Shown one piece after another: positions 1 to 64,000 of a stretch of 64,000 nt of DNA. The stretch covers positions 20,745 through 84,744 of the forward strand of contig JAQUBA010000002.1 in the NCBI GenBank assembly GCA_028686985.1, in the 5' to 3' direction. The notes under the pieces are model-generated. The model searched no databases. It had not been told where the DNA came from and saw only the letters and a list, made by a program, of their open reading frames with translations. Positions within the stretch are counted from its first letter, which is position 1. Each line of letters begins with the position of its first letter. The stretch comes from Candidatus Iainarchaeum sp. (GTDB lineage Archaea > Micrarchaeota > Micrarchaeia > Anstonellales > Bilamarchaeaceae). A program made the translations under genes and the position numbers.

Positions 1-222
1 GGAACGGGAATAATGATATCCTATAATCCGGGTACGGCTTGAAGGACGCGGACGTGAAATAGTACACCCTCTTGTCCTTGTTCTCCGCCTTGTCCCTCTT
101 GCTCCCCGGGGTGAATATGTACACCTCGTGCCCCCGCTTCTCCAGTTCCGCCCTGTACGCGAGGAGGAAGGTCACCACGCCGTCCACGTTCGGGAGGTAC
201 GTGTCAGTAAAATATGCTATCT

Positions 223-1062
223 TCATATGCCTACCAGGGATTCCACTTTTCTCTTTATGGAAACCTCAGAGACCGGGGACGGTACCGAATCCGAAACAAA
301 AACATCCCCAAGCGCCCCCAATTTCTGGAGCGAATCCTTCAGGAAAAACCCGTGCGTCGCAGCAAACGCAATCTTCTTCGCCCCTTTTTGCTTCAGGGTT
401 TCCGCCGCCCTTATCATGGTGGAGCCGGTTGAAATCATGTCGTCAAGGATGAGCACGTCCTTTCCCTTTATCTCAAAGTCCGCCCTTATCCCCTCTATTC
501 TTCGGTAGGCTTCCCCACCTTCCTGGTATTCCCCGCGGACCTTCTCCATGCTCTTGCCGCCGCTCCTTTCCACGAGATAACTTGCTCCCAGGTCCGGGCT
601 CACTATCTCAAACCCGTCCCCGAACTTCCCCTTCGCCCTCTCTATAAGCTCAGCGCCCATGGACAAGCTGGCTATCTTCAGCCCCCCGTATTCCGCCTCG
701 CCCGCCTTCTTCATGAAATGGCAGTCAAAGGTTATGAGGCGGTCCGCGCCCGCCCACTTGAGCATCTCGCACACGTATTCCGCGCTCTTCGCCTCGCCCT
801 CCTTGAAGATTTTGTCCTGCCTTGAGTAGGGGAGGTAAGGGGCGACCAATGCCGTGCGGTAGCCCTTCTCCTTGAGCGTCCTGAGCATGAGCACTGCCTG
901 CATCAGCGCCTTGTCCTGCTCCGGGTACAATCTGTGCAGCAGGAACACGGGGCCGTCCGCCTTCAAATCCACCAGGCGCACATAGTCGTCCCCGTCCGGG
1001 AACTGCTTCATCTCTATGTTCGGCTCATACAAATCCGAACAGTTGGGAGAAACGAACCTCAT
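223..1062 (-). CDS. prs: Ribose-phosphate pyrophosphokinase (PRPP synthetase), archaeal class III-like; N-terminus looks short
   Basis: 279-aa ORF with PRPP-binding loop VLILDDMISTGSTMIRAAETLKQKGAKKI, RFPDGD-like motif KQFPDGDDYVRL and VAPYLPYSRQDK divalent-cation site. Confidence 0.85.
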   Translation of the reverse strand: MRFVSPNCSDLYEPNIEMKQFPDGDDYVRLVDLKADGPVFLLHRLYPEQDKALMQAVLMLRTLKEKGYRTALVAPYLPYSRQDKIFKEGEAKSAEYVCEMLKWAGADRLITFDCHFMKKAGEAEYGGLKIASLSMGAELIERAKGKFGDGFEIVSPDLGASYLVERSGGKSMEKVRGEYQEGGEAYRRIEGIRADFEIKGKDVLILDDMISTGSTMIRAAETLKQKGAKKIAFAATHGFFLKDSLQKLGALGDVFVSDSVPSPVSEVSIKRKVESLVGI

Positions 1063-1104
1063 GTATTCACGTTATCCGGAACGTTTTTTAAGCCCGTCCA
1101 GCGC

Positions 1105-1545
1105 TCAGACCAGCTCTTCCGGCTTGAAAACCCTCTCGCAGTATCCGCACCTGTACTTCTGCCCCTCCAGACTGAACTTCCCAGGGGTTTTCTCCTGCGC
1201 GGTTATGCAGTTGGGGTTCGGGCACTTCCCGGTACCCTGCAGCTCCCCGGGAAGCTCGGCCTGCTTCTTCTCCACCACCTTCCCGTCCTTAACCAAATCA
1301 ACGGTAGCGCGGGGGGAGACCAGCGCAATCGCGTCCGTTTTCTCTTTAGAGATGAGTATGCCCTCCACTTTCAATATGTCCTTCTTCCCCATCTTCTGGG
1401 AAGGGACATTCATTACAAGAGCAACGCGGTTCCCGCTCTTTTCGTCTATCCCAAGGATGTCCAGGACCTTCTTCCCCATCCCTGCCTTTATGTGGTCCAC
1501 GACCGTCCCGTGCTCAATAATATCAACCTTCAGCATCCATACCAC
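1105..1545 (-). CDS. pyrI: Aspartate carbamoyltransferase regulatory subunit
   Basis: 146 aa, N-terminal LKVDIIEHGTVVDHI and C-terminal Zn domain CPNPNC...CGYC; starts 2 nt after pyrB stop (operon). Confidence 0.85.
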   Translation of the reverse strand: MVWMLKVDIIEHGTVVDHIKAGMGKKVLDILGIDEKSGNRVALVMNVPSQKMGKKDILKVEGILISKEKTDAIALVSPRATVDLVKDGKVVEKKQAELPGELQGTGKCPNPNCITAQEKTPGKFSLEGQKYRCGYCERVFKPEELV

Positions 1546-1546
1546 C

Positions 1547-2473
1547 TCATGCGCCCTCCAGGAGCATCTTAATGCACGCCATCCTCACCGGAATCCCGTT
1601 CCTCGCCTGCTCAAAATACTTCGCCTGCGGCATCGCGTCCACATCCGGCGGAATCTCGTCTATTTTAGGAAGCGGATGCATTATGACCAGGTCCTTCTTC
1701 CCGTTCTTTATGTAGTCCGCGGAGATGGTGAACTCCTTCTTCACCTTAGCCGCCTCGTACTTGTCCGCGAACCGCTCCTCCTGCACCCTGCACACATACA
1801 GCACGTCCGCGTCCTTCAGGTCTATGGAGCCCCTGCTCTCCATCTTGAAATTGAATTTCTTCTCAGCCTCGTGGATTATGTGCTCCTCCAGCTCCAGCCC
1901 CTTCGGCGCGACCATCGTGACCTTCGCCCCGAACATCCCCAGGCCGTACACGAGGGAGTGCATCGTCCGCGCGTGCTTCAAATCCCCGACGAGATGAACG
2001 TTCAGCCCCGCAATCTTCCCCTTCAGTTTCCTAATCGTGTAAAGGTCCAGAAGCGTCTGCGTCGGGTGCTGGTTCGCCCCGTCCCCCCCGTTCAGCACCG
2101 GCGCCTCGGCCACTTCGGCCGCCATCCTCGCGGCCCCTTCCGCAGGGTGCCTCATCGCAATCACATCACAGTACCCGTCAACCGTCCTTATCGTATCCGT
2201 AAAGGACTCCCCCTTCTTCAGGGAGCTCCGGTCCGCAAGGAAATCCACCACCTGCAGCCCCAGCCTTTCCGCAGATGATTGGAACGATAATTTAGTTCTG
2301 GTAGAGGGCTCAAAAAACAGCGTCGCCATTATGCCCTCCAGCTTCTCCACCTTCTTCCTTTCAAGCTGGTGGTCCATGTCCTCGGCAATCCCAAAAATCT
2401 TTTCCACTGTCCCCTTATCCAGGTCTCTGAACGATATCAAGTCCATTCCAAAACCCCCTACAATTAGATGCAT
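1547..2473 (-). CDS. pyrB: Aspartate carbamoyltransferase catalytic subunit
   Basis: 308 aa with STRTKLSFQSSAERLG carbamoyl-phosphate motif and HPTQTLLDLYTI; directly upstream of pyrI. Confidence 0.9.
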   Translation of the reverse strand: MHLIVGGFGMDLISFRDLDKGTVEKIFGIAEDMDHQLERKKVEKLEGIMATLFFEPSTRTKLSFQSSAERLGLQVVDFLADRSSLKKGESFTDTIRTVDGYCDVIAMRHPAEGAARMAAEVAEAPVLNGGDGANQHPTQTLLDLYTIRKLKGKIAGLNVHLVGDLKHARTMHSLVYGLGMFGAKVTMVAPKGLELEEHIIHEAEKKFNFKMESRGSIDLKDADVLYVCRVQEERFADKYEAAKVKKEFTISADYIKNGKKDLVIMHPLPKIDEIPPDVDAMPQAKYFEQARNGIPVRMACIKMLLEGA

Positions 2474-2503
2474 ATAATGTATGTATAAATATAAAAAGAT
2501 GCG

Positions 2504-2788
2504 CTACTCCTCCGCTTTCTTCACCGTCTTCTTCTTCGCGCTTATCTCCTTCCCGCCCGCGAAGATGCAAAAATCCACCTGCACTTCGGTCCCCTTCCCT
2601 CCCATGACTATCTTCTGCACAATCTGCACGTTCTTAGGAGGTGGAAGCTTGTCCGCCTTTGCCCAGTCGCACACCTGCGCCCAGAGGTTCTTGTAGTTCG
2701 CATGGACGGAATCAGATGCGAACGCTTCGGCGAAATTCTCCGCCATCACCTTCCATTTCTCTTCCATCGCCATTTCCTCATACCGCAT
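2504..2788 (-). CDS. Small hypothetical protein co-directional and immediately upstream of pyrB (start uncertain)
   Basis: ORF 2504..2863; likely start at Met of MRYEEMAMEEKWK; lysine-rich C-terminus; no recognisable family. Confidence 0.35.
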   Translation of the reverse strand: MRYEEMAMEEKWKVMAENFAEAFASDSVHANYKNLWAQVCDWAKADKLPPPKNVQIVQKIVMGGKGTEVQVDFCIFAGGKEISAKKKTVKKAEE

Positions 2789-2819
2789 GTTTTTAATCCT
2801 ATTATACAAATCCGCACAT

Positions 2820-3380
2820 ATGTTCGTGGTGGTGGAGGGCATAGACGGTTCAGGCAAGGACACCCAGATAGACCTCCTGCGAAAAGAGATGGAATTCTCC
2901 TATTTCAAGCACCCCACGCAGACCTTCCCCACGATGAGGGAATATCTTGATGGAAAGCTCCTCCTTGAGCCGAAGGCCCTATTCATGCTCTTCCTCTCGG
3001 ACATCGCCAACACCCAGCGCAGCATAGCGAACTCAAGCGGGATGACGATAGTGGACAGGTACGTATTCTCCACAATAGCGTATGAGATAGAGGGGATCTC
3101 ATACTACGGCGCAAAATCCATCGTTGAGACCGTGGGCTATTTCGCCCCGGACAAGGTGATACTCTTTGACATACCCGCATCCCTCGCAACCGAGAGGAAA
3201 AGGGCCCAGAAAAGCCCGGACAGGTACGAGAGCAACCCCGGATACCTGGAAAGGGTGCGCGAGCGCTTCATCCAATTGGCCGAGGACAAGTTCATGACGC
3301 CAAACTGGACCATAATAGACGCCTCAAAAAGCGTGGATGAGGTCCATAGGGATTTTGTAAACGCGCTCAGGCCTCGGTGA
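2820..3380 (+). CDS. tmk: Thymidylate kinase
   Basis: P-loop VVVEGIDGSGKDTQ at N-terminus, DRY(VF) motif (DRYVFS), ~186 aa; start chosen at MFVVVEG. Confidence 0.85.
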   Translation: MFVVVEGIDGSGKDTQIDLLRKEMEFSYFKHPTQTFPTMREYLDGKLLLEPKALFMLFLSDIANTQRSIANSSGMTIVDRYVFSTIAYEIEGISYYGAKSIVETVGYFAPDKVILFDIPASLATERKRAQKSPDRYESNPGYLERVRERFIQLAEDKFMTPNWTIIDASKSVDEVHRDFVNALRPR

Positions 3381-3451
3381 TTCCAGGCAGCCGCAGTAGT
3401 TTATTAAAAATGTATGGCGGCTCTTATACTTCACTGATTTGAGAATCAGAC

Positions 3452-3526
3452 GCTCCCATCGTCTAGACCGGTCAAGGATGCTGGCCTTTCAAGCCAGTGG
3501 CCCGGGTTCAAATCCCGGTGGGAGCA
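3452..3526 (+). tRNA. tRNA-Glu (anticodon TTC)
   Basis: Cloverleaf: acceptor GCTCCCA/TGGGAGC, anticodon arm CTGGC-CTTTCAA-GCCAG, T-arm CCGGG-TTCAAAT-CCCGG; no encoded CCA; TA-rich stretch gtttattaaaaatg ~40 bp upstream. Confidence 0.8.
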
Positions 3527-3532
3527 ATCATT

Positions 3533-4189
3533 TTATTCTACAAATTTTTCTGCTAATTCTAATACCTTTTCTCTTGATAGGCAATGGTTTGGATCATCTT
3601 CGCTAGATTCGTAAGATTGAACACTCACTAAAAAAAGATTGCCCTTATCAATAAACTCAACGGTCCAAATACCAGGAGCTCCATAAATTATTGCATCATC
3701 TTTAAAATCTACATTTTCATATTCAAGGGATAATTGTTCCCGTCTATAATTAAGATCTGATTTACCATAATCTACTCCAAACCAAATGATAGTTCTGATT
3801 CCTTCAGAGTCATTTGATAATTTGTATAGACAAGTAGTTTCATCAACTGGCACTCGAGTACCATTAATTATTTCATAAAGTTCAAAGCTAATATAGATAT
3901 TACCAGTGCAATTTGTATTATTTGAATTTTGCAGTCTGTTATCGATAATATCAATCTCTCTAACCTGATTATCGCACATACGTTCAATATCTTCGACACT
4001 CAGCTTGCAGATTTCTGAAGTTTTATTCCTAGATTGCATAAAGGACTCTTCAACGTTACTCATTTCAGATATGTCATCAAATCTCGAAGCGTTTTTTTCA
4101 ACCGAAATGGGTCCGCCAATGCATCCAAGCGTAAAGTAGACCAATAGAATTATGATTATCAAATATTTCATAAGCCTCTCACTAATCAA
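3533..4189 (-). CDS. Hypothetical secreted/membrane-anchored protein, low-GC, rich in N-x-S/T sequons
   Basis: 218 aa; N-terminal hydrophobic signal (YLIIIILLVYFTLGCIGG); many NxS/T sites (NAS, NKT, NNT, NCT, NGT, NDS); AT-rich codon usage unlike neighbours. Confidence 0.55.
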   Translation of the reverse strand: MISERLMKYLIIIILLVYFTLGCIGGPISVEKNASRFDDISEMSNVEESFMQSRNKTSEICKLSVEDIERMCDNQVREIDIIDNRLQNSNNTNCTGNIYISFELYEIINGTRVPVDETTCLYKLSNDSEGIRTIIWFGVDYGKSDLNYRREQLSLEYENVDFKDDAIIYGAPGIWTVEFIDKGNLFLVSVQSYESSEDDPNHCLSREKVLELAEKFVE

Positions 4190-4379
4190 TACTTAAATAG
4201 GTTTAAATGGCATACGTTCTTTTGCATTATTGAGAAGATCATATTTAGCCAATTGTAATAGAAAAATGTAAACGCTTATTCCGCCAACTTCGCAGAAAAA
4301 TCCGAAAATTCCTGCTGTCTGGTCCATATACGGTGGTTTCCAGCTTCATTTTTATACCCTTCTATACCTAAGTATACCT

Positions 4380-4601
4380 ATGTATACTACAATAAAGATT
4401 TCAACCCAGACCAAAGAAGTCCTTGACACCATGAAGATAGTGGATGGGGAGACATACGAGCAGATAATAGAGGACCTTATAGAAGATCATCTATCCCTAA
4501 ACCCACAATTCAAGAAAGACCTGGAGGCTTCCCGCAAGGAATACCGGCAGGGAAAGACAGTGAGCTTCTCCGCGATAAAGGCAAAGCTGAAGAGTGAATA
4601 G
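4380..4601 (+). CDS. relB: RelB/DinJ-like antitoxin (small acidic DNA-binding partner of RelE)
   Basis: 73 aa, immediately precedes RelE-like ORF with stop/start juxtaposition (TAG-ATG). Confidence 0.55.
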   Translation: MYTTIKISTQTKEVLDTMKIVDGETYEQIIEDLIEDHLSLNPQFKKDLEASRKEYRQGKTVSFSAIKAKLKSE

Positions 4602-4850
4602 ATGTACGAAATAGTCTTCACCAAAAAGGCGGAGAAGGATTTCGATTCGCTAGACCACGGGATGAAGCGGCGGGTTGTGCAGGTTCTTGAAAGGATCAGG
4701 CTGGACCCGGAGCCATTCCTCAAAAGGCTATCCGGCACCGATTCCTACCGGCTGAGGGTTGGCGACTACCGCGTAATAATCGATTTGGAGGAAGCAAAAA
4801 AGGAATTGGTGGTGCTAAGAATAGGGCATCGGAAGAACGTCTACGGCTAA
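4602..4850 (+). CDS. relE: RelE/ParE-family toxin (mRNA interferase)
   Basis: 82 aa; conserved RelE pattern YRLRVGDYRVIIDLEEAKKELVVLRIGHRKNVYG. Confidence 0.7.
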   Translation: MYEIVFTKKAEKDFDSLDHGMKRRVVQVLERIRLDPEPFLKRLSGTDSYRLRVGDYRVIIDLEEAKKELVVLRIGHRKNVYG

Positions 4851-4852
4851 CC

Positions 4853-5053
4853 CTACCCCTCGTTCTCCTCCTCCTGCTCCTCCTCGTCGGGGCGCAGCTT
4901 CACCATCATCTCACCGCAGCAAGCAGGAATCTCTATTTCATCCTTGCAGACGACGCACGTGAGCTTGTTCCCCTCGCGCTCCATCTCCTCGTCGCAGCAG
5001 TTGTCGTCCACATCGTATTTCTTGCCGCACTTGGGGCATTCGTACGTTGACAT
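4853..5053 (-). CDS. Small zinc-ribbon protein with acidic C-terminal tail
   Basis: 66 aa; CPKCG...CVVCKDE...CCGE cysteine pairs; tail EEEQEEENEG. Confidence 0.4.
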   Translation of the reverse strand: MSTYECPKCGKKYDVDDNCCDEEMEREGNKLTCVVCKDEIEIPACCGEMMVKLRPDEEEQEEENEG

Positions 5054-5088
5054 GAGGGGCAGTTAGGCAGGAAACAATAAATAGATGC

Positions 5089-6057
5089 CTATTCCCTCCC
5101 AACCACGCCCATTTGTGCGAGGAGCGCCTCCACCTGTATCCTCTCGTTCGCCCCTTCCACCAATCTAAAATTGTACTCCCCAATCCTGTCCACCAAATAG
5201 ATTTTCCTCTTCTCCGGGATATCCAGGTTGGCGACTTCCCTGTAAAGCTGCAATATCACATCTTCCCCGGAAAGCCCGTACTCCATCATGAGCACGTTCA
5301 GCTTCTCCCGTGCGGCGGTAAAGCTCCCTTTGAGCGCAAGGTCGGCCATCTCCCTTATCTCCTTCGGACGCGCACGGGCGGAAATCTTATACACGACATC
5401 AGGCGTTATTTTTTTGGAGTGTATGGAGGCGCCCTGGAGCATGTTTATCGCCTTCCTCATGTCCCCCTCGGATACGTAGAAGATTGCATCAAACGCATCC
5501 TTCCCCACATCCAATTTCTCGCTCGCCGCCACCTTTTCCAGCATCTTGCGCACGTCCGCCTCTTTCAATGGAACAAAACGGAAGATTGCGCACCTGCTCT
5601 GTATCGGCTCTATAATCTTGGATGAATAGTTGCAGGAGAGTATGAACCTCGTCTGCCCGGAATAGATCTCCATCGTCCTGCGCAGCGCATGCTGCGCCTC
5701 CGGGGTGAGCGCGTCCGCCTCGTCAAGGAACACTATCTTGAAGGGAATGTCCCTGAGGGAAACGCTCCTCGCGAAATCCTTTATCTTGCCTCGCACTATG
5801 TCTATCCCCCTCTCGTCCGAGGCATTCAATTCCAAAATCTTCCCTTCCAGCTCGTTCCCGTACAATTCGTGCGCAAGCGCCAGCGTCGCCGTGGTCTTCC
5901 CCACGCCGGGCGGCCCCGCAAACAGCAGATTGGGCATGTCCTTCTTCTGGGCGAACGCCTCCAGCGTCCTCATGTTGTTCTCCTGGCCCGCCACATCCGC
6001 AAGCCTTTTCGGGCGGTATTTCTCGGTCCAGGGAAGAAGCGCATCAGCCATCAGCAT
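5089..6057 (-). CDS. rfcS: Replication factor C small subunit (clamp loader)
   Basis: 322 aa; Walker A LLFAGPPGVGKTTATLALAHELYG, DEAD box VFLDEADALT, SRC-like motif PIQSRCAIFRF. Confidence 0.9.
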   Translation of the reverse strand: MLMADALLPWTEKYRPKRLADVAGQENNMRTLEAFAQKKDMPNLLFAGPPGVGKTTATLALAHELYGNELEGKILELNASDERGIDIVRGKIKDFARSVSLRDIPFKIVFLDEADALTPEAQHALRRTMEIYSGQTRFILSCNYSSKIIEPIQSRCAIFRFVPLKEADVRKMLEKVAASEKLDVGKDAFDAIFYVSEGDMRKAINMLQGASIHSKKITPDVVYKISARARPKEIREMADLALKGSFTAAREKLNVLMMEYGLSGEDVILQLYREVANLDIPEKRKIYLVDRIGEYNFRLVEGANERIQVEALLAQMGVVGRE

Positions 6058-6125
6058 AACCCCGTAGTGGATTTAAGGACACAGTAATTTAAACGTTTCC
6101 AGCCGAATACGATAGAAGTGGTCAC

Positions 6126-6812
6126 ATGGACAGGGTAAAGACCGGAATAGCAGGCATGGATGAACTTCTCAACGGAGGGATACCGCTCCACAGGCACGTG
6201 GCGGTCTACGGCGGCCCCGGCGCGGGCAAGTCATCCCTCTGCTTTGAATACCTGTACAGGGGCGTGGAGATGGGGGAGAACGGACTCTACATCTCGCTGG
6301 AGGAGACGCCCGACGACTTCCTCGCCAACATGTCCGGCGCATTCTCAGGCTTCAAGGACGTGGAGAAGATGGTGAAGAAGGGCGACCTGGCGATTGTCAA
6401 GCCGGACAAGCTGGACCTTGAGACCGTGGCGGAGCTCCTTGAGGAGAGCATAACCAAGAGCGACGTGCGCCGAGCGGTGATAGACTCCGCGACCATGATA
6501 AGGATGTCGTTCAAGGACATCGCCGACTACAGGCAGACAATCTTTGAGTTCTTCTCCCTGCTCAGGAACCTGGACTGCACCGCACTCATGACCGTGGAGG
6601 CGCCTGCACAGGACCTCGCAGCAACGGGCTTTGAGATTGAGCATTTCGTCATGGACGGCATAATCAACCTCTACAACCTCGGCAAGGCGGAGACCCGCAT
6701 AAAGGCCGTGGAGGTGTACAAGATGAGGGGCACGGACCACGTGAGGGACAAGGTCCCGTACAGGATAACCCCCGACGGCATAAAGATCTACGTTGGGGAG
6801 AAGGTATTCTGA
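6126..6812 (+). CDS. KaiC-like RecA-superfamily ATPase (single domain; ArlH/FlaH-like or RadA paralog)
   Basis: 228 aa; GIAGMDELLNGGIP...VYGGPGAGKSSLCFEY Walker A, C-terminal KaiC-type motif VYKMRGTDHV; no archaellum genes nearby. Confidence 0.65.
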   Translation: MDRVKTGIAGMDELLNGGIPLHRHVAVYGGPGAGKSSLCFEYLYRGVEMGENGLYISLEETPDDFLANMSGAFSGFKDVEKMVKKGDLAIVKPDKLDLETVAELLEESITKSDVRRAVIDSATMIRMSFKDIADYRQTIFEFFSLLRNLDCTALMTVEAPAQDLAATGFEIEHFVMDGIINLYNLGKAETRIKAVEVYKMRGTDHVRDKVPYRITPDGIKIYVGEKVF

Positions 6813-6821
6813 GTTGAACAC

Positions 6822-7172
6822 ATGGACAGCAAGCAGCGCGAGGCGGTTTTCGCATTCTTCCTCTGCATCCTGTTTGCAGCCCTCATGGTGTTCCTGAACC
6901 TGTTCGGGCTGAAGGCGCAGCCGCTCTTCAGCTTCCTCGCGCTCCTTTCCGCCGCGTTGCTCGGCTACCTGATCTCCCTCAAGGGGGGGGACGTGGGGCT
7001 GAAGCCCCTCCATGCGGCGATGCTGCTCCTGCTCGCGCTGTTCGCCGCCTCGCTCAAGTCCGAGCTCGGCGTATTCATACTCCCCACGGTCGCGATACCG
7101 GTCGCCGTGGTGCTGCTGATGTCGCTCCTGGGGCCGCTCAGGGCGTCTCTTTTCGTGAGGAAGAAGGAATAG
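6822..7172 (+). CDS. Hypothetical integral membrane protein
   Basis: 116 aa with 3-4 predicted TM helices. Confidence 0.4.
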   Translation: MDSKQREAVFAFFLCILFAALMVFLNLFGLKAQPLFSFLALLSAALLGYLISLKGGDVGLKPLHAAMLLLLALFAASLKSELGVFILPTVAIPVAVVLLMSLLGPLRASLFVRKKE

Positions 7173-7184
7173 GAAGTGCTTTGA

Positions 7185-10004
7185 ATGTACGATCATAAGA
7201 AAGTAGAATCCGAAACACTGAAGCTTTGGGAGAAGGAAGGCACATACGCGAAGGTAAAGGAGAGCCGCTCCTCCGGGGAGCGCTACTACTTCTGCGACGG
7301 CCCCCCCTACGCGACCGGCCAGATTCACCCCGGCACCGGCTGGAACAAGTGCGCAAAGGACGCCCTCTGCAGGTACTGGAGGGGCAAGGGCAGGAACGTC
7401 CGGGTCCAGCCGGGCTACGATACCCATGGCCTGCCCATAGAGGTGAAAGTGGAAAAGGAGATGGGCATAAAGAACAAGCAGGAGATAGAGGAAAAAGGGA
7501 TAGAGAAGTTCATAAACAACTGCAAGCAGTTCGCCACCAAATACGTGGGGGTGATGGAGGGCCAGTTCACTTCGCTCGGCGTGTGGATGGACTGGGATAA
7601 CCCCTATCTCACATACAAGGACGCATACATAGAGTCCTCCTGGGGCACGATTGCGAAGGCGCACGAGAAGGGGCTCCTGAAGGAGGGCATCTACGTCCTC
7701 CCGCTCTGCTATAGGTGCGAGACCACGATGGCGAACTACGAGCTGGAGTACGGCGAAGAAACGGACCCCAGCATCTACGTCAAGTTCCGCGTGAAAGGGA
7801 GGGACAACGAATTCCTCGTCATTTGGACGACCACGCCCTGGACGCTCGTGTCCAACATGGCGGTCATGGTGCACCCCAACCTCCCGTATGTGCGGGTAAA
7901 GGTGGGGAATGAGGTTTGGATACTCGCGAAGGACCGCATGGACCAGGTGTTTGGCCTCCTTGGGCTGAGCGGAACAGTGTTGGAGGAGTCCATAGGCAAG
8001 AAGCTGGGCGGGCTGCAATACGAGCATCCTTTTGATGACCTCATAGGCAAGCAGTACGACCGCAAGGTCGTCCTAAGCGACGAATTCGTCACGCTGGAGG
8101 ACGGTTCCGGGCTCGTGCACTGCGCGCCGGGCCACGGCCCCGAGGACTTCATAATCGGGAAGCGCTTCGGGATAGAGGCGTTCTCGCCAGTGAACGAGGC
8201 GGGCAACTACACCGGGGAGGCGGGGCAGTTCGCGGGCAGGAACGTCCGCGCCGAGAATCCGGCCATAATAGAAATCCTGAAGGAGAGGGGCGCGCTGCTC
8301 CACGAATCCAGGATAAAGCACCGCTACCCGCACTGCTGGAGGTGCAAGACCCCCCTCATCTTCCTCACGACCAACCAGTGGTTCATAGAGATTTCCAAGA
8401 TGAAGGACGCGATGCTCGCGGAGATAGACAACACCCGCTGGCAGCCGGACTTCGCCCAGACGCGCTTCCGCGAGTTCGTCACAAACGCGCCGGACTGGTG
8501 CATCTCGCGCCAAAGGTACTGGGGCATCCCCCTCCCCATATGGAAATGCGCCTCCTGCGCAAAGATAAGGGTGCTAGGGGACGCCTCCGAGCTGAAGGGG
8601 ATAAAGGAGCTCCACCGCCCGTATATAGACGCTTACAAATTCAAGTGCGAATGCGGCGGGGAGATGGAGAGGGTGAAGGACGTCCTGGACGTGTGGTTCG
8701 ACTCCGGGAACGCGGTATGGGCCTCGCTCACTCCTGAGGAGAGGAAAACATACGGCCAGGCGGACGCAATCCTTGAGGGCCAGGACCAGATAAGGGGATG
8801 GTTCTATTCCCTGCTCGGCTCCGGCATGGTGAAGGACGGCCGCTCCCCCTACAAAAGGGTGGTGATGCACGGCTTCTTCGTTGACGAGCACGGGGACAAG
8901 ATGAGCAAGTCCGTGGGCAACTTCGTCCCGCTGGAGGAAATCCTTGAGAAAGGCGGCGCGGACGCATTCCGCCTCTGGGGCTTGTCCAACACTTTATGGG
9001 AGGAGCAGAAGTTCAGCTGGAACGAGATAAAGGAGGCGCACGGCACGCTGGACATACTCATGAACCTTTACGTGTATCTCACGCGCTTCCATCCGGGCAA
9101 GAAGGCGTCCGGCGCGGAGCTCGCTTTGGAGGACAAATGGCTCCTCTCCCGCCTCAATTCCACCCTGAAGGAATACAACGCCGCGTTTGAGGAATACGAG
9201 ATGAGCCGGGCCGTGAAGGCGGTGAAGTCCTTCCTTGTTGAGGACCTCAGCAAGTTTTACATGAAGGTCGCCAAGGAGCGCATCGCGAGGGGCGAGGGCG
9301 ACGGCGCCCTCTACGCACTCTATGAATCCGTGTTCGGAACCCTGAAGATGCTTTCCCCCATCTGCCCGTTCGTTTCCGAGTACATCTACCACGGCTTCTT
9401 CATGAAGCCGGAGAAGGAGAAGAGCATTTCGCTGTTTTCAATCCCGGACGCGGACCAGTCCCTCACAGACCCGGTCCTGGAGAAGAGGTTCGAGCTGGCG
9501 CGTGGGCTGCTCCCCGCATTCCTTGAGCTGAGGCAGAAGGCAGGGGTGAAGCTGCGCTGGCCGCTCGCAGAGGCGTACGTGAAAACGTCCTCACACGAGC
9601 TGGCGGAGGCGGTGGACTCGCTTGCGCCCATCCTTTCCAAACTGATAAACGTGAAGGGCATCTCCGCAGGCGAGGAGGACAGGCAGTTCCCGTCCGCCGA
9701 AGTGCCCTTGGGCAGGATATTCATAGACGCCGAGGTGAGGCAGGACCTCTACGAGGAGGCGATGCGCAACGAGGTCGTGCGCAGGATACAGCTCCTCCGC
9801 AAGGAGCTTAATCTCGTGGAGAAGGACGCCATAACCGTCGCCATAGACTCGGAGAAGGAACTGGCTGAAATAATCCAGAGGAACTCGGGCCGCATCTCCG
9901 ATGCGACGAATGCGAAGGAGCTGTCCTTCGCGAGCCTGCCTGAAAAGGAGAGGCGCTGGGAAATAGACGGAAGGGAGATTAGGATAAAAGTAAAGAAAGC
10001 CTGA
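7185..10004 (+). CDS. ileS: Isoleucyl-tRNA synthetase (class I), compact form
   Basis: 939 aa; DGPPYATGQIH N-terminal motif, DWCISRQRYWGIPLPIWKCASCAK zinc-knuckle region, KMSKSVGN; first signature reads HPGT rather than HIGH. Confidence 0.75.
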   Translation: MYDHKKVESETLKLWEKEGTYAKVKESRSSGERYYFCDGPPYATGQIHPGTGWNKCAKDALCRYWRGKGRNVRVQPGYDTHGLPIEVKVEKEMGIKNKQEIEEKGIEKFINNCKQFATKYVGVMEGQFTSLGVWMDWDNPYLTYKDAYIESSWGTIAKAHEKGLLKEGIYVLPLCYRCETTMANYELEYGEETDPSIYVKFRVKGRDNEFLVIWTTTPWTLVSNMAVMVHPNLPYVRVKVGNEVWILAKDRMDQVFGLLGLSGTVLEESIGKKLGGLQYEHPFDDLIGKQYDRKVVLSDEFVTLEDGSGLVHCAPGHGPEDFIIGKRFGIEAFSPVNEAGNYTGEAGQFAGRNVRAENPAIIEILKERGALLHESRIKHRYPHCWRCKTPLIFLTTNQWFIEISKMKDAMLAEIDNTRWQPDFAQTRFREFVTNAPDWCISRQRYWGIPLPIWKCASCAKIRVLGDASELKGIKELHRPYIDAYKFKCECGGEMERVKDVLDVWFDSGNAVWASLTPEERKTYGQADAILEGQDQIRGWFYSLLGSGMVKDGRSPYKRVVMHGFFVDEHGDKMSKSVGNFVPLEEILEKGGADAFRLWGLSNTLWEEQKFSWNEIKEAHGTLDILMNLYVYLTRFHPGKKASGAELALEDKWLLSRLNSTLKEYNAAFEEYEMSRAVKAVKSFLVEDLSKFYMKVAKERIARGEGDGALYALYESVFGTLKMLSPICPFVSEYIYHGFFMKPEKEKSISLFSIPDADQSLTDPVLEKRFELARGLLPAFLELRQKAGVKLRWPLAEAYVKTSSHELAEAVDSLAPILSKLINVKGISAGEEDRQFPSAEVPLGRIFIDAEVRQDLYEEAMRNEVVRRIQLLRKELNLVEKDAITVAIDSEKELAEIIQRNSGRISDATNAKELSFASLPEKERRWEIDGREIRIKVKKA

Positions 10005-10006
10005 CC

Positions 10007-10255
10007 TTATCTCCTGCCGCGGGGCCTTCTGAAGTCCCTGGGGAAGTATTCTTCCTCAACCTTCTTCTCCACCTTCTTGTATTCAGACCTCTTCCCCATC
10101 TTCGTCCAGCAGTCCTTGCAGATGCAGAGCTTCTCGGTCCTTGACGGCTTCCTGCAGCTCTTTATGCAATTCACGCAGAGCACCCTCTTGCAGTATCCGC
10201 ACTTCTCGGTCTTGACCGTCTTCGCACCGCACCTTACGCAAACTTCTATAGCCAT
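10007..10255 (-). CDS. Small cysteine-rich zinc-ribbon protein with basic tail
   Basis: 82 aa; CVRCG...CGYCKRVLCVNC...CICKDC; C-terminal RRPRGRR. Confidence 0.4.
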   Translation of the reverse strand: MAIEVCVRCGAKTVKTEKCGYCKRVLCVNCIKSCRKPSRTEKLCICKDCWTKMGKRSEYKKVEKKVEEEYFPRDFRRPRGRR

Positions 10256-10299
10256 AAATGCACCTAATGAGCGTTGTGGAATAATATCCCGGAAAGCAT

Positions 10300-10659
10300 T
10301 TATAAAGTCTTACCATCAGCCCACAGGAAGGCCTTTGCAAGCAGCTTTGCATTAAGCGCGACCGCCTTCACGCCGGTGGCTATCGCGAACGCAAGTATGA
10401 AGCCGTTCTCGTTCAGGAAGAAGAGCACCAGCCAGAGGGCAGGGAAGAACAGGTTCTTTATCGCGGCTGCCGGGAATTCCGCCAGTTCCTTCATTTCGTT
10501 CCCCGCGGGCTTCTCGCCCACAGCGAGCCCCTCAAACATGAACACCATTATCGCGCCGATGCCCGCCAGCAGGAACTGCCCCGAGCCGATGAGGGAGAAA
10601 ATCCCGAAGAAAAGGAGAAGCTCCCCGAACCAGGAGCCCAGCCCCGTAGCCCAGCTCAT
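10300..10659 (-). CDS. Hypothetical membrane protein
   Basis: 119 aa, hydrophobic helices; 4-bp overlap with enolase stop. Confidence 0.4.
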   Translation of the reverse strand: MSWATGLGSWFGELLLFFGIFSLIGSGQFLLAGIGAIMVFMFEGLAVGEKPAGNEMKELAEFPAAAIKNLFFPALWLVLFFLNENGFILAFAIATGVKAVALNAKLLAKAFLWADGKTL

Positions 10660-11891
10660 TTGAATGCCTTCGCGTACGTGTTCCCCACCTTCTCCTCTAT
10701 CCTCAATAGCTGGTTATATTTGGAAGTCCTCTCACCCCTCGCGGGCGCCCCGGCCTTTATCTGCCCCGCGTCCATCCCCACCGCGAAGTCCGCTATGAAA
10801 TTGTCCTCGGTCTCGCCCGAGCGGTGGCTCACCACCACGTTCCATCCCGCCCTTTTCGCCATTTTTGCCGCGGAAACCGCCTCCGTGACCGTACCTATCT
10901 GGTTTATCTTGAGCAGGAGCGCGTTGCATGCCTTCTTCCTTATCGCCGTCTTTATCCGCGCCGCATTGGTGCAGAGCAGATCATCCCCCACCACCTGCAT
11001 TTTTGCCCCATGCTTCCTCGTGAACTCGGCGAACCCGTCAAAATCCTCCTCGTCCAGCGGGTCCTCCACGCTGATTACGGGATAGGATGAAATCACCTCC
11101 CCCAAATAATCAATCAATTCCCCGCCGCCCAGCGTTTTCCCGTCTATCGCATACTTCCCGTCCGCATAGAATGAAGAAGAGGCGCAGTCCATCCCTATCC
11201 TCATCTCATTTAAGTATCCCGCCTCATTAATCGCCTGCACAAGCGCCTCCAGCGCCTCCCTCGTCTCCGTCATCGGGGGCGCGAACCCGCCCTCATCCCC
11301 GACGTTTATCGCGCCTTTTCCGTACTTCCCTTCCAGAATCTTCTTCAGCGCATGGTAGGTTTCCGCCGCATACCTCAGCCCCTCCCTGAAAGAGGGCGCA
11401 TGCGCCGGGATAATCATGAACTCCTGTATCGCGAGCAGGCCTCCCGCATGCTTTCCCCCGTTGATTACGTTCAGCATGGGCACAGGGAGCGTCTTCCCGC
11501 CCAGGTACTCATAAACTTCCTTCCTCTTCCCGTTCGCCGCGGCCCTCATCACGGCCATGGACGTAGCCACGGTCGCGTTCGCGCCCAGTTTCCCCTTGTT
11601 CGGCGTCCCGTCCAGCTCAATCATCTTCGCATCTATTTTCTTTTGATTAGTGTTCATCCCAATGAGCGCAGGAGCGATATGCTTATTCACATTCCCCACC
11701 GCGTTGAGCATGCCCTTTCCGCCATACCTGTTCCCGCCGTCCCGCAGCTCCAGCGCCTCATGCACGCCCGTGGAAGCCCCCGAAGGGGCGGTGCCCCTCC
11801 CGAACCCCCTTCCCGCCCGCACGTCCACCTGCACGGTGGGGTTTCCGCGCGAGTCCAGGACCTCCCTTGCAAAAACAGAAGTGATTTTCAT
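10656..11891 (-). CDS. eno: Enolase (phosphopyruvate hydratase)
   Basis: 411 aa; N-terminus MKITSVFAREVLDSRGNPTVQVDV and full-length enolase architecture. Confidence 0.92.
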   Translation of the reverse strand: MKITSVFAREVLDSRGNPTVQVDVRAGRGFGRGTAPSGASTGVHEALELRDGGNRYGGKGMLNAVGNVNKHIAPALIGMNTNQKKIDAKMIELDGTPNKGKLGANATVATSMAVMRAAANGKRKEVYEYLGGKTLPVPMLNVINGGKHAGGLLAIQEFMIIPAHAPSFREGLRYAAETYHALKKILEGKYGKGAINVGDEGGFAPPMTETREALEALVQAINEAGYLNEMRIGMDCASSSFYADGKYAIDGKTLGGGELIDYLGEVISSYPVISVEDPLDEEDFDGFAEFTRKHGAKMQVVGDDLLCTNAARIKTAIRKKACNALLLKINQIGTVTEAVSAAKMAKRAGWNVVVSHRSGETEDNFIADFAVGMDAGQIKAGAPARGERTSKYNQLLRIEEKVGNTYAKAFK

Positions 11892-11939
11892 GGTCTAGGA
11901 TAGGAAGATAAGTAATAAAACCCTATATTCCGTTCTAAT

Positions 11940-13055
11940 ATGCGTATGCTTCTAAAACTTAAATCAGGCACTTCCATCCAGAACCTTCTCAAGGAATGCG
12001 GAATCTGCTCGCAGGAAGTCCTCGTATTCATAGACGGCAAAATCTCACCCGAAACATCTATTGCAAAGAAAGGGCAGGAAGTATCCATAATCTATTTCAA
12101 GCACGGGGCCCCCCAGTCCGGAAGCGCCCTGCACAAGCAGAGGAAATTTGAGAAATGCGAGTGCGGCGGGATTCCGGTTTATTACGCGCCCCACATCGGA
12201 AGGCACTTCTGCAAAAAACACTTCTTGGAATATTTTGAGAAGAAAGCCAAATTGGAGATAAGGAAGAAGGATTTGATAAAGAAAAATGAGAAAATCGCGC
12301 TCGGCCTCTCCGGAGGGAAAGATTCCTTCTCCATGCTGCATTTCCTTTCCCATCTCAAGGAAGCGCTTCCTTTCCAATTTTTTGCCATAACCGTGGATGA
12401 AGGCGTTCGCGGATACCGCGAGCACACAATCAGCCGCGCCAAGAAATTCTGCAAAAAGCTGAAGGTAAAGCATTGCATTTATTCATTCGGGAAAGAAGAG
12501 GGCGTCACCCTCGATTCCCTCGCAAAAGAGGGGAAGGCGAACTGCTCAGTATGCGCAGTTTTGAGGCGGCGCCTCCTCAACTCCAAATCCAGAAAACTGG
12601 GCGCCTCCAAACTGGTAATCGCCCACAACCTTGACGACACCGCCCAGACCGTCCTCCTCAATGTAGTAAGGAACGAGCCCCTCCGTTTCGCAAGGATGGA
12701 AGAGCCATTGGTGCAGAGCAAATCCCTCATCCAGCGCATAAAGCCCTTCGCAACCCTTTCAGAAAAGGAGGTGGCAACCTATGCATACCTCCACGGATAC
12801 GATTACGGCGAGGGCGCCTGCTGCTGCCCTTATGTCCAGCATGCAATCCGCCGCTTCCTCCGCCACCAATTAAATCTAATGGAAGAGGCATACCCCAGCA
12901 CCAAGCTCCGCATTTCCGCGAGCGGGCACACCATCCAGGATGCGATACGCAAGACAATTCCCAAGGAAAAGCTCCGCATAAACTCATGCACAATATGCGG
13001 CGAGCCGTCCGCCCACGAAGTCTGCAAAGCCTGCGCGGCGCTCGCGAAGCGTTAA
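11940..13055 (+). CDS. TtuA/NcsA-family PP-loop tRNA thiolase with N-terminal beta-grasp(ThiS/MoaD)-like extension
   Basis: 371 aa; PP-loop LGLSGGKDSFSM; N- and C-terminal Zn fingers (CECGG...CKKH; CTICGEPSAHEVCKAC); first ~60 aa resemble a ThiS-like fold. Confidence 0.65.
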   Translation: MRMLLKLKSGTSIQNLLKECGICSQEVLVFIDGKISPETSIAKKGQEVSIIYFKHGAPQSGSALHKQRKFEKCECGGIPVYYAPHIGRHFCKKHFLEYFEKKAKLEIRKKDLIKKNEKIALGLSGGKDSFSMLHFLSHLKEALPFQFFAITVDEGVRGYREHTISRAKKFCKKLKVKHCIYSFGKEEGVTLDSLAKEGKANCSVCAVLRRRLLNSKSRKLGASKLVIAHNLDDTAQTVLLNVVRNEPLRFARMEEPLVQSKSLIQRIKPFATLSEKEVATYAYLHGYDYGEGACCCPYVQHAIRRFLRHQLNLMEEAYPSTKLRISASGHTIQDAIRKTIPKEKLRINSCTICGEPSAHEVCKACAALAKR

Positions 13056-13080
13056 ATATTTTCCTTACTCTTCTCCATCC

Positions 13081-13851
13081 ATGGAGCTCTTTTTCATAGG
13101 CACGGGCGGCGGAAGGATAAACCTGCTCAGGCGCTTCCGCAGCAATGGCGGCTTCCGCATAAACGGCTCATTAAACATCCACGTGGACCCCGGCCCCGGC
13201 GCACTCGCCGACGGCATGAGGCACAAGCAGGACCCCCTGAAACTGGACGCCGTAGTCGTCACGCACCACCACATAGACCACTGCAACGACGCCTCCCTCA
13301 TGGTGGAGGGCATGAGCCATTTCGGATTGAAGAAGAATGGCATCCTCATCGGCTCAAGGCAGGTAATAGGAGGGGACGAAAAAGGCGACAGGGGCGTGGA
13401 CCTCTTCCACCAGTCCCTCTGCGAGGAAATATTCACCGCAACCCCCGGAAAGAAAAAATCCTTCAAAACAAAGGACGGGGAATTCTCGCTGGGCTGCGTG
13501 AAGGCGGTGCATGATTCCATAGATGCGTTCGGCTTCAAGCTGGAGATGGACGGAAAAACGATAGGATACACTAGCGACACCGAATATTACAAGGGGATAG
13601 AGGACAATTACAAGGGATGCGACGTCCTTGTGATAAACGTAATCAAGCCGGCGGAGGACCCCTACGAGGGCCACATGAATGCCCATCAGGCAAAGGAGCT
13701 AATCAAGAAGGCGAAGCCGGGCCTCGCGATACTCTCCCATCTGGGCATGAAGATGATTTTCGGCAAGGCGGACATGCTCGCAAAGGAAATATGGAAGGAA
13801 ACAAAAGTGAAGACAATCGCGGCAAGGGACGGGATGGGAATCCGGCTCTAG
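13081..13851 (+). CDS. Metallo-beta-lactamase-fold hydrolase (RNase Z-like small form)
   Basis: 256 aa; FIGTGGG N-terminus and VVTHHHIDH zinc motif. Confidence 0.65.
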   Translation: MELFFIGTGGGRINLLRRFRSNGGFRINGSLNIHVDPGPGALADGMRHKQDPLKLDAVVVTHHHIDHCNDASLMVEGMSHFGLKKNGILIGSRQVIGGDEKGDRGVDLFHQSLCEEIFTATPGKKKSFKTKDGEFSLGCVKAVHDSIDAFGFKLEMDGKTIGYTSDTEYYKGIEDNYKGCDVLVINVIKPAEDPYEGHMNAHQAKELIKKAKPGLAILSHLGMKMIFGKADMLAKEIWKETKVKTIAARDGMGIRL

Positions 13852-14558
13852 ACCATTCTCCTATTATCGTTGGCCATCTGCCCCCGCAGTTCCAGCCATG
13901 CCTTTATCCCCCGGCGGGCATTTTCGCTGCTCCCTCCGTAATACTTGCTCCCTTCCCTGCATACCTCTAATTCCGCTTCCCTGCGTATTATCCCACCCAG
14001 GGTTTTCTCGTCCAGCCTCTCAATTATCCTAATATCCTCCACATCCACAAGCCCTTCCACAACATGGAGGGTTTTCCCGTCCTTCGTGGCCATTTCGCCC
14101 AGCCTGCCATCCGCGCCCCTTATCGCAAGAATGAGCATCCTTGTGCTCCCCCCGAATATGCCGTTCCTCCTGAGCGACCGCCCATCTTCATACGGGTCAT
14201 TGTTTATCGTGTTCCCGGATTCCATTATCGCATCGTACAGCCCCGTCCCCACCATCAGCATGGGGAAAGGCGCGGACTCCGCGCCCGCCCGGACCTCGGT
14301 ATCAAACAGCCCCATCCTCCCGTATCTCCGCACGCTGTCCGCAAGCGCCCTGAGGATGCTGGCGCTCTGCATCTGGGCGAATACGATTTTCCCGCGCCCA
14401 TCAAATCCCTTTTTTTCCTCTCTCTCAACAGCCCTCCCCAGCTTTTCAAAGGCCCTCATGAGGTTCCCGTTCCCCTTGGTCCTTTTTACGGTGCAGGAAG
14501 GCACAACCGCATTCATCCTTATCCGTATAACACGCCTTTCATCCGCCATGCAGCTCAC
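13848..14558 (-). CDS. Hypothetical protein (second gene of a two-gene overlapping operon)
   Basis: 236 aa; 4-bp start/stop overlap with upstream ORF 14555..15466 and with the MBL gene end; no family recognised by eye. Confidence 0.4.
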   Translation of the reverse strand: MSCMADERRVIRIRMNAVVPSCTVKRTKGNGNLMRAFEKLGRAVEREEKKGFDGRGKIVFAQMQSASILRALADSVRRYGRMGLFDTEVRAGAESAPFPMLMVGTGLYDAIMESGNTINNDPYEDGRSLRRNGIFGGSTRMLILAIRGADGRLGEMATKDGKTLHVVEGLVDVEDIRIIERLDEKTLGGIIRREAELEVCREGSKYYGGSSENARRGIKAWLELRGQMANDNRRMV

Positions 14559-15466
14559 CAGCTCAGGCCGGGCCTCTCGGAGGACAATTCAATCTGCGCA
14601 ATCCCCGCCATCATCTCGGCCGCCATCTCCTTCGCCCCCTTCTCGCTGCGCAGGATTTCCACCCTGGCCTCCGCGGCGCAGAGGTCCTCCAGGAGCCTCG
14701 GCACCTTCACTTCCTTCCCCTTTCTGCCCCCTTCACCAGGGTCCTTTGTGCCGATTTCCGCATCAGCGCCGGGCCTCGCCATGAACCTCAGGCTGCCCAC
14801 TATCGTTATGTCCTCCAGCGGCACTTCCCTCGCCACCGCGTAAAGCCCCGGTTCCCCTTCCACCGAAAGGATGCCGCGCCCCCACGGGCACTCGGCGGCG
14901 TCCGCCGCGGGAACCGCAACCACCATCTCGCTTGCCCGCACGGTTGCGCCTATGCACGCGAGCATGTCGCGCATGCGCGCATGGTGGCCCCTTTCCAGGG
15001 GAAGCCCGCGCAGCGTGGAGAGGAGCGAGCTCCTCCCGAACACTATGGGGAGCGTGCTGCCCTGGATGCCCGTCGTGTCTGAAACGTATGATGGGGTTCC
15101 ATTGAACTCAAAACCAGCCTCACCGCTGCGCAGCATGCGGCCGAGCACGTTCCAGGCAAAGGCCACGGTGGTCGTCCTGAAATAAATCATGCCCGCCCCC
15201 AGGGTGAGCCTTCCTGCCAGCGGCCGTTCGCTGAGCGCCCAGCCACATCCCCTTTTATGCAGCTCCCCCGCCACGGGCACATGCCTCTCGCCGATGTCAA
15301 GCTCCCTGCCGCGGCGTATCGCATCGCGTATCTTATTCGCCGCCTCAACCGCCGCCCTTCCCCTGAATTCCGCCTCCGGGAAGTGCCTGCACCCATGTAT
15401 GATTGTGCGTGGCCCGTTCATGTCAATAATTCTGTGAAATACTGTTTTTAATACATTCTTACACAC
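14555..15466 (-). CDS. Hypothetical protein (first gene of overlapping two-gene operon, divergent from valS)
   Basis: 303 aa, coding-like composition; translationally coupled to 13848..14558. Confidence 0.4.
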   Translation of the reverse strand: MCKNVLKTVFHRIIDMNGPRTIIHGCRHFPEAEFRGRAAVEAANKIRDAIRRGRELDIGERHVPVAGELHKRGCGWALSERPLAGRLTLGAGMIYFRTTTVAFAWNVLGRMLRSGEAGFEFNGTPSYVSDTTGIQGSTLPIVFGRSSLLSTLRGLPLERGHHARMRDMLACIGATVRASEMVVAVPAADAAECPWGRGILSVEGEPGLYAVAREVPLEDITIVGSLRFMARPGADAEIGTKDPGEGGRKGKEVKVPRLLEDLCAAEARVEILRSEKGAKEMAAEMMAGIAQIELSSERPGLSW

Positions 15467-15520
15467 CGGCCGCCCCCGAATACCTATTTATTCCTTTCCA
15501 ACCAATTTCCTATTCTCACG

Positions 15521-17896
15521 GTGCAACTCATGCTCCAGAAATCATTTGACAACAAGCTAGAGGAGAAATGGCAGAAGCGCTGGCTGGACGAAAGCACATA
15601 TGCATTCCAGCCGGGCAGCGATGGGCCCCTCTACACGCTGGACACCCCGCCGCCCTTCACGAGCGGCGAGCTGCACATGGGCCATGTCCTTTCCTATGCA
15701 TATTTTGACTTCGTGGCCCGCTACAAGCGCATGAACGGGTACAACGTCTTCTACCCGCAGGGCTGGGACACGCAGGGCTTCCCCACCGAGACCAAGGTGG
15801 AGAAGAAGCACGGAAGGCTGCCGCCAGTGGAATTCCGGAAGAAATGCGTTGAATGGACAATTGACATGATTGCGAAGATGAAGGATTCCATGGTGAAGAT
15901 GGGCTATTCCCCGGACTGGAACTACCAGTACAGGACGATGGACCCGGAATACCACAGGAAGGTCCAGCTCTCCCTGGTGCAGATGTACGGCAAGAAGATG
16001 GTGTACAGGGCGAAGCACCCGGTCTATTGGTGCACCCGTTGCAGGAGCGCCCTTGCAAAGACGGATACCGAGGACGTGGAACGGAGCGCGCTCCTGAATT
16101 ATTTCATATTCACCGGGCCGGAGGGCGAGCCATTGGAGATAGCGACCACCCGGCCCGAGCTGATGCCCGCCTGCGTCGCCGTGATGTTCCATCCCGAAGA
16201 CGGCAGGTACAAGCACCTTGCGGGAAAAACGATAACCACCGCCCTGGGAAAGAAGGTGCCGGCAATCGCGGACAAGGACGTGCTCAAGGACTTCGGCACC
16301 GGATTGCTGATGGTCTGCACGTTCGGCGACAAGATGGACGTCATCTGGTCATACAGGCACAAGCTCCCGGCCATAGACTCCATCGCGCCCTGGGGCAAGA
16401 TGCAGAACACGGGAATCGTGGACAACATGACCGTGGAGGACGCTAAAAAAGCGATCATAGAGATGCTGAGGGAGAAAGGCAAGCTGGTGAAGCAGGAGCC
16501 GCTCCAGCAGACGGTGAAACTGCACGACCGGTGCAAGCACACGGTAGAGTTCCTCCCCTCCTTCCAGTGGTTCGCGGACATCACAAGGCATCGCGATGAA
16601 ATCAAGAAATTGGCTGAGAAGATAGAGTGGATTCCCGATTTCGGCATACATTACCTATATGATTGGGCGGACTCGGTGGAATGGGACTGGGTCATCTCCA
16701 GGCAGAGGGTCTTCGGCACGCCCCTCCCCTTCTACAACTGCGAAAAGTGCGGCGCCACCCTGCCATGCGGCGAGGACGAACTGCCCTTCTCCCCGGAACG
16801 CGCAAGGGAGCACAAATGCCCCTCCTGCGGGGAAAAGATGAAGCCGGAGACGGACGTCTGCGACTGCTGGGTGGATTCCTCCATTTCCCCGTTGGTAATC
16901 GCGGACTGGCCGGAGATGAAGAACCCGGGGCTGTACCCGTCCTCCCTCCGCCCGCAGGGCGTGGAAATAGTCCGCACCTGGGCATTCTATACAATCTACA
17001 GGAGCGGGCTCGCGCTCACCGGGAAGCCGCCCTGGAAAACCATCCTTTTGAACGGGAACGTCCTCGCCCCGGACGGGAAGAAGATGAGCAAGTCCCTGGG
17101 CAACGTAATCCAGCCCGCGGAGCTTTTGCGGGATTACCAGACGGACGCCCTGAGGCAGTGGGCGGCGATGAGCGGCGCCATGGCCAAGGACCGCCCCTTC
17201 TCGTTTGAGGACATAAAGTTCGCAAAGACCTTCCTGAACAAGTGGTGGAACGGCGCCCGTTTCATTGAAACCGGATTGCAGGGGTATGATGGCGGGAAGC
17301 CGAAGCACCTGAAAAAGACGGACAAGTGGATGCTGGAGCGCCTCGCCCTGGTTACGGAACAAGCAACCGCAGCGATGGAAAAATACGAATTCCACTCCGC
17401 AGTGAAGCTTTTGCAGAACTTCTTCTGGCATGATGTCTGCGATGATTACCTGGAATATGTGAAATACCGGATATACGGCGAGGATGCGGAGGACAAGAAG
17501 GCGGCGCAGCATGTATTGCATACAGTCCTCTATGATTTCACAAAGCTGATGGCGCCCTTCACCCCGCACATCTCCGAAGAGCTATACGTGGAAATGTTCG
17601 GCAGCAAGGAAGGGAAATCCGTGCATCTCGCCCCCTGGCCCAAGCCGGAGGAGCGCTTCCCCGGTGAAAACATGGAGGTGGAGCAGCTCCGCGTGCTCGT
17701 CTCCACCGTGCGGCAGCACAAGGCATCCAGCAAACTCTCCCAGGCGGCATGGCTTTCCAAGGTGAAAATCTCATTGCCCAAGCCCCTGCACAAGGAACTG
17801 CAGGAGGAACTGAAGAACATCTCCAGGATAAAGGAGCTGGAGATGGGCGAGGGCGAATTCGCGATGGATTTCTCCGAAGCCAGGCCGGTGCAGTGA
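15521..17896 (+). CDS. valS: Valyl-tRNA synthetase (compact)
   Basis: 791 aa; TPPPFTSGELHMGHV class I signature, KMSKSLGN, WVISRQRVFGTPLP. Confidence 0.8.
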   Translation: MQLMLQKSFDNKLEEKWQKRWLDESTYAFQPGSDGPLYTLDTPPPFTSGELHMGHVLSYAYFDFVARYKRMNGYNVFYPQGWDTQGFPTETKVEKKHGRLPPVEFRKKCVEWTIDMIAKMKDSMVKMGYSPDWNYQYRTMDPEYHRKVQLSLVQMYGKKMVYRAKHPVYWCTRCRSALAKTDTEDVERSALLNYFIFTGPEGEPLEIATTRPELMPACVAVMFHPEDGRYKHLAGKTITTALGKKVPAIADKDVLKDFGTGLLMVCTFGDKMDVIWSYRHKLPAIDSIAPWGKMQNTGIVDNMTVEDAKKAIIEMLREKGKLVKQEPLQQTVKLHDRCKHTVEFLPSFQWFADITRHRDEIKKLAEKIEWIPDFGIHYLYDWADSVEWDWVISRQRVFGTPLPFYNCEKCGATLPCGEDELPFSPERAREHKCPSCGEKMKPETDVCDCWVDSSISPLVIADWPEMKNPGLYPSSLRPQGVEIVRTWAFYTIYRSGLALTGKPPWKTILLNGNVLAPDGKKMSKSLGNVIQPAELLRDYQTDALRQWAAMSGAMAKDRPFSFEDIKFAKTFLNKWWNGARFIETGLQGYDGGKPKHLKKTDKWMLERLALVTEQATAAMEKYEFHSAVKLLQNFFWHDVCDDYLEYVKYRIYGEDAEDKKAAQHVLHTVLYDFTKLMAPFTPHISEELYVEMFGSKEGKSVHLAPWPKPEERFPGENMEVEQLRVLVSTVRQHKASSKLSQAAWLSKVKISLPKPLHKELQEELKNISRIKELEMGEGEFAMDFSEARPVQ

Positions 17897-17933
17897 GGGC
17901 AACTGCTAAAAATATTCCGGGGTAATCCGTATC

Positions 17934-19196
17934 GTGTTTGAACTGGAACAGAACAAAACCAATGTGAAGACCGAATTTATAGCGGCCCTCACCACATTTT
18001 TCACCCTCTCATACATTTTCGTGATAAACCCCCGCTTCCTTGCGGATGCCGGCATGGACTATGGCGCGGTTTTTGTGGCGACCGCAATCTCTGGGGGGAT
18101 AGCGACGCTGCTCATGGGCGTCCTTTTGAACAGGCCCTTTGCGCTGGTCGCGGGGATGGGCCTGAACAGCTACTTTTCCTACTCCATAGTGCGTACGATG
18201 GGCTTCAGGTGGGAGGCTGCGCTGGCGGCGGTTTTTGCCTCAAACATCCTGATCCTCATCATCGTGCTGCTGCGGATAAATTTTTCCAAGGCAATCCCCG
18301 AAAGCTTCAAGCACGCCCTCATCGCGGGGCTGGGCCTTTTCCTTGTTTTCATAGGGATGCAGAACGCCCATTTCGTCGTCATGAACCCAAACACCTTTGT
18401 TTCCATAGGCGACCTCACCCAGCCCGCCGCCCTGATTGCGGTGTTCGGCTTTTTCGTGACAAGTGCGCTCGTTGTGAAGAATGTGAAGGGAGGGATGTTC
18501 CTAGGAGTGGTTGCCACGACGCTGGTGGCGATGCTCGCCGGATTCGCCCCCCTCCCGGCCGGCATATTTGAGATGCCGCCGGACGTTTCCAGCGTCGCAT
18601 TCAGGATGGACCTCCAGGCGCTTTCCGACCCCGCGCTGTTCCCTGTGGTATGGTCCCTTTTCATAATAGTCCTTCTGGACCTGGTCGGCAGCATAACTGC
18701 GCTGAGCGTAAAGGCTGGAAAAAGCATGGAGGGGCTTGACAAGGCGATAGGGGTGAACGCGGTTGGCGGGGCGATAGGGGCTGGCCTGGGGACAAGCCCC
18801 ATGATAACTTATCTGGAAAGCGCGTCGGGAATAGAGGCGGGCGGGCGAACCGGCCTTACCGCGGTTTTCATCGCGCTGTTCTTTTTCATCTCCATATTCT
18901 TTTTCCCGGTGATAAGCGCCATCCCCATAGAGGCCGCGGCCCCGGTGATGATAATAGTGGGGGAAATGATGCTCCTCCAGATAAGGTTCATAGACCTGAA
19001 AGACCATACGGAGGCGATTCCGGCGCTGATGACGGTCGCAACAATCCCATTCACGTTCTCAATCTCAAACGGGATAGGCGTGGGCTCCATTGCATACATC
19101 TTCCTGAAGCTGGTTTCCAAAAAGCCGCAGGAAATACACCCCGCGATGTACCTGATTGCCCTGTTGTCCATCCTCGCATTCGCGAATGTCCTCTAG
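17934..19196 (+). CDS. AzgA/PbuG-like purine (guanine/hypoxanthine) permease, NCS2 family
   Basis: 420 aa, ~12 TM; N-terminus NVKTEFIAALTTFFTLSYIFVINP typical of AzgA-type permeases. Confidence 0.7.
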   Translation: MFELEQNKTNVKTEFIAALTTFFTLSYIFVINPRFLADAGMDYGAVFVATAISGGIATLLMGVLLNRPFALVAGMGLNSYFSYSIVRTMGFRWEAALAAVFASNILILIIVLLRINFSKAIPESFKHALIAGLGLFLVFIGMQNAHFVVMNPNTFVSIGDLTQPAALIAVFGFFVTSALVVKNVKGGMFLGVVATTLVAMLAGFAPLPAGIFEMPPDVSSVAFRMDLQALSDPALFPVVWSLFIIVLLDLVGSITALSVKAGKSMEGLDKAIGVNAVGGAIGAGLGTSPMITYLESASGIEAGGRTGLTAVFIALFFFISIFFFPVISAIPIEAAAPVMIIVGEMMLLQIRFIDLKDHTEAIPALMTVATIPFTFSISNGIGVGSIAYIFLKLVSKKPQEIHPAMYLIALLSILAFANVL

Positions 19197-19238
19197 CGGA
19201 GGCGCAGCTTTTTATTCTGTTTCCGTTTATAGCATATC

Positions 19239-19946
19239 ATGAGCAGGCACTCGCTGCGCCCCATGAGCACGGCCATGATGGCCAAGGCGGAGAGAGGCGC
19301 GAATAGGCTGAATTCCCTCCTTGAGAGGCATCTGGACCCCGAACAGCTCTGCGAAGCCCTCGGCGCCGTAAGGACCAGGGCGCTGATGCGCCTTTCCAGG
19401 AAGTTCTACAAATCCACAAGGGAGCTTCTTGAAAGGTTCGCCACAAGGTACGGGGACGACACAAGGAGGGCGCTCGCCCACGTCCTCTCCATCGCGGTGC
19501 AGAAAGAGGATTTCTCCATCAGCTACGATTCCTGGCTCCGCTCCCTTGGGATGCTCGCGGATGCGCTGCACGCAAAGGGCATGGATGCCGCCGGCTTCCT
19601 CAGGTTCTCCTTTTCCGACGTAGTGAAGGAATGCGGCACATGCGAAGAGCTGGACGCAGCGGCCAGGGTCGCCATTCAATATTCCGACAGGCTCGGCAAC
19701 CCCAATGGATTCTGCAAGGATGCGCTCTCCCGCATAGTCGCCCTGCACATGCCGGCTTCGGAATTCGTCAATTTCTGCGATGTGCTCATGGAAAGGCTGC
19801 AAACCGCAGGCCCGGACGCCGCGAGGAACGAACTGGTGCGGGCGGTTGCCAGGGAGCTGGAAATCTCCGGGGCAATGGCTCCGGAGAACGCGCGGAAGCT
19901 TATCGGGTTCCTCAGGGCTGGCCCTTCCCCGCCTTCTTCACCTTAA
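19239..19946 (+). CDS. Hypothetical protein
   Basis: 235 aa, GC3-rich coding-like frame; the overlapping minus-strand ORF 19227..19802 is judged antisense artefact. Confidence 0.4.
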   Translation: MSRHSLRPMSTAMMAKAERGANRLNSLLERHLDPEQLCEALGAVRTRALMRLSRKFYKSTRELLERFATRYGDDTRRALAHVLSIAVQKEDFSISYDSWLRSLGMLADALHAKGMDAAGFLRFSFSDVVKECGTCEELDAAARVAIQYSDRLGNPNGFCKDALSRIVALHMPASEFVNFCDVLMERLQTAGPDAARNELVRAVARELEISGAMAPENARKLIGFLRAGPSPPSSP

Positions 19947-20340
19947 CCTTTACTGCAACCCACGCAACCAGCGCGGCCACGCATGCCCCGAGAAGCGTAT
20001 TCAGGATTAGCGAAACCAAAATCACGAACGCGAGCGAATACATGTCCGGCACCCGGACCCCAAGCACGGGAACGCCCACCGCCCACCCGGCAAAAATCGC
20101 AAGGGAATAGACCATGTTCGCGGAAAGCGCTATCTCCGCCCCCGCGGCCGCCGCCCTCTTCAAATTCCCTGCAAACCCCAATGCGCAATAGATGATTACA
20201 AAGTACAGCAGGAGGGAGAAAAACAGGTTTTCCATTGCATAGGCCGCAAGCGGCGGGACGCTCCCGCCGAGTATCAGTGCGGATTCCACCAGTGCAATCC
20301 CGGCCGCAAGCAGCGCCGCCGTCTTCACCTTCATTTTCAT
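19912..20340 (-). CDS. Hypothetical membrane protein co-transcribed downstream of pilin-like gene
   Basis: Start at MKMKVKTAALLAAGIA overlaps pilin stop; 4 TM helices. Confidence 0.45.
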   Translation of the reverse strand: MKMKVKTAALLAAGIALVESALILGGSVPPLAAYAMENLFFSLLLYFVIIYCALGFAGNLKRAAAAGAEIALSANMVYSLAIFAGWAVGVPVLGVRVPDMYSLAFVILVSLILNTLLGACVAALVAWVAVKVKVKKAGKGQP

Positions 20341-20861
20341 CAGTCCGTGGTCAGGACGCGAGCGGAAACCCTTCCGGAGACCGTGTGCGGATTGCCGGAT
20401 GTGCCGCACTCGGAATTCACTTCCCTTGCGCAGGAATAGTATGTGAGCGCGACATGCATCCTCTCAATATCATCCGGCGCAGGCTGCCTGTCCCCGGTGA
20501 ATGTGAACATGACCGTGGCGTTCTCCCCCTGCCCCAGCTCCGTGCCGACGCTCCCGGTCGTCCATGTGTACTCGCCCGCCCGCCCGAGGTCCGTAGTGGT
20601 GACCTTGACCTCGTCCAGAAGCATCGCGTATCCGAGCCGGTTCTGCACGCTCATCAGCAGCACGGTGCTGCTGCCCGAACGGTAAAGTTGGAAGGCGGTG
20701 CACGGTATGTCCGGCTGCATCACGCATTCCTCGCCCACGAAAGCCGAGGGATTGAAGATTCCTGTTGAAAGAAGTATTGCAATCACGACCACCAGGAGCA
20801 GCAGGGCCCACCCGTAGGTCACAAGGTATTCCGCAGCCGCCTGCCCTTTTTTGGAGCGCAT
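20340..20861 (-). CDS. Archaeal type IV pilin-like protein with class III signal peptide
   Basis: MRSKKGQAAAEYLVTYGWALLLLVVVIAILL: charged N-term, KGQAAAEYL prepilin-peptidase-type motif followed by a hydrophobic helix. Confidence 0.7.
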   Translation of the reverse strand: MRSKKGQAAAEYLVTYGWALLLLVVVIAILLSTGIFNPSAFVGEECVMQPDIPCTAFQLYRSGSSTVLLMSVQNRLGYAMLLDEVKVTTTDLGRAGEYTWTTGSVGTELGQGENATVMFTFTGDRQPAPDDIERMHVALTYYSCAREVNSECGTSGNPHTVSGRVSARVLTTD

Positions 20862-20923
20862 GCCCTTCCCTTCACATAAAAGCTTAAAAAAGGGTGAGGA
20901 TAAACTCCTTTGCGTGGTATTGG

Positions 20924-22603
20924 ATGGCAGAGAAAAAGCCACAGATAGCGGACGCGATGAGCTATTACCAGATTGCCAACGACTTTTTCGAGAAAGGCGA
21001 CTACGAAAAGGCGATTGAGAACTACAATATGGCGATACTGCTCAACCCCGTTTTTTCGGAGGCGTATTTCAACAGGGCGCTTTGCTACTACCAGCTTAAG
21101 AACTACGACAAGTCAATAGCGGACTACTCCAAGGCTGCGGAGCTGGACCCGAAGAACCCCAACATATACAATAACAAGGGCGACGCCTTTTACCGCAAGC
21201 AGGATTATGCGAGCGCGATAAAGGACTACGACAAGGCGGTCATGCTCAACCCGAATTACCTGAAGGCATTATACAACCGCGCCCTTTCCTACGCCTCCCT
21301 GGAGGACTACGACAAGGCGGTGGAGGACTTCACAAAAGTTGTCAGGCTCAAGCCGGATTTCGCGGAGGCATACCACCTCCGGGGCCTCGCATACGAGTAC
21401 GCGGGGGATTTGGACGGCGCCATAAAGGATTATGAAAAGGCATTGGAGCTGAACCCCGGGCTCTCGGAAGCCCGCTCGCACATGGAGGCCGCCAAGAGCA
21501 AGCAGAAGAGCGGCTCGGGCGGCGAAGGCGGAACCTCGGAAATCAAGGTGCTCAAGAAGCCCACCATGAACTTCAGCGACGTGGCGGGAATGGAGAAGAT
21601 GAAGGAAGAGATACGGGAGGATGTAATCTATCCCATGGCGAAGCCGGAGCTCGCGCGCAAGTACGGCAAGCTCGGCGGAGGAGGACTGATGATGTACGGC
21701 CCGCCCGGCTGCGGAAAGACGTTCATCGTGAAAGCCGCCGCGGGCGAGTGCGAGGCCTCCTTCATAAATGCAAAACTTTCCGACCTCCTGGACATGTACG
21801 TGGGCAACACCGAAAAGAACATCCACAAGGTCTTTGAAACCGCGCGCAAGAACACGCCATGCATACTATTCTTTGATGAAGTGGATGCAATCGGCGGCAG
21901 GAGGGACCAGCAGGAGGGCGCCCAGTACATGAAGATGGCGGTCAACCAGATGCTGTACGAGATGGACGGCATAGAGGCGGGGAACCAGAACGTGCTGGTC
22001 ATAGCCGCGACCAACGCGCCGTGGGACGTTGACCCCGCGCTGAGGAGGAGCGGCAGGTTCGGCAAGACGGTCTACGTGCCCGAGCCGGACATTGTTTCAA
22101 GGTACGCAATCATAAAGATGCACGCGAAGAAGCTGCCCCTGGCGAGCTTCATCCCGTACTGGCGGCTCGCGGTCGCCACCGCGGGCTACGCATCTTCCGA
22201 TTTGAAGGCCGTGGTTGAGGAGGCTGCCGCAATCCCGTGGAGGGAGGCGTTCAAGCACGGCAAGGAAAGGAGCATAACCGGCTCGGATTTCCTCGCCGCG
22301 GTCAGGAAGAAGAAGTCCTCGCTGCCCCCGTGGTACGAGCAGGCGAAGAAGCAGATAGGGAAGCAGGAGGAGCTCACGATAATAGACGGCAAGGAGCACA
22401 AGAAGGTCACCGAGAGCAAGATGGGGCCCGGGGAAAAGGAGGCGTTCAAGGACCTGCTCAAGCTCATAGACAAGAGGAACAAGTGGTACGAGAAGATGAT
22501 AAACGGCATCATGAGGGAGTTCGCGCTCTCGTTCCTGGGTGTGACCGCGGAGATGTTCCTCTCCCCGTTCGGCGTGATACTGGTCCGGAAGAAAAAGGGA
22601 TAA
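20924..22603 (+). CDS. TPR-repeat protein fused to a single AAA+ ATPase domain (Vps4/katanin-like classic AAA)
   Basis: N-terminal ~190 aa of TPR repeats (AYFNRALCYYQLKNYDKSIADYSKA...); Walker A LMMYGPPGCGKTF, Walker B ILFFDEVDAIGG, second region of homology with arginine finger. Confidence 0.75.
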   Translation: MAEKKPQIADAMSYYQIANDFFEKGDYEKAIENYNMAILLNPVFSEAYFNRALCYYQLKNYDKSIADYSKAAELDPKNPNIYNNKGDAFYRKQDYASAIKDYDKAVMLNPNYLKALYNRALSYASLEDYDKAVEDFTKVVRLKPDFAEAYHLRGLAYEYAGDLDGAIKDYEKALELNPGLSEARSHMEAAKSKQKSGSGGEGGTSEIKVLKKPTMNFSDVAGMEKMKEEIREDVIYPMAKPELARKYGKLGGGGLMMYGPPGCGKTFIVKAAAGECEASFINAKLSDLLDMYVGNTEKNIHKVFETARKNTPCILFFDEVDAIGGRRDQQEGAQYMKMAVNQMLYEMDGIEAGNQNVLVIAATNAPWDVDPALRRSGRFGKTVYVPEPDIVSRYAIIKMHAKKLPLASFIPYWRLAVATAGYASSDLKAVVEEAAAIPWREAFKHGKERSITGSDFLAAVRKKKSSLPPWYEQAKKQIGKQEELTIIDGKEHKKVTESKMGPGEKEAFKDLLKLIDKRNKWYEKMINGIMREFALSFLGVTAEMFLSPFGVILVRKKKG

Positions 22604-22634
22604 CTTTTTATATTTCCGCGGCTCCACATAGCCG

Positions 22635-23852
22635 ATGCTCGTAAAGAACGCCAAATTCTTCCTTGACGGGAAAATGACGGAGAAGGACATCCTCATGGAG
22701 GGCGGGAGGATAAAATCCCTCGGCCATTTCCCCGGGAACGGCATGGACGCCTCCGGCTATCTCGTGCTTCCGGGCCTCATAGACGCCCACGTGCACCTGC
22801 GCGACCCGGGCGCCACGCAGAAGGAGGACTTCCGTTCCGGCACCAGGGCGGCAATCGCGGGCGGAATAACGACCGTGCTGGACATGCCCAACAACAACCC
22901 CCCCACCACCACGCTCGCGCGGCTGGAGGAGAAGCGCGCAATCGCATCCAGAAAGGCCGTGTGCGACTACGGCTTCCATTTCGGCGCGGGAACGAATAAT
23001 TTTGGCGAGATTGAAAGGGCGAGGCCCGGCTCCCTAAAGGTGTATATGGGAAAAACCACCGGCGACCTCTTCCTTCCGGACGACAGGCTCGTTTTCCTGC
23101 ACTTCCAGAATTTCCCAAAGAAAAAACCCATAGTCGTGCATGCCGAGGACCAAACCATAATAGACACCGAGGGACGCACCCCCCTCGCGGCGCGGGCCGC
23201 GGCGGCGAAGGCGGCGATGCTCGCGGAAAAGGCGGGCCGCACAATCTGCATCGCGCACGCCAGCACCGCGCGCGAAATGGAACTGGCGAAGAGATGGAAA
23301 AAATCCTTCGTGGAAACCTGCCCGCATTACCTTTTCTTGAACGAGGAAAAGGTCAAGCGCCTCGGAAATTTTTCCAGGGTGAATCCGCCGGTGCGCAGCG
23401 AGCGGGAGAGGAGAAAGATGTGGGCCGCGCTGGGCATGGTAGATTACGTTTCCACGGACCACGCCCCCCACCTTCCCGAGGAAAAGGAGAAGGGGGCCGC
23501 GGGCTTCCCGGGGCTTGAGACATCGCTAGCCCTGATGCTGGACGCATACAACAAAAGGCAAATCGGGATGGAATGGATACTCTCAAGGATGTGCGAAAAC
23601 CCGGCCCGCATATTCAACATAAAAGGCAAGGGGAAAATCGCGCCCGGCTTCCAGGCGGACCTTGTTTTCGTGGACCTGAGGAAGGAATGGAAGGTGCGCG
23701 CGGAAAGAATGCAGGGCAAGTGCGGCTGGACGCCCTACGAGGGGATGGCCCTTAAGGGAAAGGCAGAGAAGGTCATTTTCCGCGGCGAGCTTGTTTTTGA
23801 GGGGGATGCAATAACAGGAAAAAGCGGAATAGGAAAAGAAGTCATGGCATAA
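22635..23852 (+). CDS. pyrC: Dihydroorotase (cyclic amidohydrolase)
   Basis: 405 aa; LPGLIDAHVHLRDPG metal site, DHAPH motif, amidohydrolase fold. Confidence 0.75.
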   Translation: MLVKNAKFFLDGKMTEKDILMEGGRIKSLGHFPGNGMDASGYLVLPGLIDAHVHLRDPGATQKEDFRSGTRAAIAGGITTVLDMPNNNPPTTTLARLEEKRAIASRKAVCDYGFHFGAGTNNFGEIERARPGSLKVYMGKTTGDLFLPDDRLVFLHFQNFPKKKPIVVHAEDQTIIDTEGRTPLAARAAAAKAAMLAEKAGRTICIAHASTAREMELAKRWKKSFVETCPHYLFLNEEKVKRLGNFSRVNPPVRSERERRKMWAALGMVDYVSTDHAPHLPEEKEKGAAGFPGLETSLALMLDAYNKRQIGMEWILSRMCENPARIFNIKGKGKIAPGFQADLVFVDLRKEWKVRAERMQGKCGWTPYEGMALKGKAEKVIFRGELVFEGDAITGKSGIGKEVMA

Positions 23853-24282
23853 CCGCGGACGAGGACGCCACTTCCACGCCCACCATATCGCCCAGGTTGG
23901 TTATCTCAAGCCGGTACCTTCCGGGGCTCGTTATCGTCCTTCCGTCAGAAATCCTGAAGTCCGTGGGCTGCACCACGTCGCTGTCCCCGGACGGGAGCCC
24001 CGCGGTGAAGACGACCTCGTGCCCCTCTATGCTGACCCTCTTCACGTTGTTCGGCACGTATACCTCGGTTATTATGGATGAGCCCTCGCCCATGTAGCCG
24101 ATTGCGTTGATGAGGTACGCGACCCTCGCCGCGGAGAAGTGCGCCTGCAGCACGGAAAGGTCCGCGTTCGCGTCCCCCAGCTTCAGGTACATCACGGACA
24201 TCAGGGGTATGAACAGCAGTAGTATGAACCCTACGACAATAAGCAGTTCGTTGCTGACCTGCCCTTTCATTCCCATGCGCAT
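23842..24282 (-). CDS. Second type IV pilin-like protein with class III signal peptide
   Basis: MRMGMKGQVSNELLIVVGFILLLFIPL - KGQ + hydrophobic helix; 146 aa. Confidence 0.65.
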   Translation of the reverse strand: MRMGMKGQVSNELLIVVGFILLLFIPLMSVMYLKLGDANADLSVLQAHFSAARVAYLINAIGYMGEGSSIITEVYVPNNVKRVSIEGHEVVFTAGLPSGDSDVVQPTDFRISDGRTITSPGRYRLEITNLGDMVGVEVASSSAVMP

Positions 24283-24287
24283 CCACC

Positions 24288-25361
24288 TTACCTGAAAGAC
24301 CTCTTCTTCATCTTCATGTATGCCTTCCTCTTCGTAAGAAGGCTTTTTATTTCTGCGGCTGTGCCGCTTATAGCGCTCCCGAGGTCGTAAGACTCCACCT
24401 TGAGCGGTATCGGCTGGTCCATCTCCACGTGGGTGTTCACCACATAAGTGGACTTCCCCCTCTTTATCCTGACGTTGATGCTGTCTATCTCAAAGGTGTC
24501 AAGGAAGTTGGCCACGGCCTTCCTAAGCTCGCTTATTATCAGGTCATAGTTCCCCATCTCATCCTCGGAAAGCCCGCTTATGAAGACGTCCGGCTTCTTG
24601 GAGTGCAGGCTCACCAGGAATTTCATAACGTCCCTGGCGGTCACCACGCCAACCGGCTTGTCGCCATCCATCACCGTGATTGCGGAAACGCTGTGCGCCG
24701 CCATCTTCTTCGCGGCCTCGTGCAGCGTGCCGCCCATAGATACGCTGACGAACTTGTCGCGCATCATCTGGCGCACCGGCTTGCCGTCCACGGCGTTGAC
24801 CTCGGTTATGAACATGAAATCCCTGCCCTTCGGTTCCAGCAAGGCGCGCGAGATGTCCATCGTGGAAACCGTCCCCACGATTTTCCTGCCTTCGGTGATT
24901 GCGAGCCTGTGCACGCCCATGCTCTTCATCACCCTCCTGGCTACCGCGACGCTCTCGTTCGCGTCCACGCTGTATATCGGGGAGTTCATCAGCGCATCCA
25001 CACTCATCTTGGGTATCGCCCTTTCCCTTATCAGCATCTCCAGCAGCTTCGCCCTGCTGACCGCGCCCAGGATTGCGCCGGCCCTCACGACCGGCAGCGC
25101 CTTGAAATGGCCCGCAAGGAACCTGTCCATCATCTCCATCGTGCCCATCTCCTCGCTCAGGGGGGGAGCGCGCACCGCCATGTTGATGCATTTCGCCTTG
25201 CTGGAGTCATGTATGCCGCCCCTCATCTGGCGGTCGTCTATTATGCCGTAATATTTGCCCCCCTTCGTAACCACCGCAATCGTGCCTCCGGTCACTACCT
25301 CGCTGAGTGCCTTTGAAAGTGGTTCCTCCCCGTCAAAAATAGCCGCCCTCTCGTAGTCCAT
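24288..25361 (-). CDS. CBS-domain protein (tandem CBS pairs)
   Basis: Repeated CBS-like segments; start set at MDYERAAIF to avoid overlap with scpA. Confidence 0.6.
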   Translation of the reverse strand: MDYERAAIFDGEEPLSKALSEVVTGGTIAVVTKGGKYYGIIDDRQMRGGIHDSSKAKCINMAVRAPPLSEEMGTMEMMDRFLAGHFKALPVVRAGAILGAVSRAKLLEMLIRERAIPKMSVDALMNSPIYSVDANESVAVARRVMKSMGVHRLAITEGRKIVGTVSTMDISRALLEPKGRDFMFITEVNAVDGKPVRQMMRDKFVSVSMGGTLHEAAKKMAAHSVSAITVMDGDKPVGVVTARDVMKFLVSLHSKKPDVFISGLSEDEMGNYDLIISELRKAVANFLDTFEIDSINVRIKRGKSTYVVNTHVEMDQPIPLKVESYDLGSAISGTAAEIKSLLTKRKAYMKMKKRSFR

Positions 25362-25385
25362 GCAAACACCGAAAGGGATATAATA

Positions 25386-26171
25386 ATGAAAGATTTTAAT
25401 AAGCGCAGTATGTTCCCCCCCATAACAGCGATGGTCGAAAAGCCCAGCTGGAAGCAGATATTGATAGAACTTGTCATGACCGAGAAGCTGGATCCCTGGA
25501 ACATAGACCTCGTCACTGTGGCGGACTCGTTCTATTCGCATGTGAAGAAGATGGAGAAGTTTGATTTCCGCATCCCCGCGAACATAATCCTCGCGTGCGC
25601 CATCCTTTTGAAATACAAGAGCAACGCGATACGCCTGTACGATGAGCCGGTTGTTGCGGAGGGGGAGATGCCCGTGGAGGTTGGCGAGGAGCCCATACAG
25701 CCGCTCACGCTCTCGTGGAGGATTCCGCCCAAGAGGCAGATAACGCTCCAGGAACTCGTGGACGAGATGGAGCGCACGATAAAATACGACACCATGGAGA
25801 GGCCCAAAAAGGTGGCGGCGCCCCTCCCCATGCTGGACCTCAAGCTTGACAATTATGATTTGGAGGGCGAGATGGTGCGCCTCATGGGCAGGATGAAGGC
25901 GGGCGCGGACATGGAGGGCATAGTCCTCTTCTCATCCTTGGTCAATGGGGGCGGCTCGGAAGGGGTAATCTCAACCATCACCCCGCTCCTGCACCTCGCG
26001 CAGAGGAAGAGCATACTGTTGCGGCAGGACAAGTTCTTCGGGGAGATTTTCATAAACCTGGGCGAAAGCGGCGAGCACGATGGCGATGGAAAAGCGGGGG
26101 ATGGGAAGGAAGGCAATGGGCATGGGGGGAACGCGCAGGCGGCGCCCGGTCTTCAGCATCCCGTAAGCTGA
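25386..26171 (+). CDS. scpA: Segregation and condensation protein A (kleisin)
   Basis: N-terminal QILIELVMTEKLDPWNIDLVTVADSFYSHV ScpA signature; C-terminal winged helix; Gly/Asp-rich tail. Confidence 0.75.
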   Translation: MKDFNKRSMFPPITAMVEKPSWKQILIELVMTEKLDPWNIDLVTVADSFYSHVKKMEKFDFRIPANIILACAILLKYKSNAIRLYDEPVVAEGEMPVEVGEEPIQPLTLSWRIPPKRQITLQELVDEMERTIKYDTMERPKKVAAPLPMLDLKLDNYDLEGEMVRLMGRMKAGADMEGIVLFSSLVNGGGSEGVISTITPLLHLAQRKSILLRQDKFFGEIFINLGESGEHDGDGKAGDGKEGNGHGGNAQAAPGLQHPVS

Positions 26172-26633
26172 GTGGTTTCCATGGGGGACGAAAAAAAGCT
26201 GATGGAGGCCGCGCTCTTCATAAGCGGGAGGGAGCTCTCGCTCAACGATTTCTGCAAGCTCACCGGCATCGCGGCTCCGGGCCACGTGAAGTCCATGCTG
26301 GACGAATTGAGGGCCGATTACGAGAACGCGGGAAGCCCGCTAGAAATCTGCCAGGTGGGCGACAAGTTCGTGATGCGCGTGCGGGACCAGTACGTGCAGC
26401 GCGTCAAATCCTTCGCGCAGGAGGCGGAGCTTTCGCAGGGCGCGCTGCGCACCCTCTCCTATGTCGCGTCCCATGACGGCGCGCTGAAGTCCGGGCTGGC
26501 GAAGAAAATCGGCCCCGTGATTTACGACGATGTGCGCGAGCTGGTGGAGAAGGGCTTCCTCTCGGCGAAGAGGGAGGGGAGGAGCTCGCGGCTTTTGCTC
26601 ACTGACAAGTTCCACGCCTATTTCGGGAAGTAG
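26172..26633 (+). CDS. scpB: Segregation and condensation protein B
   Basis: 153 aa; LMEAALFISGRELSLNDF ScpB N-terminal signature, two wHTH; directly follows scpA. Confidence 0.75.
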   Translation: MVSMGDEKKLMEAALFISGRELSLNDFCKLTGIAAPGHVKSMLDELRADYENAGSPLEICQVGDKFVMRVRDQYVQRVKSFAQEAELSQGALRTLSYVASHDGALKSGLAKKIGPVIYDDVRELVEKGFLSAKREGRSSRLLLTDKFHAYFGK

Positions 26634-26677
26634 TGTCATATAATGGGTTTTTATTGTTTCTCATGAGATATTCCCAT

Positions 26678-27391
26678 ATGAACGCACGCAGAGACGGATA
26701 CAGGCAGCGTGCACAGGAGCTGATGCTCCCCGCGCTGCTAGAGGCGGCGAAGGACTGCGGCAACGAAATCCATATGCATGAGGTTGTGGAGCAGATAGAG
26801 GTGATTGTGCAAGGCATGCTTGCGGACGGAAGGCGCGATACTGCCTTTGACGCCCTGAAGGCAATGCTTTTGCACCACAACGATTATCTGCGCGGGATTG
26901 CGGCCAGGGCCATGATACTGCTTAACGAGCCAGCATTGGACGGTGCGTTGGCCGATGCCCTGAAAAAAGGGGACGGGTATGTCCTGAATGCGCTCGCATG
27001 CGGCTTAAGGGAGAAGATTACGCTTGAAGTGGTGCGCGAAGGCGGGCAGGACAGTAGGACGCCGGAGGACAGGGAGTTCGATGCCGCATCCTTCTCGCTC
27101 ATGGAACGTTTCAGGAAGCGGCGCGTTGTTTCTTCCAAGGACCTTAGGGGAATAGAGGCGGGGCTGCTGGAGGACGCAGAGAATGACGGCGAAGCTTCCG
27201 CGAAGGACAGGCTGATGCTGCGCAGGAACATACTGCTGCTTGAAAGGGAGTTGTGCGCGCCATGCGCGGCTGGCGGCGGGCTTCAGAGGCGCAGCGGGGC
27301 AGGGCGAGGCGGGCATGCCCCCCCGGGTTGCAAAAACGTGGTGCGCCTGCGCGCCGCAAAACCCGAGGATGCATGGCGCATCCCCCGTTAG
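26678..27391 (+). CDS. Hypothetical alpha-helical protein
   Basis: ORF 26633..27391; no family recognised; start uncertain. Confidence 0.35.
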   Translation: MNARRDGYRQRAQELMLPALLEAAKDCGNEIHMHEVVEQIEVIVQGMLADGRRDTAFDALKAMLLHHNDYLRGIAARAMILLNEPALDGALADALKKGDGYVLNALACGLREKITLEVVREGGQDSRTPEDREFDAASFSLMERFRKRRVVSSKDLRGIEAGLLEDAENDGEASAKDRLMLRRNILLLERELCAPCAAGGGLQRRSGAGRGGHAPPGCKNVVRLRAAKPEDAWRIPR

Positions 27392-27456
27392 TTTAAAAAT
27401 ATATGTGAAGTAAAAACAATATCCGCACAGAAAGATGAAAAAGAGAAAGTGATGAC

Positions 27457-27981
27457 ATGGCACTCAGGCCGGCAAGATGCTTCAGGACGCCTAAGAAACA
27501 GGCATGGACAAGGTTCTCCCAGAAGAGGCCGAGGAAATCCTACATAAAGGCGATGCCGCACAAGGACTTGAACGTATATAGGATGGGCGCCGCAAAGAAG
27601 GATTTTGACTGCACCGCGAACCTCGTGGCGGACATCCCCATAGTCCTCCGCGACAACTCCATAGAGAGTGCGAGGCAGACCGCGAACAAGGAGCTGGAAA
27701 CGAAGCTCGCGGGCAACTATTTCTTCCTGGTGAGGGTTTTTCCGCACAACGTGATCAGGGAAAACAAGATGGTCGCAGGCGCGGGCGCGGACCGTATCCA
27801 GAAGGGCATGAGGCAGGCGTTTGGCAGGCCTACCGACAGGTCGGCCATACTCAAAAAGGGCCAGCCGCTCTTCACGGTTTCAACCTACAAGGCAAACCTG
27901 CCGTTCGTTGAGCGCGCGTTCAGGAAGGCGACCATGAAGCTCTCGGGCAGGTTCAGGCTGGTCCGCGAGGTTGGCGCATGA
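27457..27981 (+). CDS. rpl10e: 50S ribosomal protein L10e (uL16)
   Basis: 174 aa; MALRPARCFRTPKKQAWTRF characteristic N-terminus. Confidence 0.9.
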   Translation: MALRPARCFRTPKKQAWTRFSQKRPRKSYIKAMPHKDLNVYRMGAAKKDFDCTANLVADIPIVLRDNSIESARQTANKELETKLAGNYFFLVRVFPHNVIRENKMVAGAGADRIQKGMRQAFGRPTDRSAILKKGQPLFTVSTYKANLPFVERAFRKATMKLSGRFRLVREVGA

Positions 27982-29687
27982 TAGAAGTAGATGAAGAAAA
28001 TTTCCTTATCGTAACCGACATTGACAGGCTTATGCATCTTGTCGCCACGCAGCGCAGGATTGAGTTGGGAAAGCTGGCGAAGGAGCTTAAGATGAGCCCC
28101 AAAGAGGTGGAGAAGTGGCTCCATATCCTGGAGGACGAGGGGCTGATAACCATAGAGCACAGCCTCACCAAGATTTATGCGGTCTGGGCGGGCGAGGCCT
28201 CGCCGAGGCCTGAAAAGAAACGGGCGGAGAAGCAGGCCACGCGCAGGGAGCAGAAGGTACTCCCGCCCGCAGTTATGGAGGAGAAAGAAGAGGAAGAAGA
28301 GAAAGAGGAGGAGAAGTTCCGCCCCTTCACCACCGAGGAAATCGCGCCGCTGGAGGAGGAGCTGCTGGAATTCAGGGGGCGCGAGGAGAAGCGCGCACCC
28401 AGGCAGCCGGGCCGCGAAGCCCGGAAGCTCGGGACGGATTGGGAACCTGAACCAAGGCGCAGGGAGCCGGAAAGGATGGAAGAAATGCCTGCGCCGCGGA
28501 GGGAGGCGAAGTCGCCCCCCCACAGGGAAGAGAGGCACGGGAAGAAGCCCGCGCCCACGCAGATAAAGGTCAGCGACTACACGAAGCTCCCGCAGGTGGA
28601 GGCCGCGAGCCTCAAGGACAAATTGGACGACTACCTCACGCTAATCAGGGAAAGCAAGAAGGAGCTCAAGGACCTTGAGTCAGAGAAGGAGCGCATGTAC
28701 CGGGAAGGGTACCTGCCGCTTGAGAAAGAGTTTGAGGCGGGGCTTGAGAACATACAGCTCGCAATCCTGGAGAAGGAAAGGAAGATAATGGAGGCCAAGG
28801 AGAAGGCCGCCGGGCTGCCCGAGCAGGTGGAGGAGCTGGAGAAGCTCCAGCGTGCGGTCCGCGAGGTTGAGCAGAAGTCCCGCGCAATCCTTTCCAAGAC
28901 AAAGGGGCAGGTTGAGGGCAAGGCGGACGCGCTTCAGGACGCGTCCGAGGAACTCGGCGAGCAGATTTCCCTCGGAGAGGAGGAGGCCATGCGCGAGCGC
29001 GCGAAGATGTTTGAGCTCAAGGAGCTTCTCGGCTCCATACAGTCCAACGAGGAGAACATACGCGAGGCGATAGAGGGGAACAGGAAGGCCATGGACGAGG
29101 CAAAGTCCAAGATTGAGCAGCTTGAGGACTCGCTGGGCGACGTGGTGGATGCCCGCACGCTCCTCGCAGAGCGCATAGACACGATACAGTCCGGGCTGGA
29201 GAGGAAGATACGGAGCCTGGACGAGCTGAAGAATGACCTGGAGGAGATTGAGCGCGTGGAGGGCTGGTTCAGGGAATACAGCCAGGACTACTCCCGCAAG
29301 CTTGAGGAGATGGAGGCCTACGTCTCCAACAACCAGCAGGAGATAGGCAAGCTCATGGAGGCGGCGGAGCTGGAATACGTCAAGAAATACCTTGAGAAGC
29401 TCTCCGAATCCGAAGACAAGTACCGCGGCAGGCTGCGCCTGCTGGAAGTCCAGGACACCGAGCTTGAGCAGAGGATTTCCGAAGCCAAGGAGCGCATAAG
29501 GCAGCTCCTTTCCGAGAGCACGCGCCTCATGGAGGCGAGCAGGAAGAAGGCCGCGTCCTCAACCTTTGACACTTCGGATGCGAAGAAAAAGATGGGGGTG
29601 AAGGCGGCCGTGCTGGAGGAGAAGTCCAAGGAGAGGAAGGGGCTCTTTGACGCGCTCAGCAAAGGGAAGGACAAGAAGAAGAAATAA
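27978..29687 (+). CDS. Long coiled-coil protein with N-terminal winged-helix-like domain and poly-E/K segments
   Basis: 569 aa; N-term LGKLAKELKMSPKEVEKWLHILEDEGLITIE wHTH-like; remainder heptad-rich E/K/R/L coiled coil; 4-bp overlap with rpl10e. Confidence 0.55.
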   Translation: MIEVDEENFLIVTDIDRLMHLVATQRRIELGKLAKELKMSPKEVEKWLHILEDEGLITIEHSLTKIYAVWAGEASPRPEKKRAEKQATRREQKVLPPAVMEEKEEEEEKEEEKFRPFTTEEIAPLEEELLEFRGREEKRAPRQPGREARKLGTDWEPEPRRREPERMEEMPAPRREAKSPPHREERHGKKPAPTQIKVSDYTKLPQVEAASLKDKLDDYLTLIRESKKELKDLESEKERMYREGYLPLEKEFEAGLENIQLAILEKERKIMEAKEKAAGLPEQVEELEKLQRAVREVEQKSRAILSKTKGQVEGKADALQDASEELGEQISLGEEEAMRERAKMFELKELLGSIQSNEENIREAIEGNRKAMDEAKSKIEQLEDSLGDVVDARTLLAERIDTIQSGLERKIRSLDELKNDLEEIERVEGWFREYSQDYSRKLEEMEAYVSNNQQEIGKLMEAAELEYVKKYLEKLSESEDKYRGRLRLLEVQDTELEQRISEAKERIRQLLSESTRLMEASRKKAASSTFDTSDAKKKMGVKAAVLEEKSKERKGLFDALSKGKDKKKK

Positions 29688-29688
29688 T

Positions 29689-32451
29689 CTAGACTATTCT
29701 TTTCATCCTATTCATCCTTTCCGGTGCCGCTTCAAACCTTCTCTTATGCCTCGTGGGCTTCATGAAATGGTCCCTTTCTATGCGCGCGCCTTTTGCTGCC
29801 GCCCTATCCGCGGTTTCTGTTTGCTGCCGCCCATCCAATTGTTTTAGCGCAGCTCTGATCTCTTTTGCCCTATCCCGGTAACGTGTAGCTACCCTCTCTG
29901 GATTGATGAGTTGCCCCACCAAACAGACCGCCAATACTTTTTTGTATAAACTGTATGCCGCATTGCTGTCCCGGATGATGTCTTGAAACAGCTTATCTGG
30001 AATGGAGAAATCACTATCAGACCTCTTATGTCCCTCATTGTACAATAACAGCAACAGCCTTACCCTATCAGTATACGGCGGTTCCAGTAAACGCAGTAAC
30101 TGGTACTTTGGTTCAGATGCCGCGATGCCCTTGGCCCCTAGCAAAACGCAAAGCATTTCATAATATTCTCTAACGGCACTCAGGGGCCAGTGCTTCCAGT
30201 ACCATCCAGTGGGTTCCCCTAACAACAATATTATCGCATTGTTGAAATCTTCGCCTGATAAACCATATTTTCTCATCAACCTTTCCCGGGTTTCAGGAAC
30301 TTCTTTTCCTGATAACCCCGCTATGGGGCGCCTTTCGCAGAAATTCCTTATCTCGCGCGTGAATCCTTTCCATTCTTCGCCATCCATTCCTGCATGTTTT
30401 GGCAGGCTCAGCGTAATGTTGATTTCGGCAGTAAGCAGCGCCGCCTGCTCTTTTTGTGCAAGCAAGCCAAGATTGTAGATTAGGTCTAAATCAACACCCT
30501 TTTTTGAAAGCAATCGCTTCATGAATCCCCAAAGGTCTTCACCCCCGGTGACCAGTTCTTTAAATATGTTCATCCGGGATATGAAGTCAGGTTTGTCTTC
30601 CAATTCCTCAGTTGCATTACTCACGCGTTTCGCGAATTCCGGGGGCGCTATCTGCCCCTCTAGCTCCCCAAACAAATCCACGAGCCTTCCCGTACATAGT
30701 ATCCCGAATATTATTTCTGCGGCCCTTTTTGGATTCTTCAGCTTAATTATGTTCTCCGAAACAACCCTGAATGCGGACTCATCGTCCATAGACGAAATTG
30801 CTTCAACAAGCATATCCACTCCCGCCTTTCCCCTCTCTGCCAGCATGTGCGCCGCTTTTTTGCCGAAAATTTTTCCTGCCGAGCTAGAGTCCTTAACAAG
30901 CTCCACAAGGGCATTCATATGCCCCGGGTTCCTGCACAACTCCTCAAACGCCACCCTCGCCTCCCAATAGTTTGTTTCGCAGTTACCCCTCACCTTCCCA
31001 AGCAGGGTTTCGGAATCCATTTCGGAAAAGCCGCCGAAAGTCCCGGAATTCTTTTCCACATCAACGAATTCCACCCCATTTGGAAGAACAGCCCCCACAG
31101 AACGTTTTGCAGTCCTGGCGCTTGCCCATCCATAAAGCTCACTAACCTTCCCAACGGCCTCGTACCACTCCCTTTCCCTCGCATCATCTTTGTCCGCTTT
31201 GTTGATTTTTGCAAGCCGGTACCCCGTGGCAATATTTGCAATCAGGAGGCAATCCTCGTAGCTTAACTTCCTGTCCTCAGGAAGCAGCCCATCGCTTCTT
31301 TTCTTTACCGCAAGAGCGGTGGCAAACGCACCGCACAGGGTGTCCCCGGCACCCACAAGGCTGCAGTCATTAGGAAGAGTTATGTCCACCGAAGGGACAA
31401 AACCAGTGGATTTGTCGCCTCCGATGATGCAGGCGCCTTCCCGAGTATGCATGAGCAACGGCACCCCCGTTTTTTCGTAAAGCACGTGCGCAGCCGAATA
31501 TGCATCCTTCTTCCCCTCCCTGCCTTTATCCAAAAAAGCATCCACTTCCTTTATCTTTGCCCTAGCCGCGGCTTCCTTCTTCTTTGAGCCGTCTTTAATT
31601 GCCTCATCAAGTTCTATGATTAGCCCTTTCTTCTTATTGTTGGCTTCCAGTATTTCCTCTTTGTCAGTCCTCACGAGCAGCATTTCAAACAACGTTGCTT
31701 CGTCCTCGTTTATGGAGAGAAGCCCTATTGTTGACAAACCCCCCTTCCCCAGCAATATATCCAGCATCCTATAATTCAGATCCATATCGTCCCCGGACGT
31801 GCAGTCACAGAACAGTTCCGGTATGCGGAGCGTTCCATCTTCACAAAGCCCGAGCACGTCCTTCATGAAATTTGATTTTAGCGAAAGCACGGCAACGATG
31901 TCCGCAGAATTCAACAGGCCAAGCACTTCCTCCCTCTGCCCTTTCGAATAGTCATCCAACCTGAGTTCAGGCTGCTCCCCGGGAAATATGGTGGTATGCC
32001 CCGCTCTCACGAGCAATACGTTCCCCCCCTGCTTCCTAAGTTTTGTGCGGTCGTTCAGCACAAATCCGGTACTGGCGGGAGCTATGCCCCGCTCCGCAGG
32101 GTTATTCACAAGATACTGCGTCACCAGCTCCTGCCTGTCTTTCAGGTAAACCTTCGCAAGTATGCTTACGTCCGCTGCTTCGGTAAGCAAGCCACGAAGT
32201 GCAATGGCCGCATTAGCCCCCAGCAGTGCATGGCCGCCCCCCCTGATGAATGTTCCATACCCGCGTACCCTGTCTTTTTCCCTGCCGGAAAGCTCAAGTA
32301 CAAGGTTTTTCCCCTTCGGCTCGGACAGCCCCACATCTCGTACGATGTCCGGGGCGAATACTATCCTGGCCTGTTCGCCATGTTCCGCCAGCGCATCCAA
32401 TGCGTCCCTGAATTTCAACAGCGCGACCTGCTTAGAAACAGTAGTGTCCAT
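29689..32451 (-). CDS. ADP-dependent sugar kinase (ADP-PFK/GK, ribokinase-like) domain fused to ~470-aa C-terminal helical domain of unknown function
   Basis: 920 aa; N-terminal GGGHALLGANAAIALRGL nucleotide-sugar binding, ...LVGAGDTLCGAFATALAV GXGD catalytic motif at ~res 365; long helical C-terminal extension; locally lower GC. Confidence 0.6.
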   Translation of the reverse strand: MDTTVSKQVALLKFRDALDALAEHGEQARIVFAPDIVRDVGLSEPKGKNLVLELSGREKDRVRGYGTFIRGGGHALLGANAAIALRGLLTEAADVSILAKVYLKDRQELVTQYLVNNPAERGIAPASTGFVLNDRTKLRKQGGNVLLVRAGHTTIFPGEQPELRLDDYSKGQREEVLGLLNSADIVAVLSLKSNFMKDVLGLCEDGTLRIPELFCDCTSGDDMDLNYRMLDILLGKGGLSTIGLLSINEDEATLFEMLLVRTDKEEILEANNKKKGLIIELDEAIKDGSKKKEAAARAKIKEVDAFLDKGREGKKDAYSAAHVLYEKTGVPLLMHTREGACIIGGDKSTGFVPSVDITLPNDCSLVGAGDTLCGAFATALAVKKRSDGLLPEDRKLSYEDCLLIANIATGYRLAKINKADKDDAREREWYEAVGKVSELYGWASARTAKRSVGAVLPNGVEFVDVEKNSGTFGGFSEMDSETLLGKVRGNCETNYWEARVAFEELCRNPGHMNALVELVKDSSSAGKIFGKKAAHMLAERGKAGVDMLVEAISSMDDESAFRVVSENIIKLKNPKRAAEIIFGILCTGRLVDLFGELEGQIAPPEFAKRVSNATEELEDKPDFISRMNIFKELVTGGEDLWGFMKRLLSKKGVDLDLIYNLGLLAQKEQAALLTAEINITLSLPKHAGMDGEEWKGFTREIRNFCERRPIAGLSGKEVPETRERLMRKYGLSGEDFNNAIILLLGEPTGWYWKHWPLSAVREYYEMLCVLLGAKGIAASEPKYQLLRLLEPPYTDRVRLLLLLYNEGHKRSDSDFSIPDKLFQDIIRDSNAAYSLYKKVLAVCLVGQLINPERVATRYRDRAKEIRAALKQLDGRQQTETADRAAAKGARIERDHFMKPTRHKRRFEAAPERMNRMKRIV

Positions 32452-32505
32452 GTTGTACTATTTATGTGGGTAATGGTTAAAAATACACTTAATCCCATCA
32501 AACGC

Positions 32506-32994
32506 TCATTTTTTGGTGCGCGCCTCGTCCACTATCGCCAGCCACGAGTCCCCGATTTTGTAGAAGCAGTTCCCGAACGTCTTGCTCAGGCTTATCCTCA
32601 TGGGGCGGAATTTCCTCTTGCTCTCCACCGCCACTATGGTTTCCCTCTCAACCTTAATCATGCCCACGCGCCTCAATCTCGGAAGCACGCGGTTGTAGAA
32701 CGTCGCTTTGGAGACATTGTTGTCCGAAACAAACTTGCCGATGTCCGCGCCGTCCATGTGCGGCTTAGCCGCAAGCGCATCAAGGAATTTCACCGCAATC
32801 TCGTGGTAGGTTGGCTGGAACTTCTTTGAGAATACGACGTTCACCACGTCCTCCATCTTCCAGAGGTTCCGCGTCAGGCTTTCATTTGAATCCTGGAAAG
32901 GGCGGAATTCCTCCGCGTTGTGCGCCGGGAAGTACAGGGATTCGGAAGAGGGAATTCCCCTTGGTATTTTCTTCTCCCCAGCCATTCCTTTCAC
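32506..32994 (-). CDS. Hypothetical protein (possible wHTH regulator)
   Basis: 162 aa, basic C-terminal half; no confident family. Confidence 0.35.
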   Translation of the reverse strand: MKGMAGEKKIPRGIPSSESLYFPAHNAEEFRPFQDSNESLTRNLWKMEDVVNVVFSKKFQPTYHEIAVKFLDALAAKPHMDGADIGKFVSDNNVSKATFYNRVLPRLRRVGMIKVERETIVAVESKRKFRPMRISLSKTFGNCFYKIGDSWLAIVDEARTKK

Positions 32995-33039
32995 CTGCCA
33001 TTGCTGCTTGCCGTGCCCGGCGCAAAGTGCACCGGGAAC

Positions 33040-33357
33040 TCACACATCCAAGCCGAATATCGAGCCGAAGCCGCCCTCCGCGGCCTCATCCTCCGCCTCC
33101 ATTTTTTTGAGCACGCGCTCCTCCTCGTCCTTCTTTATTTCGCGGAGCAGGGGCTTGAGCCGCTCGCCCGCCTTTTTTATGAACTGCTCGTCCGCGCTAA
33201 TATATAGATATATCGTATCGGCCTTCTCCCCAAGTGTGGCCCCGTCCCTGAGCTTGTAGCCAGCCCGCGCGAAGCTGTCCTGTGCATACGGGTCCGCCTC
33301 AAGGATGGGCGTGAGGTCCTTCTTCTTCTCCGCAGGGAATGCGAACACGATTTTCAT
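33040..33357 (-). CDS. Small hypothetical acidic protein
   Basis: 105 aa; adjacent (1 nt) to upstream membrane gene. Confidence 0.35.
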   Translation of the reverse strand: MKIVFAFPAEKKKDLTPILEADPYAQDSFARAGYKLRDGATLGEKADTIYLYISADEQFIKKAGERLKPLLREIKKDEEERVLKKMEAEDEAAEGGFGSIFGLDV

Positions 33358-34041
33358 TCACTTCACCCTGACCAAAGAATATGCGGGCTCCACGCGCACG
33401 AAGCCCGCGCCCGCGAACCTCTCCTGCACGAGCGCAATTATGCTGTTCAGCGAAACGTATGTTACGCACATGCCGGAAGCGAACAGGCACCTCTCCACAA
33501 GCACGAGCGGGATGAGCGCCCACCACGCGGCCGCCGGCAGCCCGATAAGATACAGGAACGCGATTGAGCCGACCACGTGCGCCTGGAAGGTGGATGCGAG
33601 GCTCCTCATGAAAAGGTTGGACGCGAAGAATGTTGCAACTATGGGAATGAGCCACAGGAAAGCATAGCCCCACGCCTCGGCTCCCACCGGGTTCAGCCAG
33701 AACAGGAGCATGCCCGCGAGCGGGATTGCGATGCCCGCCCATTTCTTCGCCCTCACCATGCCGAAGCACACCGCCGCCGCGGCCACTGTGAAGAGACGTA
33801 TGAAGCTTATCGCATCCCAGGCGAATTTCCCCAGGAACAGTTTTGAGGCGAAATCCACGGCGATGGCGGACAGCGCCCCGATGCCGGGGCCCATTATGCC
33901 TCCGCCCACCGGGCCGGCGAACTGGAACATCGTGAAGCTCTGCTGCTGCGAGCCGACGATGTAAGAAAGGTTCACGGTGGAGAACGCGAAAGACAGCACC
34001 GAGAACAGGACCAGAAATATTCCTAGCTTGAGCTTTTTGTC
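33358..34041 (-). CDS. Multi-pass membrane protein (possible ECF-type substrate-capture/transport component)
   Basis: ~227 aa from MDKKLKLGIF; 6-7 TM helices, Gly-rich GPVGGGIMGPGIGA segment. Confidence 0.4.
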   Translation of the reverse strand, partial: DKKLKLGIFLVLFSVLSFAFSTVNLSYIVGSQQQSFTMFQFAGPVGGGIMGPGIGALSAIAVDFASKLFLGKFAWDAISFIRLFTVAAAAVCFGMVRAKKWAGIAIPLAGMLLFWLNPVGAEAWGYAFLWLIPIVATFFASNLFMRSLASTFQAHVVGSIAFLYLIGLPAAAWWALIPLVLVERCLFASGMCVTYVSLNSIIALVQERFAGAGFVRVEPAYSLVRVK

Positions 34042-34252
34042 CATAATCCCACAAGGGAAATTAAGCAAAGCAAAGTATAAAAGCAATTGCCCCGCGCCGC
34101 GCTTGTGTGAAGGGAAATGGCTGCCTGCGCAATCCTGTGTGAAAAAGTATTTTCCTAGTATTATTTTGCGCTTTACGTGTGTGCGTAGTTTTTAATCAAG
34201 GTCTTTTGTGGAAGGAAGATATATAAACCTTGACTAACGTAATTATGCAGGT

Positions 34253-35056
34253 GTGATTATGCAAAGCACGGGCTCTGTTAGGGAAAGGGGAAGGCAGAAT
34301 TTTGGTCAGCCGGTCACGATGCCCCCGATTGTCGGGGAAGACGGCGTGCAGCGCGAATATGTGTTCCGTGGTGGGACCGCCCAGGCGCAACAGGACATAG
34401 AAGCCATGGCGAGGCAGCTCAACCGCCTCTCCCTCCAGCACGGCGGCATCATACCGCTGTCTGCATTGCCCGGAGAAACCAGGGAGAAATTTGACAGGCT
34501 TGTTTCGGAAGCGGAGGGCACAAGGGTTATGCTGAATGAACGCGCCTACCCATGTCTTGAAGTGAGGGAGACCGGGGGCAGCGTTTCATTCGAGCCGGCC
34601 GCGGTGACGATGGCTCCGGGCGAAGTTATTTCCAGGGATGAATGGCAGACCAGGGTTTCCATGGTGAATTTTGACATACCCGCGGGCACCACGGCCCATG
34701 TTGCATTTGAAGGCGGCCCAAGCGAAGTGCCGATGGGCGGCCGTTTCAGGTTCTATTGGCAGGGCGTGCCTCCGAGGGACCTCGCGGATTTCGTCGCGAG
34801 GGCGGATGACTGCCTGGTCCCGAACAACGATGGCATCTCAGGCACATGGACGGGATTTGACAGCACTGGGAGGATGATTACGCTCAACATCCGTCCGGGT
34901 GAAAACACGCCGACCTCCAGTGACACGCAGGCAGCCATTATTTATAATCTCGCGGTTCTCCTGAACCAGCGCAGTGACCTTGCTGAAATCGCGACCCCGG
35001 TTGGAGACCTTAACCCGTTAAACGTGAGGCCGAGGCCGAGACTGAGGGAACAATAA
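34253..35056 (+). CDS. Hypothetical protein
   Basis: 267 aa, coding-like, no signal peptide recognised. Confidence 0.4.
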   Translation: MIMQSTGSVRERGRQNFGQPVTMPPIVGEDGVQREYVFRGGTAQAQQDIEAMARQLNRLSLQHGGIIPLSALPGETREKFDRLVSEAEGTRVMLNERAYPCLEVRETGGSVSFEPAAVTMAPGEVISRDEWQTRVSMVNFDIPAGTTAHVAFEGGPSEVPMGGRFRFYWQGVPPRDLADFVARADDCLVPNNDGISGTWTGFDSTGRMITLNIRPGENTPTSSDTQAAIIYNLAVLLNQRSDLAEIATPVGDLNPLNVRPRPRLREQ

Positions 35057-35067
35057 TCGGTGTTCTG

Positions 35068-36030
35068 ATGGGCACTGAAAGAACGCCTTGGTTTCGTTCC
35101 GCAATCCAGCCACACGTTCAGCCACTAACTCCAAGAATTAAACGGCACCGGTTCCCAGAGAAACTTTTTGCCCCCGCCGCTGCCGTGGCACTTTCCATAT
35201 TCATCCTCCACCCCTCCAAATCGGATGCATCCGTAATTACGCAGCGCCCCGCGCCGCCCGCGGCGAATCCGGTGGCAGCGAATCCGCGCCCCTCAACGCA
35301 ATTCGTTATTCCGCCGACCCCGGCGTTCAGCTATGATGGCGGCACGCTCGGGCTGGAGAACTCGCCGGAAGGCCTTTCGCTCGTGTACAGGAAGGAAGGC
35401 CAGAGCCCCAACCGTGTCCCGCTGGATGTGGGTTTTGAAGACATGATCGGCACCATAACCAGGATTCATTATGGCATTGGCCACTCCGTCATCATGGCGG
35501 AGAGGGTGCTGGAAGATGGCGCGACCGAATATTACGCCGTCATCACGCTCGGGGCGAGGGACGTTGCCGAGGGAAGGGCAAAACTTCCAGGGAGCGAAAT
35601 CTTGAACTCGTACGCGGTCGTGCTTCCGGAAATGCCGCTCGCGTCCTCCTTCACGGAGAGCGCGCTCTTCGTTTTCGCGGAAGGCGGCGTGGTGAGGTTC
35701 GTCCCGCTTGGCAGCGACGAAGGCATGACGTGCAAGCTTAGCGGGCTGGACGGAGTCGGCGCGCAGAGCATCGCGATGGAATACATGGGCCTATATTTCA
35801 TCATGCAGCCGGGTGCGGTCCCGCTGTATGTTACCAAGAGGGACGGCGATGATTTTGAGACCGTGCCGTGGGACTACGCGCCGGGCAGCTCGTTCACCTC
35901 GCTGAGGGTGGAGATGGGCGAGAACGGGTTCACAATCGTCTTCGCAAGCCCCGCGGGCAGCATGAGAATGGACGTTTCCGTCCCCGAGGAGGGCGGCTTG
36001 CATTCGGTTGGCGCCTCCATGCACAGGTGA
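35068..36030 (+). CDS. Hypothetical N-terminally anchored (signal/TM) protein
   Basis: 320 aa; hydrophobic segment AAAVALSIFILHP near N-terminus, Pro/Ala-rich linker. Confidence 0.4.
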   Translation: MGTERTPWFRSAIQPHVQPLTPRIKRHRFPEKLFAPAAAVALSIFILHPSKSDASVITQRPAPPAANPVAANPRPSTQFVIPPTPAFSYDGGTLGLENSPEGLSLVYRKEGQSPNRVPLDVGFEDMIGTITRIHYGIGHSVIMAERVLEDGATEYYAVITLGARDVAEGRAKLPGSEILNSYAVVLPEMPLASSFTESALFVFAEGGVVRFVPLGSDEGMTCKLSGLDGVGAQSIAMEYMGLYFIMQPGAVPLYVTKRDGDDFETVPWDYAPGSSFTSLRVEMGENGFTIVFASPAGSMRMDVSVPEEGGLHSVGASMHR

Positions 36031-36078
36031 CGCCCGCCCTGCAAAAAAGCTTTTATTCCTTCCCTCCGTAGGGGCAGC

Positions 36079-36540
36079 ATGAGATGGCTCTTCGTCTTCC
36101 TGGGTGCACTGCTCCTCGCTTCGCTCGCATACTCCGAGCTCACGGTCTTCGCGGCGCAGATACCCGAATCCGGCGCGGTACGGTATTCCGTGGCCCAGAG
36201 GGGCGCGAGCGGCTCCCACCTTTTCATAACGGTGAAGAAGGGGGACACGCAGGTGCAGGCATTTGAGGTGCAGGACTTCAGCGGGGTCGCGAACGGTTAC
36301 ATTTCGCTTGCGGAGGGCGGCACATACCGCCTCATCGCGGTTGAGGCCGACAGCGGCGATTATGCCGAGGCGCAGTTTGAGTTCGCCGCGCCGCAGCCAT
36401 CTGTTCCACCCTCAAGCACGCCAACCTCGCTGGTGCGCGGCATCCCGGATTACCTCATCCTGATAGCCGCAGCCCTTGCCGCGGTGCTGGTGTTCCTGCT
36501 TATGTTCAGCAATCCGCTAAGGCAAAAGCCCAAAAAATGA
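36079..36540 (+). CDS. Small secreted protein with N-terminal signal and C-terminal TM anchor + basic tail (archaeosortase/PGF-CTERM-like sorting signal?)
   Basis: 153 aa; MRWLFVFLGALLLASLAYS signal; C-term PSVPPSSTPTS linker then YLILIAAALAAVLVFLLMF + RQKPKK. Confidence 0.5.
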   Translation: MRWLFVFLGALLLASLAYSELTVFAAQIPESGAVRYSVAQRGASGSHLFITVKKGDTQVQAFEVQDFSGVANGYISLAEGGTYRLIAVEADSGDYAEAQFEFAAPQPSVPPSSTPTSLVRGIPDYLILIAAALAAVLVFLLMFSNPLRQKPKK

Positions 36541-36681
36541 GAAACATCTTTTTCCTCCTTTAAAACCACCTTTCATTCGGTATATTCCTAAAAACAGATT
36601 TTCACCTATTTACAGTTATCAAAACATCTTCGCTGCGCAATCCTTATAAATGCTCTCTACGCGTATATACATGGTGTAATT

Positions 36682-39600
36682 ATGGTTTCTGGCAGCGTTC
36701 GCACAACTGAGGGGCCGACAACTTCTTTTGGCTTGGTGCAGCAGCTTCCCGCGGACAGGATGGCGGGGGCGCGCGAGGTCAATTTTGAGATAAATTTCAC
36801 GGTCGCAGGCGCGGAAAGGGAGGCTAGGCAGGCGCGGGCGGTGCTGATGAGGGAGCTGGGAAGGTGCACCTTCACCACCTCGCTGCAGCGCTTCATAGAT
36901 TCGCACCGCGACCAGATAAATTATGTTAAGATAGCCGGCACGCGGATGGACGTGGACGGTGCGCTGTTTGAGCTTGAGGATTATCTGGAGCCGGGGGTGG
37001 CGCCAGGCGGATACCGCAGGCCCGCCGCGCAGGCGGTGCCAACGCCGACGGAAGCGGTGCCGCAGGTTGTGCAGCCGGCAAGGATTGAGGAAGCGCCTTT
37101 GCCGGAGATTAGGAGCCCGCTGGAGTACATGCGCCAGCAGGAAGAGGAGCGCGCGCAGGAACAGGAAGAACGCGCGCGGGCGCAGGCGCAGCAGCCGGAG
37201 CAGGCGCAGGCGGAACAGGTTGAGCCCCCGCCGCAGCTGCAGGAGCAGGAGGGAGTCCTCCTCACGCAGCAGGAAGCCGCAGCGGTTGAGGCGGTCCCCG
37301 AAGCGGTTCAGGAGCAGGCCGCCGAGCAGGTGCGCGAGAACGTCACCGTGATAAATGCGGCCGTTCCGCTTGATGCGGAATACTACCAGAGGGAGTATCT
37401 CGCGCCCGAGGTTTCGGAAGGCGTGAGGACGTACTCCCGGGTCAGTTCCCCCCATCTTATGGTCATGGGGTGGTGGGGAGAGCTGGTTGAATCATGCGAA
37501 AGGAGCGAGGCGCTCGCAGCGAGGCTTGATGCAATCACTTCCCAGTATTACGGTGCGCTCGATACGCTAGAAGGGGCAAGGGGCACGCCGGGGGAGCGCG
37601 CTTTGCAGAACAAGGTGCGCGAGCTGGAGGGGCAGATGCGCGCGATTGAGCGTGAGATGGATCCGATGCTTGGGAGGCAGGGCCAGCTCATGGTGAACAT
37701 ACTTGCGAATCTTCCCGACGCGTACGGCTGGGCGATGAGCGAGCCGAGCAGGGACCGTGACGCGATGCTCGCCGACCTCAACGCAATAAGGGATGAGTGG
37801 GCATCCAACCAGGCAAAGATAAGGGATGCGCTCTCGCTAAGGGAGATTTCCGGGGACATCGCGGGGGCCTTTGCCCCTGCATTTGCAGCCGCAAGGAGGG
37901 GCTCCATAGAGAACATGTATGACGTTTTTTCGCGCATGATGCAGAACAGCCCGGAAATCGCGCAGAGCTTCGTGGACTGGGTTGCGCTCGGCGAGGCGGC
38001 CCGCGCCTCATACGCGGCCATACCAGTCGGCGAGATAGGCGCAGCGGTGCCCACACTGGGCGAGGCAACAACCGGCGGAGCATTTGAGTTCAGGAGCCGC
38101 CGCGGCACCTTCAGGATAACAATAGCCGGAGAGGACCTTTCCGGCATGACGTTTGCCGAAGCCAAGAGGCGCGTGACTGAGCTGGTGAACGACCAGTCCA
38201 TCGGCAACCAGCAGCTGCTCGGGATGCTCACGGTGGAACAATTGCGCGAGGGGAAAGAGCCCTACCGCTTCATGAGCAGGTACCTCCTGCGCACGCAGTT
38301 CTTCCAGGACTACGCGAGCGGAAACATACGTGTCCTTGAGACCGCGCCGCTCACGAGGGGAGGAATCCCCGCGTCCGTGTATGAGGTTGCGCATGCGCCC
38401 CCGGTCGTGGCCGAGAGGCCGCTCCCGGTTGTTCCTCAGGTCACAGCGCCGCCGGCTGAGGCCGCGCCCGCCCCGGCAGCCGTTGCCTACAATTACGGAT
38501 GGGCAGAAGGAATACAGGAAGAGCTCAGGGGGATAGTCAGCGAGCTTGTAAATCTTCCGCGCTTCCGGCCGGAGGAAACCCAGGCACGCCACGATGAGCT
38601 TGTCGCGAGGGGGGCCGCGCTCTACCGGGAATTCTATTCCCATGTGGGTGAGGCGGAGCCCTCTGAAGATTTGAACCGCATACGGAGGTGGATGTCCAGC
38701 GCTGAAAGGATGTCTTCGTTCGGGTTGGCACTTAATGAGGGAGGGGCGCTTGTGGAGGCAGTGCGCCCAGCCCCTCCCGAAGCGGCAGAAGCGGTTCCGC
38801 CGGCAGCACCGGCAGCCGTGCCGGTTCCCGCAGCTCCGGTTGCGGTCCCGCCAACCGCCGCACCAGTCACCGCGCCGCCGGGCGAGATTTACGTTCCGTC
38901 CGTTCCGACTGCGCCGGCACCCGCACCCTCCGTTCCGGTTTTGGAAGGGCAGCCGCTCGCCGCATTCGCAAGGAGATACGGGATTTCAACTGATGATGCG
39001 CGCGACCTGAACCGTTTCCAGCTCGGGCAGCGCAACGTGCTTGAGGTCCAGGCGAACAGCGAGGAGAACGCAAACCGCCTACTTAACCTCGTTCGGATGG
39101 AGGCAAACAGAAGGGGTGTCGCATCCGAATACGACGTCATGCCGCCACAGGAGGCTGGCGGCCCGTATATCGTATATTACCGGCCCATGGGCATGCTTCG
39201 CGCCGCGGACAGGGCAGCCGTGGAGGCGCAGAACCCCTTCGCGTTCGTCGGCTTCGCAACACGCCTTCCGATGGAATACGCATTTGACTTCGCGGGCATA
39301 AACACGAGGTTCGGCCAGGCATTCGCGCCATACGAGGCGCGGCTCGTCGGCTTCGCGGACGCCGCAACCATAGCGCAGAACCCGGACGCCCAGCTGCCTG
39401 CATACGCCGCGGACACGGTCACGGGCCTCGCATCCTGGGTGTTCCATATCGGCGGCGAAAGGGTGAGCGGCCTTGAGAGGGCGGGCCAGCTCATATACGC
39501 ACGCACGCCCCAGCAGCCGGTTGCGCTCACGGTCGGGGAGGCCGAGGCGCTTTTCCTGAACCAGCGGGAGGCGGCCGCGTTCGCGGCTGCGTTCTTCACC

Positions 39601-41424
39601 GGGGACGCCGGTCGGGCGTACAGGGATATAGAGGGCAGGACCCTGAATATTTTTGAGAGCAACATACGCGCCGCGCTTGCGGAGAGGGACAACGCAGAAG
39701 TGCGCGACGCCCTTGGGGGCGCCCTCGGCCGCTATGCGACGGAGGCATACACCAGGCTATCGCGCTATTACGGCAACCCCGCGCTCGTTGAGGAGAGGAT
39801 AAGCACGCTGGAGCCGGAGGCGCGCATGAGCTTTGAGTACGCGGCGGAGATGCTCGGGGAGGCGATGTACAGGATGCGCCTTGTGCAGACCGGCGAGCCG
39901 GAGAGCGAGGACCTGCGCATTGCATGCGTCAATTCCGCGCGTGCAATCCTGATTGTGAAAATAGAGGGCGAGGGCGGCCGCGTCGCGTTTGACAAGTTCA
40001 TGCACAACGGCAGGGAATACAACGTGGGCACTAACTCGCTCTTCACCTCCGGCAACGTGCAGTTCGCGCTGGAGGACGGGACGGTGCTCTCCAACCACCT
40101 GCTTTACGTGCCGCAGCCCGAGCCGGGCGTCGTGCTGATAGTGGGCTACATGAAGGGCAACGACAGGCACATGCTCGCGGACGAGGGCATAACGCCGTTC
40201 ATCTACGACCTGAACCAGCAGGGCCACCTCCGCGATTCGCTGGGGTTCGCCGGCCTCACGGAGAGGTGGACGTGGCACCTGCCCCTCATAGACATACGCG
40301 TGCCCGAGGAGGGGATGCTGCTTGGCGAGGACACTCCGCTGTTCAAGGCGATGGACCCGCTTGTGATGGATCTCCATACCAAGCCCACCGAGGTATCCCT
40401 TTACATAGAAGGGAATTTTGACCTCGTGCCCGCCGACTACGGCGCAGGCGCGGACATAGACGATGCGAAATTCATAATGGAGAACGTGCGCCTTGGGGGC
40501 GAACTGGTTCCTGCGGACAGGGTGTTCTCGTATGAAGGCGTATGGTTTGAGTTCAACAACTTCAGGCGCGCCGGCCAGAACAGGTACTTCGCAACCGCGG
40601 CGCCGGAGGTCACGAGCACGTATGCCGGCATGTTTGAGGAGCCGGGCGAGATACAGAACGTCGCGGAGTTCGCTGCGGACGGCCGGGTCTATGCCTACAT
40701 GCGCAACGGCAAGCTTGTGGACGCGGAGAGGCAGGCGGATTCGGAAGGCGTCATGCGCGTGTGGATAGGCACATACCGCTTCACGCTTGATGCCGAGGGC
40801 GAGCGCATAATGCCCGACGCCTCCACCATGGCGATATTGCCGGAATACAGGAGCCTGATATTCGCGCGCATAGGCAGGGAGGAGCTTGAGGCAAAGATTG
40901 CGGAGGAAAGGGCGGCGGTCGGCGAGTACAGGATTGAGATAGACCTGAACACGCAGGCGAGTTCCGTTGCCGGGGAGAGGGTGATTCCGTATCTTTACAT
41001 CCACAAGGGCCCGATAGCCCCGGAAACCGAGGCAGGCGCCGGCGCGGACCTGCGGGTCGCGGAGATATACGACGCCGAGGGGTACCTTGTGCCCAGGGCG
41101 CAGCGCATAGATGCGATTGACGCAAGGTTCCTGGCCATACAGGACCTGAGGGGCACGGAAATCACCGTGGAGTCCTGGAACGCCCTCAAGGCGGAGATGG
41201 ACGGGTTGCATGAAGAGAGGGTGAGGCTTTTCACCGAGATGCTGGGGTTCACCACGGACGCGATGGGGAGGATAGAGGCAAGCGGCATACTGCTGGACGA
41301 GGAATCCAGGGGCCGCCTGCAGACGCAGGAGGCCGCGTTGAGGGCCAACATCTCCGGAATGGGAAACGTCTGGTCGGCGTGGGAAGCCGCAAGGGACAGG
41401 GTAGACAGGCAGCTTGGATTGTGA
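36682..41424 (+). CDS. Giant hypothetical protein (1580 aa) with Q/E/A-rich and P/A-rich low-complexity linkers and a possible LysM-like segment
   Basis: Uninterrupted 4743-nt ORF with GC3-rich codon bias; TA-rich upstream region (36541-36681); antisense ORFs inside it are artefacts. Confidence 0.7.
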   Translation: MVSGSVRTTEGPTTSFGLVQQLPADRMAGAREVNFEINFTVAGAEREARQARAVLMRELGRCTFTTSLQRFIDSHRDQINYVKIAGTRMDVDGALFELEDYLEPGVAPGGYRRPAAQAVPTPTEAVPQVVQPARIEEAPLPEIRSPLEYMRQQEEERAQEQEERARAQAQQPEQAQAEQVEPPPQLQEQEGVLLTQQEAAAVEAVPEAVQEQAAEQVRENVTVINAAVPLDAEYYQREYLAPEVSEGVRTYSRVSSPHLMVMGWWGELVESCERSEALAARLDAITSQYYGALDTLEGARGTPGERALQNKVRELEGQMRAIEREMDPMLGRQGQLMVNILANLPDAYGWAMSEPSRDRDAMLADLNAIRDEWASNQAKIRDALSLREISGDIAGAFAPAFAAARRGSIENMYDVFSRMMQNSPEIAQSFVDWVALGEAARASYAAIPVGEIGAAVPTLGEATTGGAFEFRSRRGTFRITIAGEDLSGMTFAEAKRRVTELVNDQSIGNQQLLGMLTVEQLREGKEPYRFMSRYLLRTQFFQDYASGNIRVLETAPLTRGGIPASVYEVAHAPPVVAERPLPVVPQVTAPPAEAAPAPAAVAYNYGWAEGIQEELRGIVSELVNLPRFRPEETQARHDELVARGAALYREFYSHVGEAEPSEDLNRIRRWMSSAERMSSFGLALNEGGALVEAVRPAPPEAAEAVPPAAPAAVPVPAAPVAVPPTAAPVTAPPGEIYVPSVPTAPAPAPSVPVLEGQPLAAFARRYGISTDDARDLNRFQLGQRNVLEVQANSEENANRLLNLVRMEANRRGVASEYDVMPPQEAGGPYIVYYRPMGMLRAADRAAVEAQNPFAFVGFATRLPMEYAFDFAGINTRFGQAFAPYEARLVGFADAATIAQNPDAQLPAYAADTVTGLASWVFHIGGERVSGLERAGQLIYARTPQQPVALTVGEAEALFLNQREAAAFAAAFFTGDAGRAYRDIEGRTLNIFESNIRAALAERDNAEVRDALGGALGRYATEAYTRLSRYYGNPALVEERISTLEPEARMSFEYAAEMLGEAMYRMRLVQTGEPESEDLRIACVNSARAILIVKIEGEGGRVAFDKFMHNGREYNVGTNSLFTSGNVQFALEDGTVLSNHLLYVPQPEPGVVLIVGYMKGNDRHMLADEGITPFIYDLNQQGHLRDSLGFAGLTERWTWHLPLIDIRVPEEGMLLGEDTPLFKAMDPLVMDLHTKPTEVSLYIEGNFDLVPADYGAGADIDDAKFIMENVRLGGELVPADRVFSYEGVWFEFNNFRRAGQNRYFATAAPEVTSTYAGMFEEPGEIQNVAEFAADGRVYAYMRNGKLVDAERQADSEGVMRVWIGTYRFTLDAEGERIMPDASTMAILPEYRSLIFARIGREELEAKIAEERAAVGEYRIEIDLNTQASSVAGERVIPYLYIHKGPIAPETEAGAGADLRVAEIYDAEGYLVPRAQRIDAIDARFLAIQDLRGTEITVESWNALKAEMDGLHEERVRLFTEMLGFTTDAMGRIEASGILLDEESRGRLQTQEAALRANISGMGNVWSAWEAARDRVDRQLGL

Positions 41425-43156
41425 GGTGGTATGGATGAATGCACAAAGAATGGCCCGGGAGCCGCGCGAGCTTTCCGCGGATGAGCTTGTTGACGAATTC
41501 AAGGCGGTTTCGCAGACCTTCACCGGCCGTGCGACTAGCCTTATCCCCGAACTCCAGAGGAGGCTGTCGGACGAAACCCTGCGGGAGCAGCTTAGGCCCA
41601 GGGCGGGCGAGCTTGCCGATTACCTGCACGCGCTTGCCGGTGCGTTGTCTTCAAACCTTGTCATTGAGCAGGCTGAGCCGCTTGTGCAGCAGGCCCTGGG
41701 GATGCGCACCGAGTTATACCTCATGAGCACGGTTCCGGTTGAGGAGGAGAGGCGGCTCGCAGAGCAGGGCGAATCCATGGTGGGAGTCGGCTACGTGAGC
41801 AGGCCAGGCGTCCCGCCGATAGAGCAGCCTGCCGTCAGGCAATACCTGTCCCAGAACCCGCTTGATTTGGTTGACCTTACGCTGCCAATTGACTGGCTGA
41901 GGCACTTCACTGATGAATACAGAGATACCACTACGCAATTGATAAGCGATGGCTATGCGCTTGAGCTTTCGCGGGACTTTGACGGCGCGAGGGAGAGGGG
42001 CGCACAGGCGGTTGACAACATCGCCAGGATGGTGAGGGAAGGCTCTTCTGGCGGCTCGGACATGAGCACCGACAGGTTGCTCAACGAAGACCCCTCTTCA
42101 TGGACGGAAGGGGAGCGCGAATTCGTAATTGACATGCTGGGCAAGGCGGACTGGTCCGCGGAAGAGCAGGCGAGGTACCTGCCGGAGATAGTGAGCCTCC
42201 TCAGGCTCATAAACGACGGGCAGTTCACCGAGGCGTTCGACCGTGCGGCCGGCGACACCACGCTGGGCCAGGCACTCACAACCATGCTCGTGGAAACCCT
42301 GGAGCAGAGGCTCTCCGTCCATGTTCCCGTGGGCTACCTGAACATCGGCGTGGAGGGGACGGTCGTCAATGTCCGGTATTCGGACGACGAAACGTTCCGA
42401 ATGTTCCTGAGGGGCTTCCTCAGGGGCGTCCTTGACCAGAAATACAAGCCAGCAGTATCCATCCGGGAAACCGACGGGGGTTCGGCAATTGATGTCCTGA
42501 TGGAGCCGACCGACGAGTTCGCGTTCGGAGGCATAGGCGGCGGTGGCGGAGTCGGCTTTGAAACTACCGCAGCCCATCCGATGAGGACTGTTTCTCTTGA
42601 GCTGGATGCGGCCTACGACCCTGTCGCGGACAGGCCCGTTTTCACCGGAAGGCTGGAGTTCTCGGACCAGAGCGGCGAGTGGACCGCCCCGCTGGACGGC
42701 GTAATCTACCCCTCGGTTTACCTGGAGGGCGGCGTGGACGCATCCGGAACAACCGGCCATGTGGCGGTGGGGGCGATGGTTGAGGCTGGCTCCTCGTATT
42801 TCATTTTCGGAGACTGGAGCATGTTCATGCTGCTGAGCCTGGATTACATAAAGAGGTTCGGCGAGCCAATAGTGGCGCCGTCAGAAAACCTTGAATTGGG
42901 CTTCGGGGGAAGGGTTGTTTATTCCGACGTCGTCTCGCTCAGCGGAAGGTATTTGCTCAACCCGATGAATGAGAACATGGGATTCATCGGGCAGGCGATG
43001 GTCAATGTGGGCGCAGGCGTGTCCCTTGGTTTCTCCGGCGGCTTCAGGGAAGTTGACATAAACATTTTCAGGAGCAGCCAGGCGATAATAGCGCCTGAAC
43101 TGTCTTTCAACATCGGATGGAACATAGACGATTTCATAAAATACCTTAGGGAATAG
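41414..43156 (+). CDS. Hypothetical protein (580 aa) with Gly-rich beta-rich C-terminal half, overlapping the giant gene by 11 nt
   Basis: Start overlaps giant-gene stop; C-terminal alternating hydrophobic/Gly pattern (GFGGRVVYSDVVSLSGRYLLNP...). Confidence 0.55.
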   Translation: MDCEVVWMNAQRMAREPRELSADELVDEFKAVSQTFTGRATSLIPELQRRLSDETLREQLRPRAGELADYLHALAGALSSNLVIEQAEPLVQQALGMRTELYLMSTVPVEEERRLAEQGESMVGVGYVSRPGVPPIEQPAVRQYLSQNPLDLVDLTLPIDWLRHFTDEYRDTTTQLISDGYALELSRDFDGARERGAQAVDNIARMVREGSSGGSDMSTDRLLNEDPSSWTEGEREFVIDMLGKADWSAEEQARYLPEIVSLLRLINDGQFTEAFDRAAGDTTLGQALTTMLVETLEQRLSVHVPVGYLNIGVEGTVVNVRYSDDETFRMFLRGFLRGVLDQKYKPAVSIRETDGGSAIDVLMEPTDEFAFGGIGGGGGVGFETTAAHPMRTVSLELDAAYDPVADRPVFTGRLEFSDQSGEWTAPLDGVIYPSVYLEGGVDASGTTGHVAVGAMVEAGSSYFIFGDWSMFMLLSLDYIKRFGEPIVAPSENLELGFGGRVVYSDVVSLSGRYLLNPMNENMGFIGQAMVNVGAGVSLGFSGGFREVDINIFRSSQAIIAPELSFNIGWNIDDFIKYLRE

Positions 43157-43166
43157 GTGGAATTAT

Positions 43167-45140
43167 ATGAAAAAAACCCTGTTGTTCATGGCGTTGGTCC
43201 TCTGCGTTTCGTTCGCCGAGGTTGTGGTCACGCAAGCATATGAGGGAAACCTTTACACTCCCAACACCCCCCCGGCTTATTCGCGGGTGCATATGGAACC
43301 GTTCCTCTATTTTGAGGACACGCTCGTAGTTTCCACGGATTCCCGCGTCATCTATGGCGGCCCCGCCGATGATTTGCAGCAGGATGCCATAATCTGCGAA
43401 GGGGACGTGACCACCTCCGCGGATGCGGACGGGGAATGGGCGCATGGCGGATTCTACCAGCATGTATATTACCTGCTCCCCTGCGAACCTCCATCCTATA
43501 GCCGGGTCAGCAACAATGTCCCGATATTCTGGGACGCGGACTCGTATGATGCGCTTTTTCCGGAGGATGTCTGCAACGAGGGCGAGCCCGGATGCTGGGG
43601 CATGGAGGGCTCCCCCATACGGCAGAGGGTGGACGTTTATGAGAAGTACGATGGCAGCGTGACTTACTCAAACAGGGAGGGGCAGACCAACGTGGTCTGC
43701 AAGGGAGTCACTACGCTCAGGTACGATGGCACGCTTCTGGACAGCTCGGTAATCGGCGACGCGCCCACCGGGGGGTCCATGCGGCTCACCCACGGGATGC
43801 ACACCATAACAAACGGGATGGATGTGCAGGGATGCCTCGGGGTGACCCGCAACGTTGCATGCGATGCGACCTCCGAACTCAGCGAGAGGGTGTTCGGGAG
43901 GACAAGCGCGCAGTTCGGCTCAGGGGCACCCGGATACTCAACCTCGCTCCAGTCCACAATGAACATCCGCGTCGTGACCGATGCGGACCTCCGCTGCAGC
44001 GCAGAGGCGGTTTCAGTAACCCCCTCCCCGGTGAATGTTTCCCCAGGGGGAACGCAGCGCATCACCATAACCGTGAGGAATGCATGCCCCTCCTCTGACC
44101 CGCTGTGCCAGCCCATTACGGTAACGGGGGTCACGGCCAGCAACGGCTTCAGGTTCAATTTTGACACAGGGGGAATGCTAGTCCCGCTCGGCTATTATAC
44201 CGTAAATCCGGGGCAGGCAAAGACGTTCAACGGAATCCTCACCGCCCCCGCATACACCACATGCCCAACCCGGCTCACGTTCACCGCGGCATACACCTGC
44301 CCGGGATGCACGGGCACTTTCAGCGGCACGCCCGCAACGGTAAATATCCCGTTTGACTGCCCTCCCCCGCCAGAAACGGAGGAGAACATCACCAACCTGG
44401 TGCCTAGCTTCACCCCGGACCTGCCAACCCGTGTAGACATAGAGACGGGCGGCGAACTTGACTTCAGCGTCATAACCTGGAACAACGGGCAGAACACCAG
44501 CAATCCCGGCGAAACGTGCGTGAACATAGGCAACTGGATGGTCAGCGGCCCGATTCCCGGCCCGAGCATAAGGATTTTCCTGGACCTTCCAGGCATATCA
44601 CCGATACGCTACTCATACGGTGCAATACCCCCGGGCGGCTCGGTCGTGCACGAACCCATAAGCTTCGCATGCACCCCCGCGATGGAGAACATGACCTACG
44701 TGCTGATTGCGAACGTGGACTGCATACCTCCTGGAAATGGCACAACCACTGAAACGGACGAGTCGGACAACATCGTGACAAGGGTGTTCAACTGCAGGCC
44801 AGCAACGGGCAACGAAACGGAGCACGAAGGCGAATACAACTGCGACATCAGCCCCTCGTTCCAGACCGGCTACCCGCTTGGCACATACTCCTTCCACGTG
44901 ACCTGCCCCGATGAAGGCAATCCGGACGACATGTGCGGCGGCTCCATAGACTGGGACTCCTCCTCGCGCAACGTGACATACACCGGTTCGGACGACCTGG
45001 ACTTCTACCGCATAATTGTTGGCGGCGCAACGCTCCCCGGCAGCGTATCCATAGTGGCGGACGTAAGGTATGATGACGGAAACGCGACCTGCAGAGCCGA
45101 GCTGAATGTCCCCACAGTCCCGTGCGAAGAATTTGTGTGA
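43167..45140 (+). CDS. Secreted cysteine-rich surface/adhesin-like protein with CARDB/DUF11-like repeats
   Basis: 657 aa; signal peptide MKKTLLFMALVLCVSFAEVVVTQA; 30+ Cys; repeated beta-sandwich-like segments (VNVSPGGTQRITITVRNAC..., VDIETGGELDFSVITWNNG...). Confidence 0.6.
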   Translation: MKKTLLFMALVLCVSFAEVVVTQAYEGNLYTPNTPPAYSRVHMEPFLYFEDTLVVSTDSRVIYGGPADDLQQDAIICEGDVTTSADADGEWAHGGFYQHVYYLLPCEPPSYSRVSNNVPIFWDADSYDALFPEDVCNEGEPGCWGMEGSPIRQRVDVYEKYDGSVTYSNREGQTNVVCKGVTTLRYDGTLLDSSVIGDAPTGGSMRLTHGMHTITNGMDVQGCLGVTRNVACDATSELSERVFGRTSAQFGSGAPGYSTSLQSTMNIRVVTDADLRCSAEAVSVTPSPVNVSPGGTQRITITVRNACPSSDPLCQPITVTGVTASNGFRFNFDTGGMLVPLGYYTVNPGQAKTFNGILTAPAYTTCPTRLTFTAAYTCPGCTGTFSGTPATVNIPFDCPPPPETEENITNLVPSFTPDLPTRVDIETGGELDFSVITWNNGQNTSNPGETCVNIGNWMVSGPIPGPSIRIFLDLPGISPIRYSYGAIPPGGSVVHEPISFACTPAMENMTYVLIANVDCIPPGNGTTTETDESDNIVTRVFNCRPATGNETEHEGEYNCDISPSFQTGYPLGTYSFHVTCPDEGNPDDMCGGSIDWDSSSRNVTYTGSDDLDFYRIIVGGATLPGSVSIVADVRYDDGNATCRAELNVPTVPCEEFV

Positions 45141-45176
45141 TTTTTTTATCTTCTTTTTACTTTTATTTCCCTGCCA

Positions 45177-46484
45177 TCAGACCTTAATCTCATCCCCTAT
45201 TGACGGGACCACGACCTCGTAGCTCCTCTGCAGGCTCTCCTGCATTGATTTGAGCGCATCCTCTTCCCCATGGATAAGCACCACTTTCTTCAATCCCTTT
45301 ATGCCCTTCACGAATTGTATCAATTCGCTCTTCCCGGAGTGGCCTGAGATGCGTATCTCCCTCACCTTCATCCGCATCTTCACCATCTCGCGGTCTATCT
45401 CCACCTCCTTGGCGCCCTCCAGTATCTTCCTGCCGCGGGTGCCGTCCGCCTGGTAGCCCATGAATATTATCTTGTTTTTCGGGTCCGGAGCCATGCGCGT
45501 CACATAGCCGAGCGCGGGCCCGCCGGTGAGCATCCCGGAAGTGCTGACCACTATGGACGGCTCCTCAAACACGTCGTCCCTGTCCTTCCTGCGGGGCGTG
45601 TGGAAATACGGGCTCCTGAACGGGTCGTCGTCGCTCATTAATATTCTATTCTTTATTTCCTCCTTCGCATACCCTAGGTTCTGCCGCGTTATCTTCATCC
45701 CGGTGCCTATCATCCCCTCTATGTATATTTTCGTTTCCGGTATCGCGCCCGATTTCATGTAGGATTCAAGCAGCAGCAATATCTCCTGCCCCCGCCCGAC
45801 CGCAAAGGAAGGTATGAGCACGTGCCCCCCCTCCTTCAATGTCTCCTTTATCTCGTGCGCCAGCTTCTTCATCGTCTCCTTCACCGCGGGCAGCTCCTCG
45901 TTCCCGTAGGTGCTCTCTATTATCAGCGTGTCGCAGTGGAAGTTCCTGTCGCACCCGTCCAGCAGTTTCGTGCCGCGCACCGATATGTCCCCCGTGTAGA
46001 GCACTCTTTTTTCCCCTTCCACCAGCGCCATCGCGCTGCCCAGGATGTGCCCCGCGTTCAGCAGGGAAACCTTGAAGCCGTGCCCAGAATTGAATGGCTG
46101 CCTGAACTCATGCAGGCGGAAATTGTTCATCGCATTGTCAACGTCCTTCTGCGTGAACGCCTCGGCCCCCCTGCGCACGCCCCTCCCCAGCCGCGCATAG
46201 TCCGCGAGCAGCACGGAGACCAGGTCCCTGGTCGGCTTCGTCGCATGCACGTGCGGCTTCAGCCCTTCCTTGAAAACGTGCGGCAGATAGCCCGAATGGT
46301 CCAGGTGCGCGTGCGTGACGACAATGTCGTGCAGGTGCTTCCCCATCGCATCCGGTATCTGCGGGTACTCGGTCTGTTCGCCGAGCTTCACCCCGCAGTC
46401 CAGCATTATGTATTTTCCCTTCTCGTGGAGCATGAAGCAGTTCCTTCCGACCTCGTGCGCCCCTCCGTAAATGTAAAGTTCCAT
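45177..46484 (-). CDS. Beta-CASP metallo-beta-lactamase RNase (aCPSF2/RNase J-like)
   Basis: 435 aa; HxHxDH motif VVTHAHLDHSGYLP, beta-CASP region, C-terminal His motifs. Confidence 0.75.
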   Translation of the reverse strand: MELYIYGGAHEVGRNCFMLHEKGKYIMLDCGVKLGEQTEYPQIPDAMGKHLHDIVVTHAHLDHSGYLPHVFKEGLKPHVHATKPTRDLVSVLLADYARLGRGVRRGAEAFTQKDVDNAMNNFRLHEFRQPFNSGHGFKVSLLNAGHILGSAMALVEGEKRVLYTGDISVRGTKLLDGCDRNFHCDTLIIESTYGNEELPAVKETMKKLAHEIKETLKEGGHVLIPSFAVGRGQEILLLLESYMKSGAIPETKIYIEGMIGTGMKITRQNLGYAKEEIKNRILMSDDDPFRSPYFHTPRRKDRDDVFEEPSIVVSTSGMLTGGPALGYVTRMAPDPKNKIIFMGYQADGTRGRKILEGAKEVEIDREMVKMRMKVREIRISGHSGKSELIQFVKGIKGLKKVVLIHGEEDALKSMQESLQRSYEVVVPSIGDEIKV

Positions 46485-46543
46485 GCACTAGTTTTGAGGG
46501 AAACGTATATAACGCTGCTTAACGCAATACCACCGGTGCCGTT

Positions 46544-47152
46544 ATGGTGCAACCGAGGCAGGCTGACAAGGACTATGCGACTGAGGCGGTCAAGCAGGGC
46601 ATGTCGCTTTCGGAAACATCTTACTCCATCGCCGGGAGGGGTCTCGTTTATATTGCGACCGACAGGCCGCAGAGCTCATTCAATTCAGTTGACGCCTACA
46701 TCCAGTACGTCTATGAAAACAGGCACGACCGCGACCGGGTGCAGTTCATAAACATAGACAAGAACAACCGCTACAACTCGCGCAGCGAGCAGGACCTTAT
46801 CACAAGGGCAATCGCGGAGCAGGAGGGTGTGGAGACAGTCCCGCCTTTCCGGAGGGAGGCGATGCGGGTCGAGGAAACGGAGAGGAGGGAGACGGAGATT
46901 GTGCGCGTCAGTTATGCGGGAAGCCCAGTGAGGATTGAAGTGGACGTCACCGACATGAGGCAGGTGGACAGGGATTCGCTCAGGCAGGACATAGAGCGGA
47001 TGGGGCGCAGGCCGGATGAGAATGCCCTGTTCAGCCTGGTGGACCGGTATTTTCCCTACATAGACAGAATCACCGTGCGCGGCAGGGAAGTTGAGATGGG
47101 CAATTCCGGATCTGCCATGTCGGACATAAACAGCATTTCCGGGCATGTGTGA
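46544..47152 (+). CDS. Family-A paralog 1 (lineage-specific hypothetical; shares N-terminal YIATDR...YVYENRHDRD block with 50673..51389)
   Basis: 202 aa; ~50% identity over N-terminal 100 aa with A3; TATA-like acgtatataacg ~35 bp upstream. Confidence 0.55.
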   Translation: MVQPRQADKDYATEAVKQGMSLSETSYSIAGRGLVYIATDRPQSSFNSVDAYIQYVYENRHDRDRVQFINIDKNNRYNSRSEQDLITRAIAEQEGVETVPPFRREAMRVEETERRETEIVRVSYAGSPVRIEVDVTDMRQVDRDSLRQDIERMGRRPDENALFSLVDRYFPYIDRITVRGREVEMGNSGSAMSDINSISGHV

Positions 47153-47373
47153 CCGGGATTATTCAACGGGTGGAACGTATGGCAAGGGCGGAAGGAATGA
47201 AGTCCGTGCGTGTGAACGTTGCGGAAAAGTGGGAACAGGTAAAGGACGCGGTGCCGGTAAGGCTTCTGGACGCCAACCCCAAGGCGGAACGCCGCGCAAG
47301 GGATGGATGACGCATGCCACGCGGAGCACATGCAACACGGGGGGAAAGGAGGGAGGGGCAGAGCGAGCTTGAG

Positions 47374-48657
47374 ATGACGCGCCAGCAGGGCTTCACCGTA
47401 TATGGGCCGGTGAACGTGCCGGGCTATGGCGACATACACGTCGCATCAAGGGACATATGCGTATCCCCGCAGGAGCTGAGGGACTACGCCTACCGCGTGC
47501 TGTTCCCGGAATCCGCGGAAGGCAGCCCGAGCGACCGCATAAGGTTCCTGCGTTCCGGGGATACGAACTGCACCTATATCGCAATGGAGGAGGTGCGCGA
47601 GATATTCAGGAAGATAGACTGGAATGCGATATCCATGTCCGATGGCAGCATCTCCTTCCCGGACTTCAACGCAGAGCTGCAGTTCGTGGAGCGCAGGGAC
47701 TACGGCGGCCCGCTTCAGGCTCCCAGCCAAGCGCCCGCGGCATCCGAGGTTTCCGCCGCGCCGGTTTCCCGCGAAACCGAACTTCCGCAGGAAGGGGCGA
47801 AGCGCGCGGAGGCGGCAACCCGCGAGGAAGGCATCCCATACCTGGACCGGGAGCCGAGCTCCGTGGACGCAAGCCACATAATCTGGGGCGACTACTCATC
47901 CATCGTGGAGGGCACGCGCCGCACCCAGCCCCCTGAGCTCACGCAGCTGCAGAGGGAATACTTCGGGCTGAAGAGCGACGCCACATTTTACTGGAGGTCG
48001 CGCGGCACCGAAGGCTACGTAGCAATCTATTTCAATTTCATTTCCCCCGAGGGCGAGGCACAGGACACTCGGCAGCTCGCGCAAGAGCTCGCGGAGACGG
48101 AAGGGGACCTTTCCGCGCTCATCAGTTTCGTGCAGAGGCACATGGCAAACATCGCGGATGTGAACGTGGAAAGCGACCGGGGCGCGGGCGCGAACCTCAC
48201 CTCCGTCCAGCTGATTGCCGCGCTCTCCGCGATGGCGGGGCTGGAGCCGGCGTCCGCCGCAACGGAGCCCGTGCCGTCCATGCATGGGGGCAAGGCAGCG
48301 GTTTCGGCAGGGCTTGCCCAGGAACAGGCAGAGGAATACGGCGCACAGGTGATTGCCTACCCGGGCGACAACGTGATGGCTTCATTCCCTTCCATCACAT
48401 ATACGATGCGGGACGGCAGGACCGGCACCCTGGACGGATACTTCACGGTAACGCTCCCTTCGGACGAGCTTGAGGCGTGGAGGGTGCTCGTGAACATGCA
48501 GAGGATTGCGCGCGCACTGGAGCGGGGCGAAGCGATAAACGCACCGCTGCGGGACCTGCTCACGAATCACAGGGACAGCATAAGCTTCGTGGAGATGCAG
48601 GACTCCAACGGCACCCGCCTCACCGCGTCGCAGATAATCTACCGCTTGGAGCAGTGA
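47374..48657 (+). CDS. Hypothetical protein within paralog array (divergent member or distinct)
   Basis: ORF 47314..48657 (447 aa), start possibly at MTRQQGF; acidic, Ala/Glu-rich middle. Confidence 0.4.
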   Translation: MTRQQGFTVYGPVNVPGYGDIHVASRDICVSPQELRDYAYRVLFPESAEGSPSDRIRFLRSGDTNCTYIAMEEVREIFRKIDWNAISMSDGSISFPDFNAELQFVERRDYGGPLQAPSQAPAASEVSAAPVSRETELPQEGAKRAEAATREEGIPYLDREPSSVDASHIIWGDYSSIVEGTRRTQPPELTQLQREYFGLKSDATFYWRSRGTEGYVAIYFNFISPEGEAQDTRQLAQELAETEGDLSALISFVQRHMANIADVNVESDRGAGANLTSVQLIAALSAMAGLEPASAATEPVPSMHGGKAAVSAGLAQEQAEEYGAQVIAYPGDNVMASFPSITYTMRDGRTGTLDGYFTVTLPSDELEAWRVLVNMQRIARALERGEAINAPLRDLLTNHRDSISFVEMQDSNGTRLTASQIIYRLEQ

Positions 48658-48660
48658 GCT

Positions 48661-49533
48661 CTATTGCTGCGGCGGCGCGAGGTCTTCTCCGGATATTTCC
48701 ATTTCCCCCCCTCCATGCAATATGGCGTATCTGCCGCCCGCATTCCTTATCTCCGCCCTGCCGCGCACCGCTTCCGGGAGGATTATGGTGCGCATATCTA
48801 TCCGGGGCGTGCCGCCGAAATCCGCGGAGAGGACGTATGCGTTCGCGCTCCCCTCCTGCACGAGTATTGCGACGCTTCCAGCGGAAAGCAGCTGCCACCC
48901 TTCGGATGGCGCGAACTGTTTCTCGGCATACGGCACCCTCTCCATGCTCCAGCCCCTTGCGCCCAGCACCCCATCCCTGTTTATCATGAACATGCACGTC
49001 ATTCCGTTGTTGTGCGCGGCCGCAACCGAAAGGAAGTTCTCCCCCCTGAACCTGCTGTCCAGTTCAAAGGATATGGCCCTTGCGTCCCTGACCTCCCCCC
49101 CATCAACCGTTATCCACTCGTCCCCCCTTTCCGCCGCCTTCCATCCCATGACGAGCACTGCCCTGTCCTCCGAAACCACGACCGTGTGCTCCTCCCCCGG
49201 GACCATGGCCACAATCCTCCCGGGCTCGCCGTCCACCAGGTAGGTGAACCTGTAGGTGCCGTCCTTGGTCTCATATTCCATGCCGTACCTGAGTTTGGAT
49301 TCTGTAGCCCTGAAAAGGAAGCCGGTCTCCGCCCCGGCCCCGTTGCCTTCGGCCCGGAACCTCTCCTCGCCGAATTCAAATTCCTGCATATCGTTTTTCC
49401 TGGGCCTCACATCCCACCTGTCGAGGGGCACCGGGACGGTTTCTTCCCCCGCTGTGGCGTGCGGGCCGAACTTCTCATTTTGCACGGGCACCAGGCCCAT
49501 ATCGCCATATCTCTGCCCGCCTCTTTTCGCCAT
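48661..49533 (-). CDS. Family-B paralog 1 (no obvious signal peptide)
   Basis: 290 aa; shares GEEHTVVVSEDRAVLVMGW / GEQHSVVLTENYMMVVPG and C-terminal blocks with 53358..54275. Confidence 0.5.
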   Translation of the reverse strand: MAKRGGQRYGDMGLVPVQNEKFGPHATAGEETVPVPLDRWDVRPRKNDMQEFEFGEERFRAEGNGAGAETGFLFRATESKLRYGMEYETKDGTYRFTYLVDGEPGRIVAMVPGEEHTVVVSEDRAVLVMGWKAAERGDEWITVDGGEVRDARAISFELDSRFRGENFLSVAAAHNNGMTCMFMINRDGVLGARGWSMERVPYAEKQFAPSEGWQLLSAGSVAILVQEGSANAYVLSADFGGTPRIDMRTIILPEAVRGRAEIRNAGGRYAILHGGGEMEISGEDLAPPQQ

Positions 49534-49625
49534 GCATGAACTGGGTTCGGAAGAGTATATATTCCATTCGTGCGCAAAAAGAAAGATATTTAAATAAGCT
49601 CAACTGGATTATAGTGGGTGAAGTT

Positions 49626-50474
49626 ATGCCTGCACCGATGGTAAGACCTGAGAGGGAATTGAGAAAGGATTATGAAGCGACCCAGCAGATGCAGGTCGGA
49701 CAACTTCAGACCGAGTATGCTGATAGGGGATTTACAATTCTGAGGGCCGGTACGGACCTTGAAAATGTCAGGAGGAACATCTGGGCGGCATACGACCCCA
49801 AGACAGGGGACACTTATGTGTTCAGCGGTACGCGCGAAACCAGCTTCGGGACCAGCCAGTCGGTGTTGGACGCGGTTGGCAGATGGGTGGATAAGAGGAA
49901 TGCAGACCTTGCATTCAGCGAGACGATGGACGACACCCAGAGGCAGATCGACCTGAGGGGTTCGCGCGAGAGCGTGCGCAGCATGGACGCGCGCATGCAG
50001 GCATATTTCACCGAAGGAACGCAGCAGCCGGCGCAGGTGGCGAGGGAAACCCCCGCGCAGCCGGCCGCACGCGCAGCCGAGCCGGTGAGGGAGGAGCGCG
50101 CCCCGGCCACTGAACAGGCCGCCCCAAGCACGGCAGAGCCTGTCGCAAGGGAAGCCCAGCCTGCGGCCGCCAGTCGGCAACAGCAGGCGCTTGCAGATGC
50201 GATACGGACGGGGCAAAGAATGAGGATTCCAGTGTCCCAGAGCGGAAGTGAGCGGGTAATCATTACAATAGACGCTAGCCAGCTAAGCGAGTCAGATAGG
50301 TCTTTCCAGGCAAACCGGGCCGAGAGGGGCATTATCAACACTCCGGTTGGCATAATAGGGCTCTATAGGCTTTCCCGGGAGAATCCTGGCGCAATTTCTT
50401 TTACTTATCCTGATGGCACTCAGGTATCGGAAGATGATTTGCGCACCCGGGGCTGGCTCCCTCCGCGGGCATAG
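49626..50474 (+). CDS. Family-A paralog 2 (motif-bearing)
   Basis: ORF 49536..50474; start moved to MPAPMV downstream of TATA-like atatttaaata; contains VIITIDASQLSESDRSF motif; Pro/Ala/Glu-rich middle. Confidence 0.45.
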   Translation: MPAPMVRPERELRKDYEATQQMQVGQLQTEYADRGFTILRAGTDLENVRRNIWAAYDPKTGDTYVFSGTRETSFGTSQSVLDAVGRWVDKRNADLAFSETMDDTQRQIDLRGSRESVRSMDARMQAYFTEGTQQPAQVARETPAQPAARAAEPVREERAPATEQAAPSTAEPVAREAQPAAASRQQQALADAIRTGQRMRIPVSQSGSERVIITIDASQLSESDRSFQANRAERGIINTPVGIIGLYRLSRENPGAISFTYPDGTQVSEDDLRTRGWLPPRA

Positions 50475-50672
50475 CACCCGTTCCCGCCCTTCTTTTTCTT
50501 CTTCATCAATGGTTAATGGCATTTATGCGGGGGCTGGCACCGGCGGCATTGCCGGATGCGGCACGCAGCCGCCTGAACGATGGGCATGAAGCCCTCCGGA
50601 GCCGCCCGCCCGTATCCACCGACGCCCACCATTAGGTATAAATATGCTTGCAACGGCGTATATATCGGTGAA

Positions 50673-51389
50673 ATGATGCCAAGGGTAACCGAACAGAAAA
50701 GGGATGAGGTCATTGAGGCCGCGGACCACGGGATGACTTTTTCGGGGCAGTCTTATCAGGTACGCAACCTTGGGGACATCTACATAGCCACCGACAGGAG
50801 GCGCGATTCATTCTCAAGCAACGAGGAATACGTGAGATACGTATATGAAAACAGGCATGACAGGGACAAGGTCAGGTTCATAAACGAGGAGCAGAACAAC
50901 CTCTATAAGGCGACAAGGTACCAGGACCGGATTGCCGTGGAGATCGCCAGGCAGGCGGGCGTGGAGGTTTCCGCACCGCCGACCAGTTTCCCGGAGGAGG
51001 CCCGCAGGGCGGAGCAGGCCGCAGAGCAGCCGCAGGAGACGGTCACCCGCGAGAATGTGGAGGTGCGCGAGCAGCAGAGGGAAGAAACGGCAATCTTCAG
51101 GGTTTCTTTCTGGGGCAGGCCAGTCCGGTTTGAGATGGACGTTTCCAACCTGTCCGAGCTGGACAGGGAGTGGTTGCGCGGCAGCATAGACAGCCTGGCA
51201 AGGGCGAATGCGAGCAACATGGAGGACACGTTCTCTACGTTCATAGACAATTTCAAGGACAGGATGAGGGGGCTCAGCATGGAGTTTACGACCGAGAACC
51301 TGGATAGGTACTGGGGCGCGGTTCCTTATGGGAATATGACGGGCGCCGAGGTCGTTGCCCAGATGCGCAGCCTTATCGGCAGGGTCTAA
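50673..51389 (+). CDS. Family-A paralog 3
   Basis: Aligns residue-for-residue with 46544 paralog from the second Met; TATA box ggtataaatatg ~30 bp upstream of MMPRVTEQ; motif RFEMDVSNLSELDREWL. Confidence 0.55.
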   Translation: MMPRVTEQKRDEVIEAADHGMTFSGQSYQVRNLGDIYIATDRRRDSFSSNEEYVRYVYENRHDRDKVRFINEEQNNLYKATRYQDRIAVEIARQAGVEVSAPPTSFPEEARRAEQAAEQPQETVTRENVEVREQQREETAIFRVSFWGRPVRFEMDVSNLSELDREWLRGSIDSLARANASNMEDTFSTFIDNFKDRMRGLSMEFTTENLDRYWGAVPYGNMTGAEVVAQMRSLIGRV

Positions 51390-51392
51390 TAG

Positions 51393-52265
51393 ATGGGAAA
51401 GAATCAGGCCCGTTCCGACGCGGAGCGCGACTCCGGGGCAAGGAAAGGCATCCGCACGCCGCGGCGCGGCGCCACTGCCAAGATTATCGCCGCGGGGCTG
51501 ATGCTCGCCCCCAATCCAGCACACGCGCGCAGCCCTTCCCAACCCGCCGTTTTCCAGCCCCCGGCATCCGGAACATCAGGCACATCCGACCTGCTCTCAC
51601 CGCAGCCCGAGCAGATCCAATACTCTGAAGCGTTCAGGGACGCCGATTTCACCTGCGAAACAGGCGGTGGGATGGTGCGCATAAGCGGGAATGTGGAAGG
51701 CGGAAAGATTGAATTCCCGGCCCCGGCGGACCTGGGCGCGGTGCGCGGCATATACCGCACAGGCTCCCGCATCCGCGTGCTTTCCGACAATTACCTGATA
51801 ACCGCGCGGGCCAGCGGCACCGATGCAATCAACGTTTCGCTTCCGCAGGGGGCGAAGGGAGCGCTCTCCGCCTGGCTTTCCACCGAAAACACATTCTACA
51901 TCCTTTCCTCGGACGGGAACGTGCATGCGACAAACCCGGAGGACACAAGTTGCCCGTGGTATTCCGGGGGGCCGTTCCGCACGGTGGAGGGCGCAAGGCT
52001 CATGGAAGTGAGAGGTTTGCTCGCAATCGTGCAGGGCTCTGCAACGGCAGTCATACTCGTCAAGGTCGTCCCGGGCGGCGCATGGGATTCGCTGTCCGTT
52101 CGCCTGAATTTCCAGCCCGAGGGGGAACCGTCCGTTTCCATGACCCCAACCGGATTCAAGGTGGTTTTCGGGAACTGCGAAGTGGCGCTGGACATACCGG
52201 GCGAAGGGGAGATGGGCTCCGTGCTCCCCATCGTCACAAGGCACGAGCCAGCCAATCTGCCTTAA
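51393..52265 (+). CDS. Family-B paralog 2 with twin-arginine-like signal peptide
   Basis: 290 aa; TPRRGATAKIIAAGLMLAPNPAHA; homologous blocks with 53358 (RGLLAIVQGSATAV vs RGLLLVLQSGALPV). Confidence 0.5.
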   Translation: MGKNQARSDAERDSGARKGIRTPRRGATAKIIAAGLMLAPNPAHARSPSQPAVFQPPASGTSGTSDLLSPQPEQIQYSEAFRDADFTCETGGGMVRISGNVEGGKIEFPAPADLGAVRGIYRTGSRIRVLSDNYLITARASGTDAINVSLPQGAKGALSAWLSTENTFYILSSDGNVHATNPEDTSCPWYSGGPFRTVEGARLMEVRGLLAIVQGSATAVILVKVVPGGAWDSLSVRLNFQPEGEPSVSMTPTGFKVVFGNCEVALDIPGEGEMGSVLPIVTRHEPANLP

Positions 52266-52364
52266 TTTTCAATTTTATTTTTCTATCCTGCCATTCCCAG
52301 CCGCACTTCTGCAATCCACGGAAAACTATATATAGCTGACCGAAGGATTATCATAGGTGATGAT

Positions 52365-53342
52365 ATGGCTCAGGCACACAGGCAAACTGTATCCCAGTTA
52401 AGAGACCAATTGGCAAGCCAGGGTTTTGTGGAAAATACATTGATGATAGGCGGAGCGCAGTATTCTGTTTGGATGAAGGGCTGCAGCGACCTGACCAATC
52501 CTGAAACGGTTTCCCAATTCATGCAGGGCAATGCACGAAACCGAAACGCCCTCCGCGTGTTCGCGGTAGACAATGGGCAGATTGCAGTCAGCTCGCGCGG
52601 CATAGAGGAGCTCCATTCCAACGAAAGGATCAGGGGCCTTGGGGAGAGATATGGCGGCGCCACAAAAGAGGCCCGCGAATCTTATGAGCGTGAGCACCCG
52701 CCGGCAGCCTTCATCAGGGAAGCGGCTGAATCAGAGGTGCGAGCAGAGCCAGCGCCGGCAGCCCAGCCCCCGGTTGTGCGGGCCCCCGCAAGGGCGGAGA
52801 GAGTTGCGGCGCAGACGACCACGCAGGGCGCGCCATTTACAGTATATGTATTTAATACTGTCATTGAGCCCACGCAATTCCGGCCAGGCTCATATGATAT
52901 GACACACTCCCATTCAGAAACGTATCATATTGACCTTAACAGGCTAAGCGCGGCGGAACGCCGTACCTACGAGGATTTGAGAGGCAAGTACTCAAACCCA
53001 CGCACTGCATACGATCCAAATCAGATGAACACGGATTTGCAGGCGTTTATTGACAGGGTGAGCGCGAGGAATGCGTGGATCAATCCGGGTGCCGCCACGC
53101 AGGGAACTGAGTTTTCTTTCACCCAGCTTGCCGCGGGCGCCAATGTAACATCTGACGTGACCGAATCATACACATTCAGGATTGACCTCAATGTGCTTGA
53201 TGACGGCCAGCGCCGCCGCCTAAACGCTTTGCTCGGGGTTTTCAGCAACAACCCGACCGAGGCCAATAACCTGGAAAGAATGCAGGGCTTCCTGAATTCC
53301 CTCCCAAGCGGAGCGGTGATACAGAGGCCAACCATGGCGTAA
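52365..53342 (+). CDS. Family-A paralog 4 (two copies of the hxhDhNxL motif)
   Basis: 325 aa; YHIDLNRLSAAERRTYEDLRG and FRIDLNVLDDGQRRRLNALLG; N-terminal similarity to 54379 (RIRGLGERYGG vs LGERLGERGG). Confidence 0.5.
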   Translation: MAQAHRQTVSQLRDQLASQGFVENTLMIGGAQYSVWMKGCSDLTNPETVSQFMQGNARNRNALRVFAVDNGQIAVSSRGIEELHSNERIRGLGERYGGATKEARESYEREHPPAAFIREAAESEVRAEPAPAAQPPVVRAPARAERVAAQTTTQGAPFTVYVFNTVIEPTQFRPGSYDMTHSHSETYHIDLNRLSAAERRTYEDLRGKYSNPRTAYDPNQMNTDLQAFIDRVSARNAWINPGAATQGTEFSFTQLAAGANVTSDVTESYTFRIDLNVLDDGQRRRLNALLGVFSNNPTEANNLERMQGFLNSLPSGAVIQRPTMA

Positions 53343-53357
53343 AAATCGGCTGTTCGG

Positions 53358-54275
53358 CTATTGGGCCTGCGCTCGGGTTTCTACGGCTACGGACAAGGTT
53401 GATGCATCGCCTTCCGTGCCTATCGTTATTGTGAGCGTTGCATTTCCCCCCCTCAGGACAATGGACCCAGCATGCGATTCTACCGAAACGGGCCCCTCCA
53501 GCGCCGGATTCAGCGGGTAATCCGCTTCCACCCACCCATCGCTCCCTGGCATGGCGCCCTGGAAAGCAAGAACCGGAAGCGCTCCGCTCTGCAGCACAAG
53601 GAGCAGCCCCCTGAATGCCGCCAGTTTCGCGTCTTCGCCGATTCTAGTGTTCGGGAGGCTCCTCTCCCAATCCCCATCCGGGTCAGAGACGTCTATGACA
53701 TAAATCCTTTTCTCCGGAGTCAGGAAATAGAAAAGGTTCCTTTCATTGTCAAATGCATGCTCATTAAGGGCATCCGGAAGCAGGATATCCATGCTTGAAA
53801 CAGTTTCCCATTCGCTGTTCCTTCCGGGCACCACCATCATGTAGTTTTCAGTGAGAACGACTGAATGCTGTTCCCCGACCATCACGTCCTTCACCGCACC
53901 GCGTCGCTCCCTCGCGATGCTGTCAAAATGGACTTTCTTTTCGCCTCCGCCAGGGAGCGCATAAGTGAGCTCCATCCCGCAGTCGCTCTCCCTCACAGCA
54001 ACCTGCGCATTCCTGAATGTCTCCGCCATCCCTTCCGTGATGCAGCCCATTTCTATGGTGAAGCCTTCTATAAGGATTTCTTCGGTTGGAGGCCTGCCTT
54101 CGGAAGGGGCCTGTGCGGCAGTGCGCGGAGGAAGGGGAAGCTCCCGAGGGGGCACCCTCGCCCCGGCTTCCGGAGCCGCCAGCATGATAGAACCTGCAAT
54201 CGCAAGGGCAAGGGAACGGCGGGTTCCCGTTTCACATTTTCCTGCCCCATTTTTGCTCGCAACTGGAATTGCCAT
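53358..54275 (-). CDS. Family-B paralog 3 with twin-arginine-like signal peptide
   Basis: 305 aa; GTRRSLALAIAGSIMLAAPEAGA; convergent with A4. Confidence 0.5.
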   Translation of the reverse strand: MAIPVASKNGAGKCETGTRRSLALAIAGSIMLAAPEAGARVPPRELPLPPRTAAQAPSEGRPPTEEILIEGFTIEMGCITEGMAETFRNAQVAVRESDCGMELTYALPGGGEKKVHFDSIARERRGAVKDVMVGEQHSVVLTENYMMVVPGRNSEWETVSSMDILLPDALNEHAFDNERNLFYFLTPEKRIYVIDVSDPDGDWERSLPNTRIGEDAKLAAFRGLLLVLQSGALPVLAFQGAMPGSDGWVEADYPLNPALEGPVSVESHAGSIVLRGGNATLTITIGTEGDASTLSVAVETRAQAQ

Positions 54276-54378
54276 AGTATAACCTTGGCTGGGAAGGCTT
54301 TTTAATACTATTACACACTTTCTAACACACTAACGGAAACCTTTAATAATAATGATAAGGTAATGTTGATGTGATATT

Positions 54379-54993
54379 ATGTCAAATGGTGGACAAATAA
54401 CCCGAGAAAGGCAGCAACCTGCCGAGACAGCGGCACAAGCCCATGTTTTCACCTATAACGAAACATTGACCCAGACGCTCCCCAATGGAAACCAAATCAG
54501 CTACCAGATTGGCTCGGATACTGTTGATGTGCGGGATGCACGGGGCATCCTTAAAGCACTCACAAACGCCCCAAGCCAGGTGAGCGTCCTCCGGATTGAG
54601 GGGGACCAGGAAGTAGAGCTCAACGATCTCCAGAAACACGAGCTGGGCGAGAGGCTGGGAGAACGCGGCGGCGATTTTGCCCTCGCTGGAGGCAGGGTTG
54701 AGCTTACCGGTGCGCCTGAAATCACCGTAATTCCCACTGAAGAGGTTGCCGCGGAAAGGCAGCAGGCAAGGTGGGTTACGATAAGAAGCAACGAATATGA
54801 ACAAAATGTTAGCGCTGAAAACCAACGTTCCTATTCCAGTGTTGAGATAGACATGAACGCGCTTACCGACGACCAAAAGCGTGAATTGGGCTTTTTCAGG
54901 GGCGGGCAGTCCTCCCTCAGTTCGCAGGAACTTCTGGCTTGGAGCGGAAGGGCGGAAAACCACTCAGTGGTCAGAAACAGGACGCGGCATTAG
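54379..54993 (+). CDS. Family-A paralog 5
   Basis: 204 aa; VEIDMNALTDDQKRELGFFRG motif; TA-rich promoter-like upstream region. Confidence 0.5.
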   Translation: MSNGGQITRERQQPAETAAQAHVFTYNETLTQTLPNGNQISYQIGSDTVDVRDARGILKALTNAPSQVSVLRIEGDQEVELNDLQKHELGERLGERGGDFALAGGRVELTGAPEITVIPTEEVAAERQQARWVTIRSNEYEQNVSAENQRSYSSVEIDMNALTDDQKRELGFFRGGQSSLSSQELLAWSGRAENHSVVRNRTRH

Positions 54994-55022
54994 GGCATTT
55001 TAGCCAGTTTCGGCTGCCCCGG

Positions 55023-55379
55023 CTATTTTTTCTTTATCGCCATCAGCGGGAGCAGCGCACATTTTAATCTTGAGGGGTTTTTTGAGAGGTCCAGCCCAAG
55101 CAGTTCCATCATTTTTTCCTTCCCAAGCCCCTTCATCTCCTCCATCGTCCTCCCCTTCGCATAATCCGCAAGCAGGGATGCGGAGGCGATGCTTATGGCA
55201 CATCCTTCGCCCGTAAAAGAAGCATCAGCAACCCTCCCATTCCTGATTTTCAAAAATATCCTCACCCTGTCCCCGCAGACCGGGTTCTCGCCCTCTGCAA
55301 CCACGTCCGCGTCCTCCATCTCCCCGCGGTTGGGCGCATTCTTCCAAATCTCCATTATCCTGGAATAGTCCACGCTCAT
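55023..55379 (-). CDS. sufU: Fe-S cluster scaffold protein SufU/IscU-like (NifU N-terminal domain)
   Basis: 118 aa; NPVCGDRVRIFLKI, GEGCAIS, CALLP cysteine ligands; 4-bp overlap with sufS. Confidence 0.8.
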   Translation of the reverse strand: MSVDYSRIMEIWKNAPNRGEMEDADVVAEGENPVCGDRVRIFLKIRNGRVADASFTGEGCAISIASASLLADYAKGRTMEEMKGLGKEKMMELLGLDLSKNPSRLKCALLPLMAIKKK

Positions 55380-56575
55380 GCAAAGACCTTCTTTACCTTC
55401 CTTATGCCTTCCACCAGCCGGTCCACCTCCTCCTTTGTATTGTACAGATGGAAACTGGCCCGTGCGGAACTCTCCAACCCCAACCTGTCGTGCAGAGGCT
55501 GCGCGCAGTGGTGGCCGCTCCTTATCTCTATCCCGTCCTCGTCCAGGATGGTTGCCACATCGTGCGGATGCACGCCCGGAACGTTGAAGGAAACAAGGCC
55601 GGTCCGCTTGCGCGCGTCCAACGGCCCGTATATTGAAACCTCGCCCTTCATTTTCGCAATCGCATATGTAATCAATTCAACCTCGTGCTTCCTTATCTCC
55701 TCCATCCCCACCCTGTTCAAATAATCTATCGCAGCCCCAAGCCCAATCGCCCCTTCTATATTGGGCGTGCCCGCCTCAAACTTGTGCGGAAGCTCGTTCC
55801 ATTTTGAGCCCTCCTTCTTCACCTCAAGTATCATGTCCCCGCCATAAAGGAACGGCCCCATTTTCTCCAGCAATTCTTTCCGCCCATACAAAACCCCTAT
55901 CCCCGTGGGCGCGAGCATCTTGTGCCCGGTGAATGCGAGGAAGTCGCAGCCCATCCTCTTCACATCAACCGGCATGTGGGGGACGCTCTGGGAGGCGTCT
56001 ATCACCGCAACACCGCCGCCCTCGTGCGCGACCCTGCAAATCCCCTCCGCATCGTTTATCGTCCCGAGCACATTTGAGGCGTGCAGAATGGATACTATCT
56101 TTGAGCCGGATGCCTTCTCCAGCTCCGCCAGTTCCCCGTCCCCGTCAATATCCACGAATTCCAGCTTCGCCTTCTTTTTCTTGGCAAGGAACTGCCACGG
56201 CACGAAGTTGGAATGGTGCTCCATTATGGAAATGGAAACCCTGTCACCCGCATCCACGTTCGCCATTCCGTAGGAATACATCACTAAATTCAGGGCTTCG
56301 GACGCATTCTTCACAAAAATGATTTCCTCCTCGCTCGCATTGATGAACTCCGCCACTTTCCTGCGCGCATCCTCGTACGCAATTGTGGATTCCTCGCTCA
56401 GCTTATGGACTCCGCGATGTACATTTGCATTATACTCGGAATAGTAGCGCACAATCGCATCAATCACCTGGCGCGGCTTCTGGCTCGTCGCCCCGTTGTC
56501 CAAATAAGCGATCTTTTTCCCGTTCACAACCCTTTCCAGAATCGGAAAATCCTTTCTTATCTTCCCAACATCCAT
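55376..56575 (-). CDS. sufS: Cysteine desulfurase (class V aminotransferase, SufS/NifS)
   Basis: 399 aa; PLP-Lys motif FTGHKMLAPTGIGVLYG, catalytic Cys loop HHCAQPL. Confidence 0.85.
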   Translation of the reverse strand: MDVGKIRKDFPILERVVNGKKIAYLDNGATSQKPRQVIDAIVRYYSEYNANVHRGVHKLSEESTIAYEDARRKVAEFINASEEEIIFVKNASEALNLVMYSYGMANVDAGDRVSISIMEHHSNFVPWQFLAKKKKAKLEFVDIDGDGELAELEKASGSKIVSILHASNVLGTINDAEGICRVAHEGGGVAVIDASQSVPHMPVDVKRMGCDFLAFTGHKMLAPTGIGVLYGRKELLEKMGPFLYGGDMILEVKKEGSKWNELPHKFEAGTPNIEGAIGLGAAIDYLNRVGMEEIRKHEVELITYAIAKMKGEVSIYGPLDARKRTGLVSFNVPGVHPHDVATILDEDGIEIRSGHHCAQPLHDRLGLESSARASFHLYNTKEEVDRLVEGIRKVKKVFA

Positions 56576-57301
56576 TCAAACCGCCTTGTACCCTTCCTTC
56601 TCTATCCTCTTCACGAGCGCAGGCCCGTCCATCTTCACAATCTTCCCGCCCTTCATCACCATGACGAAATCCGGCTTCACATATTTGAGCATGCGGCTGT
56701 AATGCGTAACAATGAGGAAAGTCCGTTCCCCGCCCTTCATCCTGTTTATCGCCTTGGCGACCGCCTTCAGCGCATCAACGTCCAATCCCGAATCAATCTC
56801 GTCCAGCAACACCAATTTTGGCTGCAGGACCTCCATCTGCACAATCTCCGCCTTCTTCTTCTCCCCCCCGGAAAACCCGACGTTCAAATCCCTCTTACCC
56901 GCGTCCAGCCCGAGCCTTCCGCCCGCATCCTCCACCTTCCCCTTCACGAGCGCCCAGTTCCGTATCTCTTCCTTCTTGTCCGCGGGCTTCGCCGCCTTCC
57001 GCATCAGCCCCTCCAGCTCCACCCCCTCTATCTCCTCAGGGTTCTGGAAGCTCATGAACATCCCAAGCCGCGCCCGTTCGTCCGCGGAAATAGGGATTAT
57101 GTCCCTGCCGTCCAATATTATCTTCCCCTTTGAGACATAATCAGGATTTCCCATCAATGCGTTGCAGAGGGAGCTCTTCCCGCTCCCGTTCGGGCCCATT
57201 ATGGCGTAGATTTTGCCTTTTTCAAGGGAAAAAGATACGCCCCCCACTATTTCCCTGCCCGCAACGGAAACGTGCAAATCTTCAACGCGCAGCATGGTCA
57301 T
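56576..57301 (-). CDS. sufC: Fe-S cluster assembly ATPase SufC
   Basis: 241 aa ABC ATPase; Walker A MGPNGSGKSS, ABC signature FSGGEKKKAEI, LLDEIDSGLD. Confidence 0.88.
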   Translation of the reverse strand: MTMLRVEDLHVSVAGREIVGGVSFSLEKGKIYAIMGPNGSGKSSLCNALMGNPDYVSKGKIILDGRDIIPISADERARLGMFMSFQNPEEIEGVELEGLMRKAAKPADKKEEIRNWALVKGKVEDAGGRLGLDAGKRDLNVGFSGGEKKKAEIVQMEVLQPKLVLLDEIDSGLDVDALKAVAKAINRMKGGERTFLIVTHYSRMLKYVKPDFVMVMKGGKIVKMDGPALVKRIEKEGYKAV

Positions 57302-57732
57302 ATCACTTTTTCCTCCAGTGAAATCGGGCAGAAATCCCTCACGCCCTTCATCTTCCCTATGTGTGCAATCACGCCATTCACAACCCCCGCCGGCCCGACC
57401 AATTCTATTCCAATCCCGTAAGGCCCCGTGGCCTGGTAGACTGCAGTGACCGTGTGCATCTTCTTCACCGATTCAATAATCGCAAGGTAATTCCTCCTGT
57501 CCGCATTGAGAACGACCAGCGCCCTCTTCCAGCCTATCATCCTCTCATTCAGCAGGACGGTGCTCCCCACGATTATCCCCTTTGATTTCAGCTTCTCTAT
57601 CCTCTTCTGCGCCGCGGGCTGGCTCATGCCCAGCTCCTTCGCTATTCTGGAAAGCGACATCCTGGAATCCTTCAGGAGCATATGCAATATCCTGAGGTCC
57701 GATCGGTCCATCATGTTTATTTTATTAACCAT
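57298..57732 (-). CDS. lrp: Lrp/AsnC-family transcriptional regulator heading the sufCSU operon
   Basis: 144 aa; N-terminal HTH LDRSDLRILHMLLKDSRMSLSRIAKELGMSQPAAQKRIEKL, C-terminal RAM domain; 4-bp overlap with sufC start. Confidence 0.8.
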   Translation of the reverse strand: MVNKINMMDRSDLRILHMLLKDSRMSLSRIAKELGMSQPAAQKRIEKLKSKGIIVGSTVLLNERMIGWKRALVVLNADRRNYLAIIESVKKMHTVTAVYQATGPYGIGIELVGPAGVVNGVIAHIGKMKGVRDFCPISLEEKVI

Positions 57733-57767
57733 AATGGTTTAAAAATATAACCTATTCAAGATTACGC
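57733..57767. promoter_or_regulatory. Divergent TA-rich 35-bp intergenic (ggtttaaaaatataacc) between lrp-sufCSU and sufB
   Basis: Near-palindromic TTTAAAAATATAA between divergent start codons; plausible shared TATA/BRE and Lrp operator. Confidence 0.4.
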
Positions 57768-59084
57768 ATGGAGCTTAGCGCCGGTGTTGTAAATCACATC
57801 TCATCCGCGAAAAAGGAGCCGGAATGTATGCTCAAAAGGCGGATGGACGCATACCGCCTATTCTCAGAAATGCCCATGCCTAAGTTCGGGCCCAGCCTCG
57901 CCCCCATGAAGCTGGATGAAATAGAATGGTACTCGGAAGGCACCGGGAAAAAGAGGGACTGGGGGGAGGTGGACCCGGCGATAAGGGAGAAATTCGAGAA
58001 ATTGGGCGTGCCGGAAGCCGAGAGGAAGTTCCTCGCCGGATTGGAAGCACAATTAGAATCAGAAGCGGTCTATGGAAATTTGAAGAAGGAGTGGGAAAGC
58101 AAAGGCGTAATATTCACTAATATGGACGAAGCGCTGCAGAAGCATCCTGAATTGGTAAAAAGATACCTGGGGAAAGCAATCCCCCCATCGGACAACAAGT
58201 TTGCGGCGCTCACGGATGCCGTATGGAGCGGCGGCTCTTTCTTGTATGTGCCGCGCGGCGTTAAGCTGGATGCCCCCCTGCACGCATATTTCATGATTTC
58301 CAAGGAAGGAATCGGGCAGTTTGAGAGGACAGTGATCATTGCGGAGGAGGGCAGCTCCGTTCATTATGTGGAAGGTTGTAGTGCGCCTCTTTTCCCGCGC
58401 AGTAACTTACATACGGGCGTCGTAGAGATTTTCGCGGAAAAAAATGCGCACGTCCGTTATACCACCCTCCAAAATTGGTCGCACAATGTCTATAACCTGG
58501 TCACGCAGAGGGGGATTGCAAAGGAGAATGCAACGATAGAGTGGATAGATGGGAACATGGGCTCCCTTACCACTATGAAATATCCGACCGTGATACTCGC
58601 GGGCGAGGGCGCGAAGGGGAGCGTCCTCTCAGTCTCCGTGGCTTCTGGAAAGCAGAACCAGGATTCCGGCGGGAAAGTGGTGCATCTCGCGCCCAATACC
58701 TCTTCCACCATTATTTCCAAATCCGTAAGCTCAAAGGGCGGGGTGGCGACCTTCCGCGCCTCTGTGGACATAAAGCCCGAGGCAAAAAATTCCAATTCCT
58801 TCGTGAAATGCCAGGGCCTGATGCTGGACGGGATTTCCAAGAACAATTCCATCCCCAAATTCCTTGTGGGTAACGGGGATTCCTTCGTATCCCACGAGGC
58901 GAGCGCGGGCAGGATTAGCGAGAAGAAATTGTTTTATCTGATGAGCCGGGGATTGAGCAGGAAAGAGGCGGAGGAATTGCTCGTTGTAGGATTTTTGGAA
59001 TCCTTCCTGAAGGAATTGCCTTTTGAGTATGCGGTGGAGTTCAACCGCCTGCTGCAGATGGAGATAGGAACGCAGGCGATATAG
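57768..59084 (+). CDS. sufB: Fe-S cluster assembly protein SufB/SufD family (single copy, divergent from lrp-sufCSU)
   Basis: 438 aa; conserved SufBD C-terminal beta-helix region (GAKGSVLSVSVASGKQNQDSGGKVVHLAPNTSS...); start may be downstream Met. Confidence 0.75.
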   Translation: MELSAGVVNHISSAKKEPECMLKRRMDAYRLFSEMPMPKFGPSLAPMKLDEIEWYSEGTGKKRDWGEVDPAIREKFEKLGVPEAERKFLAGLEAQLESEAVYGNLKKEWESKGVIFTNMDEALQKHPELVKRYLGKAIPPSDNKFAALTDAVWSGGSFLYVPRGVKLDAPLHAYFMISKEGIGQFERTVIIAEEGSSVHYVEGCSAPLFPRSNLHTGVVEIFAEKNAHVRYTTLQNWSHNVYNLVTQRGIAKENATIEWIDGNMGSLTTMKYPTVILAGEGAKGSVLSVSVASGKQNQDSGGKVVHLAPNTSSTIISKSVSSKGGVATFRASVDIKPEAKNSNSFVKCQGLMLDGISKNNSIPKFLVGNGDSFVSHEASAGRISEKKLFYLMSRGLSRKEAEELLVVGFLESFLKELPFEYAVEFNRLLQMEIGTQAI

Positions 59085-59089
59085 GTCAT

Positions 59090-59344
59090 CTACTGGAAAG
59101 CCTTGACCTCCCAGATGTACTTGTTCCGGGTGGAAACCGGCTCAACCGAAACCCTCAGCTTGTGCCCGTTTTCCTTCAAATAGTCGCCCAGCCGCTGGAG
59201 CGCTGCATTGTCAATTTCGTCCGTATTGACCCAGGAGCAGGATTTCTTCGTGACTATGCAGTCTGCGAGCGCCTCGGCGTCCGTTTCGGACAGCCCCATC
59301 TCCTTAAGCTTGTCCCGTATCTCGCCCATGCGCCGGATTTGCAC
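59090..59344 (-). CDS. Small hypothetical protein
   Basis: 84 aa, coding-like; no family assigned. Confidence 0.35.
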   Translation of the reverse strand: MQIRRMGEIRDKLKEMGLSETDAEALADCIVTKKSCSWVNTDEIDNAALQRLGDYLKENGHKLRVSVEPVSTRNKYIWEVKAFQ

Positions 59345-59473
59345 TTAAACCCTTATAATGATTGCGCACCGCCGACCCCGCCGTGTTTTAAAACCTTTCC
59401 CACGTAAATAACTCTGCTCTTTCAAGTCCCTTAAACGGGGCGAGCCGCGCAATGCGGCGAGAAAGGTGTTTAT
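59345..59473. promoter_or_regulatory. Promoter region upstream of ribosomal-protein cluster (TATA-like cccttataatg; palindromes gttttaaaac and GCCGCGCAATGCGGC)
   Basis: 129-bp non-coding stretch with TATA-like box and inverted repeats preceding rpl18e. Confidence 0.35.
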
Positions 59474-59821
59474 ATGGAAAAAGGACCTGAGAACAAGCGC
59501 CTGCTTGAGCTCGTGACGCAGCTCATGAAGGCGAACAAAGGGATATGGAGGAAGGCGGCGGACGAGCTTTCCAGGCCCACGCGCAGGAGGCGCGAGGTCA
59601 ACGTGAGCAAGATTAACAAATACGCGAAGGAAGGCTCCGTGGTGCTCGTGCCGGGCAAGGTCCTTGGCTCAGGCTTCATCGCGAAGAAGGTAACGGTGGC
59701 CGCGTTCAACTTCAGCGGCACCGCGAGGGCGCTCATAGAGAAGAGCGGCGGCCGCGCGATAGGCATTGACCGGCTCATGGCGGAGAACCCGCAGGGCAAG
59801 GACGTCGTAATCCTGGTGTAG
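59474..59821 (+). CDS. rpl18e: 50S ribosomal protein L18e (eL18)
   Basis: 115 aa; typical length/composition, NKRLLELVTQL..., conserved VLVPGKVLGSG. Confidence 0.8.
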   Translation: MEKGPENKRLLELVTQLMKANKGIWRKAADELSRPTRRRREVNVSKINKYAKEGSVVLVPGKVLGSGFIAKKVTVAAFNFSGTARALIEKSGGRAIGIDRLMAENPQGKDVVILV

Positions 59822-59830
59822 GTGATTTTC

Positions 59831-60250
59831 ATGGTCGTCATAAACGCTGAAAACGCAAGGGTCGGGAGGCTCGCGACGCACGTCACGAAGGAGCTCCTGA
59901 AGGGGAACGAGGTTCACATAATCAACGCCGAGAAGGCGATAATCTCCGGAAACCCGAAGGACATACATGCGAAGTACCTTGAGAAGAGGTCCTTCCAGTA
60001 CAAGGGAGAACCGTCCAAGTCCCCGAAGTGGCCGAAGGTGCCGCACCTCTTTGTGAGGAGGCTCATCAGGGGGATGCTGCCGCGCAAGAAGGCGAAGGGC
60101 AGGGCCGCCTACAAGAAGCTCAAGGTTTATGCCGGTGCGCCCGAGACCGTAAAGGGCGAGGTAAAAGTGATAAAGGAGGCGGACAAGGGGGCGCTGAACA
60201 AGTACATCAGCATCAGGGAGCTGTGCAGGCTGCTCGGCCACCAGGAGTGA
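59831..60250 (+). CDS. rpl13: 50S ribosomal protein L13 (uL13)
   Basis: MVVINAENARVGRLATHVTKELLKGNEVHIINAEKAIISG matches uL13 N-terminus; 139 aa. Confidence 0.85.
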   Translation: MVVINAENARVGRLATHVTKELLKGNEVHIINAEKAIISGNPKDIHAKYLEKRSFQYKGEPSKSPKWPKVPHLFVRRLIRGMLPRKKAKGRAAYKKLKVYAGAPETVKGEVKVIKEADKGALNKYISIRELCRLLGHQE

Positions 60251-60900
60251 TGATTATGGCGGAAGAGAAGAAGGAAAAGCAGAAGGAAAAGAAGGCAAAG
60301 CCGACCGAGGAAAAAAAAGAGGCAAAGCCTGAAGCCCACGTGCCGAAGCCGGCGGAAAAGCCGGCGCAGGCGCCCAAGCCCGCGGAGGCGAAGCCGCACT
60401 CTGCGCAGGCAGAGGCAAAGCCGCATGCGGCGCCTGCAGAGGCGAAGCACGCCGCTCCGCCCGAGAAGCCGGGGAAGAAATCCAAGAAGCCCCGCAAGAA
60501 GGCGAGCAAGGTGGAGGTCGCCAGGGGCAAGAGGAAGACCTCGGTCGCGAGGGCCTCGGTGAAGGAAGGCAGCGGCCGCATACGCGTAAACAGCCTGCTC
60601 AGCAGCGCAATCCACAACAGGTACATACGGGACATGATAGAGGAGCCGCTCAGGGTGGCAGGCCCCGAGGGCAACAAGGTGGACGTGGACGTGAGCATGT
60701 ACGGAGGCGGCGAGATGGGCCAGGCGCAGGCGGCAAGGACCGCAATCGCGCGTGCGCTCGCCAAGTATTTCGGCGAGGGGCTCAAGAACACTTACGACGA
60801 AGCGGACAAATATTTCCTGTGCGAGGACCCGAGAAGGGTGGAACCCAAGAAATACAAGGGAAGGAAGGCGAGGGCAAGGTTCCAGAAATCCTATAGGTGA
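60250..60900 (+). CDS. rps9: 30S ribosomal protein S9 (uS9) with ~85-aa K/A/P/E-rich N-terminal extension
   Basis: C-terminal 130 aa canonical uS9 (GKRKTSVARASVKEGSGRIRVN...GGGEMGQAQAARTAIARAL...KARARFQKSYR); start overlaps rpl13 stop; extension encoded by tandem ~24-nt repeats. Confidence 0.85.
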   Translation: MIMAEEKKEKQKEKKAKPTEEKKEAKPEAHVPKPAEKPAQAPKPAEAKPHSAQAEAKPHAAPAEAKHAAPPEKPGKKSKKPRKKASKVEVARGKRKTSVARASVKEGSGRIRVNSLLSSAIHNRYIRDMIEEPLRVAGPEGNKVDVDVSMYGGGEMGQAQAARTAIARALAKYFGEGLKNTYDEADKYFLCEDPRRVEPKKYKGRKARARFQKSYR

Positions 60901-60904
60901 ACTG

Positions 60905-61099
60905 ATGGAATTTCCGGTGAGGTGTTTCAGCTGCGGTGCGGTTATCGGGCACCTTTACGAGGAGTACAAGAAGGGCATTGAGACGGGCTCCGCCGAGCAG
61001 GTGCTCAACAGCATGGGCATAGAAAGGTACTGCTGCAGGCGGATGTTCGTGAGCCACGTGGAGGGAATGGACCTCATAAAGAAATACAAGAAGCTCTGA
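60905..61099 (+). CDS. rpoN: DNA-directed RNA polymerase subunit N (Rpo10/RpoN)
   Basis: 64 aa; MEFPVRCFSCGAVIGHLYEEY...RYCCRRMFVSHV zinc motif CxxC...CC. Confidence 0.85.
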   Translation: MEFPVRCFSCGAVIGHLYEEYKKGIETGSAEQVLNSMGIERYCCRRMFVSHVEGMDLIKKYKKL

Positions 61100-61110
61100 A
61101 ACGGGCCGGC

Positions 61111-61183
61111 GGGGTCGTGAGGTAACCTGGCAACCTGCAAGCTTGGGGTGCTTGTTATCTGGGTTCAAATCCCGGCGACCCCA
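61111..61183 (+). tRNA. tRNA-Pro (anticodon GGG)
   Basis: Acceptor GGGGTCG/CGACCCC, D-arm AGGT-AACCTGGCA-ACCT, anticodon arm CAAGC-TTGGGGT-GCTTG, T-arm CTGGG-TTCAAAT-CCCGG; 73 nt, no CCA. Confidence 0.75.
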
Positions 61184-61201
61184 AAAACAATGGTGATTCG
61201 G

Positions 61202-62041
61202 ATGGAAAATGAAGAAATCAAATCGTCAATGCTGCTCGCACAGGACAAGTACCTGGAGGCGGGGGTGCACATAGGCACGAGGTTCAAGACAATTGACATG
61301 AAGCCGTTCATATTCAAGAGGAGGGACGACGGCCTTTTCATACTGGACCTCAGGAAGATAGACGAGAGGATAAGGCTCGCGGCCAAGATCCTCTCCAAAT
61401 ACAGGCCGGAGGAGGTCATGGTCGTCGCCTCCAGGCTCTACTCGGCCAACGCCGCCGGCAAGTTCGCGGCGCTCACCGGAGTGGACATAACCAAGGGCAG
61501 GTTCATCCCTGGAACGATGACCAACGTCAAGCTCCCGGTGTTCAAGGAGCCGAAGATAATGCTGGTCTGCGACCCGAAGGGTGAGCAGGAGGCGGTCAGG
61601 GAGGCCGTCAAGCTCGGAATACCGGTAATTGCACTCTGCGACTCGGACAATAATACTGCATTCATAGACTGGGTGGTCCCCACCAACAACAAGGGCCGCA
61701 AGGCGCTTGCGCTGGTGTTCTATCTCCTCGCCCGCGAGCTCATGATGGCCCAGGGCAAGATAGCGTCCTACGACCAGTTCCAGCACAGGATAGACTACTT
61801 TGAGAGGTTTGAGGACGAGAGGACCGAGGAAATCGCCAAGGAGATAGAGGCCGAGGAGGCGAAGGCGAAGGCGGACGACCTTGAGGCGGCTAAGCAGGTT
61901 TCAGAGGCCAAGGCAGCGGAAGCGGAGAAAGGGGAAGAAGGGGGGAAGAAGGCAGAAGAAAAGGCAGAGGGAAAGGAAGAGAAAGCCGAGGGGAAGGCAG
62001 AAGAGAAGAAGGAAGGGAAAAAGGAAGAGAAGGCGGAGTGA
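61202..62041 (+). CDS. rps2: 30S ribosomal protein S2 (uS2) with E/K/A-rich C-terminal extension
   Basis: N-terminus MENEEIKSSMLLAQDKYLEAGVHIGTRFKT canonical uS2; C-terminal ~70 aa of EEAKAKA/EGKEEKAEGK repeats. Confidence 0.85.
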   Translation: MENEEIKSSMLLAQDKYLEAGVHIGTRFKTIDMKPFIFKRRDDGLFILDLRKIDERIRLAAKILSKYRPEEVMVVASRLYSANAAGKFAALTGVDITKGRFIPGTMTNVKLPVFKEPKIMLVCDPKGEQEAVREAVKLGIPVIALCDSDNNTAFIDWVVPTNNKGRKALALVFYLLARELMMAQGKIASYDQFQHRIDYFERFEDERTEEIAKEIEAEEAKAKADDLEAAKQVSEAKAAEAEKGEEGGKKAEEKAEGKEEKAEGKAEEKKEGKKEEKAE

Positions 62042-62114
62042 ATCCCCGTACTTACTCCCTCCGGTTCGGGCCTTGCTGCCCCGCAGCTCTACGAGAGCTA
62101 TCCCAACCAGCCCT

Positions 62115-63269
62115 TCATATGTTTGATACGCACAGTTGCCCCATGGATGCGTCCTCCACGTATTCGCAGTAGGTCGCATCGTTCTTCTGGTCCGCGAGGT
62201 TCATGAAGCACCTGTCCTTCCATTCCTTCATTTCCACATTGTTGCAGTCCCAGAACTCCAGCTCCGGCGATGCCAGCACCACGTATGCGTAGCAGTTTGT
62301 CTGCACCACCGAGGCGTAGGGCAGGTAGTTGCATGCGGACGCCTGGTAGAACTTCCTTGCGAAGCCGTCAAAGCATAGGTTGGAGGATACCTCGGCGCGG
62401 CTGTCTATCGCCTGGCACGCGCTTACGTCCCTCATTGCTAGGGAATAGTTGCTGAGGCACTTCCACCTGTTGTTCAGCTCCAATATGTTGCACAGGTCTT
62501 TGTTCTGGTTCTCCACCGCGAAGTGGAGGAAGCACTGGTATGCGATGTCGCTCTCGTACAGGCCGTCTATGCTGTAGCAGTAATTCACGCTGTCCTTGCC
62601 GAGCGCCATCATATAATAGCATAAATTCTTGTTTGAGTCCGCCGCGAGGCCGGGGCACGGATTTGTCCCCCGTATTATGCCGACGCAGACCGCCTCCTTT
62701 ATGGTGTTCTGGATTCCCGCGCAGGCAGCGGCATCCATCGTCTCCGTCGCGAAGTCAAAGAAACACTCGTCGTCTTTGCAGTGGCTTGAGTCGTTCGTGA
62801 GGAACGCGTAGCACCTTCCCCTCTCGTTCTCGTCCGCCTCCATCGTGCACGGGGGCGACAATTCTATTATGCACGCCTGCAGCTCCTCGCCCCTGAGCAT
62901 GTCGCACACGGAAATGTCCCGCAGCGCCCTCGCGTGGTGCCACAGGCAGCCCTTTCTCACCTCATAATTGCCAAGCATCATGCAGTTCTGCAGCGAGAGG
63001 TTGGAGAGCTGCAGCAGGCACGCGTCCTGGGCCTCCATGGATACCTTGAGGCAATAATAGGCATTGCCCTCCTCCAGCGCCTTCTGCGCCCACTGCGCAT
63101 CGGTGAATTCCTCCTGGCTCGTGCTAGCCGTTCCGTTGCCGGTTTCCGCGCCTATGACGCTTATGGTCGGCCCTTCCTCCCCAGGGGAGGACGGCTGCTG
63201 CCCGTTGTCCGTGCATCCGAATAGAAGAAACAAGCTCGCCAATACCAGGAACAAATGCAAACCCCGCAT
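62115..63269 (-). CDS. Cysteine-rich secreted lipoprotein (about 38 Cys, repeated C-x-n-C modules)
   Basis: Start at MRGLHLFLVLASLFLLFGC (lipobox-like LFGC); Cys spaced regularly; S/T/G-rich linker after signal. Confidence 0.5.
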   Translation of the reverse strand: MRGLHLFLVLASLFLLFGCTDNGQQPSSPGEEGPTISVIGAETGNGTASTSQEEFTDAQWAQKALEEGNAYYCLKVSMEAQDACLLQLSNLSLQNCMMLGNYEVRKGCLWHHARALRDISVCDMLRGEELQACIIELSPPCTMEADENERGRCYAFLTNDSSHCKDDECFFDFATETMDAAACAGIQNTIKEAVCVGIIRGTNPCPGLAADSNKNLCYYMMALGKDSVNYCYSIDGLYESDIAYQCFLHFAVENQNKDLCNILELNNRWKCLSNYSLAMRDVSACQAIDSRAEVSSNLCFDGFARKFYQASACNYLPYASVVQTNCYAYVVLASPELEFWDCNNVEMKEWKDRCFMNLADQKNDATYCEYVEDASMGQLCVSNI

Positions 63270-63544
63270 GGGCGGGTTTTCTCCAAAAAAGGATATAAAC
63301 ATATGCAAATGCCGCTGGTGAACCCCCCGCAGCCCGGAGGCCCCAGCATTAGGTGCAATAATCCTTTCCCTCCCCATTCGTGGAAGGTAATAAGTATGGA
63401 AAGTTGCGTTTCTCCCTCTCCGACGTGAAATGTTCGGTATATAAATATGCTGCTACTAACTATCCTGCCCAATCAATTTGGGCTGTGGGAGGTGAGGTGG
63501 AGCCGGCTGGTTGGTCTACCATCTCACTTTCATCTTTACTCTTT

Positions 63545-63868
63545 CTAATGCGTGCCCATCGCGTTGATTAGCTCCTGCTGCAGGTCGTATCCGGCAAGCT
63601 TCAGCAGGGAGAAGATGATGAGCTTCAGCACGTAATATGCCACCATGAACAGGATGAGCACTGCCACGTACCTCATCCAGTCAGGCCTTCCTTTCATGAA
63701 ATGCACGCCATTCACCGCATTATGCATGGCACTCCAGATCTTGTCCCTGAAGAGGAGCAGCGCGCCGAAAATCAGCGCGAACAACAGGAGTATCGTGGGC
63801 GGCATGCCCCCTGCGTATAGTGCAAAGAGCATGAGTCCGATAAGGGCAGCCCTGAGCCATTGGTTCAT
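63545..63868 (-). CDS. Small hypothetical membrane protein
   Basis: 107 aa, 3 TM helices. Confidence 0.35.
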   Translation of the reverse strand: MNQWLRAALIGLMLFALYAGGMPPTILLLFALIFGALLLFRDKIWSAMHNAVNGVHFMKGRPDWMRYVAVLILFMVAYYVLKLIIFSLLKLAGYDLQQELINAMGTH

Positions 63869-63923
63869 ACGTATCTATTGCTACCATTTGCTTTTTATTT
63901 ACTATCAGTGGAATTCCATTTTA

Positions 63924-64000
63924 GCAGGGGTGGCGGAGCCTGGAAAACGCGCCAGACTCAAGATTCCCGAATGTGGGAGGAGCCATCTGGTGGCCTAGCG
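63924..64000 (+). tRNA. tRNA-Leu (anticodon CAA), intron-containing, truncated by window end
   Basis: Acceptor GCAGGGG, D-arm GCG-...-CGC, anticodon stem CCAGA + loop CTCAAG then ~22-nt insertion (ATTCCCGAATGTGGGAGGAGCC) before A-TCTGG closing the stem = canonical 37/38 archaeal intron; long variable arm begins before the edge. Confidence 0.5.

Follow-up and report, generated by a model that had tools for sequence, protein, structure and literature searches.

Gene structure and reading frame

The window, a stretch of 64,000 nucleotides from a contig of Candidatus Iainarchaeum sp., a tiny symbiotic archaeon (Micrarchaeota), carries on its minus strand an intact gene for a protein of two parts, preceded by a promoter-like element:

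29689..32451, minus strand: complete gene, 920 aa plus stop; a single ORF, with homologues spanning residues 1-920
32477..32485, minus strand: TATA-box-like TATTTTTAA in the upstream sequence, at -34 to -26 relative to the ATG

The start is the ATG at 32451; the N-terminal helix (residues 7-23) is conserved, with L18 nearly invariant, and is modelled with a pLDDT of ~95. The corresponding NCBI record (P0001, 881 aa) begins 39 codons too late, at V40. Archaeal TATA boxes follow a general position rule, and the location of the upstream element suggests that the gene may have its own promoter and give rise to a leaderless or near-leaderless mRNA.

The sequence-only reading of this locus had described a single frame of 920 codons, and had raised the possibility of two genes joined by a frameshift. 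The ORF exists and is intact. Because the frame is continuous through 31070-31110, the junction peptide is kept in homologues, and at least ten independent full-length homologues (from NCBI, JGI, ENA and Logan) carry the fusion, we discarded a frameshift as its origin. The same two-part architecture is found in homologues of 826-932 aa, all from Micrarchaeota. The structure model of the full-length protein has a pTM of 0.74.

A divergent kinase-like domain of the ribokinase superfamily

The N-terminal half of the protein comprises the following features:

31117..32451, minus strand: ribokinase/PfkB-superfamily kinase-like domain, aa 1-445 (Foldseek, profile, model)
32230..32241, minus strand: GGGH motif, aa 71-74, from HMM alignment to GGKGAN of human ribokinase
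31699..31710, minus strand: NXXE motif, N248-E-D-E251, where strand 244-248 ends
31507..31680, minus strand: Lys/Glu-rich helical hairpin, aa 258-315, after the NXXE helix (helices 264-287 and 290-307)
31339..31356, minus strand: VGAGDT, aa 366-371 (GXGD anion hole), with D370 as the predicted catalytic base

The kinase-domain signal is beyond chance. Modelled with a pLDDT mostly of 85-95, residues 1-445 display the ribokinase alpha/beta fold with its beta-sheet lid, and a Foldseek search of the PDB retrieved 21 PfkB/ADP-kinase chains at E<=1e-3, with probability 1.00 and a target TM of at most 0.75. The top matches (E 5e-7 to 4e-5) include the KDG kinase 1wye (TM 0.75) and YihV (7agh, 0.70), and the family profile matches human and E. 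coli ribokinase (E 1e-5 and 8e-5, respectively). Against the Pfam PfkB profile (PF00294) the protein scores 12.8 bits, below the gathering threshold of 25.8, which the family member P0018 clears with 39.3 bits. It is because of this bridge member that we place the protein in the ribokinase-like superfamily, without its being itself a Pfam-defined PfkB.

The ribokinase-like catalytic hallmarks that had been proposed for this half were located at GGGH 71-74, NEDE 248-251 and VGAGDT 366-371. G72 and G73 correspond to the PfkB di-glycine, G73 being invariant in 19 family members; H74, conserved at 90% or more in these 19, stands in place of ribokinase Lys43, and a profile alignment puts His335 where ribokinase has Thr223. 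NXXE is a Mg/phosphate-binding motif of PfkB kinases, and by motif and strand position N248 and E251 would be equivalent to N187 and E190 of ribokinase. This motif is kept in all archaeal members, in the standalone members, and in P0016 and P0017, which are fused to a HAD phosphatase, while its Asn is replaced by G or S in the bacterial cousins P0022, P0023, P0027, P0029 and P0030. Finally, G367, G369, D370 and T371 are invariant and aligned with AAGD (D255) of E. coli ribokinase. Over the archaeal clade, GG, NXXE and the GXGD-Asp are invariant or nearly so across 29-70% identity, a retention that argues for a catalytic activity having been preserved. The most likely reaction would be a phosphoryl transfer in which the donor is a nucleotide, probably ATP, and the acceptor a hydroxyl of a small molecule, predicted to be of the sugar, sugar-phosphate or nucleoside type.

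The protein resembles ribokinase/PfkB kinases (among them ribokinase and YihV of E. coli and the KDG kinase of S. tokodaii) in its fold, its lid and the canonical order of its motifs, but shares only 10-14% identity with the solved structures and has in addition an N-terminal helix, a charged hairpin of 58 aa (28% K+R, 22% D+E) and a C-terminal solenoid-like half of ~470 aa. The hairpin is missing in P0018, P0020, P0022, P0023, P0027 and P0029; in P0016/P0017 it is longer. The unusual length of the kinase domain, ~445 aa, results from the N-terminal helix and the hairpin, which are lineage-specific and absent from P0018 and P0022.

Concerning nucleotide specificity, the sequence-only reading had raised, among its options, a glycolytic kinase of the ADP-dependent phosphofructokinase/glucokinase family with a regulatory extension. 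These enzymes (PF04587) belong to the same superfamily and share with our protein a domain of about 450 aa and a GXGDT-type segment, which its GAGDTxxGAF resembles; moreover, the ADP-glucokinase 5o5x is among the matches (Foldseek E 3e-6; profile E 2e-3). However, we found no match to PF04587 at E<=1, nor to any NCBIfam ADP-kinase profile; in fold, the target TM is 0.70-0.75 for ATP-dependent PfkB kinases of ~300 aa but 0.49-0.52 for 5o5x; ribokinases outscore ADP-glucokinase in the profile search (E 1e-5 vs 2e-3); P0018, the bridge member, counts as a PfkB under the threshold that Pfam sets; and the added length of the domain comes from the lineage-specific helix and hairpin, not from elaborations of the ADP-kinase type. 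On account of the Pfam result, the poorer TM and the weaker profile score we rejected this assignment, and we consider the whole reading highly improbable. The gene context, which is not conserved, likewise lends no support to a regulated glycolytic kinase.

A C-terminal helical domain of graded conservation

The rest of the protein can be divided into four segments:

31042..31116, minus strand: conserved linker between kinase and solenoid, aa 446-470, LPxGVEFxDVEKNS
30652..31038, minus strand: HEAT/ARM-like repeat block, aa 472-600, paired helices of ~12 residues, pLDDT >90
29821..30651, minus strand: highly variable helical region, aa 601-877, pLDDT 36-88
29692..29820, minus strand: conserved basic C-terminal tail, aa 878-920, 30% K+R, ending in ...RERDHFMKPTRHKRRFEAAPERMNRMKRIV

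As had been noticed from the letters, some 470 helical residues without a recognisable motif follow the kinase; they are predicted to be all-helical and match no Pfam or NCBIfam family. In the model this half appears to be an ARM/HEAT-like solenoid, and its sole matches are ARM/HEAT proteins at non-significant scores; a well-known domain, which would have spoken against a novel architecture, was found here neither by sequence nor by fold. Foldseek searches of the PDB and of viral structures with the C-terminal domain gave nothing significant. No HEAT/ARM sequence profile matches the protein, and one of ten family members matches HEAT_2 weakly (E 0.018). The full profile retrieved no relatives consisting of this domain only among 1.84 billion proteins, and both a local HMM of the domain against all family members and hhalign comparisons with P0022 and with the alignment of the HAD-containing branch were negative.

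Conservation varies strongly along this half. Seven positions of the linker (L456, P457, F462, D464, V465, E466 and S469) are invariant in 10 sequences. The repeat block has 62-74% identity among close alleles (P0002-P0006) and about 40% to P0007, and identity falls to 22-39% between allele classes over residues 601-877. The basic tail is predicted to be mostly disordered (pLDDT <50 from residue 874).

A rare family with a probably bacterial sister branch

The family is very rare, with 24 representatives among 1.84 billion proteins, and a pattern-limited scan found it in 3 of 185,579 species genomes. Apart from rare fused forms, it is limited to Micrarchaeota, where its distribution is itself patchy.

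These fused forms make up a sister branch (P0016, P0017, P0022, P0023, P0027, P0029, P0030 and P0034-P0036) whose lineages are probably bacterial, and in which a kinase-like module is followed by a helical linker and a HAD phosphatase, some members having in addition an N-terminal CHAT or EAD7 domain. Their N-domain is homologous to that of our protein (27-30% identity over ~410-440 aa) and is continued by helical/HEAT_2 repeats, but their post-kinase regions have no detectable similarity to its solenoid. The HAD domain of the sister branch, in which the DxD, Thr and GDxxxD motifs are all intact, is apparently active; our protein has no such domain. The bacterial cousins adjoin sugar-nucleotide genes (epimerases, PGM/PMM and a GHMP kinase).

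CHAT and EAD7 are adaptor domains of conflict systems, here fused to a kinase-like module in distant cousins. EAD7 has been described as recruiting effectors (PMC7159879), and we found no description in the literature of a ribokinase-like effector associated with EAD7 or CHAT.

Genomic context and base composition

The neighbourhood of the gene is of the housekeeping kind (L10e, ScpA/ScpB), with synteny extending to a relative at 56% identity; it is not a defence island. An upstream trio of genes (242, 105 and 162 aa) and a convergent gene for a coiled-coil protein keep their synteny in close relatives only, and none of the four has an informative match in Pfam, NCBIfam or the PDB. More distant homologues have unrelated neighbours: P0010 adjoins a PFK gene, and P0007 adjoins ackA-pta. 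With neighbours either uninformative or unrelated, we abandoned the attempt to derive a function from gene context. A comparison with PADLOC-DB v2 returned no match for our protein, P0011, P0016, P0018, P0023, P0027 or P0030, the CHAT part of P0022 being the only match. We found no description of this Micrarchaeota protein in the literature.

The gene is indeed locally AT-richer, with a GC content of 0.505 vs 0.5685 for the window. Its GC3 of 0.564 is the second-lowest of the 56 ORFs (mean 0.728, sd 0.094), and low GC3 is also seen in orthologues, persisting within the subgroup of the gene.

Replacement of the helical domain between near-identical genomes

Comparison with a second metagenome-assembled genome (MAG), at locus L008, revealed a further feature:

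29780..31000, minus strand: allelic cassette, aa 484-891, window vs L008

By blastn the two loci are 98.8-99.7% identical in nucleotides over 21 kb, with one unalignable block. Outside this block they are about 99.9% identical over 22 kb, and the block is the sole divergence hotspot within the 22 kb common to both genomes; this comparison is of one pair of MAG contigs, in which a chimera arising from a bubble in the metagenome assembly graph is possible. The edges of the block, at 31000 and 29780, were set by sliding identity and by the exact first and last differences. The conserved linker sits just upstream of the 5' breakpoint, and the 3' breakpoint falls inside the basic tail, at about residue 891. 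In the same pair the kinase segment is 99% identical and the variable region 34%, and the C-terminal domain of our protein is closest to those of P0005/P0006 (65-66%), and not to that of the L008 protein. Both alleles have intact frames and in-frame cassette boundaries. The gene model at L008 is split by an assembly gap, a run of N inside the gene, and we accordingly rejected a pseudogene there.

The kinase domain has a dS of 0.005. Residues 472-600 have a dS of 0.84 and a dN/dS of 0.19, and residues 601-877 a saturated pS of 0.78; over the cassette, pS is 0.50-0.78, vs 0.005 in the kinase domain. Saturation or near-saturation of the synonymous sites, together with purifying selection in the alignable part, points to an ancient cassette exchanged by recombination. 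By these measures the cassette alleles are old and have been kept functional; selection that is purifying within alleles, even with saturation between them, is no proof of positive selection. At least five allele classes can be distinguished, and the excess divergence of residues 601-877 is present in every orthologue pair. Hypermutation of the DGR type, which targets adenines in a short variable repeat, was set aside on the substitution pattern, the block being 1.2 kb long, containing indels, and having a pS of 0.50-0.78 at all base types.

We looked for silent donor cassettes in all the DNA searched and for a donor of the P0002 cassette, and found neither. A first scan of metagenome contigs for further alleles gave none, and a second gave only distant loci. 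The P0011 lineage shows no variation, its loci all being one strain; at ~100% identity among them, a replication of the swap in this lineage is impossible.

The sequence-only reading, whose fusion of a kinase to a helical domain, catalytic hallmarks and lower GC all stand, and whose ADP-PFK/GK assignment and suspected frameshift do not, could not see this exchange, the most notable feature of the gene.

Possible functions of a kinase with an exchangeable solenoid

Our preferred explanation, held tentatively and at slightly less than even confidence, is that of a kinase for a small molecule to which a recognition module of variable sequence is coupled. One intact gene would produce a cytoplasmic protein of two modules: a very divergent ribokinase/PfkB member (aa 1-445) that would phosphorylate a small-molecule hydroxyl, and a clade-specific ARM/HEAT-like alpha-solenoid (aa ~470-880) that would exist in deeply diverged functional allele classes, swapped when homologous recombination takes place in the conserved linker and the basic tail. 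The wholesale exchange of the helical domain suggests a recognition module rather than inert scaffolding. The solenoid may confer binding specificity towards a partner that varies, for example a protein of a virus or of the host cell or a ligand particular to one population, and this binding may control or localise the kinase. The integrity of the gene, its fold, the conservation of its motifs, its rarity, its restriction to Micrarchaeota and the replacement and age of the cassette are shown; catalysis, a role in recognition and a coupling of the two modules are inferred.

Similar arrangements are known elsewhere. The target-recognition domains of Type I restriction-modification HsdS and the specificity groups of the agr and comQXP sensor kinases are swapped specificity domains, in which a conserved core accompanies a variable recognition part and old discrete alleles are recombined at conserved flanks. 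By analogy, our protein has a conserved core beside a variable part whose alleles appear to be exchanged at conserved flanks, but it is unrelated to these proteins; its cassette has no adjacent co-varying partner gene, since the flanks are identical. DSR2 combines a SIR2 NADase with a C-terminal alpha-solenoid that recognises a phage protein (PMC11850899, PMC11263360). It would be comparable in joining an N-terminal small-molecule enzyme to a large C-terminal helical-repeat domain, but its enzyme class differs and there is no sequence or significant fold similarity, so that the parallel is one of analogy only. Polymorphic receptor kinases follow the same logic. This precedent of an enzyme head with a solenoid sensor and the CHAT/EAD7 fusions of the cousins speak for a kinase with a recognition module; the housekeeping neighbourhood, the PADLOC result, the invariant P0011 lineage and the single MAG pair speak against it, and the sugar-nucleotide neighbours and HAD phosphatase of the cousins fit ordinary metabolism equally well.

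A bolder form of this explanation, which we regard as rather unlikely, is that of a new DPANN sensor-effector, in which the swappable solenoid would sense a variable viral or host protein and activate the PfkB-type kinase as an effector of immunity or symbiosis control, with allele classes under frequency-dependent selection. The target of the kinase would then be a nucleoside, nucleotide or sugar metabolite, and the cousins fused to CHAT, EAD7 and HAD would represent this effector module in other, probably bacterial, lineages.

A serious rival, possible though on balance doubtful, is an ordinary metabolic kinase with a nucleoside, a sugar or a sugar phosphate as substrate, taking part for instance in nucleoside salvage or sugar-nucleotide synthesis, whose helical domain would be a weakly constrained oligomerisation or scaffolding element and whose cassette would reflect neutral recombination or introgression between related populations. 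Its catalytic motifs are intact, its top structural matches are KDG kinase, sulfofructose kinase YihV, PFK-2, HldA and ribokinase, the dN/dS is 0.19, and the gene occupies a syntenic, housekeeping-like place on the chromosome; the sister branch, with its intact-motif HAD phosphatase beside epimerases, PGM/PMM and GHMP kinase, and the adjacency of P0010 to PFK and of P0007 to ackA-pta, point the same way. However, a 1.2-kb block that has synonymous sites near or at saturation and matches one domain within near-identical DNA is atypical for a housekeeping enzyme, the allele classes are discrete, members of the family are extremely rare, with a patchy distribution even in Micrarchaeota, the GC3 deficit persists, and the gene context of homologues is not conserved.

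It is improbable that the kinase-like domain is a non-catalytic ligand sensor (a pseudo-enzyme) in a protein acting purely as a scaffold or adaptor: although the substrate-contact residues His74 and His335 are unusual against Lys43 and Thr223 of ribokinase, the NXXE Asn is lost in bacterial cousins and the protein is sub-threshold in Pfam, the GXGD-Asp, NXXE and GG are kept by archaeal members that share as little as 29-70% identity. Very unlikely, too, is an artefact, whether two genes fused by a frameshift or by the assembly, or a cassette produced by chimeric metagenome assembly. Both sequences are MAG contigs and the N-run at L008 hints at a locus that is hard to assemble, but the fusion recurs in full-length homologues, the frame is continuous, both alleles are in-frame at the boundaries, and residues 601-877 are over-divergent in every orthologue pair.

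DPANN archaea have small genomes with many unannotated genes, and their host recognition and virus resistance are little understood. The gene analysed here defines a very rare and unannotated branch of the ribokinase superfamily. Practical points concern two gene models: the late start of the 881-aa NCBI model and the split of the L008 model at the assembly gap. Being the sole hotspot in 22 kb is a signature of specificity loci in recognition or conflict. If metabolic, the protein would be an unusual kinase whose sister branch pairs kinase with phosphatase, possibly in sugar-nucleotide metabolism. If instead the solenoid is a recognition module, the gene would give tractable access to the way in which Micrarchaeota recognise partners or viruses, and a kinase would join the known immune-type effectors.

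Gene structure and start

The target gene is an uninterrupted open reading frame in a window of archaeal gene content (ribosomal protein L10e, ScpA/ScpB, RFC), and a protein identical to its product is recorded in a MAG of 'Candidatus ainarchaeum sp.' (Micrarchaeota, DPANN). Its features are:

29689..32451 (-), complete ORF, 920 aa
aa 71-74, GGGH motif
aa 248-251, NEDE motif
aa 366-371, VGAGDT motif
aa 878-920, conserved basic tail after the putative solenoid

The reading frame is unbroken across 31070-31110, 14 database proteins match the query, including several full-length ones of 826-932 aa (NCBI, JGI, ENA and Logan assemblies), and ten homologs share the junction peptide LPxGVEFxDVEKNS almost without change. 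The frameshift fusion of two genes that the sequence-only reading had considered near 31070-31110 is thereby refuted.

The ATG at 32451 is the better start, since residues 7-23 form a conserved helix that is modelled with confidence, and a TATA-like element (TATTTTTAA), which we infer to be the promoter of the gene, lies 26-34 nt upstream. The NCBI gene model (P0001, 881 aa) begins at V40, missing codons 1-39 (32335..32451), and is probably truncated. Plus-strand ORFs of up to 277 aa, including 31996..32829 (+), run antisense to the gene and its upstream neighbour; in a GC-rich genome these are most likely shadow ORFs, with no support as genes.

The N-terminal domain

The motifs quoted in the sequence-only reading are all present in the query at the positions listed. 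Searched alone, the query gives sub-threshold matches to PfkB and ribokinase families (E about 0.07; Pfam, NCBIfam) and no match in a PDB sequence search. A profile built from 19 family N-domains (A3) matches human and E. coli ribokinases (E 1.1e-5 and 8e-5, respectively), aligning GGH with ribokinase GGKGAN and GAGDT with the catalytic AAGD(255). With an AlphaFold model based on the family alignment (mean pLDDT 77.6, pTM 0.74; N-domain mostly 85-95), Foldseek retrieved 21 ribokinase-superfamily chains from the PDB at E<=1e-3 and probability 1.00, the best fits being KDG kinase of S. tokodaii (TM 0.75), E. coli YihV (0.70), and PH1459 (0.66-0.70). The Pfam PfkB threshold is exceeded by P0018 (39.3 bits), a standalone family member of 393 aa that shares 29% identity with the query across residues 13-413. 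The query has no Pfam match to PF04587, and T. litoralis ADP-glucokinase is a poorer fit (TM 0.49-0.52). Profile, structural and Pfam comparisons together identify the N-terminal domain as a predicted divergent ribokinase-superfamily kinase, not an ADP-PFK/GK. The fusion of a kinase to a helical domain of unknown function, as first described, thus stands, without its ADP-dependent assignment.

The length of the domain (~445 aa) is due to its N-terminal helix and to a helical hairpin rich in Lys and Glu (aa 258-315), which follows the NXXE helix as an insert and is missing from P0018 and three further homologs (P0020, P0022, P0023). Invariant or nearly invariant across the family are P34-D35, G73-H74, S246, H335, G367, G369, D370, T371, and C401, with H74 and H335 aligned by the profile with Lys43 and Thr223 of ribokinase, respectively. 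The GG, NXXE, and GXGD-Asp elements are kept across 29-70% identity, which speaks for an active phosphotransferase.

The C-terminal helical half

In the AlphaFold model this half is all-helical; helices pair regularly over 480-585 (pLDDT >90), and confidence falls past about 600. It matches no family in Pfam or NCBIfam, and no protein matching this region alone was found in a profile scan of 1.84 billion proteins. Foldseek against the PDB and viral models returned weak ARM/HEAT-type matches only (best E 0.013, TM<0.26), and the region is best described as a putative ARM/HEAT-like alpha-solenoid of no known family, in agreement with the initial impression that it lacks a recognisable motif. By sequence it is detectable only in a close subgroup (P0001-P0010); in the 826-870-aa proteins P0011-P0015 the extension is different or diverged past recognition.

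Replacement of a cassette within the gene

The locus of homolog P0002 in another 'ainarchaeum' MAG (L008) is 98.8-99.7% identical in DNA to 19689..41920, except for one block that blastn could not align. Column by column, the two differ at 0-3 positions per 500 nt, apart from 582 differing columns in 29500-31000:

29780..31000 (-), divergent cassette, aa 484-891

The block is preceded by 517 identical bases, and identity resumes after it, through the stop codon. Identity is 99% in the kinase segment, 74% in aa 472-600, and 34% in aa 601-877, a region in which the query is instead closest to homologs P0005 and P0006 (65-66%). These incongruent segment identities demonstrate recombination at the cassette, as read from this pair of MAG contigs. 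Because the swap rests on one such pair, an assembly-graph chimera, though unlikely, may be the source of its appearance.

Synonymous divergence rises from 0.005 in the kinase domain to 0.84 in aa 472-600 (dN/dS 0.19), and synonymous sites are saturated in aa 601-877 (pS 0.78), which marks the cassette alleles as ancient and kept functional. This pattern of substitution rules out local hypermutation, such as by a DGR, as the origin of the cassette. At least five allele classes exist, differing by 61-78% in aa 601-877 and by only 15-43% in the kinase segment. No silent donor cassette was found in the DNA examined, and a search for a donor lineage found none.

The L008 gene is split into ORFs of 90 and 756 aa (L008 9470..10001; ~32170..32190 in the window) solely by an assembly N-run at a scaffold gap, and we rejected its reading as a pseudogene. 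Elsewhere in the gene, 32356..32386 (aa 22-32) carries 8 differences in 31 nt amid identical sequence (AEHGEQ versus AEKGEQ, plus synonymous changes), which suggests a small gene-conversion patch. Another cluster, of 5 differences, lies at 29573..29588, about 100 nt beyond the stop codon in an otherwise identical flank, at the 3' end of the convergent gene 27978..29687.

The gene had also been described as lying in an AT-richer segment, and it is indeed distinct in composition: GC is 0.505 (window, 0.5685), and GC3 is 0.564, the second-lowest among 56 ORFs, whose mean is 0.728 (sd 0.094). Low GC3 recurs in the orthologs at L001 (0.53 versus about 0.75) and L007 (0.45 versus about 0.70), was not found in those at L003 or L005, and is about 0.53 in both cassettes. 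Its recurrence in L001, L007, and both cassettes indicates a long-standing property of the gene within its subgroup, and would be compatible with repeated exchange via a shared allele pool.

Distribution and genomic context

When the family profile was run in full with HMMER against 1.84 billion representative proteins, it gave only 24 matches at E<=1e-3. Among 185,579 species genomes, a pattern-limited scan located three loci; all are from Micrarchaeota, as are the named short forms of the family. In a sister branch, the same kinase-like module is followed by a helical linker and a HAD phosphatase whose DxD, Thr, and GDxxxD motifs are intact. In some members a CHAT protease or an EAD7 adaptor domain is present at the N-terminus; EAD7 is described as a recruiter of effectors to conflict systems (PMC7159879). 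Distant cousins (EAD7- or CHAT-kinase-HEAT-HAD, 1172-1477 aa) lie at two loci:

L016, 6863..10381
L017, 8001..12434

These loci are syntenic and adjoin two epimerase/dehydratases and a PGM/PMM, with a GHMP kinase in L017. The context hints at sugar-phosphate chemistry, or merely at kinship of the two organisms; conflict-system adaptor domains in a sugar-nucleotide setting are an odd combination.

Other genes of the window include:

3533..4189 (-), 218-aa ORF, GC 0.33 and GC3 0.26 in a 57% GC genome (region 3001-5000)
27978..29687 (+), 569-aa protein, N-terminal winged helix (weak MarR/Lrs14-like matches) and long SMC-like coiled coil
36682..45140 (+), run of three large ORFs (1580, 580, and 657 aa), no Pfam match

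The 218-aa ORF, directly adjoining tRNA-Glu (3452..3526) and with no match in Pfam or NCBIfam, resembles foreign DNA or a recent insertion at a tRNA site. The 569-aa protein, possibly a factor in chromatin or segregation, is encoded near ScpA/ScpB, in 4-nt overlap with the L10e stop and convergent with the target gene across a 1-nt gap, with synteny in L001 and L008. The 1580-aa ORF is kept at the same length in L008; a 1673-aa ORF lies at a comparable position in L001.

A possible recognition module

Known specificity determinants, such as the target-recognition domains of HsdS and the agr and com sensor kinases, pair a conserved part with old, discrete, recombining alleles. The architecture of the query, an enzymatic head followed by a putative alpha-solenoid, would also resemble that of DSR2, a sensor-effector immune protein in which a SIR2 head is joined to an alpha-solenoid that binds the tail-tube protein of a phage (PMC11850899, PMC11263360). 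Because the conserved head is here joined to old, discrete, recombining allele classes in a DSR2-like arrangement, we tentatively propose, at slightly less than even chance, that the protein is a small-molecule kinase with a variable recognition module coupled to it, in which the putative solenoid would determine specificity. Against this reading count the single pair of MAG contigs behind the swap, the housekeeping-like, syntenic position of the gene, a PADLOC search for defence proteins that gave no match for the query, a pattern of divergence in the cassette that does not amount to evidence of positive selection, and the metabolic character of the sister branch. A plain metabolic kinase whose appendage is under loose constraint is a serious but less likely rival, favoured by the same chromosomal position and by the metabolic flavour of the sister branch. 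The family is a new and very rare branch of the ribokinase superfamily with a novel recombining, putatively solenoid domain, which may serve as a recognition module.

Follow-up and report, generated by a model that had tools for sequence, protein, structure and literature searches.

Comparison of the window, the whole 64-kb stretch of DNA analysed here, with related loci revealed a mosaic, hypervariable locus in which a cassette of ~3.6 kb spanning three genes is exchanged between strains, a structure absent from the first-pass annotation of this DNA. On this comparative evidence the locus is best explained as a lineage-restricted envelope operon of four genes in a small-genome DPANN archaeon, and is most likely a strain-specific recognition or adhesion module. 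The cassette swap most likely marks strain-specific cell recognition rather than a peptidoglycan-binding adhesin.

The three co-directional genes described initially are real, comprising a 1580-aa giant protein (36682–41424), gene 2 (41414 or 41435–43156) and the 657-aa gene 3 product (43167–45140), all on the forward strand. They follow a small membrane protein gene that had been overlooked, gene 0 (table 1). The order gene 0, giant gene, gene 2, gene 3 is kept in every related locus with sufficient contig reach, as is a convergent orientation to an aCPSF (beta-CASP) gene, and in all genomes compared the locus occupies one fixed chromosomal site flanked by housekeeping genes. The organism is a DPANN archaeon, listed at NCBI as 'Candidatus ainarchaeum sp.'; its relatives are labelled Micrarchaeia or Micrarchaeota, and the closest relative lies on a 1.03-Mb contig. 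Intergenic gaps of 10 nt, with SD sequences running over the preceding stop codons, suggest translational coupling, and the three orphan genes are predicted to be co-transcribed.

Table 1. Features of the four-gene locus, in window positions
Feature	Position	Strand	Basis
Gene 0, 153-aa bitopic membrane protein (absent from first-pass annotation)	36079..36540	+	hydropathy, synteny, alignment
AT-rich promoter-like spacer	36541..36681	+	34% GC; TATA-like box TTATAAAT
Giant N module, aa 1–558	36682..38354	+	identity to L001/L002
Giant two P/A-rich linkers and helical insert; first recombination boundary	38355..38949	+	P+A content, end of L001 nucleotide similarity
Giant M module, aa ~757–1214	38950..40323	+	identity pattern vs L001/L002/L003
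Giant C module, aa ~1215–1580; left cassette part	40324..41424	+	breakpoints, co-variation
Gene 2, 573 aa; middle of cassette	41435..43156	+	start and SD, NCBI 573-aa product
Start of gene 3: signal peptide (aa 1–~19), then variable head (aa ~20–262); right cassette part	43167..43952	+	identity drop, model
Gene 3 conserved stalk, aa ~263–657	43953..45140	+	at least 3 Ig-like sandwich domains (CARDB-like)

Gene 0 lies directly 5' of the giant gene in all six loci with upstream DNA and is strongly conserved in alignment. Its product has a signal peptide (aa 1–19), an ~85-aa beta-rich ectodomain, a Pro-rich spacer, a TM helix (aa ~126–144) and a basic tail (NPLRQKPKK), with hydropathy peaks at both ends and a TM segment of KD ≥2.9 in 6/6 orthologues. 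The TA-rich promoter-like region recognized at the outset is a 141-bp spacer of 34% GC, compared with ~57–60% around it. The TATA-like box lies at 36644–36651, 30 nt 5' of the giant gene ATG, and the spacer is almost identical in two related genomes (L001 and L002), consistent with a putative promoter.

The giant ORF is intact in two independent MAGs (1578 of 1580 residues identical in the second), is not broken by frameshifts and is not an assembly artefact. L001 and L002 preserve its reading frame over the first 26 codons, indicating that ATG 36682 is the true start. As initially reported, no signal peptide is apparent; all seven orthologues lack one, and a TM segment as well. Family searches with the protein matched no known family, and among 1.84 billion representative proteins its own relatives make up only 11 clusters. 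The N module consists of a small N-terminal domain, the Q/E/A-rich stretch seen previously (aa ~139–216) and a helical region of coiled-coil-like type, followed by a ~95-aa "GGAFEFRSRRGTFRI..." module (aa ~465–558) that occurs in two copies in L003 and is displaced in L006; Pfam profiles gave only weak coiled-coil-type noise against the N module. Up to aa ~565 the protein is 55–87% identical to L001/L002, dropping to just ~30% for genomes further away. The P/A-rich linkers, also correctly recognized (aa 561–600 and 681–756, P+A 50–55%), enclose a short helical insert (aa 601–680) that is absent in L002 (missing in P0002). The M module carries the invariant motifs ACxNxxR, EY.xG and RDSxG...W and is 63–87% identical to that of L002 versus 8–33% to that of L001, which is itself 70–88% identical to the L003 module. 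It showed no correlation with any other module (Mantel tests, nine phylogenetically non-independent loci) and assorts independently of its neighbours. An AF2 model of aa 768–1580, built on a three-sequence alignment, reached pLDDT 39.

Gene 2 starts at ATG 41435, just behind GAGGTG and in agreement with the 573-aa NCBI call, which leaves a 10-nt gap after the giant stop; the 11-nt overlap first described arises only with a mechanical TTG start at 41414. The product matches no known family, contains no Cys and has two parts: the N part (aa 1–~338) is helical, whereas the C part (aa ~339–573) is of beta type and rich in Gly and aromatic residues. The beta-rich character ascribed to its end was borne out, with 11–17% Gly in the last 235 aa and beta-type exceeding alpha-type amphipathicity in 7/7 orthologues. 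All gene 2 orthologues lack a signal peptide, a TM segment and any recognized export domain.

The signal peptide proposed for gene 3 recurs as an N-terminal hydrophobic signal in 11/11 family members. The protein has 24 cysteines, ~20 of them invariant, and not the more than 30 counted originally. Its all-beta model contains multiple Ig-like domains, as the first reading of its segments suggested, and matches the CARDB fold best; the window protein gave no match to Pfam CARDB (PF07705) at E ≤ 1. The head is modelled as a beta-sandwich with a Cys-rich, low-confidence insert, and the stalk ends in an invariant DGNATC...PCEEFV motif. Gene 3 has no C-terminal anchor, and N-glycosylation sequons are not enriched (8 found, ~6 expected). 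Secretion and an Ig-like fold are supported by the sequence and a moderate-confidence model, and the predicted architecture is that of an exported string of disulfide-rich, Ig-like domains bearing the features of a surface protein.

The cassette takes in giant aa ~1215–1580, gene 2 in full and gene 3 up to aa ~262. Between L015 and L004 the flanks are 95.6% and 96.6% identical while the intervening 3.66 kb is without similarity, with one breakpoint ~23 aa past the giant protein's RDSxG motif. The other lies at aa ~267 of gene 3, which is 30–57% identical in the head and 85–100% downstream. The window and L001 have 94% identical aCPSF and flanks of 77–86% nucleotide identity, yet similarity stops at 38354, is undetectable over 38355–43953 and returns at 43954. 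In this pair the giant C module retains 15 bits per 100 aa and gene 2, at 6, is unalignable; the gene 3 head is 25–55% identical to the L001-type protein versus 70–95% for the remainder. Against L002, similarity is gone after 40322. The same left breakpoint occurs in three pairs (L015/L004, window/L002 and L001/L003), and the cassette breakpoints sit at predicted domain borders. These alignments document the genes, their synteny and whole-cassette exchange between otherwise near-identical strains. There is no local hypermutation in the cassette: L004 and L013 have 4 mismatches in its 4.3 kb, compared with 7–8 per kb in the M module and stalk. No silent copies or invertible repeats were found within the 64-kb window. 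The variable parts are homologous across classes, with sizes of 366–500 aa and 555–681 aa and shared motifs such as AEF..G.VY.Y...GK.VDA. The cassette can be split, since L003 appears to pair a class-B-like giant C end with gene 2 and a head of class A.

In Mantel tests on nine phylogenetically non-independent loci, the giant C module correlated with the gene 2 N part (rho 0.75, p 0.002–0.004) and the gene 3 head (rho 0.85, p 0.001), and the gene 2 N part with the head (rho 0.87, p 0.001). Correlation with aCPSF, M module and stalk was absent for all three parts. The stalk tracked aCPSF (rho 0.64), and the gene 2 C part correlated more weakly with the cassette (rho 0.31–0.45). In sequence, the three parts co-vary independently of the species signal (rho 0.75–0.87); linkage by itself can make neighbouring DNA co-vary.

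We tentatively favour a four-gene envelope operon whose recombining cassette would serve strain-specific recognition. The cassette is present as deeply divergent allelic classes, swapped between strains by homologous recombination with fixed breakpoints at domain borders. The conserved gene 3 stalk may be kept at the membrane, perhaps via the gene 0 anchor protein, and display the variable head, for which the giant C module and gene 2 product would be cognate, co-adapted partners. The target of recognition may be a host or partner cell; alternatively the variation may allow escape from viruses that use the protein as receptor. Surface display, binding, physical contact of the three variable parts, any host role and the parts assigned to the giant protein and gene 2 are predictions from these patterns. 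Since the giant protein and gene 2 product lack a signal peptide, TM segment and known export domain, a surface complex including them would need an export route outside the known kinds.

It is possible, if unlikely, that diversifying selection acts on the exported gene 3 head alone, for instance as virus receptor or host ligand, and that the giant C module and the gene 2 product are functionally unrelated cytoplasmic passengers that travel because they are located between conserved stretches where recombination starts. The lack of any export signal in both proteins, the contiguity of all co-varying parts and the weaker correlation of the gene 2 C part would suit this explanation. However, divergence is extreme within the giant C module and within gene 2 too, at 94% aCPSF identity, and linkage to a 0.8-kb target would not hold such divergence over 2.8 kb given time for recombination; moreover, three independent pairs share a left breakpoint at one and the same domain border, and the non-adjacent giant C and head are as strongly correlated as adjacent parts. 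In polymorphic toxin systems (CdiA-CT/CdiI, Rhs and relatives), the N part of a large protein is conserved, its C part varies through recombination and the next gene downstream co-varies with it; such systems typically exchange unrelated folds. The layout here is similar, with modules shuffled at P/A linkers, and the same analogy was drawn for VARTIG of Thermococcales (PMC8416519); the giant N part could be a delivery part and its C part toxic, with gene 2 as immunity protein or partner and gene 3 as a delivery or targeting aid. Searches of Pfam, NCBIfam and PADLOC gave no toxin, immunity, Rhs/YD or other repeat, peptidase, secretion or trafficking domain match, the variable parts are very large and homologous among classes with conserved motifs, gene 2 is far bigger than typical immunity proteins, and the variable block reaches into a third, secreted protein, making such a conflict system a slightly weaker candidate still.

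In phage tail-fibre/chaperone loci (T4 gp37–gp38, P2 H–G), a mosaic fibre gene with conserved N part and variable distal tip is followed by a co-varying adjacent gene, with exchange at conserved borders. A domesticated or integrated viral host-recognition module of this kind, with a tail-fibre-like giant protein, gene 2 as chaperone or adhesin and gene 3 as an Ig-decorated structural protein, would share these traits, and the gene 3 model does give Ig-like matches to viral structural proteins. These are generic (TM scores 0.1–0.2), the locus keeps its core chromosomal position in every genome, no capsid, portal or terminase genes lie near it, and neither PHROG, tblastn against 50,697 phage records nor IMG/VR contigs yielded a relative, so that a viral origin seems very improbable. 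Least credible is the original model of a host-attachment system in which a LysM in the giant protein binds the peptidoglycan of a bacterial or murein-bearing partner. The LysM-like stretch (aa 757–789, inside the M module; aa 750–789, VPVLEGQPLAAFARRYGISTDDARDLNRFQLGQRNVLEV) resembles the consensus by eye, but LysM profiles gave no hit to the giant protein (E ≤ 0.1), seven orthologues (E ≤ 1) or isolated 70-aa segments (five orthologues, E ≤ 10). The key residues (YG, LN, GQ) are not conserved among orthologues and are lost in L001, L003, L004 and L008, a low-confidence model of aa 768–835 (pLDDT 53–71) is alpha-beta-alpha-beta-beta versus beta-alpha-alpha-beta in LysM, and the protein has no export signal. 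The LysM is already contradicted at the sequence level, and the murein-bearing partner falls with it.

What survives of the proposed cell–cell or host-attachment system is the secreted Ig/CARDB-like gene 3, and recombination-driven hypervariability would fit a role in cell–cell recognition. For the giant protein, a position at the cell surface is not supported by the sequence, which lacks a signal peptide, TM segment or known secretion domain. DPANN giant proteins are multi-thousand-residue, and comparison with them is not supported for a 1580-aa protein with no adhesin domain.

The closest analogue appears to be VARTIG, the VARiable Thermococcales IG module (Makarova et al. 2021, PMC8416519), a hypervariable CARDB/Ig module for which a conflict or self/non-self recognition role was proposed and no counterpart was found outside Thermococcales. 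Both are archaeal lineage-restricted modules centred on a large protein and secreted Ig/CARDB-fold proteins, with one terminal region made hypervariable by strain- or species-level recombination in situ at a fixed chromosomal site, similarity departing from the species tree and conserved cysteines in the exported Ig protein. In contrast to VARTIG, the organism is a Micrarchaeia-type DPANN archaeon, the variable part is an N-terminal head rather than a C-terminal Ig domain, the genes keep a constant order and content where those of VARTIG are shuffled, the block spans three genes including a 1580-aa non-Ig protein and a 573-aa orphan, and the DNNxxxGG C-terminal and GN motifs are absent. Unlike CARDB archaeal surface proteins (PF07705; PF1109 of Pyrococcus furiosus, PDB 3idu/2kl6), the gene 3 protein of the window does not itself match the Pfam model at the threshold given above, and it has a family-specific head domain and Cys pattern. 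Micrarchaeota possess S-layers with SLP_Mh as a known protein, but no S-layer domain match was found here, including to the SLP_Mh marker PF05123, and both the hypervariable head and the family's rarity speak against a general role in the S-layer. As in two-component archaeal S-layers of the SlaA/SlaB type, the unanchored secreted gene 3 product and the nearby membrane-anchored gene 0 protein could make an anchor-and-canopy pair.

The four genes of the operon form a tightly packed, fixed framework in which a block of ~3.6 kb is swappable between strains, and the borders of this block are domain borders in two of the encoded proteins. In every related contig recovered from JGI, NCBI, ENA, and Logan, the gene order was constant: a small protein (146–156 aa), a giant protein (1412–1739 aa), gene 2 (555–681 aa), and gene 3 (647–681 aa). 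The cluster was convergent with an aCPSF beta-CASP gene in all of them, in housekeeping surroundings that include ScpA/B, L10e, and the Suf system. Just a few Micrarchaeia-type MAGs carry the family, and the lineage is narrow. Relatives of gene 3 were present in only four of 185,579 GTDB species representatives (labeled Micrarchaeia, Micrarchaeota, or "archaeon") and on only five JGI metagenome contigs, and 1.84 billion representative proteins yielded no more than 11 clusters of the giant family. The closest long-contig relative lies on a contig of 1.03 Mb, which fits a small DPANN genome.

Features of the operon and its surroundings, in window coordinates (minus strand marked)
Feature	Position	Length	Remark
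Small protein gene	36079-36540	153 aa	Directly upstream of the promoter-like spacer
Giant protein gene	36682-41424	1580 aa	Co-directional with genes 2 and 3
Gene 2	41414-43156	573 aa (NCBI product)	Position from mechanical TTG start; ATG 41435 most likely start
Gene 3	43167-45140	657 aa	
Cassette	40324-43952	~3.6 kb	Swappable between strains
SMC-like candidate gene	27978-29687	569 aa	
Divergent orphan block	29689-32451 (-), 32506-34054 (-)	920, 162, 105, ~230-250 aa	In all loci
Mechanical ORF in this block	33299-34054 (-)	251 aa	TTG start
Insertion	34092-36042	1.95 kb	
Insertion ORF	34253-35056	267 aa	Orphan
Insertion ORF	35068-36030	320 aa	Orphan; N-terminal hydrophobic segment
Lineage-specific orphan run	46544-54275		Downstream of aCPSF
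Paralogous ORFs	46544-47152, 50580-51389		
ORFs with twin-arginine-like starts	51393-52265, 53358-54275 (-)		Late TM segment
tRNA-Pro (GGG)	61111-61183		
Mechanical ORF	61148-62041	297 aa	

The window and the related locus L001 come from close genomes, with 94% identity in aCPSF and 77–86% in most of the DNA on either side, yet nucleotide similarity is absent from 38355 to 43953, returning inside gene 3. The two giant proteins are 55–87% identical up to aa ~565 and 8–33% beyond, the gene 2 products are essentially unalignable (6 bits per 100 aa), and the gene 3 products are 25–55% identical over aa 1–255 and 70–95% over the remainder. Further pairs disclose a second breakpoint. Against a second locus, L002, identity of the giant protein holds at 63–87% to aa ~1195 and then collapses, with nucleotide similarity ending at 40322. 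In the comparison of L001 with L003, the N module of the giant has low identity and the M module 70–88%, and the collapse falls at the same position as between the window and L002, just past RDSxG...W. The replaced block is seen most cleanly in the pair L015 and L004, the flanks of which share 95.6% and 96.6% nucleotide identity, with 3.66 kb between them in which similarity is undetectable; it starts ~23 aa past RDSxG in the giant, takes in the whole of gene 2, and stops at aa ~267 of gene 3. L015 has a block of the window type, scoring 108–110 bits per 100 aa against the window in the giant C module, 101 in gene 2, and 132 in the gene 3 head.

The three parts of the cassette vary together. 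Mantel tests on nine loci correlated the giant C module with the N part of gene 2 (rho 0.75, p 0.002–0.004) and with the gene 3 head (rho 0.85, p 0.001), and the latter two with each other (rho 0.87, p 0.001). None of the three correlated with aCPSF, the M module, or the gene 3 stalk across these loci; the stalk correlated with aCPSF (rho 0.64, p 0.011), and the M module with nothing. Two deep cassette classes were evident, A (the window, L015, L007, L003, and L006) and B (L001/L011, L004/L013, and L008), which cut across the species signal. The loci L004 and L013, 99.72% identical, differ by 4 mismatches in the 4.3 kb cassette, compared with 7–8 per kb in the M module and stalk, so that local hypermutation is absent. 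Given that this pair shows no mismatch excess in the cassette, DGR-type hypermutation appears unlikely, and neither silent copies nor invertible repeats were found in the window. The variation is therefore an exchange of alleles through homologous recombination, with conserved borders as its sites.

The three co-directional ORFs lie where the first-pass annotation had placed them. NCBI lists the giant, from a "Candidatus ainarchaeum sp." MAG, as a hypothetical protein of 1580 aa; its ORF is intact in a second MAG of the same species, with 1578 of 1580 residues identical, and is thus no assembly artefact. Two related genomes conserve its first 26 codons in frame, and one of them has Ile at the alternative "Met27", which identifies ATG 36682 as the true start. 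Upstream, the TA-rich promoter-like region noted previously is a 141-bp spacer of 34% GC that is almost identical in two relatives and carries TTATAAAT 30 nt before the giant ATG; as a putative promoter it would fit an archaeal one with a near-leaderless mRNA. A sigma-70 and terminator scan was uninformative for an archaeon. The reported 11-nt overlap of gene 2 with the giant gene arises only with the TTG start. Since GAGGTG lies 6 nt upstream of the later ATG, overlapping the giant stop codon, and NCBI calls a 573-aa product, the overlap is most likely an artefact of start choice and a 10-nt gap stays in its place. Gene 3 likewise begins 10 nt past the end of gene 2, with AGGTGG ahead of its start.

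Gene 3 had been credited with more than 30 cysteines; we counted 24, of which ~20 are invariant in an 11-member alignment. The structural model of the protein, of moderate quality (pLDDT 62.6, with aa 259–400 at 75–91), is all-beta with four to five sandwich domains; these adopt a predicted seven-stranded Ig-like beta-sandwich fold, and Foldseek retrieved tandem Ig proteins. The proposed Ig-like, CARDB-type assignment consequently holds at the level of fold and is borderline at the level of sequence: CARDB (PF07705) did not match window gene 3 at E<=1 and matched one of 11 family members at E=4.9e-4, and the family profile reached 2l0d among PDB sequences at E=0.21. S-layer profiles (S_layer_N PF05123 and related) had no match at E<=1 in gene 3 and 10 relatives, and S-layer identity was rejected; the Micrarchaeota SLP carries PF05123 and gene 3 does not. 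The C terminus ends in an invariant ...PCEEFV Cys motif without an anchor. Sequence and model together support a gene 3 product that is probably exported and disulfide-bonded, with a variable head upon a conserved Ig/CARDB-like stalk. The small protein has a signal peptide and a beta-rich ectodomain of ~85 residues, which a Pro-rich spacer links to a strong TM helix at the C-terminal end and a basic tail, features that support its prediction as a membrane-anchored ectodomain.

The giant and gene 2 are orphans. Neither had a family match in Pfam, NCBIfam, PHROGs, or PADLOC for the window and all orthologues, coiled-coil noise apart, and their profiles searched against PDB sequences gave only low-complexity matches to the P/A linkers. 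The possibility that segment-wise searches would reveal an ordinary multi-domain enzyme in the giant did not materialize, as no known family was matched; an exhaustive HMMER search with aa 381–1580 returned members of its own family and no annotated relatives. Using hhalign, we found no internal paralogy of gene 2 with the giant or with gene 3. Sequence prediction gave no signal peptide or TM segment in seven of seven giant orthologues, and no signal peptide or conserved TM segment in gene 2. Cysteine content is 0.07–0.35% in the giant and 0–0.6% in gene 2, against a window mean of 1.21%.

The modules of the giant follow the order variable N-terminal region, coiled-coil-like helical region, ~95-aa module, P/A-rich linkers, M, and C; by composition, the Q/E/A-rich stretch and both P/A-rich linkers described earlier are real. 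The ~95-aa module (pattern YFEY..G..YRI.I.GEDLS.M....) is present in two copies in L003 (3121-8340) and stands after rather than before the P/A linkers in L006 (3874-8112), which shows domain-level shuffling inside the giant gene. The M module has ~460 aa with invariant motifs, and the C module ~366–500 aa with helices at its end; an AF2 model of aa 768–1580 from a three-sequence alignment was unusable (pLDDT 39). The GRRE of the giant N termini was rejected as a Tat signal, since it is not followed by a hydrophobic stretch. A catalytic role for the M module, by a Cys/His triad or the GDSL-like RDSLG, was dropped because it has zero invariant His. The beta-rich C part ascribed to gene 2 was borne out, its last 235 residues being Gly-rich and beta-amphipathic in seven of seven orthologues; a candidate transmembrane beta-barrel, porin or autotransporter-like, is suggested here by composition and a beta-type hydrophobic moment, with no profile match. 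In L013 (JACCLI010000074.1, the GTDB representative, MAG Sv319), a single 1-nt indel relative to L004 at ~6919 splits the giant gene into ORFs of 1297 and 328 aa, either an assembly error or a pseudogene.

A LysM-like stretch had been suggested in the giant, one that would bind peptidoglycan and hint at a bacterial or murein-bearing partner. Key LysM positions (G, YG, LN, GQ) are present only in the window and in P0002, the L002-type giant, and are lost in L001, L003, L004, and L008. The LysM profile (PF01476, ~44 aa) had no match over the whole giant (E<=0.1), in seven orthologues (E<=1), or in isolated 70–75-aa segments of five orthologues (E<=10). The model of aa 768–835, of low confidence (pLDDT 53–71), orders its elements alpha-beta-alpha-beta-beta, as opposed to the beta-alpha-alpha-beta of LysM. 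The extracytoplasmic location that a LysM needs for contact with a cell wall is not predicted either, with no export signal in seven orthologues. With profiles, residue conservation, and the modeled order of secondary structure all against it, the peptidoglycan-binding LysM can be given hardly any credence, and the murein-bearing partner loses its support along with it.

The surface or recognition flavor of the locus did find support; in this the earlier interpretation was partly right and the observation behind it largely so. We tentatively favor strain-specific recognition, a reading to which we would give not quite an even chance. The stalk would be attached to the envelope, possibly via the small protein, and would display the head at its tip to bind a ligand in a strain-specific way. 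We propose that the giant C module and gene 2 co-vary because they are cognate to the head or to a target that they share with it; selection could come from recognition of a host or partner, from discrimination between self and non-self, or from escape from viruses. What counts most against this reading is the lack of an export signal in the giant and gene 2, which obliges one to assume either a hidden route of export or a function inside the cell.

Other explanations account for the same cassette differently. Pure hitch-hiking, in which the giant C module and gene 2 simply travel with the head, seems unlikely to us. We also consider it improbable that all three parts form a single distal, strain-specific surface complex with which a DPANN episymbiont achieves allorecognition or host specificity. 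Such a complex would have two of its three components exported without a known signal, for which the Gly-rich beta region encoded by gene 2 could act as a conduit or membrane-inserting element, and the ancient classes A and B would be maintained by balancing selection, functionally like mating-type or MHC-like loci. A polymorphic-toxin-like system is a still weaker candidate, as Pfam, NCBIfam, and PADLOC revealed no toxin C-terminal, cognate immunity, or secretion/trafficking domains (Rhs/YD, haemagglutinin repeats, LXG) in the window and orthologues. A domesticated viral fibre module is very improbable; a viral origin was rejected on several lines of evidence, among them an empty PHROGs scan.

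Of the systems described, the nearest is VARTIG of the Thermococcales, a lineage-specific module of large proteins and secreted CARDB/Ig proteins whose C-terminal Ig domain is hypervariable via in situ inter-species recombination; its authors reported no equivalent elsewhere in the archaea (PMC8416519). Both loci are lineage specific, pair a large protein with a secreted Ig/CARDB protein, and have a terminal region that is hypervariable by inter-strain recombination, with similarity off the species tree. In contrast to VARTIG, the variable part of the present locus is the N-terminal head instead of the C-terminal Ig domain, its gene content is fixed and not shuffled downstream, its C terminus is the invariant ...PCEEFV and not a DNNxxxGG motif, and its variable block spans three genes, two of them orphans. 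Judged on these features, the locus is an analogue of VARTIG (arCOG07710/arCOG14200) in evolutionary behavior and not a member. The concept of a recombination-driven hypervariable archaeal Ig module, until now a matter of Thermococcales only, is thereby extended to an unrelated small-genome lineage in which the architecture differs.

We know of almost no molecular determinants of host recognition or attachment in DPANN archaea. The locus is a testable candidate for such a role, combining a conserved four-gene framework with a discrete, swappable specificity cassette. As the limits of the cassette coincide with those of domains, its class can be compared with the hosts or viruses present in the same metagenomes, and the three variable parts are open to tests of cognate binding.

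Several neighboring genes are also of note. The 569-aa protein is Cys-free and combines a winged-helix-like segment at its N terminus with a long coiled coil; its matches, of SMC, LmuB, and JetC type, are weak (E 3e-6 to 1e-5). Its gene adjoins that of L10e and the ScpA/ScpB homologues seen in L001, and it could be a reduced SMC-like partner. In the divergent orphan block, the gene of the 920-aa protein has a nucleotide-similarity gap relative to L001 (29818-30661), and the 162-aa protein is 83–97% identical across genomes, far above the conservation of the operon. The 251-aa ORF (pI 11.6) overlaps the 105-aa ORF by 59 nt, and its start was probably mis-called, as its counterparts have 230–263 aa. 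The insertion upstream of the operon is lacking in L001 and L002, whose sequences run on uninterrupted from one flank to the other; paralogues of its 320-aa protein, ~31–33% identical, lie downstream of aCPSF in L003, L004, and L008. Farther along, the start of the mechanical 297-aa ORF is probably wrong, its 5' end being overlapped by the tRNA-Pro gene. Within the orphan run, the two paralogous ORFs are ~39–40% identical to the same L001/L008 gene, and the twin-arginine-like starts of the other two read RRGATAKIIAAGLMLAP and RRSLALAIAGSIMLAAP.

Follow-up and report, generated by a model that had tools for sequence, protein, structure and literature searches.

The window analyzed here is a 64,000-nt stretch of DNA from Candidatus Iainarchaeum sp. 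(GCA_028686985.1 JAQUBA010000002.1:20745-84744). The initial annotation delineated an array of nine ORFs at positions 46544-54993. These ORFs are indeed present and coincide with the depositor's calls PHQ80_01200..01245, each labeled 'hypothetical protein', and a tenth conserved small ORF, s43 (47179-47310), lies among them. The interval does not represent the full extent of the locus: related genes, namely B0 and the gene for the giant protein p1580 with its probable M module, are located outside it. It is well supported that the entire island, at ~34.2-55.0 kb of the window, with a housekeeping beta-CASP RNase gene as the sole interruption, is a vertically inherited, fast-evolving, clade-restricted locus of a DPANN archaeon (Candidatus Iainarchaeum-type). 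Equally well supported is that it encodes two protein families without database relatives, modular two-domain M proteins and small, mostly exported propellers. The genes are as follows.

A0, 34253..35056, + strand: 267 aa, no signal peptide; ends 11 nt ahead of B0
B0, 35068..36030, + strand: fourth propeller, 320 aa, Sec-like signal KRHRFPEKLFAPAAAVALSIFILHPSKSDA
153-aa protein, 36079..36540, + strand: N-terminal signal peptide and C-terminal transmembrane anchor, as read from the sequence
p1580, 36682..41424, + strand: giant 1580-aa protein, no signal peptide or transmembrane segment
p580, 41435..43156, + strand: 573 aa as called by the depositor, no signal peptide; in synteny with p1580 and p657
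p657, 43167..45140, + strand: Cys-rich, Sec signal MKKTLLFMALVLCVSFAEVVVTQA
A1, 46544..47152, + strand: N1 domain, short linker, one M module
s43, 47179..47310, + strand: conserved 43-aa ORF between A1 and X
X, 47314..48657, + strand: 447 aa; N1 domain, linker, two M modules
B1, 48661..49533, - strand: beta-propeller family, no signal peptide; convergent with X (3-nt gap)
A5, 49626..50474, + strand: unrelated N domain, long P/A/E/Q linker, variant M module
A2, 50673..51389, + strand: N1 domain (20-100), disordered linker (101-136), M module (139-238); opens the A2-B2 operon
B2, 51393..52265, + strand: exported propeller with RR signal, P/S/T-rich stalk to residue 82 and ~five blades; 3 nt past the A2 stop codon
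A3, 52365..53342, + strand: unclassified N domain, linker, two M modules; strain-specific
B3, 53358..54275, - strand: exported propeller with RR signal; convergent with A3 (15-nt gap); strain-specific
A4, 54379..54993, + strand: unclassified N domain, one M module; strain-specific

The values of dN/dS for the island genes are 0.22-0.40 (0.40 for B1) at dS of 0.65-0.97, indicative of purifying selection, so that the nine ORFs are true genes; the flanking genes show values of 0.04-0.20. Protein identity to the related locus L006 is 47-71% within the island and 79-94% in the flanks. X, which the initial annotation left unclassified, is the most conserved member (71%); A1 shows 68% identity to its L006 orthologue, and the fast-evolving p657, which is syntenic in all relatives, shows 61%. 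The short s43 ORF is called in L001, L006, L007, L009 and L010 and is 57% identical to its L006 counterpart in a tblastn search (E = 7e-13).

None of the nine ORFs matches Pfam, NCBIfam, PHROGs, PADLOC or PDB sequences, and no hits were obtained for p657 (Pfam and PDB), p580 (domain search) or A0 (Pfam). The proposed lineage restriction was borne out: among 5.8 billion proteins, 6 clusters were found for A2, 11 for B and 4 for X, and a full HMMER search of 1.84 billion representatives yielded 8 clusters. Lineage-specific hypothetical protein families of DPANN archaea are the subject of two surveys, as their titles and abstracts describe (PMC8204110, PMC9258230); the families of the island resemble these in being orphan and clade-restricted, in the signal peptides of some members and in their location in a reduced genome, and the titles and abstracts of the two surveys contain no description of this family pair or its organization.

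The order A1-s43-X-B1-A5-A2-B2, between the beta-CASP gene and nifU/suf, is found also in L006, the only locus that spans both flanks. L008 carries the portion on the nifU side, and fragments L004, L005, L007, L009 and L010 are consistent with the L006 gene order. The array had been described as alternating and likened, among other things, to variable cassettes. It is not a shuffling cassette, the core order and chromosomal site being the same in related genomes, and the alternation is not strict, the actual order being A-(s43)-A-B-A-A-B-A-B-A. The strain-specific A3-B3-A4 segment is the only part of the array that varies in presence; the A3 cluster consists solely of the PHQ80/PHY95 MAGs and a Logan contig from the same strain, and B3 is a singleton cluster for which the metagenome scan detected no close relative. 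In a tiny, gene-dense genome, a conserved neighborhood is a weaker sign of functional linkage than in larger genomes. The 153-aa protein presumably belongs to the island, judging by its position.

A1, X, A2, A5, A3 and A4 all contain the M module, and their relationships beyond A1/A2 are weak at the sequence level. The M proteins are built alike: the N-terminal domain is variable, a disordered linker rich in P/A/E/Q/R follows, and the C-terminal part comprises one (A1, A2, A4, A5) or two (A3, X) M modules of 70-100 residues, with the element order beta-beta-alpha-alpha-beta-beta(-alpha). None of the M proteins has a signal peptide, and the A proteins have no hydrophobic segment either. The notion of a single paralogous family A survives for the closely similar A1 and A2, but the other members are tied to these only by the weak common C-terminal module, and the N-domains of A3, A4 and A5 have no detectable relation to those of A1/A2. 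The N-terminal block attributed to A3 and A4 (RIRGLGERYGG/LGERLGERGG) is at chance level, with 812 of 2000 shuffles scoring as high; the kinship of these two proteins is manifest in their C-terminal modules instead (A3.C2~A4.C, p = 6e-5). The short motif reported for every A member is real and can be written, in a post hoc definition, as the 16-residue expression h-x-h-D-h-[STN]-x-[LM]-x3-[DEQ][RK]-x2-h, with six copies (A1, A2, A3 twice, A4 as VEIDMNALTDDQKREL and A5 as ITIDASQLSESDRSFQ) and no further copy in the six-frame translation of the window.

In the AF2 model of A2, the only M protein for which a structure was predicted, a disordered linker connects two domains modeled with confidence. 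When the linkers were left out, the 14 best of the 83 domain pairs were all like-with-like (N-N or C-C), and in leave-one-family-out HMM searches, the left-out members always ranked in the top 10 of ~600. Outside A1/A2, the M-module links amount to single-pair p values of 1e-2 to 1e-5 and HMM scores below 20 bits; among these are A3.C1~A3.C2 (p = 3e-5), A2.C~A3.C1 (p = 7e-3) and the internal repeat X.C1~X.C2 (p = 1.4e-3; leave-one-out ranks 1-3 and 3-6 of ~600), and the leave-one-out ranks of A5 are 1, 4, 7 and 10. The N domain of X is tied to those of A1/A2 by alignment and via P0028 (1.4e-6), P0024 and P0026, and for the C-terminal half of A5, matches were obtained to P0028 (7.5e-7) and to the L010 orthologue. 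In P0028, an N domain of the A1/A2/X type is joined to a C domain of the A5 type, and in P0023 and P0027, the C domain is of the A2 type and the N domain is a different one; these bridging proteins show recombination of N- and C-domains between paralogues. The giant p1580 is probably another member of the family: residues 31-92 are a probable M module with a P/A/Q/E linker behind it, and additional M-like motifs occur at residues 476-490 and 1416-1424. As modeled, the M module has a beta-beta-alpha-alpha-beta-beta topology that may be that of the T-fold proteins (QueD/PTPS, FolB/FolX, QueF, urate oxidase).

B0, B1, B2 and B3 are small beta-propellers with ~five blades each, and all but B1 have a signal peptide and a P/S/T-rich stalk. 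The inclusion of B1 in the same family as the other B proteins holds (B1~B3, p = 4.5e-4; an HMM built without any B1 recovers B1 at 1e-6); leave-one-out B HMMs match B0 at 2e-45 to 6e-5, B3 is recovered at 6e-18 (B2~B3, E = 1.4e-9), and B0 is 36.6% identical to a 303-aa B protein of L013 (E = 2e-45). The predicted structure is all-beta, with radial four-stranded blades, and superposes on known propellers, albeit in a low-confidence B2 model, with a mean pLDDT of 59 and values of 55-84 over the folded part. Compared with WD40, PQQ/BamB-like and RCC1-like propellers, the propeller is unusually small (~205 residues, ~five short blades), and the B proteins have no significant sequence match. RCC1-like, WD40 and Kelch were rejected as sequence families (PF25390 at 13 bits vs a cut-off of 150; PF03478 at 16.7 vs 27.4), with the Pfam propeller matches (RCC1-like, E = 0.05-0.07; KIB1-4, E = 0.0055) far below the cut-offs and only an RCC1-repeat chain, at E = 0.54, in the PDB profile search.

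B2 (TPRRGATAKIIAAGLMLAPNPAHA) and B3 (TGTRRSLALAIAGSIMLAAPEAGA) indeed start with RR-containing signal-like sequences, with weakly hydrophobic h-regions and AxA sites; the Tat-motif sites are TPRRGATAK and TGTRRSLAL, respectively, and B2 orthologues keep PRR. The designation of the whole family as Tat-signal-bearing goes too far, with the RR absent from B0 (KRHRF) and from the distant members in L013 (KFRN), L020 (NPRF) and L017 (PRFYRGK). The assignment to Tat is weak, and no Tat components (TatA/TatC) were found among the window proteins scanned.

The unit that recurs pairs a gene for a signal-less protein with a gene for a signal-bearing propeller that begins 2-11 nt downstream. It is represented in the window by A2-B2 (3 nt) and A0-B0 (11 nt), and elsewhere, by the 186-aa/303-aa pair of L013, the 168-aa/299-aa pair of L020, and P0027 followed by a B2-like gene in L017. 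The upstream partner is a demonstrated M-module protein in 4 of 5 lineages and is unclassified in A0-B0 of the window; A0 occupies the place that, in other loci, is taken by the small proteins encoded ahead of the B0 orthologues, its sole similarity being a marginal one (p = 0.007) to the 115-aa protein preceding the L015 orthologue. The spacers are 3 nt for X/B1 and A2/B2 and 15 nt for A3/B3, and A1, A5 and A4 have no adjoining propeller. The initial proposal of two undescribed, lineage-specific, physically paired families, with signal peptides in some B members, is supported. In line with the TATA-like boxes initially noted for several A genes, A/T boxes lie 30-40 nt upstream of A1, B1, A5, A2, A3, B3 and A4.

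A/T box, 46506..46512, no strand assigned: shared by A1 and the divergently oriented beta-CASP gene, 38 nt ahead of the A1 ATG
A/T box of B1, 49556-49563
A/T box of A5, 49586-49597
A/T box of A2, 50637-50645
A/T box of A3, 52327-52334
A/T box of B3, 54299-54307
A/T box of A4, 54342-54353
T-rich stretch TTAATTTT.AATTTTATTTTT, 52262..52282, + strand: end of B2

No A/T box precedes s43, X or B2, which yields the units [A1-s43-X], [B1], [A5], [A2-B2], [A3], [B3] and [A4]. Oligo-T serves as an archaeal terminator, and the T-rich stretch at the end of B2 is terminator-like with respect to the A2-B2 unit.

As a whole, the best explanation of the locus, which we favor with moderate confidence, is a clade-restricted island of M and propeller families that would form a docking assembly. 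The families, architecture, propeller fold, synteny and selection described above are demonstrated; the oligomerization, pairing, localization and role that this explanation involves are inferred. The mechanism itself is tentative: M modules would dock the paralogues into a multi-protein assembly partnered with the exported propellers. T-fold domains, whose topology the M module appears to share, assemble edge-to-edge into rings, and the M module may similarly be a docking or oligomerization domain through which the paralogues form a hetero-oligomeric assembly, in which flexible tethers would carry N-terminal heads of different kinds. A given propeller would bind the M protein of the neighboring gene as its cognate partner. 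Because the M proteins have no signals and most propellers do, a stable complex would require a route across the membrane, and the M partner might meet its propeller before or during export. A role in the cell envelope or in contact with a host or partner cell is probable because most of the propellers are exported. That the ~20-kb island is a new envelope-associated apparatus of a small Iainarchaeota clade, and M a new hetero-oligomerizing docking domain, is a speculative extension that we consider unlikely. If true, the parts would include four propellers and at least 7 M-module proteins, among them the 1580-aa giant, together with the secreted, Cys-rich 657-aa and the membrane-anchored 153-aa proteins; the M modules would build a cytoplasmic ring or scaffold, and the propellers, whether they leave the cell alone or together with their M partners, would be the external part that contacts a host cell or a partner cell.

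The tight, probably translationally coupled operons of a signal-less gene and a signal-bearing propeller gene, seen in every lineage, along with the RR motifs of B2, its orthologues and B3, would also be compatible with M proteins that never leave the cell and act as cytoplasmic escorts keeping the neighboring propeller export-competent or proofread. Tat chaperones are usually encoded beside their substrates, and the logic is analogous to that of TorD, DmsD and NapD, which bind signal peptides of Tat substrates. However, the M proteins outnumber the propellers, with A1, A5, A4 and p1580 lacking an adjoining one; B1 has no signal peptide despite a neighboring M gene; distant family members do not keep RR; and neither the tethered two-domain architecture with tandem M modules resembles known export chaperones nor do the M proteins show similarity to the TorD, DmsD and NapD families. 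We therefore regard such an escort as improbable. Even less likely is that the M protein binds the propeller in the cytoplasm and the complex crosses via Tat on the propeller's signal, with both proteins acting outside; Tat hitch-hiking as such is established for signal-less subunits such as the large subunits of hydrogenases. The RR n-regions, weak h-regions and AxA sites of B2 and B3, the PRR kept in B2 orthologues and the tight A2-B2 coupling fit such hitch-hiking, but the signals of B0 and distant homologues lack RR, and propellers need no cytoplasmic cofactor insertion. In general, the resemblance to Tat substrate/partner pairs (TorA/TorD, NapA/NapD, hitch-hiker subunits) consists in a signal-less gene adjoining one with an RR-type signal; unlike TorA/TorD-type systems, the island proteins have no cofactor-binding domains or chaperone homology, and RR is not family-wide.

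The interpretation offered initially, effector/immunity or polymorphic-toxin pairs or variable surface-antigen cassettes that diversify by duplication and recombination, appears very unlikely as well. Like polymorphic toxin and effector-immunity cassettes, the island contains tandem pairs that diverge rapidly, recombined domains and strain-specific extra copies (A3-B3-A4), and 7 of the 9 SNPs in B1 between two strains are amino-acid-changing, an apparent excess. Against this, there is no match to toxin, nuclease, peptidase, immunity or defense models, including any toxin domain on a secreted protein (Pfam, NCBIfam, PADLOC); the A2 fold has no toxin match; and PADLOC produced only a sub-significant Cas2_II hit on the A3 N-terminus (E = 0.0011, 17 bits) and none for the other nine proteins. 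The polarity of secretion is reversed, the signal being on the wrong partner and the exported protein a propeller rather than a candidate effector, and neither delivery machinery nor a trafficking domain was found in the annotated portion of the window. Species share the order and location of the core, dN/dS stays below 0.41 for every gene, and the two members of each pair evolve at similar rates. As candidates for a small immunity protein directly downstream, the neighbors were rejected: they are propellers of 290-320 aa, most of which have export signals, and 2 of 4 are convergent instead of lying downstream.

Finally, the orphan genes, the slightly elevated G+C content (0.60 compared with ~0.55 in the flanks) and the strain-specific A3-B3-A4 segment could be taken to suggest the remnant of an integrated virus, plasmid or another mobile element whose orphan genes happen to be paralogous. 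This is highly improbable: integrase, capsid and replication genes are absent, no tRNA gene lies beside the island, PHROGs matches have E values of at least 0.011, the best BFVD match has E = 0.076, and scans of IMG/VR viral contigs were empty. Instead, the island keeps a fixed chromosomal site and gene order across genomes in which the flanking housekeeping proteins are 75-94% identical.

All nine ORFs that the initial annotation had placed in this array are also gene calls of the depositors, and a tenth conserved ORF of 43 codons, s43, lies between A1 and X. The genes of the array and of the region upstream of it, with the spacers within the array, are as follows.

34253..35056 (+), A0, signal-less protein of 267 aa, ending 11 nt before B0
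35068..36030 (+), B0, propeller of 320 aa with a Sec-like signal
36682..41424 (+), p1580, giant protein of 1580 aa
43167..45140 (+), p657, secreted, cysteine-rich protein of 657 aa
46544..47152 (+), A1, family A; 26 nt to s43
47179..47310 (+), s43; 3 nt to X
47314..48657 (+), X; 3 nt to B1, convergent
48661..49533 (-), B1, propeller; 92 nt to A5, divergent
49626..50474 (+), A5, family A; 198 nt to A2
50673..51389 (+), A2, family A; 3 nt to B2
51393..52265 (+), B2, propeller; 99 nt to A3
52365..53342 (+), A3, family A; 15 nt to B3, convergent
53358..54275 (-), B3, propeller; 103 nt to A4, divergent
54379..54993 (+), A4, family A

In this region of about 60% G+C, A/T runs of at least 7 nt are nearly all intergenic; such a run lies 30-40 nt upstream of the ATG of A1, B1, A5, A2, A3, B3 and A4 but is absent before s43, X and B2. 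Under the rules of archaeal promoters, this pattern points to seven likely transcription units: [A1-s43-X], [B1], [A5], [A2-B2], [A3], [B3] and [A4]. GGTGA-like Shine-Dalgarno elements precede A5, A2 and A3, and a T-rich tract lies 3' of B2. The 59-bp divergent spacer between A1 and the adjacent beta-CASP RNase gene (46485-46543) contains one TATATAA box. The start codons of the two genes are 28 and 38 nt away from it, and the box may thus serve as a promoter element in both directions.

The division of the nine proteins into two families is borne out by all-vs-all BLASTP and Smith-Waterman comparisons with shuffles, in which the best 10 of the 36 pairs are, without exception, A-with-A or B-with-B (B1 with B3, p 4.5e-4; B1 with B2, p 8e-3). 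Family B is the more uniform: together with orthologues, 11 sequences align over their full length, and HMMs built with one subgroup left out recover that subgroup among decoys consisting of 599 ORFs of the window (B1, 1e-6; B2, 4e-11; B3, 6e-18). B3 and B2 share no more than about 25% identity, so B3 did not arise by recent duplication. The AF2 model of B2, built from the 11 sequences, is of low confidence (pLDDT 59 overall, 55-84 for residues 83-290) and weaker than that of A2; it describes an all-beta protein whose strands fall into about five groups of 3-4, so that the fold it predicts for family B is indeed the beta-propeller raised as a possibility in the initial annotation. Residues 1-82 of B2 comprise a signal peptide followed by a stalk rich in P/S/T/Q. 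With distant propellers included, the HMMs also hit B0, which brings the family members in the window to four; signal peptides are found in three of the four propellers and in none of the M proteins, that is, A proteins and X with the shared C-terminal M module. The assignment of the B signals to the Tat pathway fared less well: the RR is kept in B2 orthologues but is missing from B0 and distant homologues, and a Tat route is only weakly suggested.

Family A is held together by the common C-terminal module but not by any single N domain. Simple hhalign runs on the shallow family alignments left most A members unlinked; to connect them took shuffles run domain by domain, leave-one-out HMMs and bridging proteins. 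After removal of low-complexity linkers, the top 14 of 83 domain pairs were all N-with-N or C-with-C (A3.C1 with A3.C2, 3e-5; A3.C2 with A4.C, 6e-5; X.C1 with X.C2, 1.4e-3; A2.N with X.N and A2.C with A3.C1, both 7e-3), and leave-one-family-out HMMs of the C-terminal module placed each left-out member in the top 10 of about 600. The HMM of N1, the N domain of A1, A2 and X, left the N domains of A3, A4, A5 and the homologues P0023 and P0027 undetected, and a single family-wide N domain was rejected. The A1/A2 profile, run with full HMMER against 1.84 billion representatives, yielded only eight clusters. Among the bridging homologues, P0028 combines an N domain of the A1/A2/X type (6e-9 to A2, 1.4e-6 to X) with a C-terminal half of the A5 type (1e-36 to the A5 orthologue of locus L010, 7.5e-7 to A5 of the window), and in P0023 and P0027 an A2-type C domain is joined to another N domain. 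Judging from these combinations, and in keeping with an alignment of its N domain, X, which had been left unclassified, belongs to the family, with an N1 domain and two modules, and domains have recombined among the A/X paralogues.

The short motif that had been noticed in the A genes (h-x-h-D-h-[STN]-x-[LM]-x3-[DEQ][RK]-x2-h) is present in six copies confined to these genes, against a shuffle expectation of 0.0006 for a pattern defined post hoc; the block proposed for A3 and A4 (RIRGLGERYGG / LGERLGERGG) does not rise above chance. The AF2 model of A2 (seven sequences, pLDDT 72) consists of three parts: an alpha-beta-beta-alpha-beta-alpha N domain (residues 20-100, pLDDT 75-87), a disordered linker (residues 101-136) and a beta-beta-alpha-alpha-beta-beta-alpha C domain (residues 139-238, pLDDT 78-91). 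The common architecture is a variable head, a flexible tether and one or more M modules. The N-terminus of A3 (residues 5-59; 52365-52540) gives a weak PADLOC match to Cas2_II (E 0.0011, 17 bits), which is probably due to a generic helix-strand element and not to homology.

The island extends beyond the array. B0, located 11 kb upstream, is orthologous to the propellers of the distant loci L013, L015 and L020, and in other lineages such propellers lie within the cluster, which implies that the island has been rearranged. An assignment of A0 to the M family was attempted and not achieved. The giant p1580 lacks both a signal peptide and a TM segment and matches nothing in Pfam or the PDB; its residues 31-92 match the M-module HMM (iE 0.0012 for 600 ORFs) and are followed by a P/A/Q/E linker, and the protein contains several linkers rich in P/A and further M-like motifs, of which FRITIAGEDLSGM is kept in the L020 orthologue. 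On these sequence features, p1580 is a probable member of the M family. Between B0 and p1580, a 153-aa protein (36079-36540, +) combines an N-terminal signal peptide with a C-terminal hydrophobic anchor and basic tail, features typical of archaeal surface-anchored proteins. No domain match was obtained for p657, which ends in ...IPCEEFV, as does its L013 homologue, and always lies between the giant proteins and the beta-CASP gene.

Relatives of the island are restricted to a small number of MAGs and short contigs from metagenomes. On a 1.03-Mb contig from a related archaeon (L006/L011), the order is p1673, p586, p681, beta-CASP RNase, A1, s43, X, B1 (opposite strand), A5, A2, B2 and nifU-sufS-sufC; the nifU-side part of this order is present in L008, and five shorter fragments (L004, L005, L007, L009 and L010) are consistent with it. 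A3, B3 and A4 are absent there, clusters containing them come from sequences of this strain only, and the metagenome scan with B3 yielded no close relative. Comparison of the window with L006 sets the cluster apart from its flanks.

Protein identity between the window and L006
Beta-CASP RNase (flank): 94%
SufS (flank): 91%
SufBD (flank): 94%
SufC (flank): 82%
NifU (flank): 79%
Cluster genes: 47-71%
p657: 61%
p1580 (orthologue): 26%

With dS unsaturated, dN/dS is 0.22-0.40 in the cluster versus 0.04-0.20 in the flanks; the cluster genes are functional yet fast-evolving. The island occupies one site across species and evolves at about four to eight times the rate of its neighbours, a case of vertical inheritance with fast evolution. 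In the distant lineages L013, L015/L016 (beta-CASP about 75% identical) and L020, A-like and B-like genes likewise lie beside the beta-CASP gene, and L017, a short contig without this gene, carries an equally tight A-B pair. The pair, a signal-less protein followed by a propeller, is conserved: a signal-bearing propeller begins 2-10 nt after an M-type protein in L013, L017 and L020, and the upstream gene is a demonstrated M protein in four of the five lineages.

None of the ten proteins had a significant match in Pfam, PHROGs, PADLOC or NCBIfam, and the PDB sequences likewise gave none when searched with the profiles of A and B, X, p1580 and p657. Metagenome-contig scans with B3 and the A1/A2 alignment found no relatives, the genome-contig scan with X reached two species only, and literature searches found neither family described. 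Set against known systems, the island shares only the generic propeller fold. Since no known system fits either the families or their combination, the island is new in kind. An origin from a mobile element is unsupported: the viral-contig scans were empty, and neither PHROGs nor the Foldseek search of BFVD with the A2 model gave a significant match.

As to function, the initial annotation had likened the pairing of a cytoplasmic with an exported protein to effector/immunity cassettes. Nothing positive speaks for this reading: no match to a toxin, immunity or defence model was obtained, the polarity of secretion is reversed, and the core is syntenic and under purifying selection. We tentatively propose, as a mechanism that is possible but rather doubtful, that the M modules would be docking or oligomerisation domains of a multi-subunit assembly, that each propeller would bind the product of the neighbouring gene, and that the system would serve the envelope or cell-cell contact. 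The main difficulty for such a partnership is topological, since the membrane is predicted to separate M proteins from propellers. It could be resolved if the M protein escorts the propeller before export, if it hitch-hikes through Tat, against which the missing RR of B0 and the distant homologues speaks, or if the two do not interact at all.

Candidatus Iainarchaeum is a member of the DPANN/Nanobdellati archaea. In the tiny genomes of DPANN archaea, up to half of the genes are unannotated, and orphan clusters are common and expected; to our knowledge, the attachment of these archaea to partner cells and their exploitation of them are largely unknown. The island takes up about 2% of a roughly 1-Mb genome. 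It unites exported binding modules and a new intracellular family of modular build, which makes it a well-delimited and testable candidate for envelope or interaction machinery specific to this lineage. Two new protein families, including a possible new docking domain, also become available for structural study, albeit families confined to a handful of metagenome-derived genomes of a tiny, uncultured clade.

The window is part of a 123-kb MAG contig (locus tags PHQ80_01200-01245 in the deposited annotation) and, outside the island, is ordinary chromosome, with genes for aminoacyl-tRNA synthetases, enolase, RFC, thymidylate kinase, PRPP synthase, the suf operon and ribosomal proteins, many unannotated genes and, as the only Rfam matches, two tRNA genes. 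In a 569-aa protein (20894-22603, +), TPR repeats at the N-terminus are joined to an AAA ATPase domain, and two unannotated ORFs of 920 aa (29689-32451, -) and 420 aa (62115-63377, -) have no Pfam match. A second MAG from the same population (PHY95, GCA_028712065.1) has a 99.66% identical contig. The SNPs are not numerous enough to test for selection, B1 being the one oddity: seven of its nine SNPs change an amino acid, and six fall within 26 bp (48791-48816), a pattern for which diversifying selection, a patch of recombination or a chimeric assembly could be responsible. In the same comparison, only 4 of 21 SNPs in sufBD are amino acid-changing. The SNPs are densely clustered at 58700-59071 in sufBD, which, along with a 12-bp indel at 62027, suggests local recombination or mixed-strain assembly.
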